Assembly: GCA_963845725.1 (NCBI GenBank)
Contig: CAWJTC010000008.1
Location: 2,159 to 66,158 of the forward strand
DNA from: an uncultured Acidobacteriota bacterium
GTDB taxonomy: Bacteria; Acidobacteriota; Terriglobia; Terriglobales; Acidobacteriaceae
Direction of reading: 5' to 3'
DNA length: 64,000 nt
Shown: positions 1 through 64,000 of the stretch, in pieces
Position numbering within the stretch: the first letter of the stretch is position 1
Layout of the letters: the number at the start of each line of letters is the position of its first letter
Program-made: the position numbers and the translations under genes
Notes under the pieces: generated by a model
What the model saw: only the letters and a program-made list of their open reading frames with translations
Told to the model about the DNA's origin: nothing
Databases searched by the model: none

Positions 1-1284
1 GGCTTTGGTATCGGTCTGAATGGCTTCGATTTTGCGGCTGATGTCTTCGGTGGCCTTGGCGGTTTCTTTGGCCAGTTCTTTGACTTCGTTGGCCACCACG
101 GCGAAACCCTTGCCGGCTTCTCCGGCGCGGGCGGCTTCGATGGTGGCGTTCAGCGCCAGCAGGTTGGTTTGCTGCGCGATGGAGGTGATGACTTTGATGA
201 CCTGTCCGATTTCGGTGCAGGAATCGCCCAGCTTGGAAACAGTCGCGGTGGTGGTTTCGGCGACCTTGACGGCGCCGGTGGCGACTTTGGCGGCTTCGGT
301 GGCGTTCTTGGCGATTTCTTTGATGGTGGCTGCCCATCTCTTCGGCGCCGGTGGCGACGGTTTGAAGATTCTGGCTGACTTGCTCGGTCGGCGTCGGAAA
401 CCACTTTGGCTTGCGCCGAAGTTTCCTCCGAATTTGCGGAAATCTGCTGGCTGGTGCTGGATAGCGTGGCACTTGCGCCGGCCACCCCCTGGGTAGTCTG
501 GGTAATCTGGCCCAGGATGTCGTGTACTTTTTCGACAAACAGGTTCAGACATTTTCCCAAATCCCCGATCTCGTCGCGGCGGTCTTGGTCCACCCGGGAG
601 GTCAGATCATTGGCATCGGCCATAGCCTTGAACCTGGTGGAGAACGAATCCAACGGCCGGGTGATGCTGAGAGTAATGCGGGTAGCCACGACCAGCAGGA
701 GCAGCAAGGAGAGCCCGCACATTATTAACAAGGCGCGGGTGGCCCTGGTGGCTTTACTGGCGGCGCTCAACTCGGTTTCCTTCGCACTTTTTGCCAGTTG
801 GTCGCTGGTTTCCTCGATCTTGCCCTGAAGGTCCTTGTACAGCCCCAAGTATGGGCCGAGCAGGCTGGGGGCAGTGCGGGGCTGTGCACGATTGCATCGA
901 TCAGTGCTTCTCCGGCAGCCAGGTATTGAGCGCTTAATTTCATTTCATCGTCGAGCATTGTCTGGCTGGCCGGATCGAAGGCGAAGGACCGCGCTTTGGC
1001 GATGCGGTCTTGCAGGAGCTTGCAGTGCTGCCCGAACTCTTCGATCTTGTTCTGTTGTTCATCCCCTTTTTCGGTGAACACCGCGGAGGCATCGGCCCGG
1101 GTCAGGTCGTTATAGACGCCGGCCTCAATGTGGTTGCGGATGGCCGAGCCGGTGGCTCGCCACTTCGAGCGCCGCTTTTCTCGACGGTAGCGATCCCCCA
1201 GTATCCGGTGGCGCTGACGCCGGCCACGAAGACGAGTCCGCTCACCATCAGCCCGAACAGCTTCGTCTTGATCGTCCATTGCAT
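1..1284 (-). pseudogene. Methyl-accepting chemotaxis protein (helical sensor, HAMP, MA signalling domain). The 3' end runs off the window and the frame is broken at least 4 times.
   Basis: ATG at 1284 (MQWTIKTKLFGLMVSGLVFVAG, TM1). The sensor continues in ORF 767-1309. TM2, HAMP and [16 protein letters not shown] lie in ORF 150-848. [30 protein letters not shown] and [20 protein letters not shown] are readable only after further frame switches near 397 and 335. Confidence 0.8.
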
Positions 1285-1321
1285 CGGAAAAGCCGTTCTG
1301 GCGCCGCAATTCTTGTCTCGC

Positions 1322-1844
1322 CTACATCTTGAGTTTGTAATCCGGGTCGGCTGGCGGTAGCGCCGTCGACTTTCACTGCTTTCACGCGAAGTGTCGCTCG
1401 ACGGAAATCGCTCGCTTTCACGAAGCCAATGCCGCCGGGAGAAGCCGGCCACGAAACTCTTCAACGCGCCCGCGCTGCAGACTTCTTTCGGCGGCGTCGC
1501 CGACTTGCCGCTGAACGCGGCCGGCAAGAAAATACTTGCTCAATTCCGCATCGTTCATGCCGCAGACAATTTTCAGAAAGGCGGTTCGTTCCGGAGCGCC
1601 GGCAGCGAGCATGGCCGGAGCCACGGCTTTTCCCGTGTCCCAGCGGCTGCGGTCGGACAAGAACAGCTTTTTCAATTCGCCGAGGCTCAGGTTGTCGACT
1701 GGATTCGCCGGGTTCACGATGACGACGATGGACTCGCCGGCGGCCGACGGCCGGGCGAGTCGTGAGCGTCAGCACATGATGCAGGTCAGGGCCAGAGATC
1801 GCGACCGCAGAGAATATAACGGCAATGCTGTTGTTTTTCTTCAT
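1322..1844 (-). pseudogene. Small periplasmic substrate-binding (PstS/PBP-like) domain protein, multiply frameshifted
   Basis: Signal peptide MKKNNSIAVIFSAVAISG (ORF 1461-1844). IVVIVNPANPVDNLSLGELKKLF is in ORF 1418-1717, AAFSGKSATPPKEVCSAGALKSFVAGF in ORF 1102-1527, and PGGIGFVKASDF...VKVDG in a further frame. Stop at 1322. Confidence 0.55.
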
Positions 1845-1892
1845 CGCGGTCTCCGTCAGAAGGTGAATGCCACCTGTGAGGTCAGGCCATTT

Positions 1893-3168
1893 TCACGTGG
1901 GCAGACCGCCGCTCAAAGAGATGCGGTCATACTGCAACTTGAGCGCCGAGTGTTCGGTGAAGTCCCAGCGAATTCCAGCCGAAGGACCGTTGAGTCTGCC
2001 CACGAATCCCGTGACAGCGGGCGGCGCGATAATCGTTCGGGCTGGCGAAGACGTAGACAGGATCGTCGCTGGGAGCGTTGAAGTACTGGTAGCGAAAGTA
2101 CGGGCGATAGGCCGTGGAACGCCCGCGAAAACTGGGTGTAGAAGGCGCCGGTATTGAAAACTGGCCCGCCGGCCTCGGCGTGCCTTACCAGCACGCCTTC
2201 GTTGAGGATCTCGTATTTGCTGTTGATGAAGACGGCGTGAACGGTGGCGATGGTTTCGCCCACCGCCGGGCCCGGGATAGGAGACGATTGTCATGGCGAA
2301 GGGAAAATCCCGATTTGCAGTCCGGAGAATTCTTCCGGCCGCACGAACAGGCCGCCGTTGATCGACTTGCTGTTATTTGCATCCTGATTGTTCTGCGCCG
2401 GCTCCGCATCCGTTCCCCAGGCCCGGCCGTTGCCCACCTCCACCACATAGTTCAATCCCAGTTTTCCGGAAGGAATCTTGCCGGTCACGTTCACGCCAAC
2501 TATCCTGCATGGGCAGGACCCCGCCCTCATCGTCGAAGGCGTACATGAACGGGCGGTCGGTCGTGGTTTCCAGGAACTCGCCCTTGTTGAAGGCGGTGTT
2601 GTAGTAGCCGACCCAGGTGTGATAACGGCCGATCGATGCCGTGAAGTAGTCGCTTTGCCGGTACTGCAATAACAGCCTCTCGACGTCGACCCGAATGGTG
2701 TTATCGCTTTGCGCAATGAACAGCACTTCTCCCAGAGTGGAGACTTTGTCCGAGAGGCGGGCCGTCATGAACAGGTCCAGCGAGCCGAAATGAAACGTAT
2801 CGGGAATGTGGTTGTACATCCCTGGTTCCCACGTCGCCGAAAACGTTGAGCTGCAGCCGCGGCGCGACCTCATTCACCTCTGGTGACCTTCGACGGGCTG
2901 CGTCCGGCTCGGGCCGGGCGCGGCTGCCGGGGCCGCGGCGGGGGAGCCGGAGACTGCCGTCGCCACGCGTCCTTCTGCTTGAGTTGCTTGACTTCGTCTT
3001 CCAGTTCCTGCACCCGCTGCGACGAGTTGCTGGTTAACCTCTCCTGACTTGCGGGACGCTGGCGGCTTGCTGTGCAGAGCGACTGGAACCGCCGAGCAAC
3101 ACAGAGCAGGCTGGCAGAAGAAACAACGAATTCAGCCTGTAGTTGAAAACTGAAGAGGCGCTTTTCAT
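1893..3168 (-). pseudogene. Outer-membrane porin-like beta-barrel protein with an N-terminal coiled-coil segment, multiply frameshifted
   Basis: ATG at 3168 preceded by GAGAGGAAA. Signal peptide MKSASSVFNYRLNSLFLLPACSVLLG. The coiled-coil QRVQELEDEVKQLKQK lies in another frame. Beta-strand-rich pieces are spread over ORFs 2373-2873, 2291-2716, 1913-2263 and 1893-2294. Confidence 0.5.
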
Positions 3169-3387
3169 ATTTTTCCTCTCCGGCACTGGCGTTAGGTTGT
3201 CCAGGTATCGTGCGGTGTCCACGGCCAAGCACAGCTCTTCTAGTGCGGCAGTGTCGGAATGCAGCCCATTAGCTGGATGTAGAAATAAGGGAAGAACAAC
3301 CCAAGGAGTTGACGGAAAATGCCGAGCCGAAGGACTGAGAACGGCTGCGCACAACCGCCGGCCGTCTTAAGTACCGGTCGTGAGCCG

Positions 3388-4605
3388 TCATGGTCCCGCG
3401 ATGGCGGCCATGACTGCGGCGGGTACTCCGCGGCTGGAGCTCGCGGTGCTATTGATCTTGAATTGCTCGACCAGACGCCGCAGCTCGGCGGAGGTTTCGA
3501 CCAACTGCTGCGCCGCCTTCTGAGTGTCACCCGCGCCGCGCGAGGTGCTCTCCGCCGCCTGCGCCACGCCTGAGATGTTGCTGGTGATTTCGCCGCTGCC
3601 TTGCGCCGCCTCGCTCACGTTTCGCGCCATTTCGTTGGTGGTGGCGTTCTGCTCTTCCACCGCGGTGGCGATAGTGTTGGAGATTCCATTGATCTGATTG
3701 ATCACTTCGCTGATCGAGGCGATGGCATCCACGGCCGCTTTGGTGTCGGTCTGAATCGCTTCGATTTTCCGGCTGATGTCTTCGGTAGCTTTGGCGGTTT
3801 CTTTGGCCAGTTCTTTTACTTCGTTGGCGACAACGGCGAAGCCTTTGCCGGCTTCTCCGGCGCGTGCGGCTTCGATGGTGGCATTCAACGCCAGCAGGTT
3901 GGTTTGCTGCGCGATCGAGGTGATGACTTTGATGACCTGTCCGATCTCGTTCGATGAATCGCCCAGCTTGGAGACAGTGGTGGTAGTGTGTTTCGGCGAC
4001 TTTAACTGCGGAGGTGGCGATCTTGGCGGCTTCGCTGGCGTTCTTGGCGATCTCCTTGATGCTGACTGCCCATTTCCTCCGCGCCGGTAGCGACGGTCTG
4101 CAGATTCTGGCTGACCTGCGCGTGGCGTTGGAGACTATCTTCGCCTGGGCGGAGGTCTCCTCGGAGTTGGCGGTGATCTGCTGGCTGGTGTTGGAAAGCT
4201 TCCTCGCTGGCGGCGGCCACATGGATGGAATTCTGCGGTGATTGCAGCGAATCATGTTCTTCAAGCTGCCACTCATTTTGTTGATGGCCAGGGTGAGGTC
4301 GCCGAGTTCATCCTTGCTGCGGATTTCCATGTCTTTGCGGGTTAGGTTGCCGGCGGCATGGCTTCCGCTCTGGGCCAAGACAGCCTGGGTGGCGACGGAG
4401 ATGGTGCGGCCAGGAAAATGGCCACGAAAATACCAAGCCCAGGGCGCAGAACATTAGTGATCGCCATGGTCAGATTCAGCGAACTGGTCTCGCGTGCAGG
4501 TCTGCTTGCGTGCATCTTAACCAACTGTTCGGCGAAGGAATCTGCCATTGGTCGAGCGGCTGCCTTAATTGCCTCGGTGACGCAGTAGCCTTGTCGCGAA
4601 TTCAT
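3388..4605 (-). pseudogene. Methyl-accepting chemotaxis protein (short N-terminus, TM, HAMP, MA domain), about 6 frame switches
   Basis: N-terminus and TM in ORF 4342-4605. HAMP (ISVATQAVLAQSGSHAAGNLTRKDMEIRSKDELGDLTLAINKM) is reached by a shift near 4398. IHVAAASEE / [20 protein letters not shown] / [19 protein letters not shown] / [25 protein letters not shown] alternate between two frames. The intact C-terminal half ([27 protein letters not shown]...) is ORF 3388-3888. Confidence 0.85.
3736..4195. repeat. Dispersed paralogous repeat: the MA-domain DNA of MCP 2 is roughly 90 percent identical (by eye) to window positions about 1-455 (MCP 1)
   Basis: Direct comparison, e.g. 2-120 versus 3737-3855. 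The antisense ORFs 20-496 and 3776-4090 translate almost identically ([36 protein letters not shown]). Confidence 0.85.
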
Positions 4606-5069
4606 CTCCTCCTTTTACAACTGGCATCACGGTCCACCGCCTGGCCGCCAGTGTTCATGCCGCTTCCTGCGGTGCACGCAGCGTAAAGACTAGTTGCTTC
4701 TTCGAACGCTCGGCTCAATTCCTTCAGGGTTGCCGCGACGCACCCATTTGCGCAGCTCATTCATTGCTGCAACTTCCTTCTCCGATGTCCGTCCTAAGAT
4801 TCGCTCGAACGGCGTTCTCGTCGCCTCATGATGAACCGGGTTCCATCCCGCCAGAACTTGACCTGGCAGCCTGTTCGTGTCTGATTCACGGTTCTCATTC
4901 ACCTTGGAAAGATCTCAACGATGGAGAACACTCCGAGGTAATGATCACTGGCTTTGCCCAATGGCGCCGCTTTTATCGATAGCTCAAATCGTGAACAGCT
5001 AAAGAGCTCCTAAGATTGAGGACAAATGGGATAAACCCAACCCCAATTTCTTCGCCATAGAGGACGGTT

Positions 5070-5612
5070 TCACTTTAACCGCGCTAGACGCGAGCATGGG
5101 GATGCAAATGCAGGATTGTTTTCGGGGCATTGTCTTATTCTGCGTACTGCCCTGCGGATGCGGTTTCCTCCGTCATCTGGCAGGCCTTGTTCGGTGTCCA
5201 GCACCAGCATGAGCCGGTCGTTCAGTTTGTGCACTCCGGTAATCATGGTGCGGATGCGTGCCGCGCAGCGTTTCCGGCGGGCGCTCGAAGGTGCTTCCTC
5301 GACTTCGACCACGTCGCCGATTTCATCCACCAGCAGACTGACGGCGCCATCATCGGAGCGGACCACCACATTCATGGCCGAGCATACCGGCCGGCCGTGG
5401 CATCCAGTTCCAGCCGCCGCCGCAGGTCCACCGCGGTGACAATCTGGCCGCGCAGGTTGATCAGGCCGCTGACCACGCTCGGGCGCCAGCGGAACCTGGG
5501 TGATGTCGAGCGAGCGAATTACTTCCTGGACGCCCTTGAGTTCCACCCCGAACAGCAGCTTATCCAGATAGAAGGTGCAGAACTGTGAGAGTCGGCATGG
5601 CTTAATGTGCAA
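5070..5612 (-). pseudogene. cheW: CheW coupling protein with a double frameshift through the conserved core
   Basis: LSQFCTFYLDKLLFGVELKGVQEVIRSLDITQVPLAP and NVVVRSDDGAVSLLVDEIGDVVEV are in the ORF frame. The canonical SVVSGLINLRGQIVTAVDLRRRLEL stretch between them reads only in another frame (about 5400-5480). Confidence 0.75.
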
Positions 5613-5639
5613 CCCCTGGGCCGCGTGCCGCGGCGGCGT

Positions 5640-8102
5640 CCGGCTGCGCCGCCGAATGGCGGCAGCGTCTTAAGAATGGCTGGGATATCGAGCAATTCCG
5701 TTACCCGGTCGCCGATGACGACGGAATAGAGAACCGAATGCCCGGGTGGCTGCGGATTTCACATCGGCCCGGTCTTCGACAATGTCGAGGATTCTTTCCA
5801 CGACCAGCCCAAAGGTCCGGCCTTCATGGTTGCAGCACCAGCACCTGAAGCGGGCCGGAACTCGGCGGGGGCGGCGCTTGCAAGGCGCGCAGCCGGTTGC
5901 GGCGTTCCTCCATCACGACACTGCAGCCGGATCAAGGGCAGGATCTGCCCGCGATATTGCGTTACCCACTGGCTGCCCGACATTTCCACCTGGGTCACGG
6001 GGAAATTCCTCAAGCCGCGCCAGCGTGCTGAGAGGAATCGCCATGCGGGAATCGCCCAGACCGGCGAACAGAAGGAAAGTTTGTTTGTCTGTGCCCGCCG
6101 CCGATTCCTTGGGTTTTTTCAGCCATGGCGCGGTCGCGAGTTTCGCTGACCACATTGGCCCGTTGCGCCAGGCCCAGCACATCCAGGATGAGCGCTACTT
6201 TGCCGTCGCCCATGATGCTCGATCCGGCAAAAGTCTTGACCGTTTTGAGCTGCTTGCGCAGCGGCTTAACCACGATTTCCTCGGTGTCGTTGATCTGATC
6301 GACGACCAACCCGAATTGCCGGTCATCAGCCTGCAGGACCACGATGTTGACGGCAGCGTCGTGTCAGTCTTGGTCGCGTCTGCGGGCTAGATTCAATTCC
6401 GCGTTAAGGTAAACCAGAGGCAGCAGCCGGCCGCGCAGCCGGTACACCGGAGCCCCATGCACCATCTCAATCGCGGTGCGCGCTTCGTCGGCCTCCAGCC
6501 GCACCAGTTCGAGCAAGCTCACCTGGGGAATGGCATAGCGATCCCCGCCGCAGGTGACAACCAGCGCCGGAATGATGGCCAGGGTAAAGGGAATCTTGAC
6601 CCGAACAGTGGTGCCGCGGCCCGGCGACGATTGCACATCCACCACGCCGCCGATTTTCTCGACATTGGTTTTCACTACGTCCATGCCCACGCCGCGGCCG
6701 GAGACGTTGGTCACTTTCTCGGCGGTGGAAAATCCTGGCAAGAAGATCAGGTTGAATATCTCGCGATCAGGCATGCGCGCGGCTTGTTCGCCGGTAACCA
6801 TGCCACGATCGATCGCTTTTTGACGTATGCGCTCGCGGTTCAGTCCGGCTCCGTCATCGCTGATTTCGATATTGACCTGCCCACCCTCATGAAAAGCTCG
6901 GAGAATCAGCCGGCCGACTCGGTTTTTTCCGGCTTTCACGCGATCATCCGGGAAGCTCGATGCCATGGTCCACGGAGTTGCGCACCAGGTGGGTGAGTGG
7001 ATCTTTAATCGCCTCGATAATGGTCTTGTCGAGTTCGGTTTCTTTTCCCTCCATTTCAATGGCCACTTCCTTGTGACAACCGAGGGCGACATCGCGCACC
7101 GTGCGAGGGAATTGCCCCCAGATGTTCCCGATAGGTTGCATGCGGGTCTTCATGACCTCTTCCTGCAATTCGGTGGCGATAAGATCCATGCGCTGCGAGA
7201 CGGCCTGCAGACTGATGTCTTCCGAGGTATTGGCGAATTGCAGAAGCTGGTTGCGGGCCAAGCACCAGCTCGCCCACCAGCGTCATCAGTTTGTCCAGCA
7301 GGTTGACACCTACGCGAATCGTTTCAGGTGTCGTGCTTTCGCGCGGCTTGGCCTCCAGAATCTGCTGGGCTGCGAGAACGTCTTCCGGTTTAGCCAATCC
7401 CAGGGCCACGAGAATCTCGCCCAATCGCCGGCGGTCGCCGCGTTCCTGTTCTTCGAGGGCACGCGCGATGTCGTCCGCCTGCACCACTCCACGCTCCACC
7501 AGCAGACCGCCGATTTTTCCGCGGGAAGGTTTTCGGGGTGCGCCGCCACTGCTCTTTCGAGGCTCAGCGGCCGCCTCAACCGCCGCTGGCAGGATGACGG
7601 CCGACGGTGGAGTTTCCCTTGCAAGTGCGGTGGCAGGGGCTGCGGGCATGGCCAGCTTGGCGTCGGCCGCAACGGGCGTGGAGGCCGGGGCTTGGCCAGT
7701 GCTTCCTGCGGCAGAAGTTTGCAGCCGAGTCAGGGTTTCCCGCAACTCCGGATAATCGGCATCTCCGTCCTGGCCAGTCGATTCGATTTCCTTCAGCATC
7801 TGCCGGACAGCATCCACCATTCCGAGCAACGCGGTCGTGATCTCCGGATTAAGGATCAGCTGGCCATCGCGCAAACGGGTCAGCAGGTTTTCTCCGACAT
7901 GCGCGACTTTTTCGAGTTTGTTGAAGCCCAGAAAGCCGCAAGTTCCCTTGATGGTGTGAATGGTGCGAAAAACGCCGGCCAGCGCGTCTTTATCCTGCGG
8001 GTTTTTCTCGAGGCCCACCAGATCCCGATCCAGGCGGTCAAGGTTTTCGTAACTTTCGACCAGAAAGTCCTTGACGATGTCGCTCTCGCTCATCGGTGCC
8101 AT
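5640..8102 (-). pseudogene. cheA: CheA histidine kinase (Hpt, dimerisation, HATPase, CheW-like domains), at least 5 frame switches; 3' end approximate
   Basis: ATG at 8102 after GGGAAGGA. Hpt motif FRTIHTIKGTCGFLGF (ORF 7056-8102). DPLTHLVRNSVDHGIE (ORF 6944-7261). DDGAGL and GRGVGMDVV (ORF 6364-7092). CheW-like domain fragments in ORFs 6010-6342, 5913-6182 and 5759-6013. Confidence 0.85.
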
Positions 8103-8382
8103 TCCTTCCCAATTTGGGAGCGGTTCAGCGGGAGCGTGAAGCTATTGATCGTTACCGGCCTCCTTTGCGCCGCTTGAAGAGAACTCTTCTGATGGAGGTA
8201 AGGTTTCATGTCGTAAAACGCGAGCGTTCGGCCTCTTTAATCTCATCGTCGGTTCGGAGATTTTCATTAGCGGATTATCTCGTTGGGGCGAAGCGGCGCG
8301 TGGCTCCGACAATGAGAGAAAGAGTGGAAGGAGATTTCGAGCTTGCTGGGTGGTTTAGACTGGAGCTACCTCGCCATGGGCA

Positions 8383-9348
8383 TCAACTACTCTTCCCCGG
8401 CAAGGTCCCTTTCCCCAGCAAGTTCCATTGCTGACGCAGAAAGTTGAGCAGGCCGACGCGGTCGCGGAAGGCTTCCGTGCCTCCCTCTTTAGTCACGGAG
8501 TACGCGGCGGCGATGTTGGCGAAGGCCAGGCAGTCCTCGAGTTTCGCCCCGAGCAAGTAGAGGTGAACGAAACCGGCATCGAAGGTGTCACCGGCGCCGA
8601 CATCGTCGACCATCTTGACTGCCGGCGGCGACAGGCTCCACTGCTCGTCGCCGGACCGGCATATGGCTGCGCTCGAGCCACGTTTCACGACTACTACCTT
8701 ACAGATGCCAGCAAGAAGATTGAGGGCCTGCGACAAGTCCGTCGTGTGGGCGATTTTCTTGGCCTCACGGTCATTGGGAAAAAAGAGGTCGACGTATTTC
8801 AGCACTTCGATCAGGTCCTGCCCAAATTTATCTTCCGGATCGTCGTTGGTGTCGAGCGAAGTGGTGAGGCCCGCACTCTTGGCTTGGCGGAAAAGCTCGA
8901 GGATTCGCGGACGAAGTGCCCGGTGCAAAAAGAAAGAGGAAAGGTGCAGGTGACGAGCTTGGCGGACATAATCCATGTCGATGTCGGAATACTGCATCTC
9001 GAACATGGTACCGGGGTACGTCAGAATGTAGCGATGCTGAGGGTAGGGGATTGCGACCGTAAGCCCGGTGGATGTCTTGGTGGTTCCGCGCTGCATCCGG
9101 GTAATATCGACACCTACGGCGGATAATCGCTCCGCCGCGATCTTTCCAAGCGGGTCGGCTCCGATTTTCGATACAAAGCCGACTTGCGTGCCCAGCGCAC
9201 ACAAGTTGTGGGCGAAGATCGCTGAGGAACTCCCTAAAGTCAACGACAGGCCGCTCGCCAGGTGTTCGCGGTCGAGCACCAGGTCTTTGGGCAAGCCGTA
9301 CAGGATGAGATCCAGGTTAAGCTCGCCAACGACACAGACCTCAATCAT
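8383..9348 (-). CDS. PfkB-family sugar/sugar-phosphate kinase (candidate tagatose-6-phosphate or related kinase)
   Basis: Intact 321-aa ORF with the ribokinase/PfkB C-terminal motif DDVGAGDTFDAGFV. Tight same-strand spacing with the SIS gene. Confidence 0.8.
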   Translation of the reverse strand: MIEVCVVGELNLDLILYGLPKDLVLDREHLASGLSLTLGSSSAIFAHNLCALGTQVGFVSKIGADPLGKIAAERLSAVGVDITRMQRGTTKTSTGLTVAIPYPQHRYILTYPGTMFEMQYSDIDMDYVRQARHLHLSSFFLHRALRPRILELFRQAKSAGLTTSLDTNDDPEDKFGQDLIEVLKYVDLFFPNDREAKKIAHTTDLSQALNLLAGICKVVVVKRGSSAAICRSGDEQWSLSPPAVKMVDDVGAGDTFDAGFVHLYLLGAKLEDCLAFANIAAAYSVTKEGGTEAFRDRVGLLNFLRQQWNLLGKGTLPGKSS

Positions 9349-9396
9349 CCGAAGATTCCTTTCGCACGGTACTGTACGCCGCAGCGCAATGTCCTA

Positions 9397-10590
9397 TCAC
9401 AAATGAATGGTGACATTCTGCACCACACGACTGATGGCGCCGTTGGGACTGGGACAATCGGGCCGGAGATTGCATCGCAGCGAGAAAAACATGCCCAGCA
9501 ATTGGCCGAAGATGACGTCCAACGGCGGACGGTAGTCATCCGCAATCGTGAATTGGACAGCCGGCGCGAGATAGTGCTCTGCGAAGGACTGGCTCCCTGG
9601 GGCTTGGCTCGCAGCGATGACGACTCGGCTCTTCACCAGCCGCTTGCTCCCAATCTCCTCCAGCAAATCCCGCTCATACTCCTGAACCTGCCGGCTGCTT
9701 GAAAGGAAGCACACGAAGAGGGTGTCTTGGTCCAGTGCGGCCATAGGGCCATGGCGCAAGCCCAAGGGTGACTCTGAGGTGGTCAGGATTTTGCCGGCCG
9801 TCAGCTCCAGCAGCTTGAGTGCGGATTCCCTGGCAACTGCTCTCAGCGGTCCTGATCCGACGAAACAAGCCTTGGTAAAGGTCTCCCTGGCCAAGGCAGC
9901 AGCGCAATCGGCAGCTGTCGGTAAAAGGCTCTTCCCAGACTGCACCAACTGCATCAGAACCTGGTCGTATGGGGTGGGATCCTCGACGCAGGCCAGGCAT
10001 TGCCCGAAAACAATCATGTTCGAAAACGAACTGGTCATGGCCAGGCCGCGGTCGTTCACAGCATCGTCCAAGCAGATGCCGAGAACCTGAGGTTTGCCAG
10101 CGTACTCAAGGATCATTCTCCCATTGGCATTGCAGGAGACAATCAGGTGATGAATGTCCGGTCGGTTGCGACAGGCATGTTGCAACACCGCAACCCCTTC
10201 CGGACTATCGCCAGAACGGGAGAAAGAAATCCAGAGATATCTCTGCCGAGGAGTGACCAGGTCGTCGAAGTGGGTCAGCAGATCCGTACTTGGAATCGCG
10301 ATGACGTCGCACTCCCAAGCTTTGTGCAGCAGGTAAACGAGGGACTGCCCGATGTAATCCGAAGTTCCAGCGCCTATGAGAAAGACCGATGGCCTGGGCC
10401 CAAGGGCACTGCCCAGACCGGCTGCGCCCAGAAAGGCCTTGAGCTCGGGAGCCTTCCTCTTGAAGAGCTCGAAGGTGGACAGCCAGGTATGCGGCTGCTG
10501 AGCGATTTCGGCAGGAGTATGGACCAACCCAAGGGCCGTCTTCTCAGCGTCCGAAAGATTCAACAACGCAGAAAGTGCGTTCACAAACAT
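9397..10590 (-). CDS. agaS: Tandem-SIS-domain sugar-phosphate isomerase/deaminase, AgaS-like
   Basis: Intact 397-aa ORF with two SIS-like halves (GAGTSDYIG..., VGSGPLRAVARESALKLLELT). Length and N-terminus are typical of AgaS-type enzymes. Confidence 0.7.
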   Translation of the reverse strand: MFVNALSALLNLSDAEKTALGLVHTPAEIAQQPHTWLSTFELFKRKAPELKAFLGAAGLGSALGPRPSVFLIGAGTSDYIGQSLVYLLHKAWECDVIAIPSTDLLTHFDDLVTPRQRYLWISFSRSGDSPEGVAVLQHACRNRPDIHHLIVSCNANGRMILEYAGKPQVLGICLDDAVNDRGLAMTSSFSNMIVFGQCLACVEDPTPYDQVLMQLVQSGKSLLPTAADCAAALARETFTKACFVGSGPLRAVARESALKLLELTAGKILTTSESPLGLRHGPMAALDQDTLFVCFLSSSRQVQEYERDLLEEIGSKRLVKSRVVIAASQAPGSQSFAEHYLAPAVQFTIADDYRPPLDVIFGQLLGMFFSLRCNLRPDCPSPNGAISRVVQNVTIHL

Positions 10591-10635
10591 TTGCCCCTCA
10601 GGGCTTCTGCAGGAAGCGGATCGCGCCGGCTGTTA

Positions 10636-12507
10636 TCACGGCTCATACCAAAACACTGCTCCCTTCTCGATTGCAGGTAGCTGATATGTGACCGTGCCCC
10701 GGCGAAGAGTCCCATTCAGCGGCTGCGTTTCTCCAAGAAAGGGAAGAAAGAATCCACGGTGCTGGTTGGTTCCAGCGACGATGACTTGTACGCCAGTCTG
10801 CGGAGACTGGACCGGATTCGATCCCCCGCGCAATCCGGCGAAGTTAGCGAAAAATATGTGAGGCTTCCCATCTACGCGAGCGATCGATGTAGCGATCTTC
10901 GGCGAAGCCACTATTCTGATCGCAGCATCGGCTTGCAGGCGGGTCAGAAACTCATGCTCCTGATCGGGAGTTGAGCCGGCGAAGTCCTTTTGCAGCGATT
11001 CGCTGTAGTCGTTTCCGGGGCATTTGCTGAAGCGGACCACGTTCCCGCGGTTCCCCAGCCCGGTGGCATCTTCTCCAGTGATTACCAACACTCCGCCCTT
11101 ACCTACGTACTCGCCCAGCCTGTCCTTTTCGCTTTCACTCAAAATTCGTACGTCGGGAAGAATTAGAGTGCTGCCTTGAAAGTCAGCGAGCATGCGTGGG
11201 GTTACGACCTGAAACTCCAAGTGCTTCTGCATCAAAAGAATCAGGATTCCCCGGTAGGAAGCTATAAATTGGTGCGCGTAATAGTTTCTCGTCTCCGGTG
11301 AAAAGTAAACGCCGACCGGAGCGATCGGGGTTCGCGGGTGGTAGAAAGTTATCTCGTGGTCCCTGATCCAGGTAAAAATAATCTTGCGCGTCGGCAGATC
11401 GTTCGACCCAGCCATAGAGTGACCCGGAGCATCCCAGAAATTTGCACCGGCCATCACTTCAGACATCGCGAGATTCATCATGGACTGGCGGGGGTCAACT
11501 TTCTTGTCGCCATCCCACGAATAGTTCAGGATCCAGGTGGCTTTTCCCTCGGCGAACGCGCGAAAGGAATACATCCCCACCTGATAGCAAAACCAATCGA
11601 ACGGAGTTCGGGACGAGGCCATATGATCGCCCTCACCGAACTCGTATTCGTGGGCGACCGCGTCTACGACCGGATAGAGGCTATAAACATCGGCCCCCAC
11701 GCGCACCGCTTCTTCTTCGATTCCCGGGTAGATTTCGGGAATCGTCTTAATCGCAGGATTTACTGACTTTGCATTCCGGTCAATCTCCTGCACGAAGTCG
11801 GTGATGGCCTGAATTCTGAACTGAATCCAGCGGCGAAAGTTGGGATCGGAAAAATCACCCAGCTTTAGGTCCTTCCTGGCGTCCAATCCGGTTTGTTCAC
11901 GAAAAGCGGCAACGGTGTAATCGTCGAAACTGGCCCAAGTGTTTTCCCATCCCTCGAAGTGCGTCATCCAGTAGGGGATATCCACGTAAATGCCGTCGAT
12001 GCCGGTGGCGGCGATTTGCCGTACCCGCTGCATATAAATCTTGCGCCACTCGGTCGCAAACGGCGACACCCAGACGTCCTCGTCGCCTTTCGCAATCCAA
12101 AACGCATCACCGCCCCCGAAAATGGCAGGCTCACCGGTCAGCTTACGCTGCAGCCAGTCGGGATGATCTTTCGCCAAGGTGTGCGGGGTCTTACCGGCGT
12201 TCGCAGTGATGCATTCGGTTCCGGCAATGTAAACGAACGCCCGGTTACCGACGGCGTGGGCTTTCTCCGCGACCGCACGAATCGCCCTCAGCTTCTCTTC
12301 AGGGTTGAGAAAGCTCTCGTAACGGCCGGGTATGTCGTTGTCCACCTCGATGCCAAAGACGCCGCTTTCCTGGGCGTTCTGCACAATCTTGGCGGAGTTG
12401 TCGCTTTGTAATCCGTATGCCCCGATGCGCACATAGTGCGTCCAGTTCTGCTCGGCAGAAGCCGGAGCCGCTGCATGGACGGGAGTGAGCAGCAGAAGCG
12501 CAAGCAT
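10636..12507 (-). CDS. Secreted TIM-barrel glycoside-hydrolase-like protein (family not assignable by eye)
   Basis: The long ORF 10636-12714 overlaps the upstream receptor gene. The internal ATG at 12507 gives signal peptide MLALLLLTPVHAAAPASA and a 61-nt gap after the receptor stop. Content such as GIDGIYVDIPYWM resembles glycosidase-like barrels. Confidence 0.6.
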   Translation of the reverse strand: MLALLLLTPVHAAAPASAEQNWTHYVRIGAYGLQSDNSAKIVQNAQESGVFGIEVDNDIPGRYESFLNPEEKLRAIRAVAEKAHAVGNRAFVYIAGTECITANAGKTPHTLAKDHPDWLQRKLTGEPAIFGGGDAFWIAKGDEDVWVSPFATEWRKIYMQRVRQIAATGIDGIYVDIPYWMTHFEGWENTWASFDDYTVAAFREQTGLDARKDLKLGDFSDPNFRRWIQFRIQAITDFVQEIDRNAKSVNPAIKTIPEIYPGIEEEAVRVGADVYSLYPVVDAVAHEYEFGEGDHMASSRTPFDWFCYQVGMYSFRAFAEGKATWILNYSWDGDKKVDPRQSMMNLAMSEVMAGANFWDAPGHSMAGSNDLPTRKIIFTWIRDHEITFYHPRTPIAPVGVYFSPETRNYYAHQFIASYRGILILLMQKHLEFQVVTPRMLADFQGSTLILPDVRILSESEKDRLGEYVGKGGVLVITGEDATGLGNRGNVVRFSKCPGNDYSESLQKDFAGSTPDQEHEFLTRLQADAAIRIVASPKIATSIARVDGKPHIFFANFAGLRGGSNPVQSPQTGVQVIVAGTNQHRGFFLPFLGETQPLNGTLRRGTVTYQLPAIEKGAVFWYEP

Positions 12508-12568
12508 CGCCGTTCCCACACTTCGCGGCAGGTTTCGAGCAGCGAGGGCGGTCCTCAAGCGGGCGCCG

Positions 12569-15500
12569 CTAGAACTCAAAGCGCACTCCCACTTGCCCGT
12601 GGCGTGGGGTGCTCCCCATTGCCAGAGAGGAGATCTGCCCGAAGGTTGAGTCTCCGTACAAAGTGTCAGGGGGAGCGAAACGTGGCGTATTGAAAAAGTT
12701 GAAAAACTCACCACGCAATTCCAGCTTCATGCCTTCGTGCGGAATAAAGCTCTTGGCAATCGCCAGGTCAATGTTGTGGATGCCGTCGGTTCGAAGATTG
12801 GAGAAGTAGCGCGGGGCGTTACCGGGTTGCTCGTAGTTAGGTGCGGCGAAGCAATTTGTATTGAACGTGCTCAGGGGGGTTGCGGAGGACTGGCTGAGAG
12901 CGGACTGGTGCGCGCTTACTCCGCTGTTCGGATTACACAGTACATTGGGGCGTTGATTGCCATCATCCAGCGTGGGCTGCGACATGCCGATGTCGATCGG
13001 CTGCCCACTTTGGAGAGTGAGGATGGTCGAGAGCGTCCAACCTCCGACCACTCCGTCGAGCACGCGATTCATCCCGCTTCCGATCCAGCGTCCCCTTCCG
13101 ATTGGCAAGTCGCCGATGATGGCCAAAGCGAGGCGGTGGGTCGCATCGTTGGCGCTGATCGAATGTTCGGCCTTCAGATTGTCCAGTTCCTGGGGATTGT
13201 CGGAGGCAAGAGACCCGATAAATGCATTGCGCCCGACGGAGGAGTCGTCGGTTGACTTCGACAGCGTGTAACCTCCCACAAAGCTGATGTAATGGCTGGC
13301 ACGTTTCTCCACGCGGATTTGAAGGGCGTTGTAAAACGACTGCGCCTCCAGCAGCGGCAGTCCTTCGAAGTTTCCGTCGAATTGTGGATACGGACGGAGC
13401 AGGTTGATCAGCGGGATCTGTGCGTTGTTGTACTGCGAATCCGGCTCGTTGAAAGTTGCTCCCGCCCCCTGGAACAACGGCTGGAAGGGGTTGTTCACGG
13501 TGTTATGCAGGTCGTTGTAGAGGGTAAGGGTGTCGTACTGTTCGCGAACTGAGGAGGCGATGAAGTTCCGATCTCTCGTGGACACACCGCAACCGCAAAT
13601 GCCGCCTTCTCCGCCCCACGGCAGGTGGGTACTACGGTTGGCGGAGTAATCGGCGGAAATAACCAGTTGCCCAGGCAGCAGTCGCTGCAGGCCGAAACTC
13701 CACTGATAAATGTCTGCATTCTGGGCTTCGCTCGTGCCCAGATCATTCAAGTTCGCGTAACCCCACTCCGCCAAAGGTCCGTATTTGGTTCCCTGCGGGG
13801 CCGGCAGTCCCGCCGGAAACGGGTTCTCGAAGGTGGCGTAGCGCGTTTGGAAATTGTCCTGAGTAAAGTACACGACTCCGTCTTTGCGGAACGCGGACCC
13901 GGTGTACTGGAAGTTGGTGGCCACGTTCATGCCGTAATAAACGCCGACTCCGCCGCGGACCACGGTATTTGGCGTGAGTTGATACGCGAACCCCAAGCGC
14001 GGCCCCCAATTATTGCGGTCGATGGGAACATGGCGATCACTGGGGGAGGCAAAAATTGTAGTACCGTTCAACGGCCCGGTAATGAGTGGCAAGCCCGGCA
14101 CCGTGACTCCGCTGTTTCCAGTGAAGTCGCTGAATTCCAACTGGTTGTTGCGTTCGGTATAGGGCGTGCTCCATTCATAGCGAAGGCCGAGATTCAAAGT
14201 CAGCTTGGGCGTGATGCGCCAGTCGTCTTGCGCGTAAAAGCCGGTTTCTTTTGATTTGTTGGCGACCGCAGGATAAATTGCGATGCCGCCGTAGTCGCCC
14301 ATCCCCACCAGGATGTCGGCAAAGGGATTACCCTGGTCCGGATTATTGGCGCCAATCACGTTTTCGGTCACATTCTGGGCAAAGTGGAAGTAGCCCGTGG
14401 GATAACTTGGCTGCTGAAAATTATTAAAGAAGAGGCGCTGCTCGCCGCCGAATTTGAAGTTGTGTTTACCGTGGGTCCAGGCCAGGGCAGAAGAATATGA
14501 GTACAAAGTGTGGGCGAACTTGGTGTCCACACAGCACTGGTCGTAGAGCGAAGTCCAAGGCGAATCGACCAGAATCCCCGGCATGCGTGAAATACCTGGA
14601 TTGGCGTTATCCAGGAGCGAAGGGAAGCCGACGGTGCTCGCAGCGGGGTAGTTACTGTATCCCGGCGCATTGACGCGATCCACGGCAAAGCGGCTGGCCA
14701 GCAGCAAGTTGGGTTTGATTGTCCAATCGTACTGTAGACCTCCATTGTTGACGCCGGTAATGAAGTTGATGCCGTCATTGAATTCGCCGTCACCCAACAC
14801 GGTGGGGGTCGCGTTCGACAAGTGCTGGTGACTGTAGCGTCCACCGAGATGCATGGTGTCGTTGAGTTGCTCGTCGATTTTCGCATCGAACTGCAACGAC
14901 TTGGTGAATGAGTTGGTGTTGTCGCGGAAGTTGTTCGTGCCATCGGGATCGCCCGGCTGGTTTGGCATAGGATAGAGCGCCAGGATCTTTTTTCCGATCG
15001 GATCCTGCCACTGCGTCCCAATGATGTTGCCCGCGAACGCAGTCCGCACCCCGTTGGTGACCTGGAGCGGGTTATAGATCAAGTTTGGAACCACATCTCC
15101 GCTGTTAGGATCAGTAATCAGAGTTTGTGAAAAATCGCCATTCCGCTCCGCCAAGGTGGGTACGGTAGCAACGATGGGCACAGGATCGGTTTCCAGGACA
15201 CGTTCGATGTCAACAAAGAAAAAAGTCTTGTTCTTCCGGATGGGACCTCCGAGAGAAACTCCGTACTGATTGCGGGAATGGTCAGGTCGAGGCAAGCCAG
15301 CCTGGTTGCTGAAGAAATCGTTGGCGTCAAACACGCCCTGCTGTCCGAACCACCAGGCGCTGCCGTGGAAGGCATTGGTACCGCTTTTCAGCGCCATATT
15401 GACGACCGTGCCGCCGTTGCTGCCAAATTCAGCCGAGAAACCGTTGCTTTGAACTTTGAACTCCTGCACAGCTTCGACCGAGGGCTCGTAATAGACGTTG

Positions 15501-16159
15501 GAGTTTCCACCTTCTCCCTGTTCCGGGGCGCTGATCAAGGCGCCATCCATTCGAACTTCGGCGGTCGCGTTGCGCTGGCCGTTGGAAACGAAATTGGTGC
15601 CCGCAGGATAGTTGTCAGCCGTCCCAGACCCTGCCGTCTCACTGACGCCGGCGTTCAGAAACACTAAGCCGAAAAAATTACGATTGAGCAGGGGAATCTC
15701 TTTCACGTATTCGTTAGTGACGTCGGTGCCTAAGCCTGCACTCTGCGTGTCCAGTAGAGGCGCGGTTTCGGTTACCTGAACTTCGGTGGAAGAACCAGCG
15801 GGGTGCAAGGTAAAGTTGAGGCTGGTCTCTTGCCCGACGGCCAGGACAACGTCTTTTTGCTCCACGGGCCGGAAACCGGGGGCCTCCGCTTTGACCGCGT
15901 AGGTGGACGGCCGAAGGGCCCTCAGAACATATTCCCCGGAACCATCGCTCTTCACGGTCTGCGACACGTTGGTGCCCACTTCGGTGATGGTGATTGTGGC
16001 ATCCGGCATCACCGCGCCGCTCGAATCAGAGACCACACCCCGAATCTGCGCCTGGTAGCTGGCCTGGCCGAGCAGAGTTGGGTGTAAGACGAGGGCGATT
16101 CCGAGCAAAACAAGCAGGTAGGAACCAAGGGCAAGAAATCGGGCGACGGCGCATCGCAT
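12569..16159 (-). CDS. TonB-dependent receptor with a CarboxypepD_reg-like N-terminal domain (acidobacterial type)
   Basis: Intact 1196-aa ORF with a signal peptide. IRGVVSDSSGAVMPDATITITEV...GEYVLRALRPSTYAVKAEAPGF, then plug and a long barrel ending in ...GVRFEF. Confidence 0.9.
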   Translation of the reverse strand: MRCAVARFLALGSYLLVLLGIALVLHPTLLGQASYQAQIRGVVSDSSGAVMPDATITITEVGTNVSQTVKSDGSGEYVLRALRPSTYAVKAEAPGFRPVEQKDVVLAVGQETSLNFTLHPAGSSTEVQVTETAPLLDTQSAGLGTDVTNEYVKEIPLLNRNFFGLVFLNAGVSETAGSGTADNYPAGTNFVSNGQRNATAEVRMDGALISAPEQGEGGNSNVYYEPSVEAVQEFKVQSNGFSAEFGSNGGTVVNMALKSGTNAFHGSAWWFGQQGVFDANDFFSNQAGLPRPDHSRNQYGVSLGGPIRKNKTFFFVDIERVLETDPVPIVATVPTLAERNGDFSQTLITDPNSGDVVPNLIYNPLQVTNGVRTAFAGNIIGTQWQDPIGKKILALYPMPNQPGDPDGTNNFRDNTNSFTKSLQFDAKIDEQLNDTMHLGGRYSHQHLSNATPTVLGDGEFNDGINFITGVNNGGLQYDWTIKPNLLLASRFAVDRVNAPGYSNYPAASTVGFPSLLDNANPGISRMPGILVDSPWTSLYDQCCVDTKFAHTLYSYSSALAWTHGKHNFKFGGEQRLFFNNFQQPSYPTGYFHFAQNVTENVIGANNPDQGNPFADILVGMGDYGGIAIYPAVANKSKETGFYAQDDWRITPKLTLNLGLRYEWSTPYTERNNQLEFSDFTGNSGVTVPGLPLITGPLNGTTIFASPSDRHVPIDRNNWGPRLGFAYQLTPNTVVRGGVGVYYGMNVATNFQYTGSAFRKDGVVYFTQDNFQTRYATFENPFPAGLPAPQGTKYGPLAEWGYANLNDLGTSEAQNADIYQWSFGLQRLLPGQLVISADYSANRSTHLPWGGEGGICGCGVSTRDRNFIASSVREQYDTLTLYNDLHNTVNNPFQPLFQGAGATFNEPDSQYNNAQIPLINLLRPYPQFDGNFEGLPLLEAQSFYNALQIRVEKRASHYISFVGGYTLSKSTDDSSVGRNAFIGSLASDNPQELDNLKAEHSISANDATHRLALAIIGDLPIGRGRWIGSGMNRVLDGVVGGWTLSTILTLQSGQPIDIGMSQPTLDDGNQRPNVLCNPNSGVSAHQSALSQSSATPLSTFNTNCFAAPNYEQPGNAPRYFSNLRTDGIHNIDLAIAKSFIPHEGMKLELRGEFFNFFNTPRFAPPDTLYGDSTFGQISSLAMGSTPRHGQVGVRFEF

Positions 16160-16374
16160 GGAAGGACCCCTTCCCGCAAGACGGTTTGTAGCAAGCTTTC
16201 GTATGCTTGCGATTTGATACTTTTACTTTCGTTATACCGGATTGTCAAGGGTAAAATGTTTGCGGTGACGGCCTAGCGGCCTGCATTCCGCGGCGCAACA
16301 AGAACGCCATTTTCATGGACAAACCAAAACACTCGCGATAAAAGAGGAATGGCACAGACCCTCGGAGCTATGGT

Positions 16375-17163
16375 GTGACCACTGCCGGCCGTATCAATCC
16401 GGTGCTGAATGAAGAGCGCCGCCGCGCGATCCTCGACATTCTGAGTCGCGATGGCCGGGTGCTGGTGGCTGACCTGGCAAAACAATTCCACACTTCACAA
16501 GTCACCATCCGAAAAGATCTGGATATTCTCCACGGACGTGGCCGAATTCATCGCACCCATGGCGGGGCATTACCGGCGCGCGAGAGCGTGCTGGAGGATC
16601 CGACCTTGCGGGAGAAAGAAAAGCTACACCGCAAGGAAAAACTGCGCATTGCCGCCGCGGCCGCCCGCATGGTAACAGAGGGCCAAGTGGTCATTCTTGA
16701 TTCCGGAACCACCACCACCGCCATTGCGCGAGCGCTGCGAAAGTTTGGGAATCTCACCATCATTACCAACGCGGCCAACATCGCCACAGAACTTTCCGGA
16801 TCGTCTCTTGAAGTCATCCTGACCGGCGGCACACTGAGGAAGAATTCGTTTTCTCTGGTGGGGCCGATCGCAGAAGAAACTCTACGGCGTTTGAACGCGG
16901 ACATTCTCTTCCTGGGAGTGGACGGCATCGACGTACAGCACGGCTTGAGTACACCCAATCTGTTGGAAGCCAAAGTCAATCGGGCCATGATGGACGTGGC
17001 GGGAGTCGCGGTGGTGGTGTGCGATTCCAGTAAATTCGGCCGGCGCAGCTTGTCGGCGATTGCTCCGCTTTCAGCGGTGCATCATTTGGTCACTGATCGA
17101 GGGATTCGCAAGGCGGACTTGGCGGCGCTGAAGAAGGCAGGGATCCCGGTGACGCTGGTGTAG
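16375..17163 (+). CDS. DeoR/GlpR-family transcriptional repressor (AgaR-like)
   Basis: GTG start 7 nt after GGAG. HTH VADLAKQFHTSQVTIRKDLDIL plus a DeoR C-terminal sensor domain. Divergent from the receptor/sugar operon. Confidence 0.85.
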   Translation: MTTAGRINPVLNEERRRAILDILSRDGRVLVADLAKQFHTSQVTIRKDLDILHGRGRIHRTHGGALPARESVLEDPTLREKEKLHRKEKLRIAAAAARMVTEGQVVILDSGTTTTAIARALRKFGNLTIITNAANIATELSGSSLEVILTGGTLRKNSFSLVGPIAEETLRRLNADILFLGVDGIDVQHGLSTPNLLEAKVNRAMMDVAGVAVVVCDSSKFGRRSLSAIAPLSAVHHLVTDRGIRKADLAALKKAGIPVTLV

Positions 17164-17199
17164 GAGTGGGACTGCCGGGCCGCTTTTCGGGAAGAGTTA

Positions 17200-18369
17200 C
17201 TACTGCGATGTTTTGCCGATTCCCCGAAACTGCCCAAACATACGCTCGGCGTTCTTGTGGTACACCTTTTCGAGAACTTCATCGGGAAGGTCCATGCCAT
17301 AGATCTTCCAGCGGCCCTGTCCCGGATATCCCCAATAATCAAAGTACTCGTCGGCGGTTTCGAGCCAGCGAAAATGATTGCGGTACATGGCCTCGTCCAT
17401 GCCGTTGTCGGTGCCGAACATGATGCGGTCCTGATACTTGATGAAGAATTCGCGGGCGCGGTGGGGCTGCCGGCCGAGTTCGGCTTCGCGCGCCCCGAAT
17501 TCCACCATCACGTTGGGAAGCGTATCCAGCAGGTGAGAAACATAATCGAGATTTTCCGGCCAGTTTGCCATGTGCAGAGCAACAAAGGTGGTGTGTGGGT
17601 GCCTGGCGAACATACGGTCGCGCGCCGCCAGAACCGATTCCTTACTGGGAAACTGCGGGCCGTAGAAACTCCAGTCCGGGTGCTCAATCAATTCCTCGTA
17701 GCGCTCGTTGGTGTTGTCGATGGGACGAAAGAACGCTTCGGGATCGGTGGAATGAATCGAAACCGGGATGCCGAGCCGTCCGCATTCCTCCCAGATGGGA
17801 TCGAGCCGCGGGTCGTCAATTGCAACCAGCTTCCCCGTCTTGTCCCGGATGCTCAGGCCGAGATCCTTCAATTGTTTCAGGCCGCGCGCGCCGCGGGCCA
17901 CGGCATCGTCGAGCTGCGTCACCATTTCCTGGCTGAAGTCAGCATCGTCAATCTTGCTCCAGTCGATCTGCGCAAAGACAATAAAGCGTCCGGGATAAGG
18001 CTTGACCATCCGGTCAATCACGTGTTGCAGCTTGTCGCCCCACATGCCAGTCAGGATGACCACCGTCTTCACGTTAGTGTTGTTCATGATTTCGACGACA
18101 CGTTCAGGCGGCATCTGGTCGCCGATGCCCATGGCGTCGTTCACATGATTGTGCACGTCAATCACGTAGTATTTCGCGCGCTCCACCTTGTGGACCGGAG
18201 CGTGCAACATGGAAACCGGCTGGAAATCTTTCAGCAGCAGAGTCTTTTTCTGTTCGGCGTCGGCTGCGGGCTTGTAGCCGACTGGCTCCTGTGATTGAGC
18301 AGCGGCCTGTACAAGCGACACGGGCACGGTCAGAATGAGGAAAATTGCCAGCATCAATCTTCTCGACAT
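17200..18369 (-). CDS. Secreted amidohydrolase-family metal hydrolase
   Basis: ATG at 18369 preceded by GGAGG. Signal peptide MSRRLMLAIFLILTVPVSLVQAAAQ. The VIDVHNHV H-x-H motif is typical of amidohydrolases. Confidence 0.7.
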   Translation of the reverse strand: MSRRLMLAIFLILTVPVSLVQAAAQSQEPVGYKPAADAEQKKTLLLKDFQPVSMLHAPVHKVERAKYYVIDVHNHVNDAMGIGDQMPPERVVEIMNNTNVKTVVILTGMWGDKLQHVIDRMVKPYPGRFIVFAQIDWSKIDDADFSQEMVTQLDDAVARGARGLKQLKDLGLSIRDKTGKLVAIDDPRLDPIWEECGRLGIPVSIHSTDPEAFFRPIDNTNERYEELIEHPDWSFYGPQFPSKESVLAARDRMFARHPHTTFVALHMANWPENLDYVSHLLDTLPNVMVEFGAREAELGRQPHRAREFFIKYQDRIMFGTDNGMDEAMYRNHFRWLETADEYFDYWGYPGQGRWKIYGMDLPDEVLEKVYHKNAERMFGQFRGIGKTSQ

Positions 18370-18521
18370 TGGTCCAACCTCCGAACGCAATCTATCGTCT
18401 TGACAAGTCCGAGCAAACGAAAGTAAAAGTAATCGTTCGCAATATACCGCAATCCGCCTCAACGTTCCAGCAGCGAAGCGGCGAATGGGGAGGTTTGCGG
18501 GATCGGTGGTACCCTTCGGTC

Positions 18522-20622
18522 ATGAGACACTTCCGGGCAATCGCTCTGGTGGTCTGTGTTTTGCTGAGCGTGTTCCTGCCCAGTTCAACCCTGGGGCAGA
18601 GCCAGCCAAGTGATGCTGCGAGCTTGAAGGTCTCACCCTCGACTTCGCCGGACCTAGAAATTCAAAGCCCGGTCATGCGGATCGAATTTGACCGCAAACT
18701 CCACAGCCGCGTAGTCCCGCTGTTTAGCGGGCCGGACGAGCACTTCGTTCCCTTCTCGGCGTCAGAAACCGTCACCGGAGCAGGCCACACCTGGGCCGAC
18801 TTTGCATTCACCTCAAGCCGTCGTGAGCATGTAGCCGACATTTTTGGCGCCGGCGAAAAGTTGACGCTGATCGGCCAGTCTGGCGAGCTACGCAAGACGA
18901 TTTCAGTCACGATTTACAGCGATTTCCCATCCATTGCTGTTTTTGACGTTGAATACACCAATGAAGGCAACGTCCAGTTGGCGATTCGGGGCTGGGCCAA
19001 TCAGCAGTACTCGCTGAGCGCAGGCAGCGCAACTTCGGGTCCCGCGTTCTGGTCGTACCAGAGCGGATCGTATGAGAAGCGGCCGAATTGGGTGCTCCCG
19101 CTCCACCCCGGATTTCACCAGGAAAATTATCTCGGTATGAATGCGAGTGATTACGGCGGAGGCACACCAATCGTCGATGTTTGGCGGAGAGATGTTGGAC
19201 TGGCGGTCGGCCACATTGAACCAGTGCCGCGGCTCATTTCCCTTCCCGTTTCCATGCCGGACAAGTCGCATGCTCGGGTCGCGGTGCGGTCCTCTCATCA
19301 GGAGACACTGGATCCAGGAGCGAGTTTTCACACTCTGCGGACGTTCGTTTCGGTTCATCAAGGCGATTACTTCCGCACGCTGATGGAATACCGCCGGCTG
19401 ATGATACGCCAGGGATTTCAGATGGCAACCGCTCCGGACAGCGCTTACGGCCCCATCTGGTGCGCCTGGGGCTACGGCCGCTCGGTACAACTCAAGCAGG
19501 TGTACGAGACGCTTCCGACAGCGAAGAAACTGGGCTTCTCGTGGGTCACGCTGGACGACGGTTGGCAAGATGACTATGGCGATTGGGAACTGGACCCCAA
19601 GAAATTTCCCCATGGCGACGCTGACATGAAAGCGCTGGTGAATCGAATTCACCAGGAAGGCTTTCACGCCCAACTGTGGTGGTCGCCGTTGAGTGCGGTT
19701 CCCAATTCGCAATTGCTCAAAGATCATCCCGATTGGGCGCTGCTCAACAAGGATGGATCGCGGCGAAAAATTTCCTGGTGGAACTCAGATTATCTCTGTC
19801 CCGCATACCGAGATGTGGTGGAGTACCAGAAGGCGCTGGTCGGAAGTTTCTGGGGGAGTGGGGGTTCGACGGGCTTAAACTTGACGGCCAGCACATGAAC
19901 GGGGTTCCGCCTTGCTATAATCCCGCGCACCATCACAAGAGTCCCGAGGATTCTGTAGAAGCCCTGCCTGATTTCTTCCGCGAGATTTATGAAACCGCGC
20001 GCAGCGTGAAACCCGATGCGCTGGTCGAATTCTGCCCTTGCGGCACGGCCTATTCGTTCTTCACCATGCCACATTTCAATATGTCAGTGGCGTCCGACCC
20101 CGAGAGTTCGTTTCAGGTTCGTTCCAAGGGTAAGACCCTGAAAGCGCTCATGGGCGACAACGTGCCGTACTTCGGTGACCACGTCGAACTTAGCGACGGT
20201 GCCAGCGATTTCGCTTCCACCGTGGGCGTGGGCGGAGTGGTGGGCACTCAGTTCGTGCTTCCGAATCTAGTCAGCAAACACAGTACGTCAGATTTGACGC
20301 CGCAGCGAGAGAAACTTTTCGCAAAGTGGGTCCAGATCTACAAGGAAAAAATGCTCTCGCGCGGGCGAGTACCTGGGCGAGTCTTTACGACATCGGGTTC
20401 GACCGCCCCGAGGCCCACGTGATCCGTAAGGACGACGAAATGTACTACGCGTTCTTCGCCCGTCATTGGAGCGGTCGAATCGAATTGCGCGGTTTGCAAG
20501 ACCGCGCCTATCACGTCGTTGATTACGTGACGGGTAAGGATTTCGGAAGCGTGCACGGCCCGACGGCCAAGATTTCTGCGACCTTCAATCAACATCTGCT
20601 GCTCGAGGCCCGACCCGAGTAA
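18522..20622 (+). pseudogene. Alpha-galactosidase / alpha-N-acetylgalactosaminidase-like glycosidase (clan GH-D, GH27/36-like), two frameshifts
   Basis: ATG at 18522 with a signal peptide. Motifs VTLDDGWQ and FDGLKLDG. The frame changes near 19855 (ORF 18345-19898 to 19676-20422) and near 20370 (to 20326-20622). Confidence 0.7.
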
Positions 20623-20627
20623 CCGCC

Positions 20628-21971
20628 GTGGATACGCGACTCGCCAATGCGCGTCAACGCCTTCAGGGAATTGTTGGCCGCAATCGCGGTTCCGAAAAAG
20701 TTGGCATCTACGCTGTCTGCTCTGCCCAACCCAGCGTCATCGCCGCCGCCGCCGAACAGGCCGTCGAGGACGGCTCGCTCCTTCTGATCGAGTCGACGTC
20801 GAGCCAGGTGAATCAGTTCGGTGGCTACACCGGACAAACGCCGGATCAGTTTGCGAAATTCGTTGGTTCCGCAGCGGCGCTGGCCGGACTACTCGCTGAA
20901 CGCGTGTTGCTCGGTGGGGATCATCTGGGACCGTACCCGTGGCGAAAGGAAACCTCGGAGGCCGCATTGCAAAAGGCTTGCGAACTGGTTCGCACCTGTG
21001 TATTCGCTGGGTACGCAAAGATTCACCTCGATGCAAGTATGGCGTGCGCTGACGACCCAAAATCCGGACCTGACCAACGCACGATCGCACAGCGGGCGGC
21101 AGTTCTGTGTCGTGCGGCGGAAGCAGCGCATGCTGAACTTTCAGCCGGACCTTCACCGCTTCTTTATGTGATCGGTACCGAGGTTCCCGCTCCCGGCGGA
21201 GAAGGTTCCGGACAGCCGCCCGCAATCACGCTAACTGAAAATGTGGGTCGTACTTTGGAAATGTTCCGGAAGGTATTCGAAGAGCAGGGGCTCGCTCCGG
21301 CTTGGGAGCGAGTGATCGGTATGGTGGTGCAACCGGGAGTGGAGTTCGACGAGAGTGTGATTTTCGATTACAACCGGCAGAACGCCTCAGGACTTTCGTC
21401 CGCCTTGCCCGAGCATCCGGCACTGGTTTACGAAGCGCACTCCACGGATTACCAATCGCCGATCGCTCTCCGCCAAATGGTGGAAGACCACTTCGCGATC
21501 TTGAAAGTAGGGCCATGGCTGACCTTTGCGTTTCGCGAGGCCGTCCTTGCACTCAGCGCCATCGAAGGAGAATTGCTCGCGAAGCGGAAGGGCCTTACAG
21601 TTTCGCGGGTCAAGAAGGCGCTTGAAGCGGCCATGGTACGCAATCCGGCTTATTGGCGTTCCTATTACCACGGGAGTGAAGACGAGCTACGTCTGGCCCG
21701 CCTCTACAGTTACAGCGATCGTTGCCGCTACTATTGGGTGGATGCAACGGTGCAAGAGGAGTTGGCACTCCTGCGGGCCAACCTCGATTCCTGCACGGTT
21801 CCTTCCACGTTGTGGAGTCAGTATCTGCCGTCACAATACGATGCGATCCGTTCGGGACGACCATCAGGGAACGCCGAAGGCGCGATTCGGGAGCACATCA
21901 AGACCGTGCTGCGAGCTTATGCAACTGCCTGCGGCGCGCGTAGTCTCGCCCTTCCCAATCCGCGGCCGTGA
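20628..21971 (+). CDS. GatZ/KbaZ-family protein (tagatose-bisphosphate aldolase accessory subunit or tagatose-6-P 4-epimerase type)
   Basis: Intact 447-aa ORF (GTG start). GIYAVCSAQPSVIAAAAEQA and LLIESTSSQVNQFGGYTG match the family N-terminus as I remember it. Confidence 0.75.
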   Translation: MDTRLANARQRLQGIVGRNRGSEKVGIYAVCSAQPSVIAAAAEQAVEDGSLLLIESTSSQVNQFGGYTGQTPDQFAKFVGSAAALAGLLAERVLLGGDHLGPYPWRKETSEAALQKACELVRTCVFAGYAKIHLDASMACADDPKSGPDQRTIAQRAAVLCRAAEAAHAELSAGPSPLLYVIGTEVPAPGGEGSGQPPAITLTENVGRTLEMFRKVFEEQGLAPAWERVIGMVVQPGVEFDESVIFDYNRQNASGLSSALPEHPALVYEAHSTDYQSPIALRQMVEDHFAILKVGPWLTFAFREAVLALSAIEGELLAKRKGLTVSRVKKALEAAMVRNPAYWRSYYHGSEDELRLARLYSYSDRCRYYWVDATVQEELALLRANLDSCTVPSTLWSQYLPSQYDAIRSGRPSGNAEGAIREHIKTVLRAYATACGARSLALPNPRP

Positions 21972-22006
21972 TAGGCTGTTCGTTTTGAACGCGCTTCAAG
22001 AGCTTG

Positions 22007-22163
22007 CATGAATCGCCCCATCAGCATTTTCGGTTCGCGATACGTGGGCACGGTCACGGCAGCCTGCTTGGCACATCAGGGCAACCGGGTGATCAATCTG
22101 GTGAATATTGAAAAAGCCAACCGTCTCGATACCGTGGCCCAATACGAAGGCATCTGCTGGTAG
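22007..22163 (+). pseudogene. Remnant of the N-terminus of a UDP-glucose/GDP-mannose dehydrogenase (about 50 codons, frameshifted, rest deleted)
   Basis: ATG AAT CGC CCC at 22007, then a 1-nt shift. Frame 22017-22163 reads PFSIFGSRYVGTVTAACLAHQGNRVINLVNIEKANRL, a Rossmann GxGxxG region with the second Gly replaced. The stop lies 5 nt before the next gene. Confidence 0.55.
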
Positions 22164-22168
22164 CGGCG

Positions 22169-23404
22169 ATGAAGATTCTTTGGGTCAAGGCTGGCGGGCT
22201 GGTTCCTCCGGATACGGGCGGCAAGATCAGGAGCTACCAGATTTTGCGGGAACTGGCACGTGACCATGCCGTCACTTTGTTTTCGTTCTACGGCCGGCAT
22301 GCGAATGATTCTCACTCGCAGCTAACAGAAGTTTTCGAACGCGTGGTAACGATTCCGTTGGATCTGCCGCACCCCAAGAGTTTCGGCGAACTCTGCGACT
22401 ACAGCCTTCTCATGTTTACGAGAGAACCGTATAACATCTCAAAATATTGTCGTCCAAGAGTGCGTCGGGCTTTGGGGCAACTGCTGGGACGGGAAAAGTT
22501 CGACGTGATTGTCTGTGATTTCGTAATCGCAGCGGGGGCTATTCCGTGGGAGGTTCCCACGCCCAAGGTTTTGTTCACCCACAATGTGGAATCCATGATT
22601 TGGAAGCAGCACTATCAGTTGTCGCGAAGCCTTTTGTGGAAGTTGCTTTCCTGGCGTGAGTGGCAGACCATGCAGACCGCAGAGCGCAAATACTTGGGTG
22701 CGGCGGATCACGTGCTGACGGTTTCCGAGGATGATCGACGATTCTTCGCCCGATTTGCCGACCCCTCCAAGCTAAGTGTGGTTCCGACGGGCGTGGACAA
22801 TGAGTTCTTCTCGCCCGTTGAACAATCGGAGACGGCGAACAGCCTGGTATTTACCGGATCGATGGATTGGCTGCCCAACGAAGACGGGATGATTTACTTC
22901 ATCAAAGAGATCCTTCCGCTGATTCGGCGAGAGCTACCTGAGGTTTCTCTTACTATTGTGGGGCGAAATCCTTCGAAGCAATTGAAAGACCTCGCGGCCC
23001 GCACCGCCAATGTCCAAGTGACCGGATGGGTGGAAGACGTTCGTCCTTTTCTATCTCAAGCAGCGGTGTGTGTGGTCCCTTTGAGGATTGGAGGTGGTAC
23101 GCGGCTGAAGATTTTTGAGGCGATGAGCATGGGTAAGGCTGTCGTTTCCACGACGATCGGAGCGGAAGGTCTGCCAGTGCATCCGGAAGAGCATTTGATG
23201 ACCGCTGATGAGCCGGAGCAGTTTGCGACAATCACGGTCGCGCTCCTTCGCGATCCGGCCCGTCGATGCTCCATGGGCCTGGCGGCTCGTGAACTGGTAG
23301 TCAAGAATTACAGTTGGACGAAGGTCGCAAAACAGTTTGCGGACATCCTGGGTGAGCTAGTCGCAAAATCGGGTCAAAGCCGAAGACTGAAAGCAGCAAC
23401 ATGA
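22169..23404 (+). CDS. GT-B glycosyltransferase (family 4-like)
   Basis: Intact 411-aa ORF. C-terminal RIGGGTRLKIFEAMSMGKAVVSTTIGAEGL is typical of the GT4 nucleotide-sugar binding region. Confidence 0.8.
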   Translation: MKILWVKAGGLVPPDTGGKIRSYQILRELARDHAVTLFSFYGRHANDSHSQLTEVFERVVTIPLDLPHPKSFGELCDYSLLMFTREPYNISKYCRPRVRRALGQLLGREKFDVIVCDFVIAAGAIPWEVPTPKVLFTHNVESMIWKQHYQLSRSLLWKLLSWREWQTMQTAERKYLGAADHVLTVSEDDRRFFARFADPSKLSVVPTGVDNEFFSPVEQSETANSLVFTGSMDWLPNEDGMIYFIKEILPLIRRELPEVSLTIVGRNPSKQLKDLAARTANVQVTGWVEDVRPFLSQAAVCVVPLRIGGGTRLKIFEAMSMGKAVVSTTIGAEGLPVHPEEHLMTADEPEQFATITVALLRDPARRCSMGLAARELVVKNYSWTKVAKQFADILGELVAKSGQSRRLKAAT

Positions 23405-24447
23405 GAGTTCTACTGCTTGGCCCGTATCCGCCTCCGCATGGAGGAGTGGAAACTCATGTGGTGGCGCTGCGGCGGTTTCTGCTCGGGCACGAAATTCCCT
23501 GCGCGATCATCAATATTACGCGGCATCGAAAAAAGGAAGCAGATGAGATTTACTATCCGAGAAACGCGATTGCCCTGATCAGACGGCTGCTCGGTCTTCG
23601 CGACGACATTCTTCACCTTCACGTCGGCGGGATGCTCAGCCGGAGAGTATTGCGTCTAGGACTGCTTTGCACTCTGTTGCCTGGCAAGAAAACGGTCTTC
23701 ACCTTTCATTCCGGTGGCTATGCTTCCCTGCCCGAGGCGAAGGCTCTGACTTCGCGTTCTTTGGCTGGCCTGGTTTTTCGACGCTTCGACCGCCTGATCG
23801 GTGTGAACCAGCAGATCGTGAATTTTTTCCATCAATTAGGTGTGTCTCGGGAGCGAACGCGTTTGATTGCGCCCCACGCTTTTTTCGACGACGAGGTTAA
23901 CAACGGAGAGCTGCCAGAGGCGCTGTGCACGTTTTTTTCTGACCATCAGCCTGTATTGATTTCGGTCGGGCAATTGGAACCTGAGTACGACCTTCCGAGA
24001 CAGATCGATGTGATGGGGCCTGTCCGCGATAAATTCCCCAATGCGGGCTTACTGCTGCTCGGGCGTGGCACCCTGGAGAACGACCTTCGCCAGAGCATTG
24101 CCGGAAAGCCCTTTGCGAAAGACATTCTGCTATGCGGCGATGTCGCGCACGCACTTGCACTGACGGCCATCGCCCGGGCCGATGTCATGTTGCGCACGAC
24201 TCTTTACGATGGCGACGCCATCTCGGTGAGGGAAGCGCTTCATCTTGGAACGCCGGTGGTGGCGACAGACAACGGTATGCGTCCAACTGGAGTGCAACTC
24301 GTGGAGGGGGCCAGCGTCGAAGCGCTGCTTGCAGCCGTGGAGCGGACACTGCGAAGTTCTGAGGCAAACGCTGAGAAGAAAGTGCCGCTCCCTGACGAGA
24401 GCAATTTGGAAGCGGTCTTGCGAGTTTACGGGGAATTGTTAACGTAG
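23401..24447 (+). CDS. GT-B glycosyltransferase (family 4-like)
   Basis: Intact 348-aa ORF. Its ATGA overlaps the stop of the preceding gene. MRVLLLGPYPPPHGGVETHV plus SVREALHLGTPVVATDNG. Confidence 0.75.
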   Translation: MRVLLLGPYPPPHGGVETHVVALRRFLLGHEIPCAIINITRHRKKEADEIYYPRNAIALIRRLLGLRDDILHLHVGGMLSRRVLRLGLLCTLLPGKKTVFTFHSGGYASLPEAKALTSRSLAGLVFRRFDRLIGVNQQIVNFFHQLGVSRERTRLIAPHAFFDDEVNNGELPEALCTFFSDHQPVLISVGQLEPEYDLPRQIDVMGPVRDKFPNAGLLLLGRGTLENDLRQSIAGKPFAKDILLCGDVAHALALTAIARADVMLRTTLYDGDAISVREALHLGTPVVATDNGMRPTGVQLVEGASVEALLAAVERTLRSSEANAEKKVPLPDESNLEAVLRVYGELLT

Positions 24448-24448
24448 T

Positions 24449-25822
24449 TCACTGCGCGCCCCGGCCCAACATGACGATCTTGATGGTTTGAACCATGATC
24501 AACAGGTCCAGCCCAATGGACCCATTCTTGATGTAGAAAAGATCGTACTGGAGTTTCTCTTTGGCGTCTTCCAGAGTATTGCCGTACTTATAGCGAATCT
24601 GCGCCCAGCCGGTGATCCCTGGCCTCACCGCATGGCGTACCGGGTAATAGGGAATTTCCTTGGTCAGCCACTCCACAAACTCCGGACGCTCCGGGCGCGG
24701 CCCCACGAAGGCCATATCTCCTTTCAACACGCACCAGAGTTGGGGAATTTCATCAAGCCGCGAAATGCGGAGGGCTTTGCCGATGCGAGTGATGCGGGGA
24801 TCATCATTGTCTGCCCAAGTGGGGCCGGTATCGGCTTCGGCGTCGCGGCGCATGGTGCGGAATTTATAACAATAAAAAATCGCACCGCCTCGACCCATGC
24901 GCTTCTGGCGATAAAGTACTGGCCCGGGCGAATCCAGCTTGATGGCCAGAATCACGAAAGGAACGATGGGCAGCAGGGCCAGCAAAAGGAATGCCGAAAC
25001 CAGGATTGACAACAGCCGCCTCACGAGTACGAATCCCGTGCTGAAGCGGAAGCCCTCGGTGAATATCAGCCAACTGGGATAGAGTTGCTCGACTTCGATC
25101 CGGCCTGACATTCTCTCCAGCCAGGTGGTGGCTTCCTCCACTTTGATGCCCTTGACCCGGAGTTGCAGCAGTTCCCGCACGGGAAGCGTGCCCCGCCGGT
25201 CGGTCATGGCAACGATAACGCGATGAACGTGCTCATGCTGCACCTGCTCCATCAAGTGTGAGGCAACCGCATCGCGAGTGGTGGCGCCTTCCATCGCTCC
25301 GCTCCACCCCACAATTTCGACCCCCAGTTCAGAGCGGCTGCGCAGACCGTTCACCAGGCGCTGCGCTCGCTCGCCCGTACCCAGGACGTAGACTCGCTCG
25401 CGAAAATAGGGTTGTTGCACCAGCCAGCCATAGGCCGCCCGCCAGGCAAATAGTCCAAGGGTTAGAATCACCAGCCCGGCCAGCGCGGCGTTGTTGCCGG
25501 GTAGAAGCGATGGGAAGACATAGCTTACTCCGGCCAGGATAAAAGCCAGCAGGCCGGGCACCAGCAGCAGCCTGAAATAGAGTTCTCCCTTTTCATCGAA
25601 GCGCGTGGGGTCATAAAGATCGAACCAATAGGAAAAAAAAAGGACGAGCAGCGTCACCAGCAAAATCTTGAAATATCCGCCTTCGTAATTCAGGGCCACA
25701 TAGAGGTCGTCGCGGTGCTGGAGAACCATCCCCAAGAAAAAGGAGGAGCAGACGATCAGCGCCTCGCCTGCCATCAGAACGAGCGTGCGAACCGGGTAAT
25801 GAACGTTGAACAGCCGAATCAC
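24449..25822 (-). CDS. Polyprenyl-phosphate glycosyl-1-phosphate transferase (EPS priming enzyme, EpsB/WcaJ-like)
   Basis: Intact 457-aa ORF with N-terminal TM helices. Bacterial sugar transferase domain PGPVLYRQKRMGRGGAIFYCYKFRTM...DEIPQLWCVLKGDMAFVGPRP. Confidence 0.85.
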   Translation of the reverse strand: MIRLFNVHYPVRTLVLMAGEALIVCSSFFLGMVLQHRDDLYVALNYEGGYFKILLVTLLVLFFSYWFDLYDPTRFDEKGELYFRLLLVPGLLAFILAGVSYVFPSLLPGNNAALAGLVILTLGLFAWRAAYGWLVQQPYFRERVYVLGTGERAQRLVNGLRSRSELGVEIVGWSGAMEGATTRDAVASHLMEQVQHEHVHRVIVAMTDRRGTLPVRELLQLRVKGIKVEEATTWLERMSGRIEVEQLYPSWLIFTEGFRFSTGFVLVRRLLSILVSAFLLLALLPIVPFVILAIKLDSPGPVLYRQKRMGRGGAIFYCYKFRTMRRDAEADTGPTWADNDDPRITRIGKALRISRLDEIPQLWCVLKGDMAFVGPRPERPEFVEWLTKEIPYYPVRHAVRPGITGWAQIRYKYGNTLEDAKEKLQYDLFYIKNGSIGLDLLIMVQTIKIVMLGRGAQ

Positions 25823-25871
25823 GCTCTACCTCTTGAACCCTTCTCCGGGCGGCAGTTGCCGCATGAACTTT

Positions 25872-27365
25872 CTAGTCAAGCCGGATCGGGCGGGAATGCC
25901 AATTCAGGCCAATCGCACCAACATATTGCCGCGCCTCGATATTGCATGGCGCCGTGGTACACACTGTGCTGTTAAACAACTGGTTGTCGAACTGAAAGCT
26001 CAGGAAGAAATCAAAATAATGGCCTAGAGGACGTTGCGCCACCGCCCCGGCATACACGTACTGGAACGAATTGGTGGAGGGCGGGAGGACTCCTGACACG
26101 AAGCCAGGCTCAATCTGGTCATTGTGCGAATAACCGACATCCGCCGACCCTGTCCACACCCTGGTCAAAGGCCGGGAAACGGAAAAGCGCACAATGTCGC
26201 TGGTCGCGCCCAGGAAAAAGCCGGATCCACCGGTGTTGTAACGGTCATAAGATAATGCCAGCGCAGTTCGCGGAAAGCGGTAACGCAAGGAGGCATGCGC
26301 GCTGGCAGTGATAATTTGCTTCGAACCGCCAAACAATGGAGAGTTATTAATCACCGTCACTTGTGGACCAGCGCCCAGCGTCAGATCCAGTCTGCCAGAA
26401 ATGCGGTGGCCATACATGAAAGTTCCAACATGGGTAATGAACGAACTGCCTGGAATATTCGGGTATTGAAATTGCTGGAATCCGTATACGAAGGCAATCT
26501 GGGTTTTGCCGGTGACTTGATAGTTGTATCCCGCCTGCGCAGTGATCTGGTTGCTGTTAATGAAGCCGGCGGAGTTGTCGGTGAAGTGAATCAGCCCGTA
26601 TCCGCCGGCCAGCGTGATCGATGATCGCTTGCTCAGACTCTGGTCGAGGTCGACGATCGACAAATTGTCAATCCGGGATTGCTGGCCGACAGAGCCAAAC
26701 TCAGCAAGCGTGAAAATGCCCCCCAATCCCGTGCCCAATTCCTCACCCTCAAAATTAAGAGGACCGAGACCCAATGTGGAGGCGCCTGATTCTCCGTATA
26801 CGCCGAATCCGAACGACCCTTGGGGCAGATAGCTGAGCTGATCGCGAAAAGTGAGTTGCCCGCTTCTCCACATCAGCTTTTGTTCGCCGTCGAACTGATG
26901 AATCTGACTGATGCTGGGATCTTGCGACGGGTAGTAGATAACGCCGCCCACGTAATCGAAAGCGGTTAGCGAATGGCTGCTTACCTTTTGCAGCATGATG
27001 CTGCCCAAGGCACGGGTCACCCCCACAAGTCCGGAACTTACCACGTTGTTACCCACGTTCGAGTCCAGCGCTTCGCTGACGTGCGCACCCAGCATGAGGA
27101 AACTGCGGGCCGGAATGAAGGGCCCAAGTGGAGGTTGATCCAGTCCGGAAATCGGATAATTGTTAGTATCCGCCGGCGGCGGCGTCGAAATCGTGCCCTG
27201 CGCCTGACCCGTTGCAGAAGCAGGTGGATTCTGCGGGACATTGGCAGGACTCTGATTCTGCCCGCTGTCGTTCTGCGCCCAACTCGTGGCCAGCGCGAGC
27301 ATGACGACTACGAGGACACGAATCCCCGGTTGCCGCTTCGACCCGGTTCTATTAGGGAACGACAA
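25872..27365 (-). CDS. Outer-membrane beta-barrel protein of the EPS export operon
   Basis: Intact 497-aa ORF with a signal peptide and a Gln/Pro-rich linker. The body has alternating beta-strand character. Its start overlaps the Wza-like gene by 14 nt. Confidence 0.6.
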   Translation of the reverse strand: MSFPNRTGSKRQPGIRVLVVVMLALATSWAQNDSGQNQSPANVPQNPPASATGQAQGTISTPPPADTNNYPISGLDQPPLGPFIPARSFLMLGAHVSEALDSNVGNNVVSSGLVGVTRALGSIMLQKVSSHSLTAFDYVGGVIYYPSQDPSISQIHQFDGEQKLMWRSGQLTFRDQLSYLPQGSFGFGVYGESGASTLGLGPLNFEGEELGTGLGGIFTLAEFGSVGQQSRIDNLSIVDLDQSLSKRSSITLAGGYGLIHFTDNSAGFINSNQITAQAGYNYQVTGKTQIAFVYGFQQFQYPNIPGSSFITHVGTFMYGHRISGRLDLTLGAGPQVTVINNSPLFGGSKQIITASAHASLRYRFPRTALALSYDRYNTGGSGFFLGATSDIVRFSVSRPLTRVWTGSADVGYSHNDQIEPGFVSGVLPPSTNSFQYVYAGAVAQRPLGHYFDFFLSFQFDNQLFNSTVCTTAPCNIEARQYVGAIGLNWHSRPIRLD

Positions 27366-27966
27366 TGGTATCTCCTGGCTTGAGGGCGACGTCCCGGCCG
27401 CCGGGCTCGCCCTTCACAAGCCGCTTGTAGTTGACCGGAATCCGCTGCTCCGTTCCGCTTTCAGTGCGCAGAATATAGATGTGCTTGGTGTTGGCGAACT
27501 GCGTGAAGCCTGCGTCAGCTAGTGCCTGCAGTACGGTCATCCCGGGCTGCAATTGCAGCGCGCCAGTGTGCTGAACTTCTCCGGTGACGTAAATTTTCTT
27601 GCTGTTAATTTCCTTCACGACCACGGTGACACGCGGATCGCCGACGTACTTTCTCAGTTTCTCGGTGATGGCTGCCGCCAGTTGCATCGGTGTTAATCCT
27701 GCGGCTTGCACATCGTTCAGCAAGGGGAGAGAGATGCTGCCATCTGGCCGGACCGGCAGTGTGCTGGTGAGGTCGGGCTCCTTCCAGACCGAAACCATAA
27801 GCACATCATCCGGACCAATGACGTAACTCGATCCCGTAACGGGCGCAGACACACTTGACTGGGCCGGGGGCGGGCCTGGCTTATGGTTTGCCTGGGATGA
27901 ATTCCGCGCAGCCGCAAACTCCAGCAGCACCAACACCATTGCGAGCATCAGCCTCATTCTTATCAT
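27352..27966 (-). CDS. Polysaccharide export protein (Wza/EpsE-like, Poly_export + SLBB)
   Basis: Intact 204-aa ORF. YVIGPDDVLMVSVWKEPDLT...PVRPDGSISLPLLNDVQAAGLTPMQL is the classic Poly_export motif. Confidence 0.85.
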   Translation of the reverse strand: MIRMRLMLAMVLVLLEFAAARNSSQANHKPGPPPAQSSVSAPVTGSSYVIGPDDVLMVSVWKEPDLTSTLPVRPDGSISLPLLNDVQAAGLTPMQLAAAITEKLRKYVGDPRVTVVVKEINSKKIYVTGEVQHTGALQLQPGMTVLQALADAGFTQFANTKHIYILRTESGTEQRIPVNYKRLVKGEPGGRDVALKPGDTIVVP

Positions 27967-28015
27967 CGGTTACAGGCCAAGCATTTCCCGCCCTCGCGCG
28001 CCTGCGATGAAAACC

Positions 28016-28030
28016 GCAAGAAGCAGGCCA
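28016..28030 (-). promoter_or_regulatory. Candidate sigma-54 (-24/-12) promoter for the wza-like/EPS export operon
   Basis: The minus strand reads TGGCCTGCTTCTTGC. GG and GC are exactly 12 nt apart, as in the consensus TGGCAC-N5-TTGC. It lies about 50 nt upstream of the ATG at 27966. Two mismatches in the -24 hexamer. Confidence 0.35.
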
Positions 28031-28419
28031 CGCAAGGCTTTTCGGGGCACACATACCCTACAGCAAAGAGGTCAAAAGAAAAACGTTTTTCTCGAAGCGT
28101 TGCGAAGAAACATGGTGTCACATGCAGGACAAATATTCTATATACAGAATGCGCTTCTGGTTAGTCCTGTTCGTTCGATACGAGAGGTGCGCTCAAGCCA
28201 TGATAGCGCAGGTTTAAGCCTCGGGCCGCAACTCAATGAGTTGCCTGGAATTGCTCGAGACCCGCCAAGGGAGGCCCATCCCCGATGGGTATAACAATCA
28301 GATGTTGACCCGCCGTGGCTGACGGCAGTAAGATTCGCCTCGGTAAGAGCCGGGCTTGCGCTCCTCCCCGATGTCGCGCAGGCAGTCTACGGCAGCAGCC
28401 GTTCGCACAAACGCCACTT

Positions 28420-30816
28420 ATGAACCCACAATCTGCGTTCGCGGTTGACGTTGCCGAATTTGCCGCGGCCCTCTTGGCCCAGCAGGAGTCTGCCCCACGC
28501 GCGCAGTTAGTCGCAAATAAGGTTTCCGAGTTGCTGCTGGATACGGCAGTCGCGGTTTACCTCATCACGGACCAGGAAACTCCCGCCTGGACTGCCAAGG
28601 CAACCGCCGGCGATATCACGGTCGCTCAGACCGTAGAGTTTGACGCTGGAACGCTGGGAGCGGTAGCGGCGAAACGGGAACTCCTGGTGTTTGAGGTCAG
28701 CGGTCTTGCCCGGGAAGAATATGGCCACCTCGACATTCGACGGCAACTGGTCGCGCTCGCCTATGTACCCCTGCTGGTGAATGAGACTCTGATAGGCGCG
28801 ATCGAGTTGTTTCACTACGAACAGCCGTTTCCGGAAGCCATGCTGGAAGCGCTGAACGAGATCGCCGAGCTGGCTGCGCCGGCGCTCGCGGCGGCGCTTT
28901 TCTATGAAAGCGAGCGCAACACCAACCTGCACTCCATCAGCCGCGTCACCCAGATGTACGACCTGGAAAAGGTCTTCAATTCGACCCTGGAGATGGACGA
29001 ACTGCTGGGCACGATTGCGGGGAAGTTTCAGGAAGTCATGGCGGTGCAAGGCGTCAATTTGTGGATGGTCAATGGCGAAGATCTGGAATTGGTGGAGTGT
29101 GCCGGAGTCGACCGCACGGTGCAGGCTGGGATGGTGCAAAAACCGGGCGAAGGGATCGCGGGGGATCTCTCCGACAACGGCGAACCCGTGCTGATTGATG
29201 ATCCCGAGGATGAGCGCTTACAGAAGCGAAACCAAGGAGTGGAGGACGGGACTGTATTCTCCATCGTAGCCGCCGCGCTCATGGAGCACGATGCTCTGGT
29301 TGGCGTGGTTGAGGCGGTGAACCGGCTCGATGGGATGCCCTTCGACGAAGATGACGAGTTTCTGCTGACCAATATCTGCGAAACCGCCAGCAATGCGCTG
29401 CACAACGCCAGCTTGCTGCAAGCGGAACGCAAAGTGGAGATACTGGAAACCCTGGTTAAAGTCAGCAACGAAATTACCTCCACCCTCGACCTGGACCGGG
29501 TTCTGGACGCGATTGTCAACGGGCCCAGCAGCGTAATCCCTTATGAACGGGCGGCGATTGCGCTGGAGCAGCGGGGCCGTCTGCAACTGAAAGCAATAAC
29601 CGGGACGGCGAAGATAAATCCTCAAGACCCCGATACGTCGCGTCTACAGGAGTTGCTGGAATGGGCGTCATCGTCGAACCAGTCCATATTCGTGGTGCAG
29701 CACGGGGACGAAGTAGAGGACGAACGTCCCGAGACCCGCGCCAAGTTCGAGAAGTACTTTGCGGACAGCGGGATGCGCGCCTTTCATGCACTGCCGCTGG
29801 CGGATGACGACGGCACCGTGGGTATTCTTTCGTTCGAAAGCAGCGATCCGGATTTCCTCAGCACCGCCCATCTGGAAATGATCAAGGTGCTGGCCGGACA
29901 GGCGACGGTGGCGCTGCGCAATGCTTCCCTATATCGCGAAGTGCCATTCATAGATCTGCTCGAGCCCATCCTGGCAAGGAAACGCAAGTTCCTCGCGTTG
30001 GAGAAAGGCCGGCGGACGACCCTGGTGGCGGCAGCGGCTGTCGCCCTCTTGTTTTTTGCGGTTTTCCCCTTGCCGCTTCGTGTGGATGGCCCGGCTGTGG
30101 TTGCACCTGCGCATAGTGCGCGTGTGCAACCTGAAGTTGCAGGCGTGGTGCAGGCGGTGAACGTGCGAGAAGGTGATGCCGTGAAACAAGGCACCGTTCT
30201 GGCTCGGCTTGCGGATTGGCAATACCGCGACGAACTTGCCGCGGCCCAGGCCAAGTATGAGACCGCAGTTTCGCAAATGAACCGTGCGCTCGCTGCCAAC
30301 AACGGCACCGAGGCCGGCATCGAGCGCATCCAGGCGGACTACTGGTCTTCTGAAGTCGCCCGCGCCCGCGAGCGTTTGGAAAAGACACTGCTACGGTCTC
30401 CCATCGCCGGTCTGGTGGCCACACCCAATGTCGAGGACTCAGTCGGGCGCGATCTGAAACCCGGCGATACCTTTGCAGAGGTCGTCGATACTTCGCGCGC
30501 CACGGTGGATGTTGCCATCGACGAGCACGATGTTCCCCTCCTCCGCCAGGGAGACGAAGCCTCGGTGAAGCTCGAAGGATTTCCCTCGACCACGTTTCAC
30601 GGCGAGGTAATGGTTGTGAGCCCCAAGGGCCAGTTGCAAGGCGACGATCACGTCTTTTTTGCGCGGGTCAGCGTACCCAACAATCGGGGGCTGATCCGCG
30701 CCGGGATGCAAGGTCGCAGCAAGGTCTTTACCGCCTGGAGGCCTGCTGGAGAGGTCTTCTTCCGACGGCCCGCTATGTGGCTGTGGTCGGAAATTTGGTC
30801 GTGGTTTGGCTGGTGA
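28420..30816 (+). CDS. Triple-GAF sensor fused through one TM helix to a periplasmic membrane-fusion (HlyD-like) domain
   Basis: Intact ORF. The ATG at 28420 (MNPQSAF...) is preferred over the upstream extension. Three GAF-like blocks, then TM TTLVAAAAVALLFFAVFPLPL, then lipoyl/beta-barrel adaptor motifs (VQPEVAGVVQAVNVREGDAVKQGTVLARL, LRSPIAGLV) and a Trp-rich tail ...MWLWSEIWSWFGW. Confidence 0.8.
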   Translation: MNPQSAFAVDVAEFAAALLAQQESAPRAQLVANKVSELLLDTAVAVYLITDQETPAWTAKATAGDITVAQTVEFDAGTLGAVAAKRELLVFEVSGLAREEYGHLDIRRQLVALAYVPLLVNETLIGAIELFHYEQPFPEAMLEALNEIAELAAPALAAALFYESERNTNLHSISRVTQMYDLEKVFNSTLEMDELLGTIAGKFQEVMAVQGVNLWMVNGEDLELVECAGVDRTVQAGMVQKPGEGIAGDLSDNGEPVLIDDPEDERLQKRNQGVEDGTVFSIVAAALMEHDALVGVVEAVNRLDGMPFDEDDEFLLTNICETASNALHNASLLQAERKVEILETLVKVSNEITSTLDLDRVLDAIVNGPSSVIPYERAAIALEQRGRLQLKAITGTAKINPQDPDTSRLQELLEWASSSNQSIFVVQHGDEVEDERPETRAKFEKYFADSGMRAFHALPLADDDGTVGILSFESSDPDFLSTAHLEMIKVLAGQATVALRNASLYREVPFIDLLEPILARKRKFLALEKGRRTTLVAAAAVALLFFAVFPLPLRVDGPAVVAPAHSARVQPEVAGVVQAVNVREGDAVKQGTVLARLADWQYRDELAAAQAKYETAVSQMNRALAANNGTEAGIERIQADYWSSEVARARERLEKTLLRSPIAGLVATPNVEDSVGRDLKPGDTFAEVVDTSRATVDVAIDEHDVPLLRQGDEASVKLEGFPSTTFHGEVMVVSPKGQLQGDDHVFFARVSVPNNRGLIRAGMQGRSKVFTAWRPAGEVFFRRPAMWLWSEIWSWFGW

Positions 30817-30830
30817 ACCGAGGTGACGTC

Positions 30831-31720
30831 ATGAAACAAGACATCTTGATTGGGCTGGCGATTCTGATACTGGGCTTGAGTGGATGTAGCGGATCGAGAG
30901 AGACAGTCGCGGCCGCTGCCCCGGTTCAACCGCCTGAGCAGCCAGTCAGCGTACAAAAGGAAAATGTCTTCGTCGCCTCAGGCCCAATCGTGGTGGAGAA
31001 CGAGGTGGATGTCAGCGCATTGCGAGAATGGCCTGGTGGTGGAGATCTTTGCCCAGCCCGGCACTCAGGTTCGCAAGGGACAACTTCTGGCCAGACTCGA
31101 CGACCGCGAGATATCCGACGACGTTGAGGCCGCAGGCTGCCAGAGTCCGGTCGATAGAGGCAAATCTCAAGAATTGGCAGGCTGAGACCAAAGTTCTGCA
31201 GGCCGACCGCACTCGTGCCGAGAAACTGTACGAAGCGCAGGTCATTCCCAAGGAAGAACTGGAGCACGCGCAATACAAGGAAGAGGCCGACGAATACGAA
31301 GTACAGCGTGAAGCCGAAAGCCTGAATAACGCCAAGGCGACGGAAAAATCACTCGAAGTGGAGCGGGACAAAACCGATATCGTCGCTCCCTTCGGCGGAA
31401 TCGTCGCTCGCCGTTACGTGCGCGTCGGCCAGAGGGTTGCGGTCGGGGACCGACTTTTCTGGGTCACGGCGATGGGCCCCTTGCAGGTGAAATTCGCCCT
31501 GCCGGAACGTTTTTTTGGAAAGCTGCACGACGGCGAGCAGTTCACGGTGAGTTCGGCCGACATTTCTCCCGAAGCCAAGTACCCCGCCAGAATCGTTCAG
31601 GTCAGCCCGGTGGTGGATCCGGCGAGCGGAACGATTGACGTCCTGGCCCAGGTGGTCGGATCAGCTCCCGGCCTTCGGCCCGGCATGCTGGTGAACATCA
31701 GTCTCAGTCAGCAGCCATGA
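30831..31720 (+). pseudogene. Lipoprotein membrane-fusion (RND/HlyD adaptor-like) protein with two same-direction frameshifts
   Basis: ATG at 30831 after GAGGTGA. Lipobox LILGLSGC. ENGLVVEIFAQPGTQVRKGQLLARLDD reads only after a shift near 31022. QAARVRSIEANLKNWQAE...IVAPFGGIVARRYVRVGQRV reads after a second shift near 31135. Confidence 0.7.
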
Positions 31721-33867
31721 ACATCCTCGAAGCTCTGGATGTAGCGCTTCCGGAACTGCCGACGAAGAGTGCCCGCAAGAGCTATCCCAAGCTCGATCCT
31801 CAGGTCATATCCAAAGAGCACATTGAGCACGGAGTGCCGACCGTCCTCGCCAAAATGCCGGGCAGCAATAGTTTTGTCCGGCTCACCCCAGAGCAGTGGA
31901 AACTGCTTGAATTGTTCGATGGCGAACGGACGTACCAGGACGTTGCGGGCCTGACGGAAGAGGCAACCGGCGTAGCGTTTACGGAAGACGATGTGAAAGA
32001 GTTCGCATCCTTCCTGCAAGACCAGACCGACCTCTTCTACCGCACGCCGCTGGAAAAGAACATTACTTTAAAGCAGAAAGTGGGTGCCGATCGTCATAAG
32101 CGCAACCGCTTCGCAGTGGCCGACATCACGGACATCACGCTCCATCGCTGGCCGCGCGCCGACGATTATCTGACCAAACTCCAGCCCTACGTGCAGTTCG
32201 TTTACACGACTTGGTTCACCGTGCTCACGCTCCTCTGTTTTGGCGTCATGGTCTGGATGTGGGCTGACAAGGCGGGCGAAATCTGGGACGACAGCTTTCG
32301 CTTCTACAACTTCACGCAAAAGGGTTTCTGGGACCTGGTTGAGTTCTGGTTTCTGTTCGGGGCCATGGCCTTTTTCCACGAGTCGGGTCACGGTATGACC
32401 TGCAAGCAGTTTGGCGGAAAAGTGGAAAAGATGGAATTCCTTTTGATGTTTTTCGCGCCCACCTTCGTCTGCGATGTAACCCAGATCTGGATCATCGGCG
32501 ACCGCAAGGCCCGCCTGGCCACCATCATCTCCGGCATCTGGATCGACCTGATTATTTGTTTTCTGGCGACGACTATCTGGTGGGCAACCGTCCCTGGCAT
32601 GTGGATCCATGACTTCGCTTACAAGGTCATTATGGTTTCGGGGATCGGGGTCACGCTGCTAAACCTGAATCCCCTCATAAAACTCGACGGTTACTACATG
32701 TTTTCCGAAGTGGTAGGGGAGGCCGACCTGAAGGAACGGACCACCGTGTACGTTTCGGAATGGGTGAAAAAGAACCTCTTCGCCCTGCCCGTCGAAGTCG
32801 AATACATCCCCAGACGACGACGTTTTCTATATATCCTCTACGCGCTGCTATCAGGTATTTACAGCTACCTGCTGATTTTGTTCGTAGTTATTTTCATCTA
32901 TAACGTGCTGCGGTCCTACACTCCGGAGTATGCCTGGATACCGGGGTTGCTGGTCGCGTACCTCATGTTCAAATCGCGGATTCGGAAGCTGGTGAGATTT
33001 ATGAAGGACGTTTACCTGGACAAGAAAGATCGGTTGCGAGCGTGGTTTACCCCCACACGTACAATTGCCGTTTCCGCTGTGGCGCTGCTGCTGCTCCTGG
33101 CGCCGGTGTGGCCTGACTTCGTCGAGGGCCGCTTCGTGATTGAGCCCGCACAGCAGGCGGTGATCCGCGCGGAGGTGCCAGGAGTTGTGACGCAGGTGCT
33201 GGCCGCTGAGGGCCAGTCCGTCACACCGGGGGCCGTGCTGCTACGACTGCAAAACCTGGAACTTGAGTCGGCGGCAGCCCAGGCTGAGGCGGGGTTGCGT
33301 GAGGCGTCCGCCCGGGCGGCAGACGCGGGTCTGCACTACTCCGATTTCGGACGAGCCGAGCGCGTGCGCCAGGAAATGTCTCAGCGCTACCGCACTCTGG
33401 CTGATCAAGTCGGACATTTGCAAGTGGCGAGCCCGATTGCCGGTGTCGTGGTTACACCGCAGTTGAACGACCTACTGGGAAGCTACGTGGAGGCAGGGGC
33501 GCAAATGGTGGATGTCGCGAACCTCAGCACAATGCAGGCGCGAATTTACATCCCACAGTACGGGGTTCGCGACGTTCGAATCGGCACTAGAGTGCGGCTG
33601 CAATTGCACTCACAGTTCCTACCCATTTCGGGAACGCTGGCCTCGATCGCGCCTCTCTCCTCGCCAATCGATCCTGGCTTGGTCGAGAAGGCGGAACTGA
33701 GTGGCATCGTGCCGCCAGCATTCTATGTTGGCTCCGTAAGGCTTAAGAACAATGGAAGCCTCCGAGAAGGAATGACCGGTGCCGCCAAGTTGTTCGTTCG
33801 ACATCGCAGCGCAGCTGAAATGACGTGGAGATTCGCGCGCGACCTGGTGCGGCGTCGATTCTGGTAA
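31717..33867 (+). CDS. PqqD/RRE-like domain + M50 (site-2-protease family) intramembrane metalloprotease + C-terminal membrane-fusion (HlyD-like) domain
   Basis: Intact 716-aa ORF whose ATGA overlaps the preceding stop. HESGH at 32377-32391 and NLNPLIKLDG at 32662-32691 (both M50 signature motifs). Multiple TM helices. Adaptor motifs VIRAEVPGVVTQVLAAEGQSVTPGAVLLRL and VASPIAGVV. Tail ...MTWRFARDLVRRRFW. Confidence 0.85.
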   Translation: MNILEALDVALPELPTKSARKSYPKLDPQVISKEHIEHGVPTVLAKMPGSNSFVRLTPEQWKLLELFDGERTYQDVAGLTEEATGVAFTEDDVKEFASFLQDQTDLFYRTPLEKNITLKQKVGADRHKRNRFAVADITDITLHRWPRADDYLTKLQPYVQFVYTTWFTVLTLLCFGVMVWMWADKAGEIWDDSFRFYNFTQKGFWDLVEFWFLFGAMAFFHESGHGMTCKQFGGKVEKMEFLLMFFAPTFVCDVTQIWIIGDRKARLATIISGIWIDLIICFLATTIWWATVPGMWIHDFAYKVIMVSGIGVTLLNLNPLIKLDGYYMFSEVVGEADLKERTTVYVSEWVKKNLFALPVEVEYIPRRRRFLYILYALLSGIYSYLLILFVVIFIYNVLRSYTPEYAWIPGLLVAYLMFKSRIRKLVRFMKDVYLDKKDRLRAWFTPTRTIAVSAVALLLLLAPVWPDFVEGRFVIEPAQQAVIRAEVPGVVTQVLAAEGQSVTPGAVLLRLQNLELESAAAQAEAGLREASARAADAGLHYSDFGRAERVRQEMSQRYRTLADQVGHLQVASPIAGVVVTPQLNDLLGSYVEAGAQMVDVANLSTMQARIYIPQYGVRDVRIGTRVRLQLHSQFLPISGTLASIAPLSSPIDPGLVEKAELSGIVPPAFYVGSVRLKNNGSLREGMTGAAKLFVRHRSAAEMTWRFARDLVRRRFW

Positions 33868-33900
33868 CCACGCCCCCATCCGAACCCCTTAAAACACAAA

Positions 33901-33923
33901 AAGGGCCTGACTCGCAGGCCCTT
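33901..33923. terminator. Hairpin between convergent genes; it works as an intrinsic terminator for the minus-strand repeat ORF (T-tract on that strand)
   Basis: AAGGGCCTG-ACTCG-CAGGCCCTT, a perfect 9-bp stem. On the minus strand it is followed by TTTGTGTTTT. Confidence 0.65.
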
Positions 33924-33962
33924 CTTGGCGACATTCCAAACGGAATTCTAAGGTTGAAGCTG

Positions 33963-34301
33963 TTATGCCGGCCGAACTGCTGGCCGTACCGCTGGCCTCA
34001 CCGCCGGACGCACTGCTGGCCGAACTGCCGGGCGTACAGCGGGTCTGACGGCAGGGCGCACCGCTGGCCGAACTGCGGGTCTAACGGCGGGGCGTACCGC
34101 TGGTCGAACTGCTGGCCGGACCGCCGGGCGTACGGCTGGCCGGACGGCTGGGCGTACTGCTGGCCGGACGGCTGGGCGTACTGCTGGCCGGACGGCTGGG
34201 CGTACTGCGGCAGCAATCTGAGGTGACTGAGTCGGGGTGGCCAGGATAGCCTTCTTCACCGCCGTCCGCTGACTGATGAGAGACTTTTTTTGGACTGACA
34301 T
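33963..34301 (-). CDS. Hypothetical, extremely basic 112-aa protein: 31-aa unique N-terminus followed by 20 perfect Ala-Val-Arg-Pro repeats
   Basis: ATG at 34301 lies 8 nt after AAGGAG. A sigma-54 promoter lies upstream and a hairpin terminator downstream. All repeat-unit differences are synonymous in this frame only. Confidence 0.7.
   Translation of the reverse strand: MSVQKKSLISQRTAVKKAILATPTQSPQIAAAVRPAVRPAVRPAVRPAVRPAVRPAVRPAVRPAVRPAVRPAVRPAVRPAVRPAVRPAVRPAVRPAVRPAVRPAVRPAVRPA
33969..34208 (-). repeat. Coding minisatellite: 20 x 12-nt units (the first six form 3 identical 24-nt units)
   Basis: Read directly from the sequence as GCN GTN (CGN/AGR) CCN x 20. Confidence 0.95.
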
Positions 34302-34374
34302 TTGGAATCTCCTTTTTTATTTTGATTTCTCAATCGCGCCGGCTGAGCACCTCAGCGCTTACGCCTGTTCATGT

Positions 34375-34390
34375 AGCAAGGTGGATGCCA
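34375..34390 (-). promoter_or_regulatory. Sigma-54 (-24/-12) promoter upstream of the AVRP-repeat ORF
   Basis: The minus strand reads TGGCATCCACCTTGCT, against the consensus TGGCAC-N5-TTGCW with exact spacing and one mismatch. It lies about 75-90 nt upstream of the ATG at 34301. Confidence 0.7.
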
Positions 34391-34514
34391 AACTAACCCG
34401 GCCGGCGCCAGAAAAAGGGAACTTAGTATTTTCAGATACTTGCGGGCCGCAGCCAAGATTCGTGACACATCCGACGAAAGCTTGGAAATGGAATGGGTTA
34501 AAAATCAAACCTAC

Positions 34515-34564
34515 AAGGTATTAATATTTAATCGTTCGTCTATCAGAAGGTTAATTCCTAATCG
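34515..34564 (-). promoter_or_regulatory. Pair of AT-rich direct repeats, a possible upstream activator site for the sigma-54 activator
   Basis: AAGGTATTAATATTTAATCG (34515-34534) and AAGGTTAATTCCTAATCG (34547-34564), 125-175 nt upstream of the -24 element. Confidence 0.3.
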
Positions 34565-34565
34565 C

Positions 34566-35975
34566 CTAATCCTTCCCGATGCGGTACTTGCGGCACAGAT
34601 AGTGCATCTTCTGTTTATCGATTTGCAGCAGGCGCGCGGCGCCCATCTTACTGCCCCCAGACCGCCGTAACGCTGCTTCCAGATACGCGACCTCGATGCG
34701 CGCAATCTCCTCATCGAACTTGACCCCTTCCTCCGGAATCAGCAACGACTCCTGGGAGGTTGCGCTGTTGTAGAGAATCCGTTGAGGCAGGTGTTGCACT
34801 TTGATGATCGGCCCATCCACCATCAGAACCAGCCGTTGCACCAGGTTTTCCAGTTCTCGCACGTTGCCCGGCCAGGGATCCTCCTCTAAAATCTGGATGA
34901 CCTCAGGATCGAGGTGTTTGAAGGGAGCGCCATTCTGGGCACAATAAGTGCGCAGGAAATGGTCGATCAGCAGAGGAATGTCTCCTGACCGCTCCCGTAG
35001 CGGCGGCAGGGCGATGGGTACGACGTTGATACGATAATACAGGTCCTCGCGAAAACGGCCGGTGTGGACCATGTCCTCCAGGTCCTCGTTGGTGGCAGTG
35101 ATGAGCCGGAAGTCGATTTTCTTGGGATTGTGCCCGCCGATGCGGGTCACTGCGCGGCCTTCCAAAACCCGCAATAATTTCGACTGCAGGGCCAGCCCCA
35201 GAGTGGCAATCTCGTCCAGAAACAAAGTGCCGGTGTGTGCTAACTCTATGTGTCCCTGCCGGGCTTCCTTAGCATCGGTGAAGGCGCCTTTTTCGTGGCC
35301 GAACAGCTCAGTTTCGATGAGATTTTCGGGCAGAGCGGCGCAGTTGATGCTGATAAAAGGTTTCTCGGCCCGGGGTCCCATGCTGACGATGGCTCGCGCC
35401 ACCAGTTCCTTCCCGGTTCCGCTCTCGCCGCGGATCAGCACCGTGCTGTTGCTGTCAGCGACCCGGGTAATGGCCTCATAGACGCGGCGCATGGTCTCAC
35501 TGGCGCCAATCAGTTCGCCGAACGATTCCTGCTGCGCCTCTTGCTCCTGCCGTCGCTGGTAATCGATCTCTATGGCGCGCTTTTCAAGCGCACGGCCGAG
35601 GACAACCCGGACCTCTTCAAAGTTGATCGGGGCCACAAAATACTGATCGACGGTGGCCTCGATGGCCTTGTGCCGTAACTTACGACTGTCGGAGCGGGTG
35701 AGAGCCACCAGCACCAAATCGGGCCCAACCGACCGCAATTCCGCGAGCGCCGTGATCCCTCGTTCGCTATTGTCCCCGACGGTATCGATATCCAGGAGTA
35801 TGGCGTCGGGCAACTGTTTCTTTATCAATGCCAACAGCTCATCCCAGGTCTGAAACACGTGAAGGTCGTAGTCGGGCGCGAGATAGGTTTCGGCCTCAGG
35901 GCCGACTAACTCGTCACCGGTAACAATGGCAATGCGGTAACGGGAGGGCAGATTGCGGGTGGCTGCGGCGCGCAT
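34566..35975 (-). CDS. Sigma-54-dependent transcriptional activator (NtrC-family bEBP) with an atypical receiver domain and a Fis-type HTH
   Basis: Intact 469-aa ORF, ATG after GGGAG. Walker A GESGTGKE, GAFTDA (a GAFTGA variant), LFLDEI, and C-terminal HTH AARLLQIDKQKMHYLCRKY. The REC-like N-terminus carries ...YFVAPI... where K-P is expected. Confidence 0.9.
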   Translation of the reverse strand: MRAAATRNLPSRYRIAIVTGDELVGPEAETYLAPDYDLHVFQTWDELLALIKKQLPDAILLDIDTVGDNSERGITALAELRSVGPDLVLVALTRSDSRKLRHKAIEATVDQYFVAPINFEEVRVVLGRALEKRAIEIDYQRRQEQEAQQESFGELIGASETMRRVYEAITRVADSNSTVLIRGESGTGKELVARAIVSMGPRAEKPFISINCAALPENLIETELFGHEKGAFTDAKEARQGHIELAHTGTLFLDEIATLGLALQSKLLRVLEGRAVTRIGGHNPKKIDFRLITATNEDLEDMVHTGRFREDLYYRINVVPIALPPLRERSGDIPLLIDHFLRTYCAQNGAPFKHLDPEVIQILEEDPWPGNVRELENLVQRLVLMVDGPIIKVQHLPQRILYNSATSQESLLIPEEGVKFDEEIARIEVAYLEAALRRSGGSKMGAARLLQIDKQKMHYLCRKYRIGKD

Positions 35976-36224
35976 GGTTCTCCCAAGAAGCGCTTTGATT
36001 ATGACAAATTTCCTGCCGCTTGGGGTGAATTTTTCACCTTAGGCGGCACGAAGGCTTCTCCACGCCGGTTCTTCAGCTTATGTTCATTGATTCCTGGGAC
36101 GGCAGCGAGGTGTGCTTGAAAAATCCAACGGATTCCCGTAACTTTAGCACGCCTGTTGAAAACCTCCCAGCGCCACGCTTTGGGCGGTCATTGGGAGTTG
36201 CTTTTCTCACGAAGGAGAATTCGT

Positions 36225-36563
36225 TTGGACATCAATGTCCGTAAGCGTTCTGAAGTGCAACTGTTCCAGCTTCGTGGTCCGCTAAGGATGGGACCCGCAG
36301 TGGATGGATTACGTCAGGCAATGGAGGAAGTTATAGGCCAGGGCGACCATCGTTTTGTCATCAATCTTGCCGAGGTAAACATGATTGATTCCAGCGGGAT
36401 CGGCCTGCTGGTGCGGTTTCTCGCATCCACCAAGAAACAGGGCGGAAGCATCAAACTGGTCCAGCCCTCGAAGTTTGCCGTACAAACGCTGAAGCTGGTG
36501 GGAGTGCTCAATCTGTTCGAAATCTTCGAGGATGACGACACGGCGGTGGCATCCTTTTCTTGA
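36225..36563 (+). CDS. STAS-domain anti-sigma-factor antagonist (SpoIIAA/RsbV-like)
   Basis: TTG start 7 nt after AAGGAG gives about 112 aa. The phosphorylatable-Ser region is INMIDSSGIGLLV. Confidence 0.75.
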   Translation: MDINVRKRSEVQLFQLRGPLRMGPAVDGLRQAMEEVIGQGDHRFVINLAEVNMIDSSGIGLLVRFLASTKKQGGSIKLVQPSKFAVQTLKLVGVLNLFEIFEDDDTAVASFS

Positions 36564-36609
36564 GTCTTATGTTTTGGATTGGTTCGGATCCCCACGGAGA
36601 TGAGCCTTT

Positions 36610-37047
36610 ATGGCCAATGAACCCAGCCCTGACGCGAGTAGCAGCTTCACCGAACTGCTTAACCTTAGCCTGCCTGCAAATTCAGAGTCGATCGCCATCA
36701 TTACCGCGGCCATTTCGGAAATCCTCGAGCGGCTGGAGATTCCGGAACAGAAGAGGTTCGAGATCGACCTGGCGGTGCAGGAGGCCCTGGCCAACGCTGT
36801 GGTTCACGGATGCGAGGGAGATGCATCGAAGACCATCGGGTGCAGGTTGAATGGCGATCAAAAGGGCCACATCGTGATTTCGGTGAGCGATCCGGGCCCT
36901 GGCTTCCGGCCCGAGGCGATTCCCGATCCTAAGCGTGCCGACGGTCTGTACGGCGACCACGGCCGCGGGGTTTACCTGATCCGGCAGTTGATGGATGAAG
37001 TTCAGTTTGAGCGTGGCGGGGCCGAAATCAAGATGTGGAAGTATTGA
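36610..37047 (+). CDS. Anti-sigma regulatory factor / serine kinase (RsbW/SpoIIAB-like HATPase)
   Basis: Intact 145-aa ORF. EALANAVVHG (N-box) and SDPGPGF...GRGVYLIRQLMDEV (G-boxes). Confidence 0.75.
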   Translation: MANEPSPDASSSFTELLNLSLPANSESIAIITAAISEILERLEIPEQKRFEIDLAVQEALANAVVHGCEGDASKTIGCRLNGDQKGHIVISVSDPGPGFRPEAIPDPKRADGLYGDHGRGVYLIRQLMDEVQFERGGAEIKMWKY

Positions 37048-37080
37048 AGATTGAGAATCGCTCCGCCGTACGGCAGCGCG

Positions 37081-37800
37081 TTAATCCGCATCCGAGGGTT
37101 GGCGGGCGAACTCGCGGAACCTGAATTGCGCTTCCAACGAATCCAGCCATGACTGGAGGATGGCCCCGGAATTCTTTTCCACGTAGAGGAAGCGCAGGCC
37201 CATGACAAACGAATCGGCCCACACCACATCCGCCTTGGCGTGAAAAACTTGCGGATCAAGACTGGGCACCTCGAATTCCACAATAACCACGCCTTGCAAT
37301 TTAACCGGGTCCACCGGCCGAATAGCCAACCCACCCTCGCTCACGTTCTTCATCTTCGCGCTTAGCGATTCCCCCAGGGTGTTGTGAAACCGCACTGGCA
37401 GATCGACATCGTAGCGGAAATATCTCTGATGTTCACGCTCCATCTTGGGAATGGCGCTATCCAGCAGGCTCCGCAATCGGGTCTCCTGAATCGGCTTGCA
37501 GAGCACAAAGTTGGCTCCTAAATCGAGCGCGGTTTCGGCGCTGGTCAGATGGTTGACCACAGCGAAAATCGTGCACTGCTTATTGGAGCGGCTGTTGCGG
37601 ACTTGGGCCAGAGCTTCAGTACCGCCGTGCACGTCATCGCAGTCAATGACCAGTCCGTCCAAGTGACGCCGGGAGGCAAGTTCGATGGCACTGGCGGAAT
37701 CTTGCCGTAGATCAAGCGAGGCGCGACGCCCGCTTAAACCTGCCATGATTTGGTCCAGCAGGGTGGTATCGGAAGTTACGACCAGGCACTCTACGCCCAT
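37081..37800 (-). CDS. Response-regulator receiver domain fused to a PilZ-like domain
   Basis: Intact 239-aa ORF. REC motifs (LVIDCD, FVLCKP). The C-terminal half has NVSEGGLAIR (D/NxSxxG) after an imperfect RxxxR region (QRYFRYD). Confidence 0.65.
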   Translation of the reverse strand: MGVECLVVTSDTTLLDQIMAGLSGRRASLDLRQDSASAIELASRRHLDGLVIDCDDVHGGTEALAQVRNSRSNKQCTIFAVVNHLTSAETALDLGANFVLCKPIQETRLRSLLDSAIPKMEREHQRYFRYDVDLPVRFHNTLGESLSAKMKNVSEGGLAIRPVDPVKLQGVVIVEFEVPSLDPQVFHAKADVVWADSFVMGLRFLYVEKNSGAILQSWLDSLEAQFRFREFARQPSDAD

Positions 37801-37891
37801 GACCCAATGATAGAGATGGCTGTATCTGCCTCAAAGTAACCGACGGGCATGGCCCTGTCAGTACCGCTCACAAGCTATTGTTACTAAGCCG

Positions 37892-38986
37892 TTATTTTCG
37901 GGCCTGGATATTGGCGGCCTCCGGTGGGCCGACATTGGGTGGCATTTCTCCCGTCAGTGAGTTCAGAAAGGCTTGCAGGTCACTGCGCTCCTTCCCACTC
38001 AGGAAATCCAGTACGTGGATTTTACTGTCCAGATTAGGGTTCGAGTTGCCCGCTCCAATGTAGAAGTCGATGACCTCCTTCAGGTTTTTGAGGCTGCCAT
38101 CGCTCAAATAAGGCGCAGTTTGCGCAATGTTCCGCAGGGAAGGCGTTTTGAATTTACCTTTGTCGGCTTCGTTATGAGTTACGGCAAAGAGGCCGACATC
38201 GGTGATTTCCCCCGCGTCGACGCCCACGCCGACGTTGTGGAATTGGTTATCCGTGAAAAGCGCGCTCCTGTCTCCCACTAGATGGCAGGCGGCACAATTG
38301 CCTTTTTTTCTGGAAGTAAACACAACAAAGCCGCGCTTCACTGCCGCGTCCACAGCTTTCTCATCATGGCCGTATTTCCAGCGATCGAATGGCGAGTTGC
38401 CACTCACGACCGTCCGTTCGAAGGAAGCGATGCTCTTCTCTACCATTTCGTAAGTAATCGGCTTCGGGCCCCACGCCTGAGCGAATTCTTCGCGGTAGCT
38501 CGGGTTTGCATTCAGCCGTTGTTCAACGGTGGCCAGCGTTGTGGCCATTTCCACCGGGTTCTGGACCGGCCCCTCGGCCTGCTTTTCCAGGCTGGGAGCG
38601 CGGCCATCCCAGAATTGTGCCTTAAAATAGGCCGCGTTTACGACCGGGGGAGAGTTGCGGTTTCCCAGCTTCCTGGCTACGCCTTCGGAGAATTGCTTTG
38701 GATCGGCGAAGCCATACTGCGGGCTGTGACAAGTTGCGCAAGAAACGGTGTTGTCCGTCGAGAGGATGGGGTCGTAATAGAGGCGTCGGCCCAGCGCAAT
38801 CGTTTCCGCGGTGGGCGGGTTATCGGCTGGAATCGGTACCGGCGGAAGCCCGAGCGGTGCTTTGATCTGTACCGGCTTGCCAATGGGTATGACCCTGGAA
38901 ACCTTTTCATCCTCACTTTGCAGCAGTACTGTAGAAGCGAAAACGGCGAGCAAGAACATGAAGAAGAAAATCCTGCGGGAATTCAT
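37892..38986 (-). CDS. Di-haem cytochrome c peroxidase (CCP/MauG family)
   Basis: ATG at 38986 after GGGAGGG, with a signal peptide. Two CxxCH motifs (CATCH, CAACH) at the spacing expected for the family. Confidence 0.85.
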   Translation of the reverse strand: MNSRRIFFFMFLLAVFASTVLLQSEDEKVSRVIPIGKPVQIKAPLGLPPVPIPADNPPTAETIALGRRLYYDPILSTDNTVSCATCHSPQYGFADPKQFSEGVARKLGNRNSPPVVNAAYFKAQFWDGRAPSLEKQAEGPVQNPVEMATTLATVEQRLNANPSYREEFAQAWGPKPITYEMVEKSIASFERTVVSGNSPFDRWKYGHDEKAVDAAVKRGFVVFTSRKKGNCAACHLVGDRSALFTDNQFHNVGVGVDAGEITDVGLFAVTHNEADKGKFKTPSLRNIAQTAPYLSDGSLKNLKEVIDFYIGAGNSNPNLDSKIHVLDFLSGKERSDLQAFLNSLTGEMPPNVGPPEAANIQARK

Positions 38987-39287
38987 AAAGCCCTCCCAAC
39001 GACCGCGTGTGGCGGGCCGCTGCACTGGCGCTGCACCAAGACCAAGATCAGTTCCCGCCGGAAGTTCCGGCAACGTAGCGGCAGTTTGGGTGAGAACTAA
39101 TTTTGTTGTAGCCGGTCGCGCAAGCGCCTATTGCGTCGACTCATTAGCGATTAGAAAACCCGTTGGCCGTAAAAGCGATGACCTTCGGCACCGATTCGTG
39201 TGAGCAGGGTCACACCAAAGGGACACTCACTTTGGTTTGGATTTCTGGCACGTTTGCAGATTCACAGCACGCTATGATTGGCCAGCT

Positions 39288-39977
39288 ATGTATGGATTTT
39301 TCACGCTAAAAATGGCCGCGCCGCTGTTGGCGGGAGCTTTGGCATTCGGCCAGGCGGGCCAGTCTGCGACCGCACAATCAGGTCCACCACAACCGGCCAC
39401 CGCGCAACAAAAAGTGGCGTCGCCTCCGGCCACACTTCGACCCGCCGCGCCGCGTTCGGTCGCGGATGCAGCTGGTGCTTCCAAGCAAGCACAAACATCG
39501 GCGCCGCCCGTCAAGGTATACAGAAATAAAGACGTGAAGGATCCGGCTGCCACTGGCAAGCCAGCCATCGGCGAGCACAACGTCGCCGCTCCTTCTGCCT
39601 CTCAAACTGCGGCTCAAACCGCAGCCGAAGAGATCCAGAAAGACCGGGCGTTCGAAGCACAGGGGTCAATTTTCAAAAACCAGATCCGGGCGGAGAAGGG
39701 AAATATTGTCGCCATCCAGAACCGGATGAGAAGTCTGAAGTATCAGTTCGACGCGTGGAGCACGGAATTCTCTCAGGACCCCACTGACGCCCAAGCTTGC
39801 TGGACCTCGCAATACTACGCGCCCTACTACAAGGATTGGTGCGATGCCGGCCGGAACTTGAAAGCACAATACGACGAAACCCAAGTTCAGCTCAATCAAG
39901 AAAAAACCCGGTTGGAGCAGATGCAGGAAAACATCCGGCGCAAAGGCTATGGCAACGGCGTCTATGATGCTGACTGA
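39288..39977 (+). CDS. Secreted hypothetical protein (low-complexity Ala/Pro/Gln N-terminal half, coiled-coil C-terminal half)
   Basis: The ORF has a signal-like start MYGFFTLKMAAPLLAGALAFGQA. No family recognised. Confidence 0.5.
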   Translation: MYGFFTLKMAAPLLAGALAFGQAGQSATAQSGPPQPATAQQKVASPPATLRPAAPRSVADAAGASKQAQTSAPPVKVYRNKDVKDPAATGKPAIGEHNVAAPSASQTAAQTAAEEIQKDRAFEAQGSIFKNQIRAEKGNIVAIQNRMRSLKYQFDAWSTEFSQDPTDAQACWTSQYYAPYYKDWCDAGRNLKAQYDETQVQLNQEKTRLEQMQENIRRKGYGNGVYDAD

Positions 39978-40173
39978 TTGAAGCTGGCCAGTCTGGATGC
40001 CAGCCCTTTCACACCGGCTTGAACCAGGGAACGTGCCGCCGCACGGCATCAGTTTTTCACATACAGGAGTGGGCTGCCTTGGCCTCAAGGTAGCCCACTA
40101 CTTTTTGCGTGACGATGTCTGGAACTTTTAGGCACAGCGGCGTAATATTCAGTCGAATCTGAAAGGACAATGC

Positions 40174-40656
40174 ATGGTTCTGGGCATGAGCTTGGCGACC
40201 TTTACCCTGGTGCACGTTGTCATCAGCCTGATTGGGATCGTCACCGGTCTAGTCGTTGTATTCGGAATGCTCAGCAGGAAATTGCTTCATGGCTGGAACG
40301 GAATCTTTTTGCTGACGACCGTTCTAACCAGTGTGACCGGCTTCTTCTTCCCATTTGAGCACCTTAAGCCGTCCTACATAGTCGCCGCCATTTCGCTGGT
40401 CGTGCTGGCGATTGCCATCATTGCACGCTACGCGCGAAACCTCGCAGGCGGCTGGCGCCGGACTTATGTGATCTGCGCGGTCATCGCCCTCTATCTCAAT
40501 TGTTTCGTGCTGGTGGTGCAGAGTTTCTTGAAGGTGCCGGCGTTGCACGCTCTGGCTCCTCAGGGAAATGAGCCTCCATTTTTGGTGGCGCAGCTCGTAA
40601 TGATGATTATTTTCATCGGGCTGGGCATCGGCGCGGTGAAGAAATTCCGTAATTAA
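40174..40656 (+). CDS. Small integral membrane protein (4 predicted TM helices), function unknown
   Basis: Intact 160-aa hydrophobic ORF, ATG after AAAGGA. Confidence 0.55.
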
Positions 40657-40735
40657 CAGATTCGAACGGCTCGACCGGGACATCTATTCACTGTCTTGTG
40701 AAATGCAGCCGAAACAAATCCAAGGAGAACATTGC

Positions 40736-41575
40736 ATGCCTGCTATCACCACAAAAGACGGCACACAGATTTACTACAAGGATTGGGGATCGGGTCAGCC
40801 CATCGTTTTCAGTCATGGCTGGCCGCTTAGTGCGGACGACTGGGACGGGCAGATGTTGTTCTTCGGCCAGCGTGGCTATCGAGTCATCGCGCATGACCGG
40901 CGCGGCCACGGGCGCTCTGACCAGACGTGGGACGGCAACGATATGGATACCTATGCCGACGATCTCGCTGTCCTTACCGAAAAACTTAACCTGAAGAACG
41001 CAATCCATATCGGCCATTCCACCGGCGGTGGAGAAGTTGCCCGCTACATCGGACGGCATGGCTCAAAACGCGTTGGCGCAGCCGTGCTCATCAGCGCAGT
41101 GCCGCCGTTGATGCTGAAGACGGAAAAGAGTCCCACCGGCGCACCCATTTCAGTCTTCGACGGGCTTCGAACCGCGCTTGCAGCCAATCGGCCGCAGTTT
41201 TACCGGGACATTACGCTCCCCTTCTACGGCTACAACCGGCCCGGTGCCAAGATCTCTGAAGGCATCCGCGAGCACTGGTGGTTGCAAGGAATGTTGGGAG
41301 GCATGAAAGCCCACTATGACTGCATCAAGGCTTTCTCCGAAACCGACTTTACTGAAGACCTCAAGAGTTTCGATGTGCCAACGCTGATTATGCACGGGGA
41401 GGACGATCAGATTGTGCCCATCGTTGCGGCGGGTCCGCTGTCCGCGAAGCTGGTCAAGAACTCCGCGCTAAAAGTGTATCCCGGCTTTCCGCACGGAATG
41501 CCCACCACCCATGCGGATACGATCAACGCGGATCTGCTGACCTTCTTGCGGCAAAGCAAGCAAGCAGCGGCCTGA
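40736..41575 (+). CDS. Alpha/beta hydrolase, non-haem haloperoxidase/arylesterase-like
   Basis: ATG 8 nt after AAGGAG. The N-terminus [36 protein letters not shown], the GHSTGG nucleophile elbow and RGHGRS are characteristic. Confidence 0.85.
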
Positions 41576-41705
41576 CAGGTGCCGTAGCCCTTTTAAGCGC
41601 TTGAGTTGTGCCCGGCTTTTGCGTTTCACAGCGGAGGCCGGTATGCTTTTTGGTAATCAAACTTAACAGCGCGCCTGGCGCAAGTCCTTTCCCGGAGCCT
41701 TCATA

Positions 41706-42620
41706 ATGAAGCGTTTCTTGAACTTTTTTCACATCCTGGCGATGGTGATTTTCCTTTCGGTTGTGTTTTCAGCGCGGGCCAATGCAGGCGATGGGACCAT
41801 CGCGGCGCGCGACGCGGTAGTGTCAGGGGTCAAAATACATTATTTGACGGCAGGGCACGGCCCGGCGGTGATCCTGCTGCACGGCTATACGCAGACATCG
41901 CGCATGTGGAGGCCGATCATTCCACTGCTTGCGGCCAAATTTACGGTGATTGCGCCCGACTTGCCAGGAATCGGCGACTCAGCGATCCCTAAAGACGGTC
42001 TTGACATGAAGACGGCAGCGATCCGCATTCATGCGTTGGCGCGTTCACTGGGGATCCAGAAGGCGGAGGTCGTCGGCCACGACATCGGCCTCATGGTCGC
42101 TTACGCCTATGCCGCACAATTTCCATCGGAGACTGAAAAGCTTGCGGTGTTGGACGCCTTCCTGCCGGGCGTTCCTGGGTGGGAGGCAGTTTACAACGAT
42201 CCCAATATTTGGCACTTCCGCTTCCATGGCCCCACGCCAGAAGCGCTGGTCAAAGGGCGGGAACAAATTTATTTCGCATATTTCTGGAACGACCTTGCGG
42301 CAGACAAGACGCGGTCTCTGCCCGAGGCAGATCGCAAAGCTTATGTGGCCGCGTACTCGCGTCTCGGGCGCATGCGCGCAGGCTGGGCCTACTTTGCCGC
42401 TTGGCCGCAAACCGCTCAAGACTTTGCCCAACTCGCTCAGACTAAGCTGACCATTCCAGTGCTCGCGATTGGGGGCGAAAAGTCGTTAGGAGACTTTCTC
42501 GGCCAACAAATGAAATTGGTGGCGAACGACGTGAACGTAGTCGTCCTGAAGGACACTGGCCATTGGGTGATGGAAGAACGCCCGAAGGAAACGATGGACG
42601 CGCTGATGAAGTTTCTGTGA
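41706..42620 (+). CDS. Secreted alpha/beta hydrolase (epoxide-hydrolase/haloalkane-dehalogenase-like fold)
   Basis: Intact 304-aa ORF with a signal peptide. Motifs HGYTQT and GHDIG. Confidence 0.75.
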   Translation: MKRFLNFFHILAMVIFLSVVFSARANAGDGTIAARDAVVSGVKIHYLTAGHGPAVILLHGYTQTSRMWRPIIPLLAAKFTVIAPDLPGIGDSAIPKDGLDMKTAAIRIHALARSLGIQKAEVVGHDIGLMVAYAYAAQFPSETEKLAVLDAFLPGVPGWEAVYNDPNIWHFRFHGPTPEALVKGREQIYFAYFWNDLAADKTRSLPEADRKAYVAAYSRLGRMRAGWAYFAAWPQTAQDFAQLAQTKLTIPVLAIGGEKSLGDFLGQQMKLVANDVNVVVLKDTGHWVMEERPKETMDALMKFL

Positions 42621-42670
42621 GGGATGGAAAACGTCGCCGGTTCGCATTGGACCCTTGGCTCTTGAATTTA

Positions 42671-42713
42671 TACGCTATTAGCGTATGCTCGTAATGGTAC
42701 GCTATTGGCGTAC
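42671..42713 (+). promoter_or_regulatory. Two related palindromes, a likely HigA-type operator in the toxin-antitoxin promoter
   Basis: TACGCTA-T-TAGCGTA (42671-42685) and GTACGC-TATTG-GCGTAC (42697-42713), just upstream of the toxin ATG at 42724. Confidence 0.5.
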
Positions 42714-42723
42714 GGTGCTCGCG

Positions 42724-43065
42724 ATGGAATTCTTTGAAGCGCCCGCGTTTACTCGTTACCTATCCCGTTATCTGGACGACGAGCAATACCGTGAGCTTCA
42801 AAATGCTTTGGCGAATTCCCCAGGGCTCGGAGATCTGATGCCGGGTACTGGCGGTTTTCGCAAGCTGCGATAGGCCGACGTGCGCCGAGGCAAAGGCCGT
42901 CGCGGAGGGCTGAGGGTCATCTACTACTGGTTCGACCGGCTCGACCAGATATGGATGATGACGATTTACGACAAGAACGAAGCTGCCGATCTTACGCCGG
43001 AGCAACGGAAAGCGCTAAAGGCGGCGATCGGCGCGGAAAGGAAAATGCGCACTCGGAGTCACTGA
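42724..43065 (+). pseudogene. higB: HigB-2-family (RelE-fold) toxin interrupted by an in-frame TAG
   Basis: EAPAFTRYLSRYLDDEQYRELQNAL...GTGGFRKLR-TAG(42871-42873)-ADVRRGKGRRGGLRVIYY...MMTIYDKNEAADL. ORFs 42685-42873 and 42880-43065 share one frame. Confidence 0.75.
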
Positions 43066-43066
43066 C

Positions 43067-43390
43067 ATGGGGAGCAAACGCAATTTGTATGAGGAATTAA
43101 TCGAGGGCGTGGCAGCGATGAAGGCCCAACGCAATGGCAAGATCACGTTGCGAAGCTATAGGGTCGAGGCGCGAGCATTGCCCCGCGTCAAGCCCAAAAT
43201 GATCAAGCAGGTGCGTGAGCGATTCAATTGTTCACGCAGTGTGTTTGCGCGAAAACTGTTCACCAACGAACGTACGCTGGAGAAATGGGAGCAGGGGCGC
43301 GCCAAGCCCAATGCCCAGGCAGTCGCGCTGCTGTTGCTGGCCGCCAGGTATCCGGATACTTTCGAGCGATTGGAAAGGGTGGCGAGGTAA
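43067..43390 (+). CDS. higA: HigA-2-like XRE-family antitoxin
   Basis: Intact 107-aa ORF starting 1 nt after the toxin stop. HTH SRSVFARKLFTNERTLEKWEQGRAKPN. Confidence 0.75.
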   Translation: MGSKRNLYEELIEGVAAMKAQRNGKITLRSYRVEARALPRVKPKMIKQVRERFNCSRSVFARKLFTNERTLEKWEQGRAKPNAQAVALLLLAARYPDTFERLERVAR

Positions 43391-43445
43391 ATCACGTTCG
43401 CGACGCCCTGATGAAGTTCCGGTGAGGAGTGGAACGGGCCCTCAC

Positions 43446-43934
43446 TCACAAGTCTTTTTCGTACTCATATAAAGGCATACCAAAGAAATCGGTCACTACT
43501 CCCGTAGCTCGAAATTTGTTTCTCAGATAAAAAGCAATCGCCCGCTCCAGAGGCTTGGTCGTGTCGAGTGTGACCCGCCGGCAGTCGGATGTCCGCAGCT
43601 CAGCTTCGGCAGCATTAAGAAGATTTTGCGCGATATCATGACCGTGCCAGGCCGGGAGAACCGCCATTCCTCGAATGTGCCGCTCGTCTACGCTCGGACG
43701 ATTGCAGGCGATGGTGCCGATGATTTCTCCATCGAGATCCGCCGCCACGAATATTGACATGCCGTGAAAACGTGTTTGCAGGGTACCGGGTGTCAGCACC
43801 GTGTCCAGAAAAGCGGCGGGAGTGTAATCCTTGCGGTAGGGCTCGAACGCTTCGTGAAGGCAGCGCAGAACTCCGGGCAGATCCTGAGACACGGCCTTTC
43901 TGAGCACGACATTTTCCCCGCGTCTCACTCCCAC
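43446..43934 (-). CDS. GNAT-family N-acetyltransferase
   Basis: Intact 162-aa ORF. The acetyl-CoA loop region is [20 protein letters not shown]. Confidence 0.7.
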
Positions 43935-45503
43935 TCAATCGTGCCCGGCGGCTTCGAAGTAATGTCGTACACCACGCGATTCACGCCTTTCACTTCATTT
44001 ACGATGCGGCTAGAGATGGTCTTCAGCACTTCGTGGGGCAGGGGCACCCAGTCGGCCGTCATGCCATCGTCCGAATAGACCGCCCGCACAGCACAGGTGT
44101 AGGCGTAAGTGCGCTGGTCGCCCATGACACCGACGGACATCACCGGCAGCAGCGCCGCGAACGACTGCCAGATTTTCGAGTACAAGCCGGCGTTCTTGAT
44201 TTCATTGACCACGATGTCATCGCACTCGCGCAAGATCGCCAACCGCTCCGGCGTCACTTCTCCCACTACCCGCACGGCCAAGCCAGGACCGGGGAACGGC
44301 TGGCGTTGCAGGATTTCCTCCGGCATGCCCAAGTCGCGGCCGATTTTGCGAACTTCGTCTTTGAATAATTCTTTCAGCGGCTCAATCAGCTTGAGCTTCA
44401 TCTTTGCGGGCAGGCCGCCGACGTTATGGTGCGACTTGATGACCTGCGACGGCCCACGCACCGAGCGCGACTCAATCACGTCGGGATAAAGCGTCCCCTG
44501 CACCAGCCATTTCACCTTGCCTTCTTTCTTCTCGATCCGGCGTGCTTCTTGCTCAAAGACTTTGATGAATTCTTTGCCGATGATTTTGCGTTTCTTCTCG
44601 GGGTCGGTCACACCGGCCAGCTTGTCGAGGAATCGATCGGTGGCATCGACCGCCACCAGATGCAGACCCAGCTTGTCACGCAGATTCTGCTGCACTTTCT
44701 GAAATTCATCTTTGCGAAGCACGCCATTATTGACGAACACGCAAGTCAGGCGCGTCGGATGCTTGGCATTGCGCATGGCGCGGTCCACCAGAGTTGCAGC
44801 TACCGCAGAATCAACTCCGCCAGAAAGCGCGCAAATTGCCCGCCCGGTCCCTACGGTCTGGCGGACGCTGGCTATGGTGGCGTCAATGAAGTGCTGCGGA
44901 GTCCAGGTTGGCTTCGCTCCACAGATGACCAGCGCAAAGTTGCGCAGGACGTCGGTACCGTGCTGGGTGTGACGGACTTCTGGGTGAAATTGTACCGCCC
45001 ACATTCTTTTTTCCGCGTTCTCAATACCGGCCAGAGCATTAGGCGAACTGGCAGTCTGCGTGAAATCCTGGCGGCAATTCGACAGCCTTATCGCCGTGAG
45101 ACATCCAGACATTGAGTTTGCCGGGCAGGTTGTTGAACAAACCCGAAGCGGTTTTGAGGTTCACCGTCGCATGGCCATACTCGCGCTTATCGGCGGCCTG
45201 CACTTTGCCACCGAGCGCATGCACCATGAGCTGCAATCCATAACAGATGCCCAGCATGGGCAAACCCATCGTGAAGACACGCGGGTCCACGGCCGGTGCG
45301 TCCTTATCGTAGACAGAAGACGGACCGCCGGAAAGGATAATGCCGAGCGGCGAGTAACTACGGATTTCATCGAGGCTGGCGGTACAAGGCAGGACGACAG
45401 AAAAGACGTTCTGTTCGCGGATACGGCGCGCAATCAGCTGCGAATATTGCGCTCCAAAGTCGAGGACAACGATTGATTGGGTTTCCACGGACGAGTGTCT
45501 CAA
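43925..45503 (-). pseudogene. guaA: GMP synthase (glutamine-hydrolysing) with one frameshift at the GATase/ATP-PPase junction; start uncertain (TTG 45503 or GVG-type GTG 45488)
   Basis: The GATase part is ORF 45039-45503 (ILSGGPSSVY, GICYGLQ, WMSHGD). [30 protein letters not shown] and the SGGVDS PP-loop continue in ORF 43925-45112. A 1-nt shift lies near 45078. Confidence 0.9.
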
Positions 45504-46520
45504 AAGTTGACGGCAGTGTAAAGAGGAACTCTGCCAGACGCTAGCCTGGCGCAGGCAGATCGCTCAGAATCGATTCGTTTGGATCGACGCTGCCGGGTTG
45601 CAAGCTTGGTGCTGGAGGCTCGCGCGCTGGGAACAGATACTTCTGGCAGTTCCAGAATCGCCACATAAGCGGCGAGGCGGCCTATGTACAAAAAATCAGC
45701 GACGGCGAAGTAAAGCAGGGTGATCACAAATAAACTCGCCAGCACCAACCGCCCGGGAAGCGCCGAGGCGAGTCCCAAGGGAAATGCCGCGGCGATGCCA
45801 GCCAACACCAATGCCGCCCCATGGGCCAAGCCGAACGACGTGCTGACAGCAAATACCGGCCCGCTGCGGCGACGGAGAAAATCTACAGCATCCGCGATTG
45901 CGCCAAAAGTGTCGCGGCCGTTGGCCACGACGAAAATTGCTGCCAGCGAAAGCAGCCAGTTCATCACCGACCACACCAACCAGACCAGGCCAAGGACAAC
46001 CATGGCCAACTGGATCGCCATGCCGGTTTCCTCAGGCGTGGAGGCGAAGCCTAACAGTCGTAAAAGCTGAGAAGCTGCCGAGAATTGCGGCGAATAGAGC
46101 GACCGACCGCAAGAACATCAGGCCAACCAAAGGCCTGATCGCGGGTTCAGAAGCACCATCGTTTTCGCGGAAATAAGCGACGAGCGTTTTGACCGTGGCG
46201 GCCCGTGCCAGGGCGGCGACGACAATCCAGCCAATCGCCAGCGCCGATGTCAGCACGACGAGGGCCTCCACCACACGGAAGCCACTGCCGCGGACGATAT
46301 GCGAGACCGCTTGCAAAATGAAGAATGGCTGACGAGACCGCAGCAGCCACAAATCGCCGCTAGTGACGGGCAAGGTCTTGAGATATTCAAAACCAGTGAA
46401 CGTTATAAGCAACCCCGCTGCCGCCCCAAAACTCCATCGCCAGGCAATTTCAGCAAAGCCGAGCGATGGCCGGCGGAGTATGGCACGAAAGCCCTCCGCA
46501 GTTGGGGAACGTGGTGGCAC
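45500..46520 (-). pseudogene. Polytopic membrane protein of unknown function, apparently one gene split by a frameshift near 46065
   Basis: ORFs 46032-46520 and 45500-46021 are both hydrophobic. LRLLGFASTPEETGMAIQL bridges them in the downstream frame. Confidence 0.45.
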
Positions 46521-47065
46521 CGAGGTTAGGATAACGCAGAGTTGTCGTCCCGTCCTTCGCGGGAGCGACCCATATTGATCATTCTACTGGCATTCACCAG
46601 CCACAAGATATTCGATAACCAATTGATAATGCACTAATAAGCAACACTTTTAGAAGGCAATAAATGGTTGTTTCCTCGGTGTTCTGTGCGAGCGCTCACG
46701 CGATCTGGGGGACAAAACATATCACCCCATTTTTCCACAGGCTTCCACAGGCCAGAGAGTTGCCCGTCTCTCTTCCTTCATGTATACATGGCTTTCTTTA
46801 ATCAATCCTAGGAGACCAGCCCCCAATGGATCGATTTCATCGTCGCCATGAGCACACCGAGACCCGCAACTTTCGTGAGTGCCGTTTCTGCTCCGCTCTG
46901 GATCCTGATTTTGCCAGCCGCCGACCGGTTGACCGCATGGTCGTTGCCAAAATTGGACGACACCGCGTCCGCACACCTCACCGAAGATGGTTACGTAAAA
47001 CACCGGATCGTGGAGCTTATCAGGAAGCGGGCGGCGGTTGTGCCCGCCATGCTACAAAGGTCAGC

Positions 47066-48147
47066 CTAGCACGCGTTCTCAGCGTTGATCGCGTATCTTG
47101 CCATGGCCAGCTCTACAATCTCAGCCGATGAGATCGGTGTATGAGCGGCCGGAGGCCTTCGCTGCCATGGCGAATTCCTGCTTGCTCGAGAGCCACGGAT
47201 TTGGATTCGCCTCGATCACGTACACCTCACCCTTGGGGCGTCAGCCGCATATCGATGCGCCCGTAGTCGCGCAGCTTGACCGCCTTGTATGCGGCGAGGC
47301 CAACTTCCTGCAAGCGCGCGGTCATCTTTTCGTCCAGGTCGTCTACCAGATAGGATTTGGTCAACTTGTGCGCCTGGGTATCTTTTTCGAACTTCACATC
47401 GTAGCTGGCAATTTTCGGAGTGCCCTCCGGCAACCGTGACAAATCGAGTTCCACCAACGGCAGAGCCTGGGCTGTTTCGTAGCTGCCTAGCACTCCCACG
47501 TACATCTCCCGGCCCTCGATGTATTCCTCGATCAGTGCCGGGGAATCAAACTCGTTCTGGAGGTATTCCACCCGCTCCATCAGTTCCTTTACGCTGCCTA
47601 CCACCGACTCGGCATCGATCCCAATCGACCCATCCTCCCACATCGGCTTCACAATGAGAGGAAAGGACACGTCATGAGCGTGCTCGATGCGACCACGATA
47701 TGCAGTCGCAAAGAAAGGCGTCTTAATGCCGTGAAATGCAAACATTTTCTTGGCGGTCGCCTTGTCCTGCGCCAGAAAATGCGCATGCGGCCCTCCGCCG
47801 GTATAGCGGATGCCCAGCAGGTCCATATAGGCGGCGACGTTCATCTCCTTGGTGTCGTCGCCGGCAAAGGCTTCGGTAAGATTGAACACCAGGTCGGCCC
47901 CGCATTTCGCCAGCGCGGTCAGGCAGGGTTGCGTTCCGTCCAGGACTTGATAGAAAGGTTCATGCCCAAGCTTTTCCAGTGCCTCGAAAATTTCCTCGCG
48001 ATCTTCCTTTTCCCGTTTGCTCTTGCTCTCCCGTTTTTTCTTCTTCTTCTTTTTTGAGGACACCTTTTCTTCGACTACCTCGGGCGAGGCTGCTTCGTCT
48101 CCCCAGACGTCGTAAAGCACCGCAACTTTCAGCTTCGCGCCGGTCAT
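47066..48147 (-). pseudogene. D-Ala-D-Ala-ligase-like ATP-grasp enzyme with a poly-Lys insert; the C-terminus needs two frame corrections
   Basis: ATG at 48147 is 8 nt after GGAG. ATP-grasp core in ORF 47227-48159. The conserved EVYVIEANPNPWLS...EFAMAAKASGRSYTDLI and EIVELAMARYAINAENAC read in two other frames down to the stop at 47066. Confidence 0.7.
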
Positions 48148-48163
48148 TCTGTGCTCCAACTTT

Positions 48164-49171
48164 TCACGGATGCACGAACTTTCCTCTGGTCATGTAATTC
48201 ATGGCCAGTGCCGTGGCATACACCGTGATCTGAATCAAATGCTCCGCTTCGCGTTGCGGATCGGCAGACAACTTGAGATCGCCGATCCGTTTCTCTATGA
48301 GTTCCACCAGTTTCTTGATCAGCGGCCGCTGCGCTCCTGTCCAATAAGTGACTTTATCCACCACGTTCTTCCGATGTTGATGCAGGAACTGCTGCGCGGG
48401 AGTCACCCGCTTGCGACGCTTGGACACATTAAAAATATCCCGCAAATCGGCATCCAGCGCCAGATCTCCCAGGGCCACTTCTTCTCCGTTGCGCCGGTAG
48501 AATTCGGCGACGGTGATTTCCATCTCATCGACCGTCACATCGGTTACGCCGCGGCGCCGGACTGGGTCAGTGTGCCCCAATTCGCGCGCGATGCGGTTCA
48601 TGTAGCGCAACTTGGCCAGCGCGCCCCAGCCGCGATAACGTTTGCGCCACGCCGAGCGGGGCGTCAGCCACACCGCAAAAGTTTCGGCGAAGTCCTCGTC
48701 GGGGTGCTTCTGCGCATACCACCCGGCGAGATAGCGCACATAATTTCGTGAGAACGGGACGGGGCGATAGTTATCGTGATACGGCCGCCGGAACGGTCCG
48801 AACAGCTGTTTCCATTCCGCCGTGCGATGCAGTTTGTAGGCATAGTTAAATGCGTGCCCGGCTTCGTGGCGCAGATACATCATGATTTCGCGCGCGTCTT
48901 CGAGATCGTTGGTTTCTTTTTCCAGTTGCGAGAGCTTCGCGTCCGCCAGATAAAACGGGATGCCGATCACTGGCTCGCCCGACGGACATCCCCACTCGTC
49001 GGTGAGATAGCACGCCGGACGAAACTTCACCAAGCCCTTCTGATCCAGCTCCTTGTACAACTGGCGCACGAATCGCTCCAGGGGGGAGCCGTCAATTTTC
49101 AAACCCAGGTCGCGGATGGGCTTATCAAGAAGCTGCTGCAACTCCGGCCGTGATGTGTCGGTTTCTTGCAC
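48164..49171 (-). CDS. Putative zinc-dependent peptidase-like protein (HExxH; 'peptidase Mx'-type family)
   Basis: Intact 335-aa ORF (GTG start). HEAGHAFNY motif, with a later DEDFAETFAV. It ends 17 nt before the ATP-grasp start. Confidence 0.6.
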   Translation of the reverse strand: MQETDTSRPELQQLLDKPIRDLGLKIDGSPLERFVRQLYKELDQKGLVKFRPACYLTDEWGCPSGEPVIGIPFYLADAKLSQLEKETNDLEDAREIMMYLRHEAGHAFNYAYKLHRTAEWKQLFGPFRRPYHDNYRPVPFSRNYVRYLAGWYAQKHPDEDFAETFAVWLTPRSAWRKRYRGWGALAKLRYMNRIARELGHTDPVRRRGVTDVTVDEMEITVAEFYRRNGEEVALGDLALDADLRDIFNVSKRRKRVTPAQQFLHQHRKNVVDKVTYWTGAQRPLIKKLVELIEKRIGDLKLSADPQREAEHLIQITVYATALAMNYMTRGKFVHP

Positions 49172-49309
49172 GCGTTCTCACCGGAAGAAAGCACAGAGCG
49201 CACCGCGAAACAGCGGGAGAGGACGGGGCAATCTGCCCCAAGTGTAAAGAATAACAAATTGCAGTAACCAAACTGAAGTGACTAAAGGCACCCTGGGTGT
49301 CGTGAGCGG

Positions 49310-49431
49310 CTTGTCATCTTGAACGGAGTGGGGGACGGTCGCTTGCGACCGCTCCGCGCAGTCGAAAGATCCCTACCTTAGTTCCTATCCTCGCTGTCTT
49401 GTCATTTCGAGGTGGAAGGCGACGAGGAATC
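49310..49431 (+). repeat. 122-nt structured intergenic repeat, left copy (inverted partner at 51087-51208)
   Basis: Equal-length alignment with the reverse complement of 51087-51208. Shared blocks are CTTGTCATCTTGA.CGGAG, GTCGCTTGCGA, AGTCGAAAGATCCCTACC and CGAGG...GCGACGAGGAATC. Confidence 0.8.
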
Positions 49432-49459
49432 TGTTGCTGATTTCTCGTGCGATCGTACG

Positions 49460-50896
49460 CTAGCGGATCACGCGGAACGGCACATTGCTCTTCAACGTAC
49501 CGCTAGACGTGGTTACGGTGACGTAGCCGGTGGTTGCTCCAACGGGAACCGTGGCACGTATGTATGTGTCGGAGACAACGGTGAAGTTTGCCGAGATCCC
49601 GTTGAGTGAAACGTTCGTCGTTCCGGTGAATCCTTGACCGAGAATGGGGCCAGTTTCGCCGACTTTGCCATAGCTCCGCACGAAAGTCACAAACGGGCCG
49701 AGGCCCATGTCTATGCTGAAGATGTTGCCGTACCCATCGACTCCCCCCAAATACGTTGTCCCGTAGAGAATCCCATTTGTGGCTTGAACAAGGCCCCCGA
49801 TGGGCTGGTTGCCGTCAGCGCACCCATTTTGAGAACAAAAGTTGTGCAGAGTGGTCAACGTCCCTTGCGGTGTTATTTCGAAGACGGTCCCGCCAGGAGC
49901 ATTGAAGCCCTCTACGGTTGTGCCGTAAGAGTTACCGTCCGTGGTCTGTATCAGCCCGGCTGAGGGGCCGGACCCGTCGCTGCCGTCGAAGTCATGCAGG
50001 GTGGTCAGCGCGCCCCCTGGGGTAATCTTGAAGATCGTGCCGCAACCGTAGAGACAACTGACATCCCCGCCATAGAACGTCGTCCCATAGAAGTCCCCGT
50101 CAGTGGCTTGAATGAGTCCTGCGGAAGGTCCCGAGCCGTCACTCACGTCGAAGCTGTGCAGCATCGTCAGCTTCCCAGTTGAGGTAATTTTGAAGACCGT
50201 GCCGCAGCCATAGGGTGCGGCGCAGGTAAGGTCTCCGCCCTCGTACGTAGTTCCATAGAAATTACCGTCCGAGGCCTCAATGAGTCCCCCTCGAGGGAAC
50301 CCGCCATCATGCAATTCGAAGATGTGCAGCGGTGTGAACGCCCCAGTTTGCGTGATCTTGAAGACCGTACCGCAGCCATAGGGTGCGGCGCAGGTAAGGT
50401 CTCCGCCCTCGTTCGCTGTTCCGTATAGGTTCCCGTCCGTGCCTTGAACGAGGCCCGCGATGGGGTACGCACCGTCGGTGCCATCGGTAAAGCTGTACAG
50501 CGCTGTCAGCCTGCCACCGGGGGTGATATTGAACACGACTCCACAGTTGCAATTGCCGCCGTAAGCTGTCGTCCCATAAAAAAACAGGTCGGTGGATAGC
50601 ACCAGCCCTGCATTGGGCCCCCCGCCGTCAGCGCCGTCGAAACTGCGCAATGCCGTCAGCGTGCCCGCTGGCGTGACGTTGAAAACCGTACCATCCTCGC
50701 GGGTCCCGCCGTAGAAAGCTGTTCCGTAGAGGTTGCCGTCACGGCCTTGGACGAGAGACATGTAGTAGGGACCCGCGCCGTCGGTGAAATCGAAATCGAC
50801 CAGCGTGTTGAAGACCTGCGCGGGCGCGGCAATCGCCGTCGCGGCGCAGAGCAAAAGAACAGCCCCGGCCATTTTCCATAGGCTGAGCCTTGTCAT
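49460..50896 (-). CDS. Secreted Gloeo_Verruco (GloVer) repeat protein with a C-terminal IPT/TIG-like domain
   Basis: ATG 7 nt after GGAGG, with a signal peptide. About 8 repeats of ...GTVFKITP.G.LT.LHSF.G.DG..P.AGLIQ..DGNFYGTT..GG... Confidence 0.8.
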   Translation of the reverse strand: MTRLSLWKMAGAVLLLCAATAIAAPAQVFNTLVDFDFTDGAGPYYMSLVQGRDGNLYGTAFYGGTREDGTVFNVTPAGTLTALRSFDGADGGGPNAGLVLSTDLFFYGTTAYGGNCNCGVVFNITPGGRLTALYSFTDGTDGAYPIAGLVQGTDGNLYGTANEGGDLTCAAPYGCGTVFKITQTGAFTPLHIFELHDGGFPRGGLIEASDGNFYGTTYEGGDLTCAAPYGCGTVFKITSTGKLTMLHSFDVSDGSGPSAGLIQATDGDFYGTTFYGGDVSCLYGCGTIFKITPGGALTTLHDFDGSDGSGPSAGLIQTTDGNSYGTTVEGFNAPGGTVFEITPQGTLTTLHNFCSQNGCADGNQPIGGLVQATNGILYGTTYLGGVDGYGNIFSIDMGLGPFVTFVRSYGKVGETGPILGQGFTGTTNVSLNGISANFTVVSDTYIRATVPVGATTGYVTVTTSSGTLKSNVPFRVIR

Positions 50897-51086
50897 CGAA
50901 AACCTCCGTGGTGCGAAATTCGGGATCGCGGCCTACTCACGCGAGAAACGGGGTCTACTTCGCTGAGCCGCCAGCGGGAGACTCGCTACGGCCTAACCAA
51001 GCGCACCCATTGTCCTACCGGCGGGACCGGGCGTCAATGGGGTTTTTTCGCGTTGTGGGCACGTCTTTCGCGGTCGTTGCCAAGCG

Positions 51087-51208
51087 GATTCCTCGTCGCT
51101 CCGCTCCTCGGAATGGCAAGAGCGGACAGCCCAGTGGCGCGGTAGGGATCTTTCGACTACGCAGAACCAATCGCAAGCGACTGGTTCTGCTCCGCTCAAG
51201 ATGACAAG
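51087..51208 (-). repeat. 122-nt structured intergenic repeat, right (inverted) copy, plus an extra 14-nt partial copy at 51221-51234
   Basis: See 49310-49431. CTCAAGATGACAAG occurs twice (51195-51208 and 51221-51234). Confidence 0.8.
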
Positions 51209-51235
51209 ACGGCTGATTCGCTCAAGATGACAAGG

Positions 51236-52809
51236 CTATACCGGCGAGTGGTGTCCCTGCACGATCATTTCTTCTGCAATGCGCCGCGCTTCGGGAAGAG
51301 TCGCGGCCTCGTTGCCAGCAATCTCCTCCGGCAAGTCGCGTTGAATCTTCGCCAGTTCCTCGTCAAACAATCGCGTCACCAACTGGAGGACTGTGCTCCA
51401 CACTTTTTCCATCGTCTCCTTGAACCTTTACTTTGTGCTTGGTGCGCTGCGCAATCATCAGCCGGTAAATGCGGTCGGTGGCCAGGTCCTCCATGTAGCC
51501 ATCGAGCAGGCTCGCACCTTTGCCGTTGAGCACTCCATTGCGATAGCGAATGACGGTGCGCACCGCCGCGCGAGTTCCGGCGAGCGTAATCTTGCCCACG
51601 CCTGCCGGCACTGGCCGCAAATCGGGATGCGTGCTCGGCAGCTTCGGCCGTTCGTTTATCTGATTCGGCTCGGGAAACTGCGCTACGGCAATCTCATTCT
51701 GGTCAGGATGCCCTGTCCAGGCTCCATCCATCAGGCAGTTGGCTTCGTTCTTCTTATCTTCTTTAAGCGTTCTCAAAGCGCGCTCGTTCAACTCTGGGTC
51801 GGTGCGGCTCGGGAAAAGCGCCGTCATGCCTCCAATGGCCAGGGCCCCGTGCTTATGGCAAATCTCCGGCATCAAGGTGCGGAAGCTCTGGAAGAATGCC
51901 ACATCGTGCGGAATGGTGTTGCGATCCGGCAATATCCACTGCGGGTCTTCCAGCATGAAGTGAATCAGCGACGCCATGTAGTCCCAGCGGCCGAGATTCA
52001 GTCCCAGACAGTGGTCGCGCAGATTGAAGAGAAATTCCTCCATCTGATAAGCCAGTGGATGCGCCTCCACCAGCGCCATACACTTGATGTAGTTGGCAGG
52101 CAGTCCTTTCGACTTGGCCAGCACCTGAAACAGATCGCGCCACCACAAACGCTTCCTCTGCCGACTCGCTCTTCGGAATGTAAACCGAGAAATTATGCGG
52201 CAGTGCCGCAGGGTCGAGCTGATACCACAGCAGGGCCAGATCAAACAACGACGCCGACATCAATTCGTTCTTGATCACGCCACCCTGGCTCACGTGCAAT
52301 CCCCGCGGACGCACCCAGGTCACGGTCTTCGACCGTTGCACCTTGACTTCTTTTTGCCGCTTCTTGTCGTAATACCCCAGCTCATACTTATAAGCGGCGA
52401 GCACATTTTTAATTCCCAACAGAGTGTGCGACCACTCGTTCGCCATCGAATCCTCCAGATCGAGCATCACGCCTGGAGATCCAGAGTTCAGCAGCTTGAC
52501 CGTCAGTTCCGTATCATCGGCTGGCCCGGTCATCTGATTGCGCTGATCGGCGCACCAGTCCGGCAGGTCGATCTTCCAAGCGGTAGTGGTGGCTGGCGAC
52601 GCGGGCAAATAGTTCGGAGGGCTTCCTTTAAGCGACTTCTGCAACACCTGATTCCGCATCGCCACCAGCGCCTGCTGCCAGGGTGTGAACTGTTTGTGCA
52701 GTGGCAACAGGAATTCAAAGAATCCCTGAGGAAGGTCGGCTTCGGGATTCAAATCAGCCGGTGCATGGTTGCTGGATTGCAGAGTTCTTCGCGCGACATC
52801 GAGAGCCAT
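51236..52809 (-). pseudogene. aceB: Malate synthase A with two frameshifts
   Basis: ATG at 52809 (MALDVARRTL...). N-terminal half in ORF 51853-52833 (MLDLEDSMANEW). Catalytic half in ORF 51363-52244 (GLNLGRWDYMASLI, DGAWTGHPDQ). The last ~55 residues (...EARRIAEEMIVQGHHSPV) are in a third frame. Confidence 0.85.
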
Positions 52810-52910
52810 GATGCGACGACTCCTTAGAAGCACCGGGTTCGCAAGTCATCCGCCGACGCTTCCTTCGATGCTACTGTCCTGACCGACGCGATGCAAACTT
52901 CGCCTGGGGT

Positions 52911-53477
52911 TTATTTGCCCTCAATTATCTTCGTCATACGCACCACCGGAAGCGTCACGCCAGTGGGCAGCGGAACCTCGAAAGCCTCGCCCGGCACGAA
53001 CCCCCGCGCTCGATACAGGGGCTCTCCCGGCAGAGTTGACACCAGTTCGAGGCGCGAAAATCCGTCCCTCGATGCCGCCGCCTCACAGGCTTCTAAAATT
53101 CGCGTGCCGATTCCCCGCCGCGCCCACTCCGGATGTACAAAAAATGCGCGGATTTTCGCCGCCTCGCGTGCCGGATCAAGCAGAGCATTGTCCCGATCCG
53201 TGGCATGGTCACTGCCGAAGGCTGTTCGCCTGCGGCTCCATCCCCCGCAGCCCACGATCACCGTCTCCGCCTCAGCAACCATGTAGGTACCGTCACGGAT
53301 GAGTTGCGTATCCACTCCAAAAACCGTGCCCAGTGCGCCTTCTCTCTGCTCAGTGGTGTAGTACGACGCCTGCAGGATTCGCACCGACTCCGCGATCAGA
53401 GCACGCAAGACCGGAACATCTCCCAATGTCGCTTTGCGGATAGCGATCGCAGTGGAATTCATGCGGGCCGCGCTCAA
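52911..53477 (-). CDS. GNAT-family N-acetyltransferase
   Basis: Intact 188-aa ORF. FFVHPEWARRGIGTRILEACE is the acetyl-CoA binding motif. Confidence 0.75.
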   Translation of the reverse strand: MSAARMNSTAIAIRKATLGDVPVLRALIAESVRILQASYYTTEQREGALGTVFGVDTQLIRDGTYMVAEAETVIVGCGGWSRRRTAFGSDHATDRDNALLDPAREAAKIRAFFVHPEWARRGIGTRILEACEAAASRDGFSRLELVSTLPGEPLYRARGFVPGEAFEVPLPTGVTLPVVRMTKIIEGK

Positions 53478-55076
53478 CGGGCCGCAATCACATCATACGG
53501 CCGCATCATCTCATTATCTTCATGTTCCAGAATGTGGCAATGCCAGACGTAGCGGCCGGTAAAGCCCTCGAACTTCATGATAATTCTGGTGATCATTCCC
53601 GGCGTGGCTCGCACTGTGTCTTTCCAGCCAGCTTCACCTGGTTCCGGCGGAATCGGCGTGCCCCAGCGGCGAAGAACGCCCCGGTTCTGATACGCGAACG
53701 CGTCAAATCGCTGCCGATCGAGTACTTGGAAACGGACCAAATGGACATGGATGGGATGCACATCGTCGGTCACATTCATCAGGTTCCAGATCTCCACCGA
53801 ATTCAAAACCGGATTCTCGGTCACCGGCATCTTCCAGTGGGAATCATTCAGCAGCACGGTCACAGGATCGCCGTGCAAATCGTCGATTTCCCCCAGCTTC
53901 AGGTCGCGGGTTTTCACCGCTTCCGATTCCGCAATTTTCACAACCGGCCGCAAAGCCGAGGGCAACGAACTCTCATCGCTGACTTTTCCTCGAGAAACGC
54001 GGAACTGCACCACCGGCGTCGCGAAGTCATTTTTCAGGACAATTTGTTCGCCGGCATGATCGCTGAAGTCGAGCACCAGATCGGCCCTCTCTGCCGGAGC
54101 CAGAATGATCTGCTTCAGCGCCACCGGCGCCGGCAGCAATCCCTGGTCGGTTCCAATTTGTTGAAGCATCTGCCCGTTTGCCATGGCGAGACGAAAGAAT
54201 CTGGTGTTGGCCGCGTTCAGAACCCGGAAGCGGTACTTCCGCGGCTCCACATCCAGGTAGGGCAAGAGTTTGCCATTGGCCAGGACGGCATTGCCAAAAA
54301 ATTCCGAGACCCATGGGTTGGTGGAATTCTGTGCCACCGGATAGTAAAGTTGCGCGTCCAGATCGAATGTGCGGTCGCACAGCACCAGCGGCACCTCATA
54401 CTTGCCGCGCGGCAGATTCAGAGACTTCTCTACCGGATCGCGCACGACAAACAGGCCAAACAACCCGGCGAGCACATTCAGCCGGTTGATTCCCAGCGCG
54501 TGATCGTGATACCAAAGCAGCGCTGCATCCTGCTGGTTGGGATAATAATAAGTCGCAGATTTTCCCGGCACATACCAGTTTTCAGGATAGCCATCACTTT
54601 CCGGCCCGACCTTGGCGCCGTGCAAGTGAATGACGCTGCGAACGTCCGGTTTGTCGGGCTCGGCCCCGTGGATACTGTGATCAATGGGCAGAAAATGCTC
54701 GCGCGGCAATTCATTCGCCCACTCCACCAGCAATGCCCTTGCCACTCTCCGTTTCAAGGGTCGGGCCCGGAGACGACGATCCGATTCCCCAGAGCCGCGT
54801 GGGCTTCATATCGCGATGGACCTTGCCGTGGAACTCGCGCATCGCCAGACGATAATGAGGAATTCTTAGTTTGGGATCGTCAGGGCTGGAGCGTAGGCCA
54901 GCGGCGCGGGCAACGTCGGGAATGGGCAGCGGATCTACAAACGCGGTCAGCGTGTTCGGGTCCAGCACCGGCTTGACCGGCTTCGGCGGCTGGCGATGCG
55001 GCACCTGCGGCATCATCGCCGCAGCCGCTGCCGCCATCCCGCTCTGTTGCAGGAACTTTCTCCGTGTTATGGACAA
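53474..55076 (-). pseudogene. Tat-exported multicopper oxidase (CotA/bilirubin-oxidase-like) with one frameshift
   Basis: Twin-arginine signal MSITRRKFLQQSG (ORF 54711-55076). Copper motifs HLHG, WYHDH, HPIHVHL and HCHILEHED in ORF 53474-54757. The shift lies near 54740. Confidence 0.85.
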
Positions 55077-55173
55077 CTGAACGCCTCCAACTTTTTCAAT
55101 TCCGAGTGCCTTGGGAACGAAGCACGCGGAGGACGCATCGAGGAATCTACGCTTGTACGCAGTTACACAATAT

Positions 55174-55210
55174 CAAAAACAAGGCATGCGAACTCAGCGT
55201 TCGCATGCCC
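55174..55210 (-). terminator. Intrinsic terminator after the AcpA-like gene
   Basis: 11-bp perfect stem GGCATGCGAAC / GTTCGCATGCC with a 5-nt loop. On the minus strand it is followed by TTGTTTTTG. Confidence 0.75.
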
Positions 55211-55240
55211 GTCTTTATAACCGAGGGTTCACTCAACCCA

Positions 55241-56850
55241 CTAGGGAATCTGCTCTCCGGTTGAGGGATTGAGGATCAGGATTCCGTCGCTCCTGACCTG
55301 ACTGAAGTTGAACATCTGGCTGATGGAGTTGGCGATGGCGTCGAACGACCCGCCGCCGATTCTCTCTCCGCCCAGCCAGTTGTCTTCGATGAAACGGATG
55401 ACCGAAGTCTGGTCCGTAATGGTGTGATCAACCGCGTTCTCCAGCGCCCACGGCGAAATCACGATCAAGGGTTGCCGCGGACCGTAGCCACAGCGACCAA
55501 GCGCGTGCGCGTTGCCGGGGTCGATGCCGGGCAATTGCAGCCCGCCAGTTCCGCAAGCGCTTGGCCCGGTCAGGGCGTCCGATGAACCGGTCGACTGGTT
55601 TACGATTGGGCTCATCTGGTGGTCGTACCAGCCGTCGGAGTCGTCGTAAAGGATGACAACTGCGGTGCTGCTCCAGGTGGGTTGTTCTTCCAGGAAGTTG
55701 ACCAACTTAACCACGGCGGTCTGTTCATCGAAAGGATCGGAATAGCCCGCATGTCCGTCTTGAATGCCAATGTTCTTGACGAAGCTTACTGCCGGGAAAT
55801 TGCCGGCTTTGATTGAGTTGACGAGGTCATCAATATCGTAGTTGTGATTTGCCGGGCCGTTGTTCCCAATTTCGGACATGGTCTTTGGCCGGGTATGGAG
55901 CGGATTGGCCGTGGAAGCCCAATATCCGAAGAAGGAGTGGTGAGGGATGTAGTCGCCGGTGGTGCCCGCAAGTCCAGTCGAACTCCGATTGCAGCCCGTG
56001 GTTCCGTTGGAATTTTGAGATTGAGGTTAAACCCGCCCATGAACGATCCCCAGCTCACGCCAGCTGCGGTCAGCAGGTCGCCGATGTTCTTTCCACCTAG
56101 TTGCACCTGGCTGCTGCCCGAGCAAACGTCGTTGAGGGGGTCAGGGTCGCCGATGATGGTCAGAGATCCGTCGCCGCCATCTACGGTGCCGCCGGTTCCG
56201 GCAATCACGCCATTGGTCTGGCCGGAAGCCAGGTTGATCACGCCCGGTGTCGAGGGACCGAACGTCGTGCTGTAGGAATTGTCGTTCATGGCGAAGTGCT
56301 GGGCGTAATTCCAGAACGCGGTCACCGTGTTCCCGTCAAAGTAGCCCAGGTTCAAGCCGTTCGTGTTGAGGATTCCACCACCCTGGGGCGGCGGCCCGGC
56401 GGTGCCTACGAACTCTGGAAACAGGTCCATCGCGCCCATGTCAAAAGACTGCTGTTCTGCGGTGTAGTCATGGTTTTGATCGGCGGTCACCGATTGTGAA
56501 CGGTCCAAGCGGAAGGGGTTGGTGGCGCCGCTGCCGTTCGCGGGATTCAGGTTGGGATTGTTGTTCAGCAGCGCATTGCTGAAACCATTTGCCGTTGGCG
56601 TTCCAGGGCGGGCAACGAATTTCGGCTCTCCAGCCGGGTTGGTGGCGTTGGGATAGGTCCCAAAATAATGATCGTACGAAACATTCTCCTGGAAGATCAC
56701 AACCAGGTGCTGGATGGGTGTTGCCGTCTTCGCCGACGGATTTGAAGCGGCGTAGGTAGGCGCAACACACGGTCCCAGGGCAGTGATCAATGCTGTCGTA
56801 AATGCCAGCATTTTCCTGGGGGCAGTTGATGCTCTCAGTGTCTCGAACAT
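55241..56850 (-). pseudogene. Phosphoesterase-family acid phosphatase / phospholipase C-like (AcpA-like) with one frameshift
   Basis: Signal peptide. HLVVIFQENVSYDHYFGTYP (ORF 55786-56850). IPHHSFFGYW...ILYDDSDGWYDH (frame of ORF 55241-55879). The shift lies near 56015. Confidence 0.8.
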
Positions 56851-57138
56851 CTCTTCCTCCGTCCTTCGGTCCGATATGAGGGCTCCCTACAACAATCATT
56901 CAGCCGAGGAAAAACCATGGTAGGGCACTCATGTTGCGGAATTTTGACGCGACTGTTAAAGCGTGGATGAATTGAGGCCGCGTCCGGACCCAATCTGTGG
57001 ATATCTCCGAGCCGGGCTCCTGGCACGGTTCTGCACCGGTCGTTTGGGAGTGCGTGAATTCAACTCTGACACTAGGCGCGCATTCCGTGACATCAAGCAA
57101 ATTGTCTCGTCCCGAGGGCCGAAGGCTCATTCCGTCGC

Positions 57139-59898
57139 TTAGGGCGCAGACCCCAAGTCAGGATCGAGACTGTGCTTCTTGGGCACCGGTGGTGAAACGT
57201 CGATGCACATCGTGGCCGTGCATTGCATCAGAGAGCCGGGACAGTTCTCTGACGTGACCACTGCCGTTACTGCCACAAAGCCATCCGTCTGTCCTGGCTG
57301 GGTATTGCATTCTGGAACCGCCATATAGCTACTGCCGAGGACACCAGGGGCGGCATACACCGGGGAAACTCCGCCCAAATCGTCAAAGCTGTTGTCGTTG
57401 CATACCTTCATGCCCCCGTCTTCGGGGTTGAAGCATCCCGGTCCCCCCTTGTCTGCGAACTGCCCGAACGGCTCCTTCCCGCAATTTTCGCCCGGCGGAG
57501 CCAGCGAGTTGCAACTCATCGACCAGTTCACGGTGACCTGATCGAAATCTGGAATGTTGAATGGAACTACCATGAACGGGACCTGACTGGTCGAACCCGC
57601 CTGAATCGCAAGCGATCCAGGGCTGATCGAAATCGACGCCTGGGCGTTGGCCGTAATCTCTTGGGTGACGGTCGCCTTTACATTGGAATTGGCGTCCGCT
57701 GTCGCCGTTATGTTCACATAATAGGGGTCGGGAAGACCCTGCACATCGGGTGCTGTGTAGGTCGTCGGCTGGCCGTTGGTGGTGGAGGGGTTGATGGTTC
57801 CGCATGGCGTAGGCAATCCCGTGGTGCAAGTTCCACCGCTGGTGGGCGCCAATGTCCAATAGACAACCTGGTCCGAGCTATTGTTCACGGTGGCGTCATA
57901 GTTGGGATTGCTTTGCCCCGGTAGCATCGGGGGGGGCGGATCCGGCGATATGGTAATCGTGATCTGGTTCTGTACCGGGATGATGGTCACCATCACCTTG
58001 TTGGACACGACGGAAGGATCGGCTTCCGGCACGGCGGTTATCACAACCGTAGCGGGATTCGGGACATTCACCGGAGCGATGTAGTCCTCTTCATTGAGAT
58101 TCTGGCTGTCAGGCATCATGGTGCCGACTGTCGAGTCGCCGTTAAGAATGTTATTTACATACCAGGAAACGACCTGGTCCGTGGAGCCGACCACAGTCGC
58201 AGTGAACGGCCCGCCTAGTTCGCCGGTTTGCACCGTGAGAGGGCCCGGCGGCATAACCTGGACACTCACCGCATTCAGGCTAATGGTCACTGTGGCCACC
58301 GCGAAATGCGACGGATCCGCCGCTGGTACCGCTTTGATGATGACGGTCGCAGGACTGGGTACTGAAGCAGGAGCCGTGTAAGTCACCAAGTTCGATCCCT
58401 GAGGAGGCACAATCGTGCCCAGCGTGGCATTGCCACCAAAAACACAGTTTGAGGGATCCGACGTCTTGCTGCAAACGTACCAGGTACCGGTTTGATTGTT
58501 TGATCCCGAGACTTGCAGTTGGAATTGTTGGGTCTGCCCTATTCCTAATTGCTCGGTGCCGTTCAAGCAGGTATTCGGGTAACAGACCACCGACGCGCTT
58601 ATATTCGGGGTGCTGATGGTCACGGGAAGCGTGCCCGCGATCTTGGGATTGACAGTGGGAACCGCACCCACAATGACCACTGGCGGTTGGGGAACTGTTG
58701 CCGGAGCCGTGTAATCCCCTTGGTCGGGTATGACTGGGTCCGGAGAAATGGTTCCGTAAGTGGAATTGCCTCCGGTGACGCCATTCACTTGCCAAGTCAC
58801 AGTCTGCACATTCGCGTTCTGCACCGTTGCGTTGTAATGAGCTATTCCCCCCTCGAGCACAGTGCCCGTGCCGTTGACCAGAACCGCGACGCCGAGCGGC
58901 GGCGGCGGGGTTACCGTAAGGCTGGCGAAACCATTGCGGGTGGGTTGCGCATTCGAGACCGCAATGACAGACACAACATTGCCCAAGGGTGGAACCTCGG
59001 ACGGAGCAGTATAGACTCCCGTATTGCCGTTCTCCGAGCCGATGGTTCCATTGACTTCCGAGCCTCCGTAGGTCGGATTTCCATCCACGCCGGCCACTTC
59101 CCATGAGACGGAGTCATCGTCGGCATTGATCACGTCGGCGGTGAAAGTGAAATGGCTTTGCGTCTGGTCCACCGCTACCGCGGGAGTGACGGTGACGGTT
59201 GCGATGGTGGGAGCCTGTTCAGAAAGCGTGACTTTACAATAGGTAAATTTCGAGGGCTCGACGTGCGACAGGGCTTTGATGGTGACGGTCGAAGAGTTTG
59301 GAACTTTCGCCGGCGCCGTATAGACCGCAGTATTGCCCGCGCCGGAAGTAACCGTCCCGAACACCGAATTGCCGTTCGCAATGCCGTTTACCTGCCAGTC
59401 CACCGCCGTGTTCGCCGGACCAATCACACCACCCGACAGTTTTAACGGGTGCCCAGCCTGCACGTAAGCGGTCCCGGAGGGAGATATGAAAACCTGCGCC
59501 GGAACCAGAGAACCCGAAATCGTAACAGTCGCGGTGCCGCTCTTCGTGGTGTCTGCATTAGCCACAGCCGTGATGGTGACCCTGGAAGGAATGGGAACGA
59601 ATTGCGGCGCCGTGTAATTGCCGGAATTGTCGATAGTGCCAATTTCTGCCGCGCCTCCCGGAAATCCGTTGACCTGCCACTGCACAGTTTGCAAACCTGA
59701 GTTATTCACGACGGCAGTGAAAGTCTCGGTAGTACTCGTGCCCACGATCATGGTCGCAGGAGTGATGGTGACCGAGACCGCGCCAAGGGCGTTATAACCG
59801 CTGATCGGCGCCGAGCTCGCTCCTCCGCAACCGATCGCCAGGATCGTCACGCTTACGCATACGGCAACGGAAAAAACACGCCACAGATTGACGGACAT
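57139..59898 (-). CDS. Large surface lipoprotein made of tandem Ig-like (Big_2-type) domains
   Basis: ATG at 59898 with lipobox LAIGCGG. About 9 repeats of a ~85-aa unit (...VTWQVNG..GG....GTI...G.YTAP..VP....V.I.A...). Confidence 0.75.
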   Translation of the reverse strand: MSVNLWRVFSVAVCVSVTILAIGCGGASSAPISGYNALGAVSVTITPATMIVGTSTTETFTAVVNNSGLQTVQWQVNGFPGGAAEIGTIDNSGNYTAPQFVPIPSRVTITAVANADTTKSGTATVTISGSLVPAQVFISPSGTAYVQAGHPLKLSGGVIGPANTAVDWQVNGIANGNSVFGTVTSGAGNTAVYTAPAKVPNSSTVTIKALSHVEPSKFTYCKVTLSEQAPTIATVTVTPAVAVDQTQSHFTFTADVINADDDSVSWEVAGVDGNPTYGGSEVNGTIGSENGNTGVYTAPSEVPPLGNVVSVIAVSNAQPTRNGFASLTVTPPPPLGVAVLVNGTGTVLEGGIAHYNATVQNANVQTVTWQVNGVTGGNSTYGTISPDPVIPDQGDYTAPATVPQPPVVIVGAVPTVNPKIAGTLPVTISTPNISASVVCYPNTCLNGTEQLGIGQTQQFQLQVSGSNNQTGTWYVCSKTSDPSNCVFGGNATLGTIVPPQGSNLVTYTAPASVPSPATVIIKAVPAADPSHFAVATVTISLNAVSVQVMPPGPLTVQTGELGGPFTATVVGSTDQVVSWYVNNILNGDSTVGTMMPDSQNLNEEDYIAPVNVPNPATVVITAVPEADPSVVSNKVMVTIIPVQNQITITISPDPPPPMLPGQSNPNYDATVNNSSDQVVYWTLAPTSGGTCTTGLPTPCGTINPSTTNGQPTTYTAPDVQGLPDPYYVNITATADANSNVKATVTQEITANAQASISISPGSLAIQAGSTSQVPFMVVPFNIPDFDQVTVNWSMSCNSLAPPGENCGKEPFGQFADKGGPGCFNPEDGGMKVCNDNSFDDLGGVSPVYAAPGVLGSSYMAVPECNTQPGQTDGFVAVTAVVTSENCPGSLMQCTATMCIDVSPPVPKKHSLDPDLGSAP

Positions 59899-60000
59899 TC
59901 GAGGACTCCGGCTCAGGTATGACGTTCTAACCAGCATGTGATTTCTGTATGTCATCTAACGGCGGCTTAGAGATCCCGCTCGCCTCGCTCCCGGCGGCCG

Positions 60001-61049
60001 CTAGTCATTGTGCCTCTCCGCGCCGGGGGCGGGCGGCTGCGAAGTGTGCACATTCTCCACCGCTGGCTTGCTCCCCGGACTCTCGCGGACTTGGTCTTTT
60101 ACCCACTGGAAGAGCCGGCCCGCGGCCGAGGCCTGATAAAAATGGTACGTGGTGTCGTAGCGTACGATCTTGGCCGTAGCGGGTGCGGCGGACTCAATTC
60201 GCTCCTTCGCAACCGTTGGCGTGACCGTGTCGTCCGCGACCTCCTGGATGCGGATGTGCGCAGTCACTTCGGGCAACCACTGGACGGGGTCAAGCGGCGC
60301 AACTTTCTTCAGGAATTCCGGCTTGACATAGTTGGGGCGCTCGTTTTCCGGGATGATCTTGGAAGACGCCATCCAATCCGGCCAATCTCCCCACGGATCC
60401 AGAACGTCAATCGCCTTGATGCGTGGATCAACCGCGGCCGCCAGAATCGCAATAGTTCCTCCCGATCCCGTCCCAAAAATGCCGGCGTTGTTTGTGTCCA
60501 GGTCGTCACGCGTGGAAAGAAAGTTGAGCATCATTTGAACATCGTGCACCGACTTGCCCAAGGACTCCTGCAATTCGCTGACGAACCATTCCTTCATCGG
60601 TCGCATGGAGTAACGTTGGCCGGTAAGCGCAGATACGAAGCCGATGGCTGCAACTCCGCCGGAAGTAATTCGAGCGCAGTAGTCGTTATCGCGGAAACGC
60701 GCGGTTTCGGAAGGATAGCTGTACAAATAGATGACCACCGGCGGCTTCGGTACATACCTCGGCCGGATGATATAAAGATCGATGGGATCGCCCATCCGCC
60801 ACTGCACCTGGAGTAGTTCGCGGATGAAGCCGGGCTGGACATCCTTTTCTCCAAACGTCGGCCTCTGCGGCACCAAGTCGCTTCCCGCCAAGGATGGCGA
60901 ACTCCAGTCCTCGACCGTCCCACGACGCGGCGCGGGCTGCGTAGCTGGGCGGTCTTCTGGGCCCAGGCAGCGCCAACTTGCGCAAAGCATACCAGCAGCA
61001 CCAAAATCGCAAACTGCCGGACTTGATATTTACGCCAGAAACTCCGCAT
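60001..61049 (-). pseudogene. Secreted alpha/beta hydrolase (dienelactone-hydrolase/esterase-like), frameshift just after the signal peptide
   Basis: Signal peptide MRSFWRKYQVRQFAILVLLVCFAQVGAAWAQ in ORF 60594-61049. Mature part in ORF 60001-60990 with GTGSGG (a GxSxG variant). Confidence 0.6.
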
Positions 61050-61074
61050 CCGATTCTCTCTTGAAAATTGTGTA

Positions 61075-61314
61075 CTACACCGCGGTCATCCTGGAGACGA
61101 GCCCCATCGCGCTCGAAAAATCTCTTTGCGGCGTCACCGCTACAGAACTGAAATCAAAAATCTCGTGGATAATCACTTCTGCGATTTCCAGGGCAAGATC
61201 TTCGGGGTTTTCCGCCGCCTTGAACACTTCCCCGTCCGGAACTTCTACTACGAACCTCATACTCACATCCACTGCTGAGCGTAAGAAGTCGGAGGCAGGC
61301 TGCCAAGCAGACAC
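61075..61314 (-). CDS. Small acidic hypothetical protein
   Basis: 79-aa ORF, GTG start 4 nt after GGAGG. No family recognised. Confidence 0.35.
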   Translation of the reverse strand: MSAWQPASDFLRSAVDVSMRFVVEVPDGEVFKAAENPEDLALEIAEVIIHEIFDFSSVAVTPQRDFSSAMGLVSRMTAV

Positions 61315-61341
61315 CCTGCCTCCGATGACAGATCGATTTTC

Positions 61342-62913
61342 CTACTGCTTGATCTCGATCAACTGCATACCGGTGTCAGCCAAGAAATCGGCATCGGCAT
61401 TCTTGGTGAATACCGCGCCGCCGACCGAACCGCCGGACTCCTTAGGTTCGCCGGCATTGCCGTTAGAAGTTGGCCCAAGCTGTTGCGGACGGTCGTAGTG
61501 CGAGCGGAATACTTGCATCGAACTGACCGGAACCAGGTCAGGGACCTTGCTGGCATTCTTTTGCGCGGCCGTAACCAGCCCGGTGACCCCCTTCGGACAG
61601 ACTCCGTTAGTGGTGTAGCAGGAGACCGTCAGAATGGTCCATGCAGGATACGATCCGTTCAGGACGTTGACGAACGGAACGAGTCCCGGACATGGGGCCA
61701 CGCAATTGGGAAACGCTCCTCTGCTCTGGTACCACGAGTAGTTGAGGGGATCAATGCCGTCGACCGACAGATACTTGGCGGTGGTCAGCACGCTGGCGAA
61801 GTTACCGGTGCTCCAGAAGCTGTACCCGATCGAGTTAGTGTGTGATCCTACCGCGGCCACCATTTCGCCGTTGCCGACCACGCGCTGGCGCGTGCCGCCG
61901 CTGGGATAGGTGATGTTCAACGGATTATCGCTCACAGGGTTGACGTTGAGTTCCTGACAGGAGCCGCCCTCGACGGTATCCGGAATATTAAATTCCGTGG
62001 TGTTGTAGGTTCCGGAAGTTGGCTCACGCAAGAACACGTGCACTCCATTGGACGGCAATCCCGGAACATTGGCGATATCGCGAGTCCGGGTAAGGGTGCC
62101 GTTCAATATGTTGGTAAGAACAAAGCGGTCGACATTGTTGTAGTTCGCGCTTGCGAAGTCGCTGTTCGTCTGCGTGTTCACGTACACGACAATTGGTTCT
62201 GCTCCCACTTGCAGCGAGGTCCAGGCTGGAATCGGGGTGCCGTTAAACGGATCGTTGCCGACGATGTTAAACGCCACCGGAGTGACCTGATGGGTGCTTT
62301 GCGAACTGACAATTGGAACACCGACTAAGCCGTCGCCGGTGTATCCCAGCCCCATGCAGTGAGGGTCGTTACTCCAAGGCGCCAGCGCGCGGTTCATGGC
62401 GAAAACCGCATCCTCGGAGCGGATGTCAGTCGGCGCGGCGTTGAATGCCTGATTGTTGAGCGCATTGTACACCGCCTGGGTCAGCGGAGTATCGGTCAGG
62501 GTGGGAATCAAGTTGTCGCCGTTTACTCCGATTTCAGTGGACGGGATAGACAGCGTGGCCGTGGGTTGGGCGAACAACAGAAGGTTACCAATGACAGAGT
62601 CTGTGGCCAGATACGAGCAGACGGTCGTGACGGCCCCACTACCGTTGGTGGCCCATACAATCCAAATGTTCGCGGTTTGAGCGGGGATGTCACCGCGGCG
62701 GCTATCGATTCCCGAAGCTCCATTTTTCTTGGTCCAGATGTTGGTACCGCAGGCTGTGGACGAATCTGCGGCCAGGGCAGCAAGGTTGAACATACCGGTT
62801 GAACCTGCCCCATTGAACTGTACCGGATTGGCGGCACCAAAACAGTTGACTCCTGCAAACACGATCAGTGCCATCGACAGCACCGTCATGATTTTTGTCG
62901 TTCGCTTGGTCAT
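61342..62913 (-). CDS. Secreted PstS-like (type-2 periplasmic binding fold) protein
   Basis: ATG at 62913 after GAGGA, with a signal peptide. NGAGSTGMFN and REPTSGTYNTTEF resemble the two anion-binding loops of PstS-type proteins. Confidence 0.45.
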   Translation of the reverse strand: MTKRTTKIMTVLSMALIVFAGVNCFGAANPVQFNGAGSTGMFNLAALAADSSTACGTNIWTKKNGASGIDSRRGDIPAQTANIWIVWATNGSGAVTTVCSYLATDSVIGNLLLFAQPTATLSIPSTEIGVNGDNLIPTLTDTPLTQAVYNALNNQAFNAAPTDIRSEDAVFAMNRALAPWSNDPHCMGLGYTGDGLVGVPIVSSQSTHQVTPVAFNIVGNDPFNGTPIPAWTSLQVGAEPIVVYVNTQTNSDFASANYNNVDRFVLTNILNGTLTRTRDIANVPGLPSNGVHVFLREPTSGTYNTTEFNIPDTVEGGSCQELNVNPVSDNPLNITYPSGGTRQRVVGNGEMVAAVGSHTNSIGYSFWSTGNFASVLTTAKYLSVDGIDPLNYSWYQSRGAFPNCVAPCPGLVPFVNVLNGSYPAWTILTVSCYTTNGVCPKGVTGLVTAAQKNASKVPDLVPVSSMQVFRSHYDRPQQLGPTSNGNAGEPKESGGSVGGAVFTKNADADFLADTGMQLIEIKQ

Positions 62914-63327
62914 TTCAGTTTTCCTCATGGCGCAAATTTGCGCGGCTAATTGGGGGAGCACCCCGTTTTGAACGGCGGCTATGCGCACTCGTCGCACGCC
63001 AGGACTTTGCCTCAAGGTGGCCCGCTAAAAACCAGTCAAGGCGACTCCTGCCGCGGCCCTAAACCCGAACGCGAGATGAGAACCGAAAACCGCGGGAAGA
63101 GTCGGGGGAACTATCGCTGATATTTGTTGCAGCAAAACGACCGCAAAGTGAATATCATGTGAATTCCTCGCTTGACTTCGCCCGCTCAGGGCGCGGCGGG
63201 CGAGCTTAAGGCTTCCGATCCCAGACCGTCCTCCGGTTCACGTTTTCATCGGAAATTAACCTTGCCGTCATCATTTCGTCACATCTTCTCTGTAACCATG
63301 TGGCTCCTTTTGACTCCGAGGCGAAGG

Positions 63328-64000
63328 GTGAACACTGTGCGATTGCTGACAGTCTTGCTCTGCTGGGCCGCCGTGCTCTTAAGCCTGCCAGCAGCTACTT
63401 CCGCCCAAACCAGTGCTCCCGTGGCCAGCGTGGCACAAACCCCAGACTCCATCGCCGGCAATGTCACCGACCAGACTGGCGCCGTGCTCCCGGGCGCCGG
63501 CATCACACTTCGTGACAGCGCTGGCACGGCCAAAACCACCACCACCGACGAACGCGGGAACTACTCCTTTAAGCACTTGCCCGCCGGCACTTACAGCATT
63601 ACCGTTTCAGCTCCTAAGTTTCAGGACTTCCATGCCGACGGCATAGTTTTGACGGCGGGTCAGAGCATTCCCATGGATGCCGTACTCCAACCTGCGGGCG
63701 TAACCACTTCCGTCAATGTCGAGGGCCAAAAAGTCACCCAGGTAGAGACTGAGACCTCCCAGATCGTTGGAACCATCACGCAGAAAGAACTGGTGAGTCT
63801 GGGGCTGAATGGACGGAATTTTACCCAACTCATCACCCTTACTCCTGGGGTAAGTAATCAGACCGGACAGGATGAGGCGAAGGTGGGTGCGCTGGGCAGC
63901 GTCCGCTATAGCGTCAATGGCGGTCGCGTCGAATATAACTCGTTCAACGTGGACGGAGGGGACGTTCTGAATGCAGGACTGAACGGCAGCCAGAGCACGC
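63328..64000 (+). CDS. TonB-dependent receptor, N-terminal part (CarboxypepD_reg domain + plug), continues beyond the window
   Basis: GTG 6 nt after GAGG. Signal peptide VRLLTVLLCWAAVLLSLPAATSAQ. IAGNVTDQTGAVLPGAGITLRD...GNYSFKHLPAGTYSITVSAPKF, then LNGRNFTQLITLTPGV. This ORF is open to the window end and so is absent from the ORF track. Confidence 0.85.
   Translation, partial: MNTVRLLTVLLCWAAVLLSLPAATSAQTSAPVASVAQTPDSIAGNVTDQTGAVLPGAGITLRDSAGTAKTTTTDERGNYSFKHLPAGTYSITVSAPKFQDFHADGIVLTAGQSIPMDAVLQPAGVTTSVNVEGQKVTQVETETSQIVGTITQKELVSLGLNGRNFTQLITLTPGVSNQTGQDEAKVGALGSVRYSVNGGRVEYNSFNVDGGDVLNAGLNGSQST

Follow-up and report, generated by a model that had tools for sequence, protein, structure and literature searches.

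A putative RRE-guided leader peptidase fused to a periplasmic adaptor in a conserved, pump-less module of Acidobacteriota

Introduction

In the general view, a periplasmic adaptor functions only in company with an energised pump. The stretch of DNA from a soil acidobacterium analysed here (64,000 nt, hereafter the window) raises the question of what such adaptors might do where no pump is encoded beside them. The first of three co-directional genes (28420-33867) encodes three GAF domains followed by a transmembrane (TM) helix and an adaptor, the second a lipoprotein adaptor and the third an adaptor joined to an M50/site-2-protease core. An earlier note on this DNA placed the protease in the position of the pump and proposed the processing and release of a peptide or of a membrane-tethered factor. 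Our literature search found no paper on M50-HlyD, RRE-HlyD or GAF-HlyD architectures (RRE, RiPP recognition element), and neither a family model nor a paper describing the whole system was found.

Results

Architecture and conservation of the triad

The three-gene architecture described in the earlier note was recovered in full (Table 1). The stop codon of gene 1 (30816) and the ATG of gene 2 (30831) are separated by 14 nt, and genes 2 and 3 overlap in an ATGA (31717-31720). Both fusion proteins, encoded by genes 1 and 3, end in Trp-rich basic tails. The cytoplasmic GAF domains of gene 1 cover approximately residues 20-170, 192-327 and 357-501 (three Pfam GAF matches), and a single strong hydrophobic segment (residues 535-553) forms the TM helix. 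The following adaptor domain (residues 565-763) matches HlyD_D23 at 2.2e-23, together with HlyD_3 and Biotin_lipoyl_2 (Pfam). The start of gene 1 is uncertain, given an in-frame GTG at 28315. The adaptor domains of all three genes score above the Pfam gathering score, and the cut-off of the RND_mfp model TIGR01730 is exceeded by gene 1 (109.6 bits; cut-off 94.9) and by the gene 2 fragment. The domains that had been read from motifs as adaptors are thus also membrane fusion protein-like by HMM (HlyD_D23, HlyD_3 and TIGR01730).

Table 1. Coordinates of the features of the module in the window.
Feature	Position	Strand	Description
Gene 1	28420..30816	+	Three GAF domains, one TM helix, periplasmic adaptor (MFP), Trp-rich end
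Gene 2	30831..31720	+	Lipoprotein periplasmic adaptor, lipobox LILGLSGC; read in three frames
Gene 3	31717..33867	+	716 aa; RRE, site-2-protease-like core and adaptor in one protein
Gene 3, RRE	31786..32031	+	PqqD-like, residues about 24-105; three strands, then three helices
Gene 3, protease core	32158..33051	+	Polytopic, M50/site-2-like; NF041824 match, motifs, helices
Gene 3, adaptor domain	33109..33864	+	Lipoyl, alpha-hairpin (residues 514-566), beta-barrel
Hairpin terminator	33897..33927	-	Strong; 13-bp stem and T-tract, between convergent gene 3 and small gene
Candidate precursor gene	33963..34301	-	112 aa; AAGGAG ribosome-binding site upstream
Sigma-54 (-24/-12) promoter-like element	34375..34390	-	TGGCATccaccTTGCT; upstream of small gene; one mismatch to consensus
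Sigma-54 activator	34566..35975	-	Atypical receiver, AAA+ (GAFTDA), Fis-type HTH; transcribed towards small gene
STAS-domain protein	36225..36563	+	Anti-sigma-antagonist-like; divergent from activator; Pfam STAS 1.9e-15
RsbW/SpoIIAB-like protein	36610..37047	+	Serine-kinase type; Pfam HATPase_c_2 3.6e-27

Homology of gene 2 to its orthologues is spread over three frames (30879-31028, 31015-31146 and 31124-31711), and its fragments match Pfam and NCBIfam adaptor models. Comparison with the intact orthologue of locus L002 (tblastn) located two one-base frameshifts, near 31013-31028 and 31124-31146. Both had been noticed before and are present in the sequence, but they are probably assembly errors (indels) and not a real trait of the gene, because the orthologues are intact (301-305 aa) and the essential gene guaA is likewise split in the window.

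How far the triad is conserved, a point raised by the earlier note, was answered by a neighbourhood search. The three genes occur in identical order in more than 40 genomes, so that their association is not a matter of chance, and orthologues of gene 1 occupy the corresponding place at over 40 loci. Together with the activator gene described below, the triad is syntenic in all Acidobacteriota loci and in MAGs labelled Eisenbacteria and Binatia. Beyond the Acidobacteriota the module extends to several other phyla, and three adaptors and an intramembrane protease are kept together with no pump in at least 542 species-level genomes, drawn from several phyla. An ORF of 169-182 aa lies upstream of gene 1 in loci L001 and L002 and has no counterpart in the window.

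The earlier note had seen neither a pump nor a TolC-type gene at the operon, and the wider search agrees with it. In family searches, 27 flanking or large ORFs of the window had no match to the ABC, RND, MFS or OEP (TolC-family) families, and a scan for ABC-ATPase motifs over all 64,000 nt found nothing. Of 83 related loci, 80 have no pump within 10 kb, ABC-ATPase motifs being present in just three. A tblastn search of limited sensitivity with two OEP queries detected no TolC/OEP gene either in the window or at the acidobacterial loci. The module offers no evident translocase or energy source. Gene 3 is surrounded in the window by genes for adaptors, regulators and polysaccharides. Those for polysaccharide export, which lie upstream (22169-27966), were considered as partners and rejected, because they are not conserved beside the module in L001-L003.

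Gene 3 combines an RRE, a protease core and an adaptor

The AlphaFold2 model of the gene 3 protein has a mean pLDDT of 85.8. The N-terminal 158 aa of the window's own protein match no Pfam model; the domain in this region becomes visible only in family-wide scans and profiles. PqqD (Pfam) was matched by 17 of 30 members of the gene 3 family (best 2.2e-5), and the family profile retrieved PqqD (3g2b, 1e-4), TbiB1 (5v1u, 6e-4) and PqqCD (6e-3) from the PDB sequences. The modelled domain (pLDDT 82.7) has a winged-helix fold, in which the strands cover residues 31-37, 40-46 and 53-56 and the helices residues 58-65, 73-84 and 90-103. Its top four fold matches are TbiB1-leader complexes (probability 0.97-1.0, TM 0.61-0.64), and the folds of TfuB1 and SkfB are matched as well. 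By profile and by modelled fold, the N-terminus of gene 3 is a PqqD-like RRE, for which leader binding is predicted.

The two catalytic signatures reported earlier are indeed intact. HESGH (32377-32391) and NLNPLIKLDG (32662-32691) lie within predicted helices, and the residues H221, E222, H225, P319, D324 and G325 are invariant in 42 gene 3 relatives, down to 21% identity. The protein scores 25.2 bits against Pfam Peptidase_M50 (PF02163), just below the gathering cut-off of 27.2, and many orthologues carry a precomputed PF02163 match. The daptide_HExxH intramembrane metalloprotease model NF041824 is matched over gene 3 residues 24-419, which span the entire RRE and protease region, and over profile positions 1-367 of 379 (139.8 bits, E 1.2e-40). 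Since the curated cut-off of this model is 300 bits, gene 3 is a homologue of the NF041824 family and not a member. The match to the YydH/LiaK model NF058609 is weak (4.9e-6). As judged from this homology, the closest characterised relative of gene 3 is MpaP, an RRE-dependent intramembrane peptidase that removes the daptide leader (PMC10036551). The RRE and the invariant protease site indicate a peptide substrate.

The C-terminal domain of gene 3 matches HlyD_3 (9.3e-14) and HlyD_D23 (3e-11) in Pfam and, by Foldseek, MexA, AcrA, MacA and ZneB at about 2e-13 with target TM scores of 0.67-0.72. The full-length fold search returned adaptor matches only and no solved site-2 protease structure, because the adaptor domain dominated the search. 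A membrane-proximal domain could not be discerned in the model, whose C-terminus is formed by an amphipathic Trp-rich helix (residues 699-715). Public annotation names the protein an efflux adaptor.

A conserved small gene under sigma-54 control

The extent given in the earlier note is correct for the triad but misses half of the conserved module, which continues through 33897-37047 with a candidate precursor gene, its sigma-54 promoter, an activator gene and a STAS/RsbW-like pair. The candidate precursor gene is convergent with gene 3 and occurs at the same place in 28 related loci. Its product consists of a conserved leader, MSVQKKSLISQRTAVKKAILATP, which begins MSVQKKSLIS, a short spacer and about 20 VRPA repeats; the tail is hypervariable, cationic and repetitive and ends in Ala. 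Leader residues K6, S7 and L8 are invariant despite 2, 5 and 5 synonymous codons, respectively, and GGAG precedes nearly all copies. On this codon-level evidence, the small gene is coding and under selection at the protein level. The small-protein family has at least 1270 members, none of which is annotated, and a reciprocal neighbourhood check placed the small gene beside the module in three of three cases.

It is the only conserved small gene seen in the module. The Terriglobales leader (KKSLIS...KKAILA) does not contain the motif ELExxxAP, and the leaders matched no Pfam or NCBIfam model above threshold; the sub-threshold leads were Planc_extracel (0.033, for a Nitrospira protein) and an ammosamide/lymphostin leader (0.061). 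The idea of peptide processing put forward in the earlier note gains support from the RRE of gene 3 and from the conserved candidate precursor gene next to it. The membrane-tethered factor proposed as the other possible product is not indicated, since the candidate substrate has no hydrophobic segment. Cutting of the tail into many short peptides at [RK]xAP-like sites would fit some tails (L041, L032, L022 and L004) and was not adopted, because about half of the tails contain no proline.

The sigma-54 pattern is not enriched in the window (30 matches versus 35 expected), so a single site is at chance level. The element upstream of the small gene is credible because of its conservation: an equivalent site on the correct strand is present in 39 of 41 loci, compared with 1 of 41 in a control region of the same size upstream of gene 1. 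Direct activation of the triad was considered and dropped for lack of such a site upstream of gene 1 in all but this one locus. The activator matches Sigma54_activat (1.7e-69), HTH_8 and, weakly, Response_reg in Pfam. It lies beside the module in 42 of 42 acidobacterial-type loci with flanks examined; in L008 it is displaced yet remains with the small genes. The small gene thus combines the two features that mark a sigma-54 regulon, an AAA+ activator and a -24/-12 promoter at the target, and by sequence it is assigned to one. A STAS homologue flanks the module in 37 loci, including the window, and the RsbW-like protein is likely its partner; the same pair stands beside the activator in L001. 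A PilZ-receiver protein was also seen among the regulators around the module.

Relatives in other phyla

In Gemmatimonadota, one to three tandem small genes lie directly upstream of the triad, and their leaders end in ELEERIAP. Behind the activator, the acidobacterial loci L041 and L043 have the same leader type, IKLTxEQ..ATG. In both Oligoflexia loci, OEP genes adjoin the relatives of the triad and there is still no pump, which supports, indirectly, the placing of the protease in the pump position in the earlier note. The flanking Oligoflexia proteins of 1226 and 2079 aa start with KKLE[DE]RIAP and have no Sec-type hydrophobic signal. At the related locus L047, no ABC, RND or MFS transporter was found within 22 kb.

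Discussion

The reading that we favour, and to which we give about an even chance of being right, is that gene 3 is an RRE-guided leader peptidase within a pump-less adaptor assembly, which processes and probably exports sigma-54-induced peptides. The sigma-54 activator would turn on the small convergent gene, with input that may come through the adjacent STAS/RsbW-like pair. The product would pair a conserved leader at the N-terminus with a cationic repeat tail that evolves fast; the cytoplasmic RRE of gene 3 would bind the leader, and the site-2-protease core would cleave it. The adaptor domains of genes 1, 2 and 3 could form a mixed periplasmic ring around the protease, which would dock on a TolC-type channel encoded elsewhere so that the freed peptide leaves the cell. 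The GAF array of gene 1 may modulate the assembly from the cytoplasmic side.

The daptide peptidase MpaP/DapP (NF041824; Ren et al., 2023, PMC10036551) shares with gene 3 an RRE N-terminal to an intramembrane site-2-type metalloprotease, and the end of the Gemmatimonadota leaders resembles the daptide motif ELExMEAP, which ends at the cleavage site (PMC10036551). Unlike MpaP/DapP, gene 3 carries a periplasmic adaptor domain at its C-terminus and is accompanied by two further adaptors, of which one bears GAF domains. The module also differs from the daptide systems in that no DUF-RRE, oxidative decarboxylase, aminotransferase or methyltransferase gene lies near it in the window or in loci L001-L003, in its Gram-negative host and in the sigma-54 control of its precursor. 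The precursor in the window carries another leader and an Ala-ending cationic repeat tail, whereas daptides have a hydrophobic core that ends in Thr.

All three proteins share the lipoyl, alpha-hairpin and beta-barrel fold of the adaptors MexA, AcrA, MacA and HlyD, and the TolC-family genes beside the Oligoflexia relatives recall tripartite efflux and type I secretion. In contrast to those systems, the operon and its flanks hold no ABC, RND or MFS transporter, two of the adaptors are fused to a GAF array or to an RRE and protease, and the gene 3 model is without a membrane-proximal domain. A physical coupling of leader cleavage to an adaptor-containing export apparatus is established for the C39 peptidase-ABC transporters that act with HlyD on double-glycine-leader bacteriocins. 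The present module would be alike in joining leader recognition and cleavage to an envelope export apparatus. It differs in that gene 3 is an intramembrane zinc enzyme and C39 a cytoplasmic cysteine peptidase, in that the protease is fused to an adaptor rather than to a transporter and no ATPase is present, and in that the leader contains no Gly-Gly motif.

To our knowledge, the intramembrane metalloproteases YydH/LiaK, TmcP and Eep neither contain an adaptor domain nor have GAF-adaptor proteins as partners. ABC exporters serve the systems of YydH and Eep. Against the favoured reading stands the tail of the small protein, which is not hydrophobic, whereas the cuts of site-2 proteases usually fall inside membrane helices or next to them. 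Export of a polycation against the membrane potential would need a translocase or energy source, and none is evident. Other points against the reading are that the Terriglobales leader has no ELExxxAP motif, that gene 3 scores below the NF041824 cut-off, and that a search of limited sensitivity detected no TolC-type gene close to the module at the acidobacterial loci, the window included. The enzymes YydH/LiaK (NF058609), TmcP of the TMcin system (PMC13252029) and Enterococcus Eep resemble the proposed peptidase in freeing a small peptide from a precursor. By analogy they also speak against pump-less export, since known relatives such as TMcin rely on ABC exporters; export of TMcin is assigned to an ABC transporter (PMC13252029).

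Signalling by regulated intramembrane proteolysis, with nothing exported, is a reading that we regard as unlikely. RRE-guided cleavage would then set the level of the small protein, which would be a regulator, of the activator or of the partner-switching pair for example. The GAF array would sense on the cytoplasmic side, the adaptors would be scaffolds or sensors in the periplasm, and with the sigma-54 activator the whole would make a feedback loop. Signalling is the classical role of site-2 proteases (RseP, SpoIVFB), and it agrees with the absence of a translocase or pump, with the regulators around the module (activator, STAS, RsbW-like and PilZ-receiver proteins) and with the small gene and activator moving together in L008. 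However, without a conduit it is difficult to account for three separate alpha-hairpin adaptor domains, a regulator that has to keep binding a partner would not usually have hypervariable tails, and the Oligoflexia loci combine OEP genes with giant extracellular-type proteins bearing the same kind of leader.

That the proteins are ordinary efflux adaptors serving a pump and TolC encoded elsewhere, with accessory fusions and a coincidental small gene, appears quite improbable. Acidobacterial genomes do hold many pumps, gene 1 and the gene 2 fragment pass a generic RND adaptor model (TIGR01730), and gene 3 is annotated accordingly. Against this stand the lack of a pump within 10 kb in all but three of the loci across several phyla, the amphipathic helix that replaces a visible membrane-proximal domain in gene 3, the RRE and invariant protease site that indicate a peptide substrate, and a linkage of the small gene far too consistent for coincidence. 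We likewise give little credence to the view that the small repeat protein is not the substrate but, say, a polycationic protein of the nucleoid or matrix that is induced through sigma-54, the RRE recognising a peptide encoded elsewhere. This view draws on the Lys/Ala/Pro repeat tails, which we take to resemble histone-like proteins such as AlgP, and on the Terriglobales leader without ELExxxAP. Its difficulties are that the protein is laid out like a leader and core, with a short conserved stretch at the N-terminus and a free-running tail behind it, that the module holds no other conserved small gene, and that the Gemmatimonadota small genes, with their daptide-type leader, occupy the equivalent place just upstream of the triad.

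If the favoured reading of an RRE-guided peptidase in an adaptor assembly is carried further, the RRE-protease-adaptor and its partner adaptors would be the inner-membrane core of a hitherto unrecognised envelope secretion route that is pump-less, TolC-dependent and reads an N-terminal leader. This extension is tentative, and we consider it rather doubtful. The cargo would be diverse: in Terriglobales the route would carry cationic repeat peptides induced through sigma-54, in Gemmatimonadota peptides of 3-11 residues, and in Oligoflexia and Verrucomicrobia giant, adhesin-like proteins whose K-rich leaders have the form ...LE[DE]RIAP. The N-terminal motif 'Planctomycete extracellular', of the LExRxLL type, may belong to the same route.

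The module is open to experiment because a cultured strain, Granulicella sp. S190 (L017), carries it. Were the product exported, diderm bacteria would have in this module a novel means of maturing and releasing peptides and, in certain lineages, proteins of very large size. On the same condition, a function would fall to a family of more than 1000 small proteins that lack annotation and are common among soil Acidobacteriota. Should the module do no more than process a signal, it would still join sigma-54 control with partner switching, sensing by GAF domains and proteolysis guided by an RRE.

Domain architecture of the triad

Family searches and the sequence bore out the three co-directional genes described in the earlier note, together with their domains and junctions. 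A basic, Trp-rich segment forms the C-terminus of both fusion proteins, the GAF-adaptor (gene 1) and the protease-adaptor (gene 3). The database record identical to the gene 3 product is named 'MAG: HlyD family efflux transporter periplasmic adaptor subunit [Terriglobales bacterium]'.

Residues 24-419 of gene 3 match the NCBIfam model 'daptide biosynthesis intramembrane metalloprotease' over nearly its whole length (E 1.2e-40), with a score of 139.8 bits that falls below the model cut-off of 300 bits. MpaP, the daptide leader peptidase, carries a RiPP recognition element (RRE) domain N-terminal to an intramembrane site-2 protease and removes the leader peptide (PMC10036551). The gene 3 N-terminus taken from the window alone had no Pfam match; Pfam PqqD was matched by 17 of 30 family members, and the family profile matched PqqD (1e-4), the lasso-peptide RRE TbiB1 (6e-4) and also PqqCD among PDB sequences. 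The AlphaFold2 model of this domain (pLDDT 82.7) has three strands and three helices, and its four top fold matches are TbiB1-leader complexes (probability 0.97-1.0, TM 0.61-0.64), followed by TfuB1 and SkfB. In the full-length model (pLDDT 85.8), the adaptor part matches MexA, AcrA, MacA and ZneB (~2e-13, target TM ~0.7), which, with the HlyD_D23/HlyD_3 matches, agrees with the MFP-like character previously ascribed to the adaptor domains. Both catalytic signatures, HESGH (32377-32391) and NLNPLIKLDG (32662-32691), lie where they had been reported, and none of the residues H221, E222, H225, P319, D324 and G325 changes across 42 aligned relatives with identity down to 21%. From the daptide-model match, the RRE profiles and fold, the adaptor fold and the invariant catalytic residues we conclude that one gene 3 chain joins an RRE to a periplasmic adaptor and to a site-2-type protease that looks active.

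The match of gene 2 to intact 301-305-aa orthologues is spread over three reading frames, so the window sequence contains two single-base indels. The frameshifts noticed earlier are thus present, and they are most likely assembly errors because the housekeeping gene guaA (GMP synthase; 43925-45503, - strand) is split likewise and the gene 2 orthologues are intact. Of the two overlapping guaA ORFs, which lie in different frames, 45039-45503 corresponds to residues 2-138 of solved GMP synthases, and the remainder falls in 43925-45112; the split points to single-base assembly indels. Genes 1 or 2 are also frameshift-broken in several other MAGs, some labelled 'MFD' (L001 6699-9099, L018 9247-10001, L073 6631-9995), and these breaks look like the same type of artefact.

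Features of the module in the window and of related loci (L numbers) in other genomes
Feature	Position	Strand or orientation	Description
Gene 1	28420-30816		Three GAF stretches; HlyD_D23/HlyD_3/lipoyl adaptor domains; one hydrophobic helix, aa 535-553
Gene 2	ATG 30831		Starts 14 nt past gene 1 stop; LSGC lipobox
Gene 3	31717-33867		ATGA overlap with gene 2; HlyD_3/HlyD_D23 domains at C-terminal end
Terminator hairpin	33897-33927		3' of small gene; strongest of the region
Small gene (candidate precursor)	33963-34301	-, opposite to gene 3	Downstream of gene 3; 112 aa: MSVQKKSLISQRTAVKKAILATP..., then ~20 VRPA repeats
Sigma-54 (-24/-12) element	34375-34390		TGGCATccaccTTGCT; upstream of small gene; one mismatch
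Activator (sigma-54 enhancer-binding protein)	34566-35975	-, as small gene	Next upstream of small gene; atypical receiver domain
STAS protein	36225-36563	divergent from activator	
RsbW-like protein	36610-37047	divergent from activator	HATPase_c_2
Activator and tandem small precursor genes	L008 17833-20403	+	Two precursor genes after activator; 80 and 104 aa, IRPA/VRPA repeats
Small-gene product	L041 9929-10504	-	191 aa; leader VVIKLTNEQQEAIRRATG..., then ~13 repeats of E.ARKAP plus six residues
Oligoflexia clusters	L045 421-14121; L047 8269-18386		Outer-membrane factor genes flank protease-adaptor and adaptor genes and giant protein
Verrucomicrobia large repeat proteins	L051 1-6609	-	Two, near the system; LEPRIAP and LEDRIAP N-termini
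Nitrospira large repeat protein	L076 3618-8279	+	Near the system; cadherin, Big_9 and RTX domains; N-terminus ...MESLEPRLLLSA

The small gene and its predicted regulators

The small gene is preceded by the ribosome-binding site AAGGAG. A counterpart occupies the equivalent position in 28 loci (32 copies), with the consensus M-x-[IV]-[QE]-KKSLI[SG]...KKA..A. K6, S7 and L8 never vary across the copies, although they are encoded by 2, 5 and 5 different codons, and GGAG lies upstream of nearly all copies; these patterns show that the small gene is truly protein-coding. The tails vary even among close relatives (VRPA, VSAAVRPK, PAKA, ARVTPH, GTLAK, NLGGK, NLATK, QVGLSK, AGR, AGVAK, VAK), and curated family models gave no match to the precursors. 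A leader profile search returned at least 1270 proteins, the best 120 of which are all 40-77 aa long, all 'hypothetical' and free of Pfam domains. The genes of all three such proteins picked from long contigs have an activator on one side and a gene for a 717-aa protease-adaptor on the other, with a 301-305-aa adaptor, a ~800-aa GAF-adaptor and a STAS gene alongside. In the Acidiferrales-type loci L033-L040, the slot of the Terriglobales repeat peptide, with the activator on one side and the protease-adaptor gene on the other, holds one to three tandem Lys-rich ORFs of 26-40 aa (e.g. MAKKTLKKAKKIEATKPLIQVGGNLR, MATKSKAIKSGKKLESAKKLEKKQTLQVKPLMTFK).

With GG and GC exact and at most two mismatches, a sigma-54 element was found on the correct strand in 39/41 loci, versus 1/41 for a same-sized region upstream of gene 1. 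In L008 the activator is separated from the triad by 5.7 kb, with its strand reversed relative to the usual layout, and the small genes are displaced together with it. The activator's receiver has TGDE for the DD acidic pair and A for the conserved Lys before Pro. A histidine kinase is not among its adjacent genes in the window, and the STAS/RsbW-like pair may supply its input instead.

Conservation and genomic neighbourhood

The RRE-protease region recovers 331 clusters (defined at 50% identity) at E<=1e-30 and 4823 at E<=1e-10; full-length matches are mostly ~680-830 aa and therefore fused to an adaptor. Counting one genome per species, there are at least 542 relatives, and those listed include Acidobacteriota, Gemmatimonadota, Planctomycetota, Verrucomicrobiota, Oligoflexia, Nitrospira and others. 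By tblastn, the triad and a nearby, usually convergent activator were present in 42/42 acidobacterial-type loci (those with flanks among L001-L044 and L073, including MAGs labelled Eisenbacteria and Binatia), which answers the conservation check proposed in the earlier note. A STAS homologue lies beside the module in 37 loci, among them the window; the wider flanks vary from locus to locus. In L043 (8864-12864) the GAF-adaptor and protease-adaptor genes adjoin directly, without an intervening lipoprotein adaptor gene, and a gene-2-like sequence is located ~3 kb downstream on the other strand.

Gene 1 is immediately preceded by a polysaccharide biosynthesis/export cluster (22169-27966: two GT4 glycosyltransferases, a Bac_transf sugar transferase, a family-less 497-aa protein and a Wza-like Poly_export/SLBB protein), which is not kept beside the module in other genomes (L001-L003). 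Just past the STAS/RsbW-like pair, 37081-39073 (-) encodes a di-haem cytochrome c peroxidase and a receiver-PilZ protein that may act as a c-di-GMP effector. A 1196-aa CarboxypepD_reg and OMP beta-barrel (TonB-dependent-receptor-like) protein is encoded at 12569-16159 (-); in L002 and L085, too, the module has a similar gene nearby, which is probably coincidental.

In the Gemmatimonadota loci L046, L052 and L064, one to three co-directional tandem small genes lie directly upstream of the triad, and their leaders, of 37-44 residues, end in ELEERIAP (or ELEEKIAP, ELEARIAP), after which just 3-11 residues remain. In daptides, the leader motif is ELExMEAP and its proline stands at -1 (PMC10036551). 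A leader of the Gemmatimonadota type (..IKLTxEQ...ATG..) also stands behind an activator and sigma-54 site in the acidobacterial loci L041 and L043, and the L041 product resembles a precursor of several cores in which a cleavage-type motif recurs. The Oligoflexia gene order is outer-membrane factor (OEP), protease-adaptor, adaptor, (GAF-adaptor), then a giant protein of 2079 or 1226 aa. These giant proteins lack a Sec-like signal and have a Lys-rich N-terminus ending KKLE[DE]RIAP (MAKTEKKDSGKKKVAKLKGKKLEDRIAP or ...KKLEERIAP), then a conserved GM.GGG..DPG. The Nitrospira repeat protein matched Pfam Planc_extracel ('Planctomycete extracellular') at E 0.033, below the cut-off. Together, these N-termini tie the protease family to putative leaders across phyla.

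The absence of a pump gene from the operon, pointed out previously, holds: ABC, RND, MFS and OEP families had no match among 27 flanking or large window ORFs, and a scan of the whole window for Walker A, signature and Walker B motifs was empty. By tblastn with two OEP queries, no OEP gene was found near the acidobacterial modules. The Oligoflexia clusters, which have no pump within 22 kb and a second OEP gene in L047, show that TolC-family partners are evident where the genes happen to cluster.

Proposed mechanism and alternatives

From the domain identities and genetic linkage, which are observed, we infer binding, cleavage, ring formation, export and gating as follows. The activator would induce the precursor gene; the precursor leader would be captured by the gene 3 RRE and cleaved by its site-2-type core; the three adaptor domains would form a periplasmic assembly passing the product to a TolC-type channel; and the gene 1 GAF array would serve as the cytoplasmic control input. 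The earlier proposal, a protease in the pump's place with a GAF array governing release across the envelope, is partly supported and much extended.

The whole reading, an RRE-guided leader peptidase in an adaptor assembly delivering its product to a TolC-type channel, has in our view an even chance of being right. Its main weak points are that a translocase or energy source is not evident, that the small protein has a non-hydrophobic tail, that ELExxxAP is missing from the Terriglobales leader and that no OEP gene was found near the acidobacterial modules. Proteolysis for signalling, with nothing exported, is an alternative that we consider unlikely. The module has the genuine adaptor domains of a tripartite pump, yet lacks the cognate transporter that defines one, and conventional adaptors serving a distant pump seem more improbable still. 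It is just as improbable that the small protein is unrelated to the RRE.

The RRE-guided module would work like the MpaP step in daptide biosynthesis, with gene 3 a homologue placed outside that family because its score is under the cut-off, daptide-modifying enzymes are absent and the precursor differs. Like peptidase-containing ABC exporters, it would couple leader removal to an apparatus that includes an adaptor; unlike them, it has no ATPase. TMcin also has an S2P-like intramembrane leader peptidase, whereas its export is by an ABC transporter (PMC13252029). Full-text literature searching found no paper on the RRE-protease-adaptor plus GAF-adaptor architecture. Each kind of component is already known, and the combination of an RRE-dependent intramembrane leader peptidase with periplasmic adaptors appears to be new. 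There is a realistic, though less than even, chance that a new secretion route without a pump has this module as its core.

Follow-up and report, generated by a model that had tools for sequence, protein, structure and literature searches.

What does a bacterium do with a protein that is built largely of one tetrapeptide, repeated without a single change? The question is raised by a minus-strand open reading frame at 33963..34301 in a 64,000-nucleotide stretch of DNA from an uncultured Acidobacteriota bacterium (hereafter the window). The ORF encodes 112 amino acids plus a stop, and its translation is MSVQKKSLISQRTAVKKAILATPTQSPQIAA, a 31-aa N-terminus made up of a leader and a linker, followed by (AVRP)x20 and a last Ala. 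The array is at 33969..34208 on the minus strand. Translation confirmed the 20 perfect 12-nt units (34208..33969) described in the first-pass annotation of this DNA, and units 1-6 are indeed three identical 24-nt copies. With a TRF score of 255, the array far exceeds every other tandem repeat in the 64 kb, and the (AVRP)20 copy is among the longest in its family. The ORF has no gene call in the NCBI record, and its exact product was not found in a collection of 15 billion proteins.

Codon drift in the repeat array

The peptide unit is kept perfect by selection while its codons are scrambled to saturation. The 20 units comprise 15 distinct 12-nt DNA units and one peptide unit. All variable nucleotide columns are third codon positions or the first position of Arg codons (CGN/AGR). 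Every codon for Ala (4/4), Val (4/4), Pro (4/4) and Arg (6/6) occurs, as had been claimed. The A-ending codons GCA, GTA and CCA are enriched, though they are rare in the genome, and third-position diversity in units 7-20 is 0.75, a saturated value. A minimum spanning tree of the units needs at least 23 substitutions, and 23 of 23 are synonymous (P<=2e-11, computed with P(syn)=0.34 per random substitution). The scrambling is possibly also due to selection against repeat instability.

Orthologues are similar in this respect. L001, L002, L004, L007, L008, L010 and L017 each have 6-16 distinct DNA units and essentially one peptide unit. Between the window and L001, there are 59 synonymous and 3 non-synonymous codon differences in the array, and 11 synonymous and 0 non-synonymous differences in the leader. 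The frame is kept in orthologues with 7-21 copies of the unit. Five copies are frame-broken, each by one 1-nt indel beyond which the array continues perfectly in the repeat frame. The refuting condition set in the first-pass annotation, frame-breaking indels or non-synonymous drift in orthologues, thus does not overturn the proposal. With one indel per frame break in an otherwise perfect array, and mostly in MFD-named MAGs, we rejected pseudogenization of these copies. Thus, the proposal that the peptide, rather than the DNA repeat, is under selection is supported within the gene and independently in orthologues, and we are nearly certain that the ORF is a real gene under peptide-level selection.

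The array might instead be non-coding: a DNA minisatellite, an antisense ORF or an assembly artefact, open by chance in one frame. Gene callers passed over the ORF, and the array contains a break in two assemblies of the same strain. In addition, one antisense frame, which shares wobble positions with the sense frame, is almost as regular, reading (TAGR)n in 17 of 20 units. This regularity had been overlooked, and it limits the earlier claim that the other frames decay; the claim holds at the sense-strand AGR codons for Arg, which are exactly where (TAGR)n is broken (R to L). We rejected the (TAGR)n frame as a gene because it lacks a start codon within the window, is interrupted at AGR codons and is not conserved in ALKP- and VAPK-type orthologues. 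Another antisense ORF, 33825..34226(+), was rejected since it reads as an irregular run of W, P and C. The sense frame stands out by its ATG, Shine-Dalgarno sequence, conserved leader, promoter and AGR switches, and leader, Shine-Dalgarno sequence and sigma-54 promoter are conserved in all loci. The independent assembly L028 carries an identical 339-nt ORF, and the array is therefore not an assembly artefact. Rfam gave nothing over 33600-34700 but sub-threshold miRNA noise. Set against these findings, the purely synonymous variation and the 275 family members found with a leader profile (below), the non-coding reading is effectively refuted, and we give it almost no chance of being correct.

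Leader, tail and expression signals of the peptide family

The 23 N-terminal residues of the peptide (MSVQKKSLISQRTAVKKAILATP; 34233..34301, minus strand) are a family-wide leader, and the repeat is one tail type among many, neither of which the first-pass annotation had noticed. A search of 1.84 billion proteins with a leader profile, built from a 45-aa alignment, gave 275 matches, almost all of 50-130 aa; matches of 251-6576 aa were rejected as compositional. Half of the 17 matches from a full-length search (P0001, P0006-P0008, P0011, P0014, P0015 and P0017) are leaderless PSVR/PAVR low-complexity ORFs and were also rejected as compositional. The family leader is basic, amphipathic and near-invariant over its 23 residues, M-S-V-Q-K-K-S-L-I-S-Q/N-R-x-A-V-K-K-A-I-L-A-T-P. 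Among 174 clean members, K5, K6, S7 and L8 are conserved in 99-100%, and I9, R12, A14, K16, K17, A18 and A21 in 82-98%. Residues 24-31 (TQSPQIAA in the window; 34209..34232, minus strand) form a variable linker. Across the family, these positions are the sole region of the peptide with acidic residues (up to 24%) and have few basic ones, and Pro is common at positions 23-24 and 30. We infer that the leader is removed by cleavage in this linker.

The tail is hypervariable, strongly basic and often made of tandem repeats of 4-14 residues. The units of different lineages include AVRP, ALKP, AVRA-AVKP, KVSAAVRP and VAPK, with AVKP/AVRA and AARP also present in the family. Several lineages replace Pro by Ala or Gly (AVRG, AVRA, ARVAAKVA), and other tails are PTKLH, PWKPT, FRVKTPDA, ASRNT or non-repeat K/F-rich ends. 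Locus L022 has three tandem peptide genes with one common leader and different tails. Such sets are common for precursor peptides, and these paralogues therefore count in favor of a precursor.

Judged from sequence comparisons, the family appears to be large, to belong to the Terriglobia and to be previously undescribed. The window peptide very probably belongs to it and to the gene module with which it is associated. Pfam, NCBIfam and PADLOC searches with the peptide and ten relatives found nothing above noise (PT repeat, 21.5 against a cutoff of 26.2). In the literature, we found no description of M50 with HlyD, of RRE with M50 in Acidobacteria, or of sigma-54-linked repeat precursors. These empty searches agree with the earlier statement that the peptide fits no described family. 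A PDB sequence search returned only other tetrapeptide repeats (circumsporozoite NANP and OCM3 PSGQ), which we rejected as homologues.

The peptide has 25 K/R and no D/E, in line with the earlier count of about 25 positive charges. Its maximal 19-aa Kyte-Doolittle mean is only 0.62, and so it is without a Sec- or TM-like core. We found no N-terminal hydrophobic core, no RR motif and no Cys (lipobox), and the absence of an obvious Sec or Tat signal thus stands. The translation also has no Gly, and so no GG/GA cleavage motif.

Expression signals surround the gene. The Shine-Dalgarno sequence AAGGAG (34309..34314, minus strand) is 7 nt before the ATG, not 8 nt as first given, and AAGGAG or GGAGG is at the same place in 23 of 23 loci examined. 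A sigma-54 -24/-12 promoter had been proposed upstream, and TGGCAT-N5-TTGCT (34375..34390, minus strand) is its only match in the 64 kb. In every locus but L022, a GG-N10-GC element is found 58-99 nt before the ATG; in L022, it precedes the first of the three tandem genes. The strict consensus is matched in 15 of 31 loci, no more than once in each and nowhere but at the peptide gene, and relaxed variants are present in the rest. With -24 GG and -12 GC, a 10-nt spacing and an adjacent gene for an AAA+ activator, expression is predicted to depend on sigma-54. An alignment of eight upstream regions revealed a conserved 5'-UTR segment, TAAGCGCTGAG...CAGCCGGCGCGAT (34333..34361, minus strand), in which AAGCGC is almost invariant and a downstream GCGC is present in most, possibly forming a hairpin. 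An A+T-rich element, GATTAAATATTAAT ... TTTGATTTTTAACCC (34495..34533, minus strand), is conserved across eight loci about 105-145 nt upstream of the -24 box. Sigma-54 enhancers are usually located upstream of the promoter, and by this geometry the A+T-rich element is a candidate enhancer that could bind the activator. Between it and the promoter, the conserved CGCAAnTnTCTGAAAATACT (34425..34444, minus strand) is a candidate DNA-bending site. The predicted hairpin terminator is present, followed by a T-run, at 33897..33927 on the minus strand between the two convergent genes. A transcription-attenuation leader peptide was considered and rejected because the terminator and the convergent gene come next, with no downstream gene.

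The conserved module and its RRE-M50-HlyD protein

The same module is present in 19 of 19 complete related Terriglobia loci and in seven more metagenome/MAG contigs. It contains a gene for a STAS protein (usually accompanied by one for an RsbW-like kinase), a sigma-54 activator gene, one or more peptide genes behind a sigma-54 promoter, and a convergent three-gene operon encoding an RRE-M50-HlyD protein, an HlyD lipoprotein and a GAF-HlyD protein. In all 19 complete genome-scan loci, the leader-bearing gene is convergent to the M50 gene. The seven further contigs, found via the peptide or the protease and long enough to be informative, have this arrangement with different flanks, and conservation in tblastn comparisons is confined to the module. 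The names of the MAGs, which include Candidatus Korobacteraceae, indicate Danish soil and peat/palsa surveys as sources. The first-pass annotation had placed the peptide gene 96 nt from an M50 protease gene (the distance to its stop is 95 nt). It had not noticed that the link is a strict, module-level association with an RRE-bearing protease.

The activator gene (34566..35975, minus strand) is directly upstream of the peptide gene on the same strand. It encodes an enhancer-binding response regulator with receiver, AAA+ and HTH_8 domains (Sigma54_activat, 1.7e-69) that scores below the cutoff of every NCBIfam equivalog, and wherever a locus extends far enough, this gene adjoins that of the peptide. 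Divergent from it are genes for the STAS protein (36225..36563, plus strand) and the RsbW-like HATPase_c_2 kinase (36610..37047, plus strand). STAS is linked to the module in 26 of 31 loci, including nine in which it is at the other end. The convergent operon begins with a gene for a GAF-GAF-GAF-TM-HlyD protein (28315..30816, plus strand), whose start in the gene calls of L029 corresponds to position 28420. Next are an HlyD-type lipoprotein adaptor with lipobox LSGC (30831..31720, plus strand), the gene for which is broken here by two +1 insertions relative to L028, and the 716-aa RRE-M50(site-2 protease)-HlyD fusion (31717..33867, plus strand), convergent with the peptide gene. Neither the module nor the 64-kb window has a gene for an ABC, RND or MFS transporter or a TolC-like protein. 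The module has no conserved second, soluble protease for processing, and no C39 peptidase is near the peptide gene. We rejected a functional tie to the neighboring EPS genes, since only the closest relatives keep that flank.

The fusion protein has the signature of an M50/site-2 protease, HExxH plus NxxPxxxLDG with the third zinc ligand, and H221, E222, H225, N316, N318, P319, L320, L323, D324 and G325 are invariant in 32 homologues. The protein narrowly misses the cutoff of Pfam Peptidase_M50 (25.2 against 27.2 bits), and Foldseek matches include 3b4r (a site-2 protease) and 8vjl (SpoIVFB). The last hydrophobic segment (450-468) precedes the HlyD part, which is matched by HlyD_3 and HlyD_D23 (Pfam). 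The best family-level match is to NCBIfam daptide_HExxH (NF041824; E 1.2e-40, residues 24-419 on profile positions 1-367 of 379), at a score of 139.8 bits that is under the cutoff of 300 although the alignment is end to end. The match to YydH/LiaK (NF058609) is weaker (E 4.9e-6, 26 bits, cutoff 225).

Residues 25-105 of the fusion (31789..32031, plus strand) form an RRE-like (PqqD-like) domain of three beta-strands followed by three helices. In the AF2 model (pLDDT 81-89 over residues 21-110), these are E31-37, E40-46, E54-56, H58-65, H73-84 and H90-103. Nearly all of the top Foldseek matches in the PDB are RRE proteins (TbiB1 with its leader, PqqD, ThcOx, lasso B1, TglI and CteB), with probabilities of 0.66-1.0, TM-target up to 0.66 and marginal E values of 0.014-0.4. 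Pfam shows no PqqD match at the N-terminus, and so the RRE assignment rests on the fold and the daptide profile. Two features expected for RRE-dependent leader recognition are there: a PqqD-like domain, by predicted structure, in the processing protein, and a short precursor, encoded alongside, that joins a conserved leader to a variable core. No tailoring enzymes are encoded in the conserved module or next to it in the window, and this is therefore not a RiPP pathway in the strict sense.

Several known systems share parts of this logic. The daptide pathway has an RRE-fused M50 peptidase (DapP/MpaP) and leader-core precursors, together with the DUF-RRE protein MpaB, the decarboxylase MpaC, an aminotransferase, a methyltransferase and a precursor ending in Thr (10.1101/2023.03.08.531785). 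As in daptides, an N-terminal RRE is fused to an M50 intramembrane protease, and small precursors with a conserved leader and variable core, sometimes in several copies, are encoded beside it. In contrast to daptides, the module here has no genes for a DUF-RRE protein, oxidative decarboxylase, aminotransferase or methyltransferase, and the window peptide ends in ...RPA, with no C-terminal Thr. The protease is fused to an HlyD adaptor and has two more adaptors alongside, control is predicted to be by sigma-54, the cores are tandem-repeat polycations, and the host belongs to the Acidobacteriota, not the Actinomycetota or Bacillota. The epipeptide YydF, with YydH/LiaK, is also a case of an M50 protease dedicated to a small ribosomal peptide. 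However, its precursor is unrelated, and the module has neither a radical-SAM epimerase nor an ABC exporter.

Other likenesses are to exported or antimicrobial peptides. Colicin V is exported by the peptidase-ABC transporter CvaB, the HlyD-type adaptor CvaA and TolC. As with double-glycine-leader bacteriocins, which are cationic and unmodified and lose their leader to a membrane peptidase coupled to an HlyD-type adaptor, peptidase and adaptor go together here. In this case, however, the peptidase is an RRE-M50 protein fused to the adaptor itself, the peptide has no Gly, and no C39 peptidase, ABC transporter or TolC is nearby. The Pro/Arg-rich antimicrobial peptides of animals (Bac5, Bac7, PR-39, oncocin) contain PRP/RPP motifs. 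The window peptide resembles them in its ~25% Pro and ~25% Arg, short-period repeats and lack of acidic residues. The resemblance is compositional only, since those peptides are eukaryotic and much shorter and the window peptide has no PRP or RPP.

Possible fates of the repeat peptide

We favor the view, with a probability of roughly 0.55, that the ORF encodes a sigma-54-dependent precursor with a leader and a core, which the RRE-M50 protein would bind and cut to free a polycation. The activator would fire the sigma-54 promoter, and the leader of the peptide would then dock on the cytoplasmic RRE domain. The M50 active site would clip the linker, around residues 23-31, and the released polycationic repeat would be the active product. 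The three HlyD adaptors, one a lipoprotein and one with cytoplasmic GAF sensors, might pass the polycation across the envelope, working with a transporter and an outer-membrane channel encoded elsewhere. Outside the cell, the polycation could act on anionic surfaces, either the envelopes of competitors or the cell's own matrix. Docking of the leader on the RRE and cleavage by the M50 domain is the part that we consider probable, and export of the polycation is tentative, at somewhat less than even odds. Several points count against the mechanism. The module and the window have no transporter or TolC-like gene, the Foldseek E values for the RRE are marginal and Pfam sees no PqqD domain, and tailoring enzymes are missing from the module. 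To send +20 charges outward, against the membrane potential, would cost the cell much energy. In this window, the middle HlyD gene carries frameshifts. Lastly, the chemistry of the tail would suit an intracellular binder of nucleic acid or polyphosphate, as AlgP and PhaF are, equally well.

The peptide could thus stay inside the cell as a polyanion binder, a disordered cationic tail for DNA, RNA or polyphosphate like AlgP, PhaF or histone H1. Its leader could tether it to the RRE-M50 membrane complex or make it degradable, such that the protease would control its level and not its maturation for export. AlgP and PhaF of Pseudomonas and the histone H1 tail have tetrapeptides that combine a basic residue and a Pro with two small or aliphatic residues, and AlgP and PhaF share 20-30 copies, a variable copy number and a lack of acidic residues with the window peptide. 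(AVRP)20 is equivalent to (RPAV)20, and the KPAA/KPAV repeat, which the earlier analysis did not notice, is the closest repeat chemistry that we found. AlgP repeats include KPVA and KPAV variants (PMC9239181), of which (RPAV)n is an Arg version, and the ALKP, AVKP/AVRA, VAPK and AARP units of the family are of a similar kind. KPAA repeats bind DNA and (via lysines) RNA and associate with polyphosphate granules, and their copy number varies by strain and species (PMC9239181, PMC12818456). The lack of a transporter in the module and of a secretion signal in the peptide also fits a cytoplasmic role. However, Arg takes the place of Lys here, and the array follows a 31-aa N-terminus with a 23-aa leader, whereas AlgP (124-aa helical domain) and PhaF (phasin domain) have folded N-terminal domains of >100 aa. 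Pfam and NCBIfam detect no homology to either, and many tails of the family (PTKLH and the K/F-rich ends, for example) are unlike KPAA, most relatives having unrelated units. The genomic context (RRE-M50-HlyD module, sigma-54) differs as well. A cytoplasmic binder also leaves three periplasmic adaptors and an RRE-site-2 protease hard to explain, and tandem paralogues with one leader look like precursor sets. We therefore consider this reading unlikely.

Two further proposals were considered. The array might be a polyprotein precursor, cut between units into many short peptides (e.g., AVRP or PAVR) that serve as a lineage-specific signal, like multi-copy pheromone or Kex2-processed repeat precursors. 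Each family unit has a basic residue as a potential cleavage point, copy number ranges from 7 to 21, and the unit is perfect within a lineage and differs between lineages at ~70% protease identity. This proposal is improbable, given that the module has no conserved second soluble protease for processing, that many tails are non-repetitive, that the linked regulator is a sigma-54 activator and not a peptide-sensing receptor, and that no receptor candidate was found. Still less probable is a structural spacer or plug, in which a polycation with Pro at every fourth residue would be an extended rod on the HlyD/M50 complex, like the Pro-rich rods of TonB, and might thread or gate a periplasmic conduit. 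Regular Pro spacing, a length that varies between lineages and strict genetic coupling to three periplasm-spanning adaptors would suit a rod. However, several lineages swap Pro for Ala or Gly, many members have short non-repeat tails, and the peptide would have no anchor once its leader is removed; this reading is purely inferential.

We return to the processed precursor as the preferred reading; on this view, the peptide may be the first of a new type of bacterial polycation that is processed and possibly exported. It would extend the RRE-site-2-protease logic of daptides to a system with no tailoring enzymes, an adaptor-fused protease and repeat cores. The array is also an unusually clear example from nature of a repeat protein that is perfectly conserved while its codons are maximally diversified; codon diversification is the strategy by which engineers stabilize synthetic repeat genes. 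In addition, the family offers natural (basic-Pro-aliphatic)n polymers, graded in length and unit sequence, for comparison with the KPAA repeats that organize polyphosphate, DNA and RNA.

More speculatively, and on balance we think it doubtful, the module could define an unrecognized, Terriglobia-wide class of unmodified tandem-repeat polycations. These would be commanded by sigma-54, guided by a shared 23-residue leader to the fusion of RRE, site-2 protease and HlyD, and let out by three adaptors that work without a transporter, with a private unit in each lineage acting as a kin-specific effector. If so, each private unit would be under strong purifying selection, and the lineage-specific units would be kin-specific effectors with antimicrobial, matrix-organizing or signaling roles. 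Because gene callers miss the peptide gene, current annotation does not show the family. In soils, Acidobacteriota (Terriglobia) rank with the most abundant bacteria, and in them a conserved seven-gene module with its own sigma-54 switch is likely to be ecologically important.

The peptide gene and its repeat array

The minus-strand ORF at 33963..34301 encodes MSVQKKSLISQRTAVKKAILATPTQSPQIAA, followed by (AVRP)x20 and a final Ala. Its array (34208..33969, minus strand) consists of 20 units of 12 nt and is by far the strongest tandem repeat in the window (Tandem Repeats Finder). Across the 20 units, columns 1, 2, 4, 5, 8, 10 and 11 do not vary, columns 3, 6, 9 and 12 each contain all four bases, and column 7 is C or A, i.e., the CGN/AGR switch of Arg. 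Translation and column-by-column comparison thus agree with the first-pass annotation, which had described perfect units with drifting codons, all six for Arg and every synonymous codon for Ala, Val and Pro. Units 1-6 are, as it had also noted, a 24-nt sequence in three identical copies, and the array is still expanding at this 5' end. Linking the 15 distinct DNA units takes at least 23 substitutions, 23 of 23 synonymous (P<=2e-11, given a chance of 0.34 that a random array substitution is synonymous). Each of seven orthologues checked likewise encodes essentially one peptide unit with 6-16 distinct DNA units. Both results uphold the earlier proposal that the peptide, and not the DNA repeat, is under selection.

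Among units 7-20, the mean third-position difference is 0.75 and the mean codon difference is 0.77. Codons drawn at random from the usage of this genome would give 0.72, so that the array is synonymously at least as diverse as chance would make it. Aligning the units in register with those of L001, a related locus, gives no higher unit-by-unit identity than aligning them out of register. Therefore, the array is synonymously saturated, yet still perfect as protein. Between these two loci, synonymous codon differences number 59 in the array and 11 in the leader, and non-synonymous ones 3 and 0. GCA, GTA and CCA, rare elsewhere in the window, are preferred in the array (40%, 35% and 60%, versus 15%, 10% and 12% in a genome sample). 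Saturation means either that the arrays are very old and purifying selection on them is strict, or that there is extra selection for DNA heterogeneity.

The claim that other frames decay holds only in part. The antisense frame with the same wobble positions reads (TAGR)n in 17 of the 20 units and breaks only at sense-strand AGA or AGG codons. Because it is nearly as regular, regularity alone cannot pick the coding strand, which is identified by the ATG, Shine-Dalgarno sequence (SD), leader, promoter and AGR switches. In some orthologous loci this frame stays open for 120-172 aa opposite the peptide gene, giving long spurious ORFs (L004, 8145..8663; L007, 8109..8570; L014, 8200..8562), which gene callers could choose over the real one.

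The strong SD is present, 7 nt rather than the reported 8 nt from the ATG. In 64 kb, TGGCAY-N5-TTGCW is matched only once, at 34390..34375 (minus strand), 74 nt before the ATG; beyond the stop codon comes a 13-bp hairpin with a T-run. A -24/-12 element precedes the peptide gene in all loci; the strict sigma-54 consensus is matched in only 15 of 31 loci, each time at the peptide gene alone. An Rfam search around the gene matched no family. The 339-nt ORF recurs without any difference in L028 (NCBI GCA_049283315.1), which is an independent assembly of this organism; it is uncalled in that record, and its exact product is absent from 15 billion predicted proteins. Thus, the gene is real but unannotated. 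Two other assemblies of the same organism stop within the array. These breaks fall at contig ends (L029 at 6334, L030 at 3026), in two of the three other assemblies with a 100%-identical protease gene. The locus is therefore one at which short-read assembly often fails, and the family is probably under-sampled.

Comparison of eight loci defines a conserved 5'-UTR segment downstream of the sigma-54 promoter and ahead of the SD, TAAGCGCTGAG...GCCGGCGCGAT (34333..34361, minus strand). Its AAGCGC is nearly invariant, with GCGC further downstream in most of the eight, and this candidate hairpin may affect mRNA stability or translation. A conserved A+T-rich near-palindrome, GATTAAATATTAAT ... TTTGATTTTTAACCC (34495..34533, minus strand), lies 105-145 nt upstream of the -24 box, and a conserved element, CTGAAAATACT (34425..34444, minus strand), lies between it and the promoter. 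These are a candidate enhancer and a candidate DNA-bending site.

The peptide family and its module

With the neighbouring 716-aa protein as query, a scan that took a single genome from each GTDB species found 21 Terriglobia MAG loci (47-85% identity), two of which end at a contig edge. In all 19 complete loci a small ORF is convergent to the gene for the 716-aa protein, 80-200 nt apart (95 nt in the window, where the reported convergence stands and the reported gap of 96 nt does not). These ORFs start MSVQKKSLISQR... and continue into a basic tail, mostly a tandem repeat whose unit differs from lineage to lineage: AVRP or AIRP in 7-21 copies (window, L001-L004, L007, L014, L017), AVRA-AVKP (L005, L013), KVSAAVRP (L006), ALKP (L008), AVRG (L009), VAPK (L010), ARVAPKVA (L011, L021) and AARP (L012, L019). 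The orthologues thus keep the repeat frame and the same neighbours while copy number varies, the pattern that the first-pass annotation had proposed to look for. Frame-breaking indels, which were expected to speak against selection on the peptide, do occur in five copies (loci L012, L014, L019 and L020, and a fifth contig, L031, P0005). In each, a single 1-nt indel leaves the array beyond it perfect in the repeat frame, with a normal C-terminus; four of these five come under MFD isolate names. Either the breaks arose recently or they are sequencing errors.

Searching 1.84 billion representative proteins with a profile of 43 members (E<=1e-3) gave 275 matches of 41-217 aa, most beginning at the leader; the exception is seven long proteins of low complexity in the top 150. 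In 174 clean members the leader consensus is M-S-[VI]-[QE]-K-K-S-L-I-S-[NQ]-R-x-A-[VT]-K-K-A-[IL]-[VIL]-A-[TSK]-P, acidic residues are confined to positions 24-31, and basic residues make up 20-35% from position 32 on. The window copy is one of the three longest, against a median of 66 aa. Tails have no Cys, 2% Asp+Glu and a median net charge of +8. Many are tandem-repetitive with periods of 4-14 (36 of 174 passed a strict self-identity test), with units such as PTKLH, HMKVPAA, FRVKTPDA, PWKPT, LAKGPAA, ASRNT and TPKLGHGV; others are K/R/F-rich ends without repeats. Such a build, in which a hypervariable core follows a conserved leader and paralogues sometimes lie in tandem, is what marks precursor peptides. 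The three tandem paralogous genes of L022 (5239..5439, 5544..5730 and 5831..6028) have a common MSVQKKSLIS leader, different basic tails, one with a period-5 RP[LM]KF repeat, and a single sigma-54-type -24/-12 element, 5' of the first gene.

Seven further contigs (L022-L025, L026/L027, L028, L031), which searches with the peptide or protease turned up and which extend far enough to reveal the neighbourhood, keep the module arrangement in unrelated flanks. In tblastn with the window genes, the set conserved everywhere is STAS (usually with an RsbW-like kinase), a sigma-54 activator, the peptide, RRE-M50-HlyD (the 716-aa protein), HlyD and GAF-HlyD. The anti-sigma-antagonist-like STAS gene (36225..36563 in the window, with the kinase gene at 36610..37047) is attached to the module in 26 of 31 loci. 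In nine (L009-L012, L016, L018-L021) its place is no longer on the activator side but at the opposite, GAF-HlyD end (around 1900-3800), still attached. Since linkage survives relocation, partner-switching input seems to belong to the system. Exopolysaccharide (EPS), PilZ and cytochrome-peroxidase neighbours are common only to the window and its two closest relatives. The EPS-type cluster (22169..27966), directly upstream of the operon, is therefore probably not part of the module; it encodes two group-1 glycosyltransferases, a Bac_transf sugar transferase, a Poly_export/SLBB protein and a 497-aa protein without a Pfam match. A response-regulator receiver fused to a c-di-GMP-binding PilZ domain (37081..37800, minus strand), conserved only in L001 and L002, adjoins the partner-switching genes.

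The protease and its operon partners

Over its first 420 residues, RRE-M50-HlyD aligns end to end with the NCBIfam daptide intramembrane metalloprotease model (E 1.2e-40), at 139.8 bits versus a cutoff of 300; its alignment to the YydH/LiaK epipeptide protease is weak. HExxH (221-225) and NLNPLIKLDG (316-325) do not vary in 32 homologues, and residues 470-650 are a HlyD-type adaptor. In Foldseek searches of the PDB, the membrane part matches the M. jannaschii site-2 protease and SpoIVFB. AlphaFold models predict beta-beta-beta-alpha-alpha-alpha for residues 25-105 (pLDDT 81-89 in a domain-only model), and this domain matches almost solely RiPP recognition elements (RREs; leader-bound TbiB1, PqqD, ThcOx, lasso B1, TglI, CteB), with probabilities up to 1.0 and TM-scores up to 0.66, yet E-values of only 0.014-0.4. 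The modelled N-terminus is thus RRE-like. Hydropathy and model helices fit an N-in, C-out topology, which would place the RRE and active site in the cytoplasm and the HlyD part in the periplasm.

Of the remaining operon products, one is a HlyD-type lipoprotein adaptor (lipobox LSGC) and one an adaptor with three cytoplasmic GAF domains. The lipoprotein gene, in the middle of the operon (30831..31720, plus strand), is split over three frames in the window by two single-base insertions near 31027 and 31136 (GAGATGG->GAGAATGG and GCAGCTG->GCAGGCTG relative to the otherwise near-identical L028, where the ORF is whole and 295 aa long). Either the insertions are sequencing errors or the gene is a strain-specific pseudogene. 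Several truncated-looking genes, including a CheA-like ORF reduced to Hpt and dimerisation domains (7056..8102) and a GMP synthase without most of its GATase domain (43925..45112), both on the minus strand, suggest further single-base indels in this assembly.

A possible mechanism and its rival

The data demonstrate the signals of a gene, selection on the peptide, the architecture of the family, strict linkage within the module, an M50 site that is intact and an RRE-like fold. Beyond these, we propose that the sigma-54 activator would turn on the peptide gene, the leader would dock on the RRE, and the M50 site would cleave within the linker, freeing the polycationic repeat to be handed outward by the adaptors. 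Export is the weakest step: neither the module nor the 64-kb window contains a transporter or outer-membrane channel, and +20 charges would be costly to export. For this reason, the chief alternative is a role inside the cell resembling that of the KPAA/KPAV repeats of the Pseudomonas proteins AlgP and PhaF, which bind DNA, polyphosphate granules and specific mRNAs (PMC9239181; PMC12818456). (AVRP)n is an Arg/Val version of this repeat chemistry, and the missing export genes fit such a role. However, many and diverse tails in the family are unlike KPAA, the AVRP peptide has no folded domain, and its partners span the envelope.

The peptide family and RRE-M50-HlyD module are covered by no Pfam, NCBIfam or PADLOC model and are not described in the literature searched. 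The system lies outside the daptides, epipeptides, double-glycine bacteriocins and AlgP/PhaF. The daptide RRE-site-2 peptidase is the closest relative. It is possible, if rather unlikely, that the system represents a class of its own, that of unmodified ribosomal repeat polycations. Peptide and protease probably function in the manner of an RRE-guided leader-peptide system.
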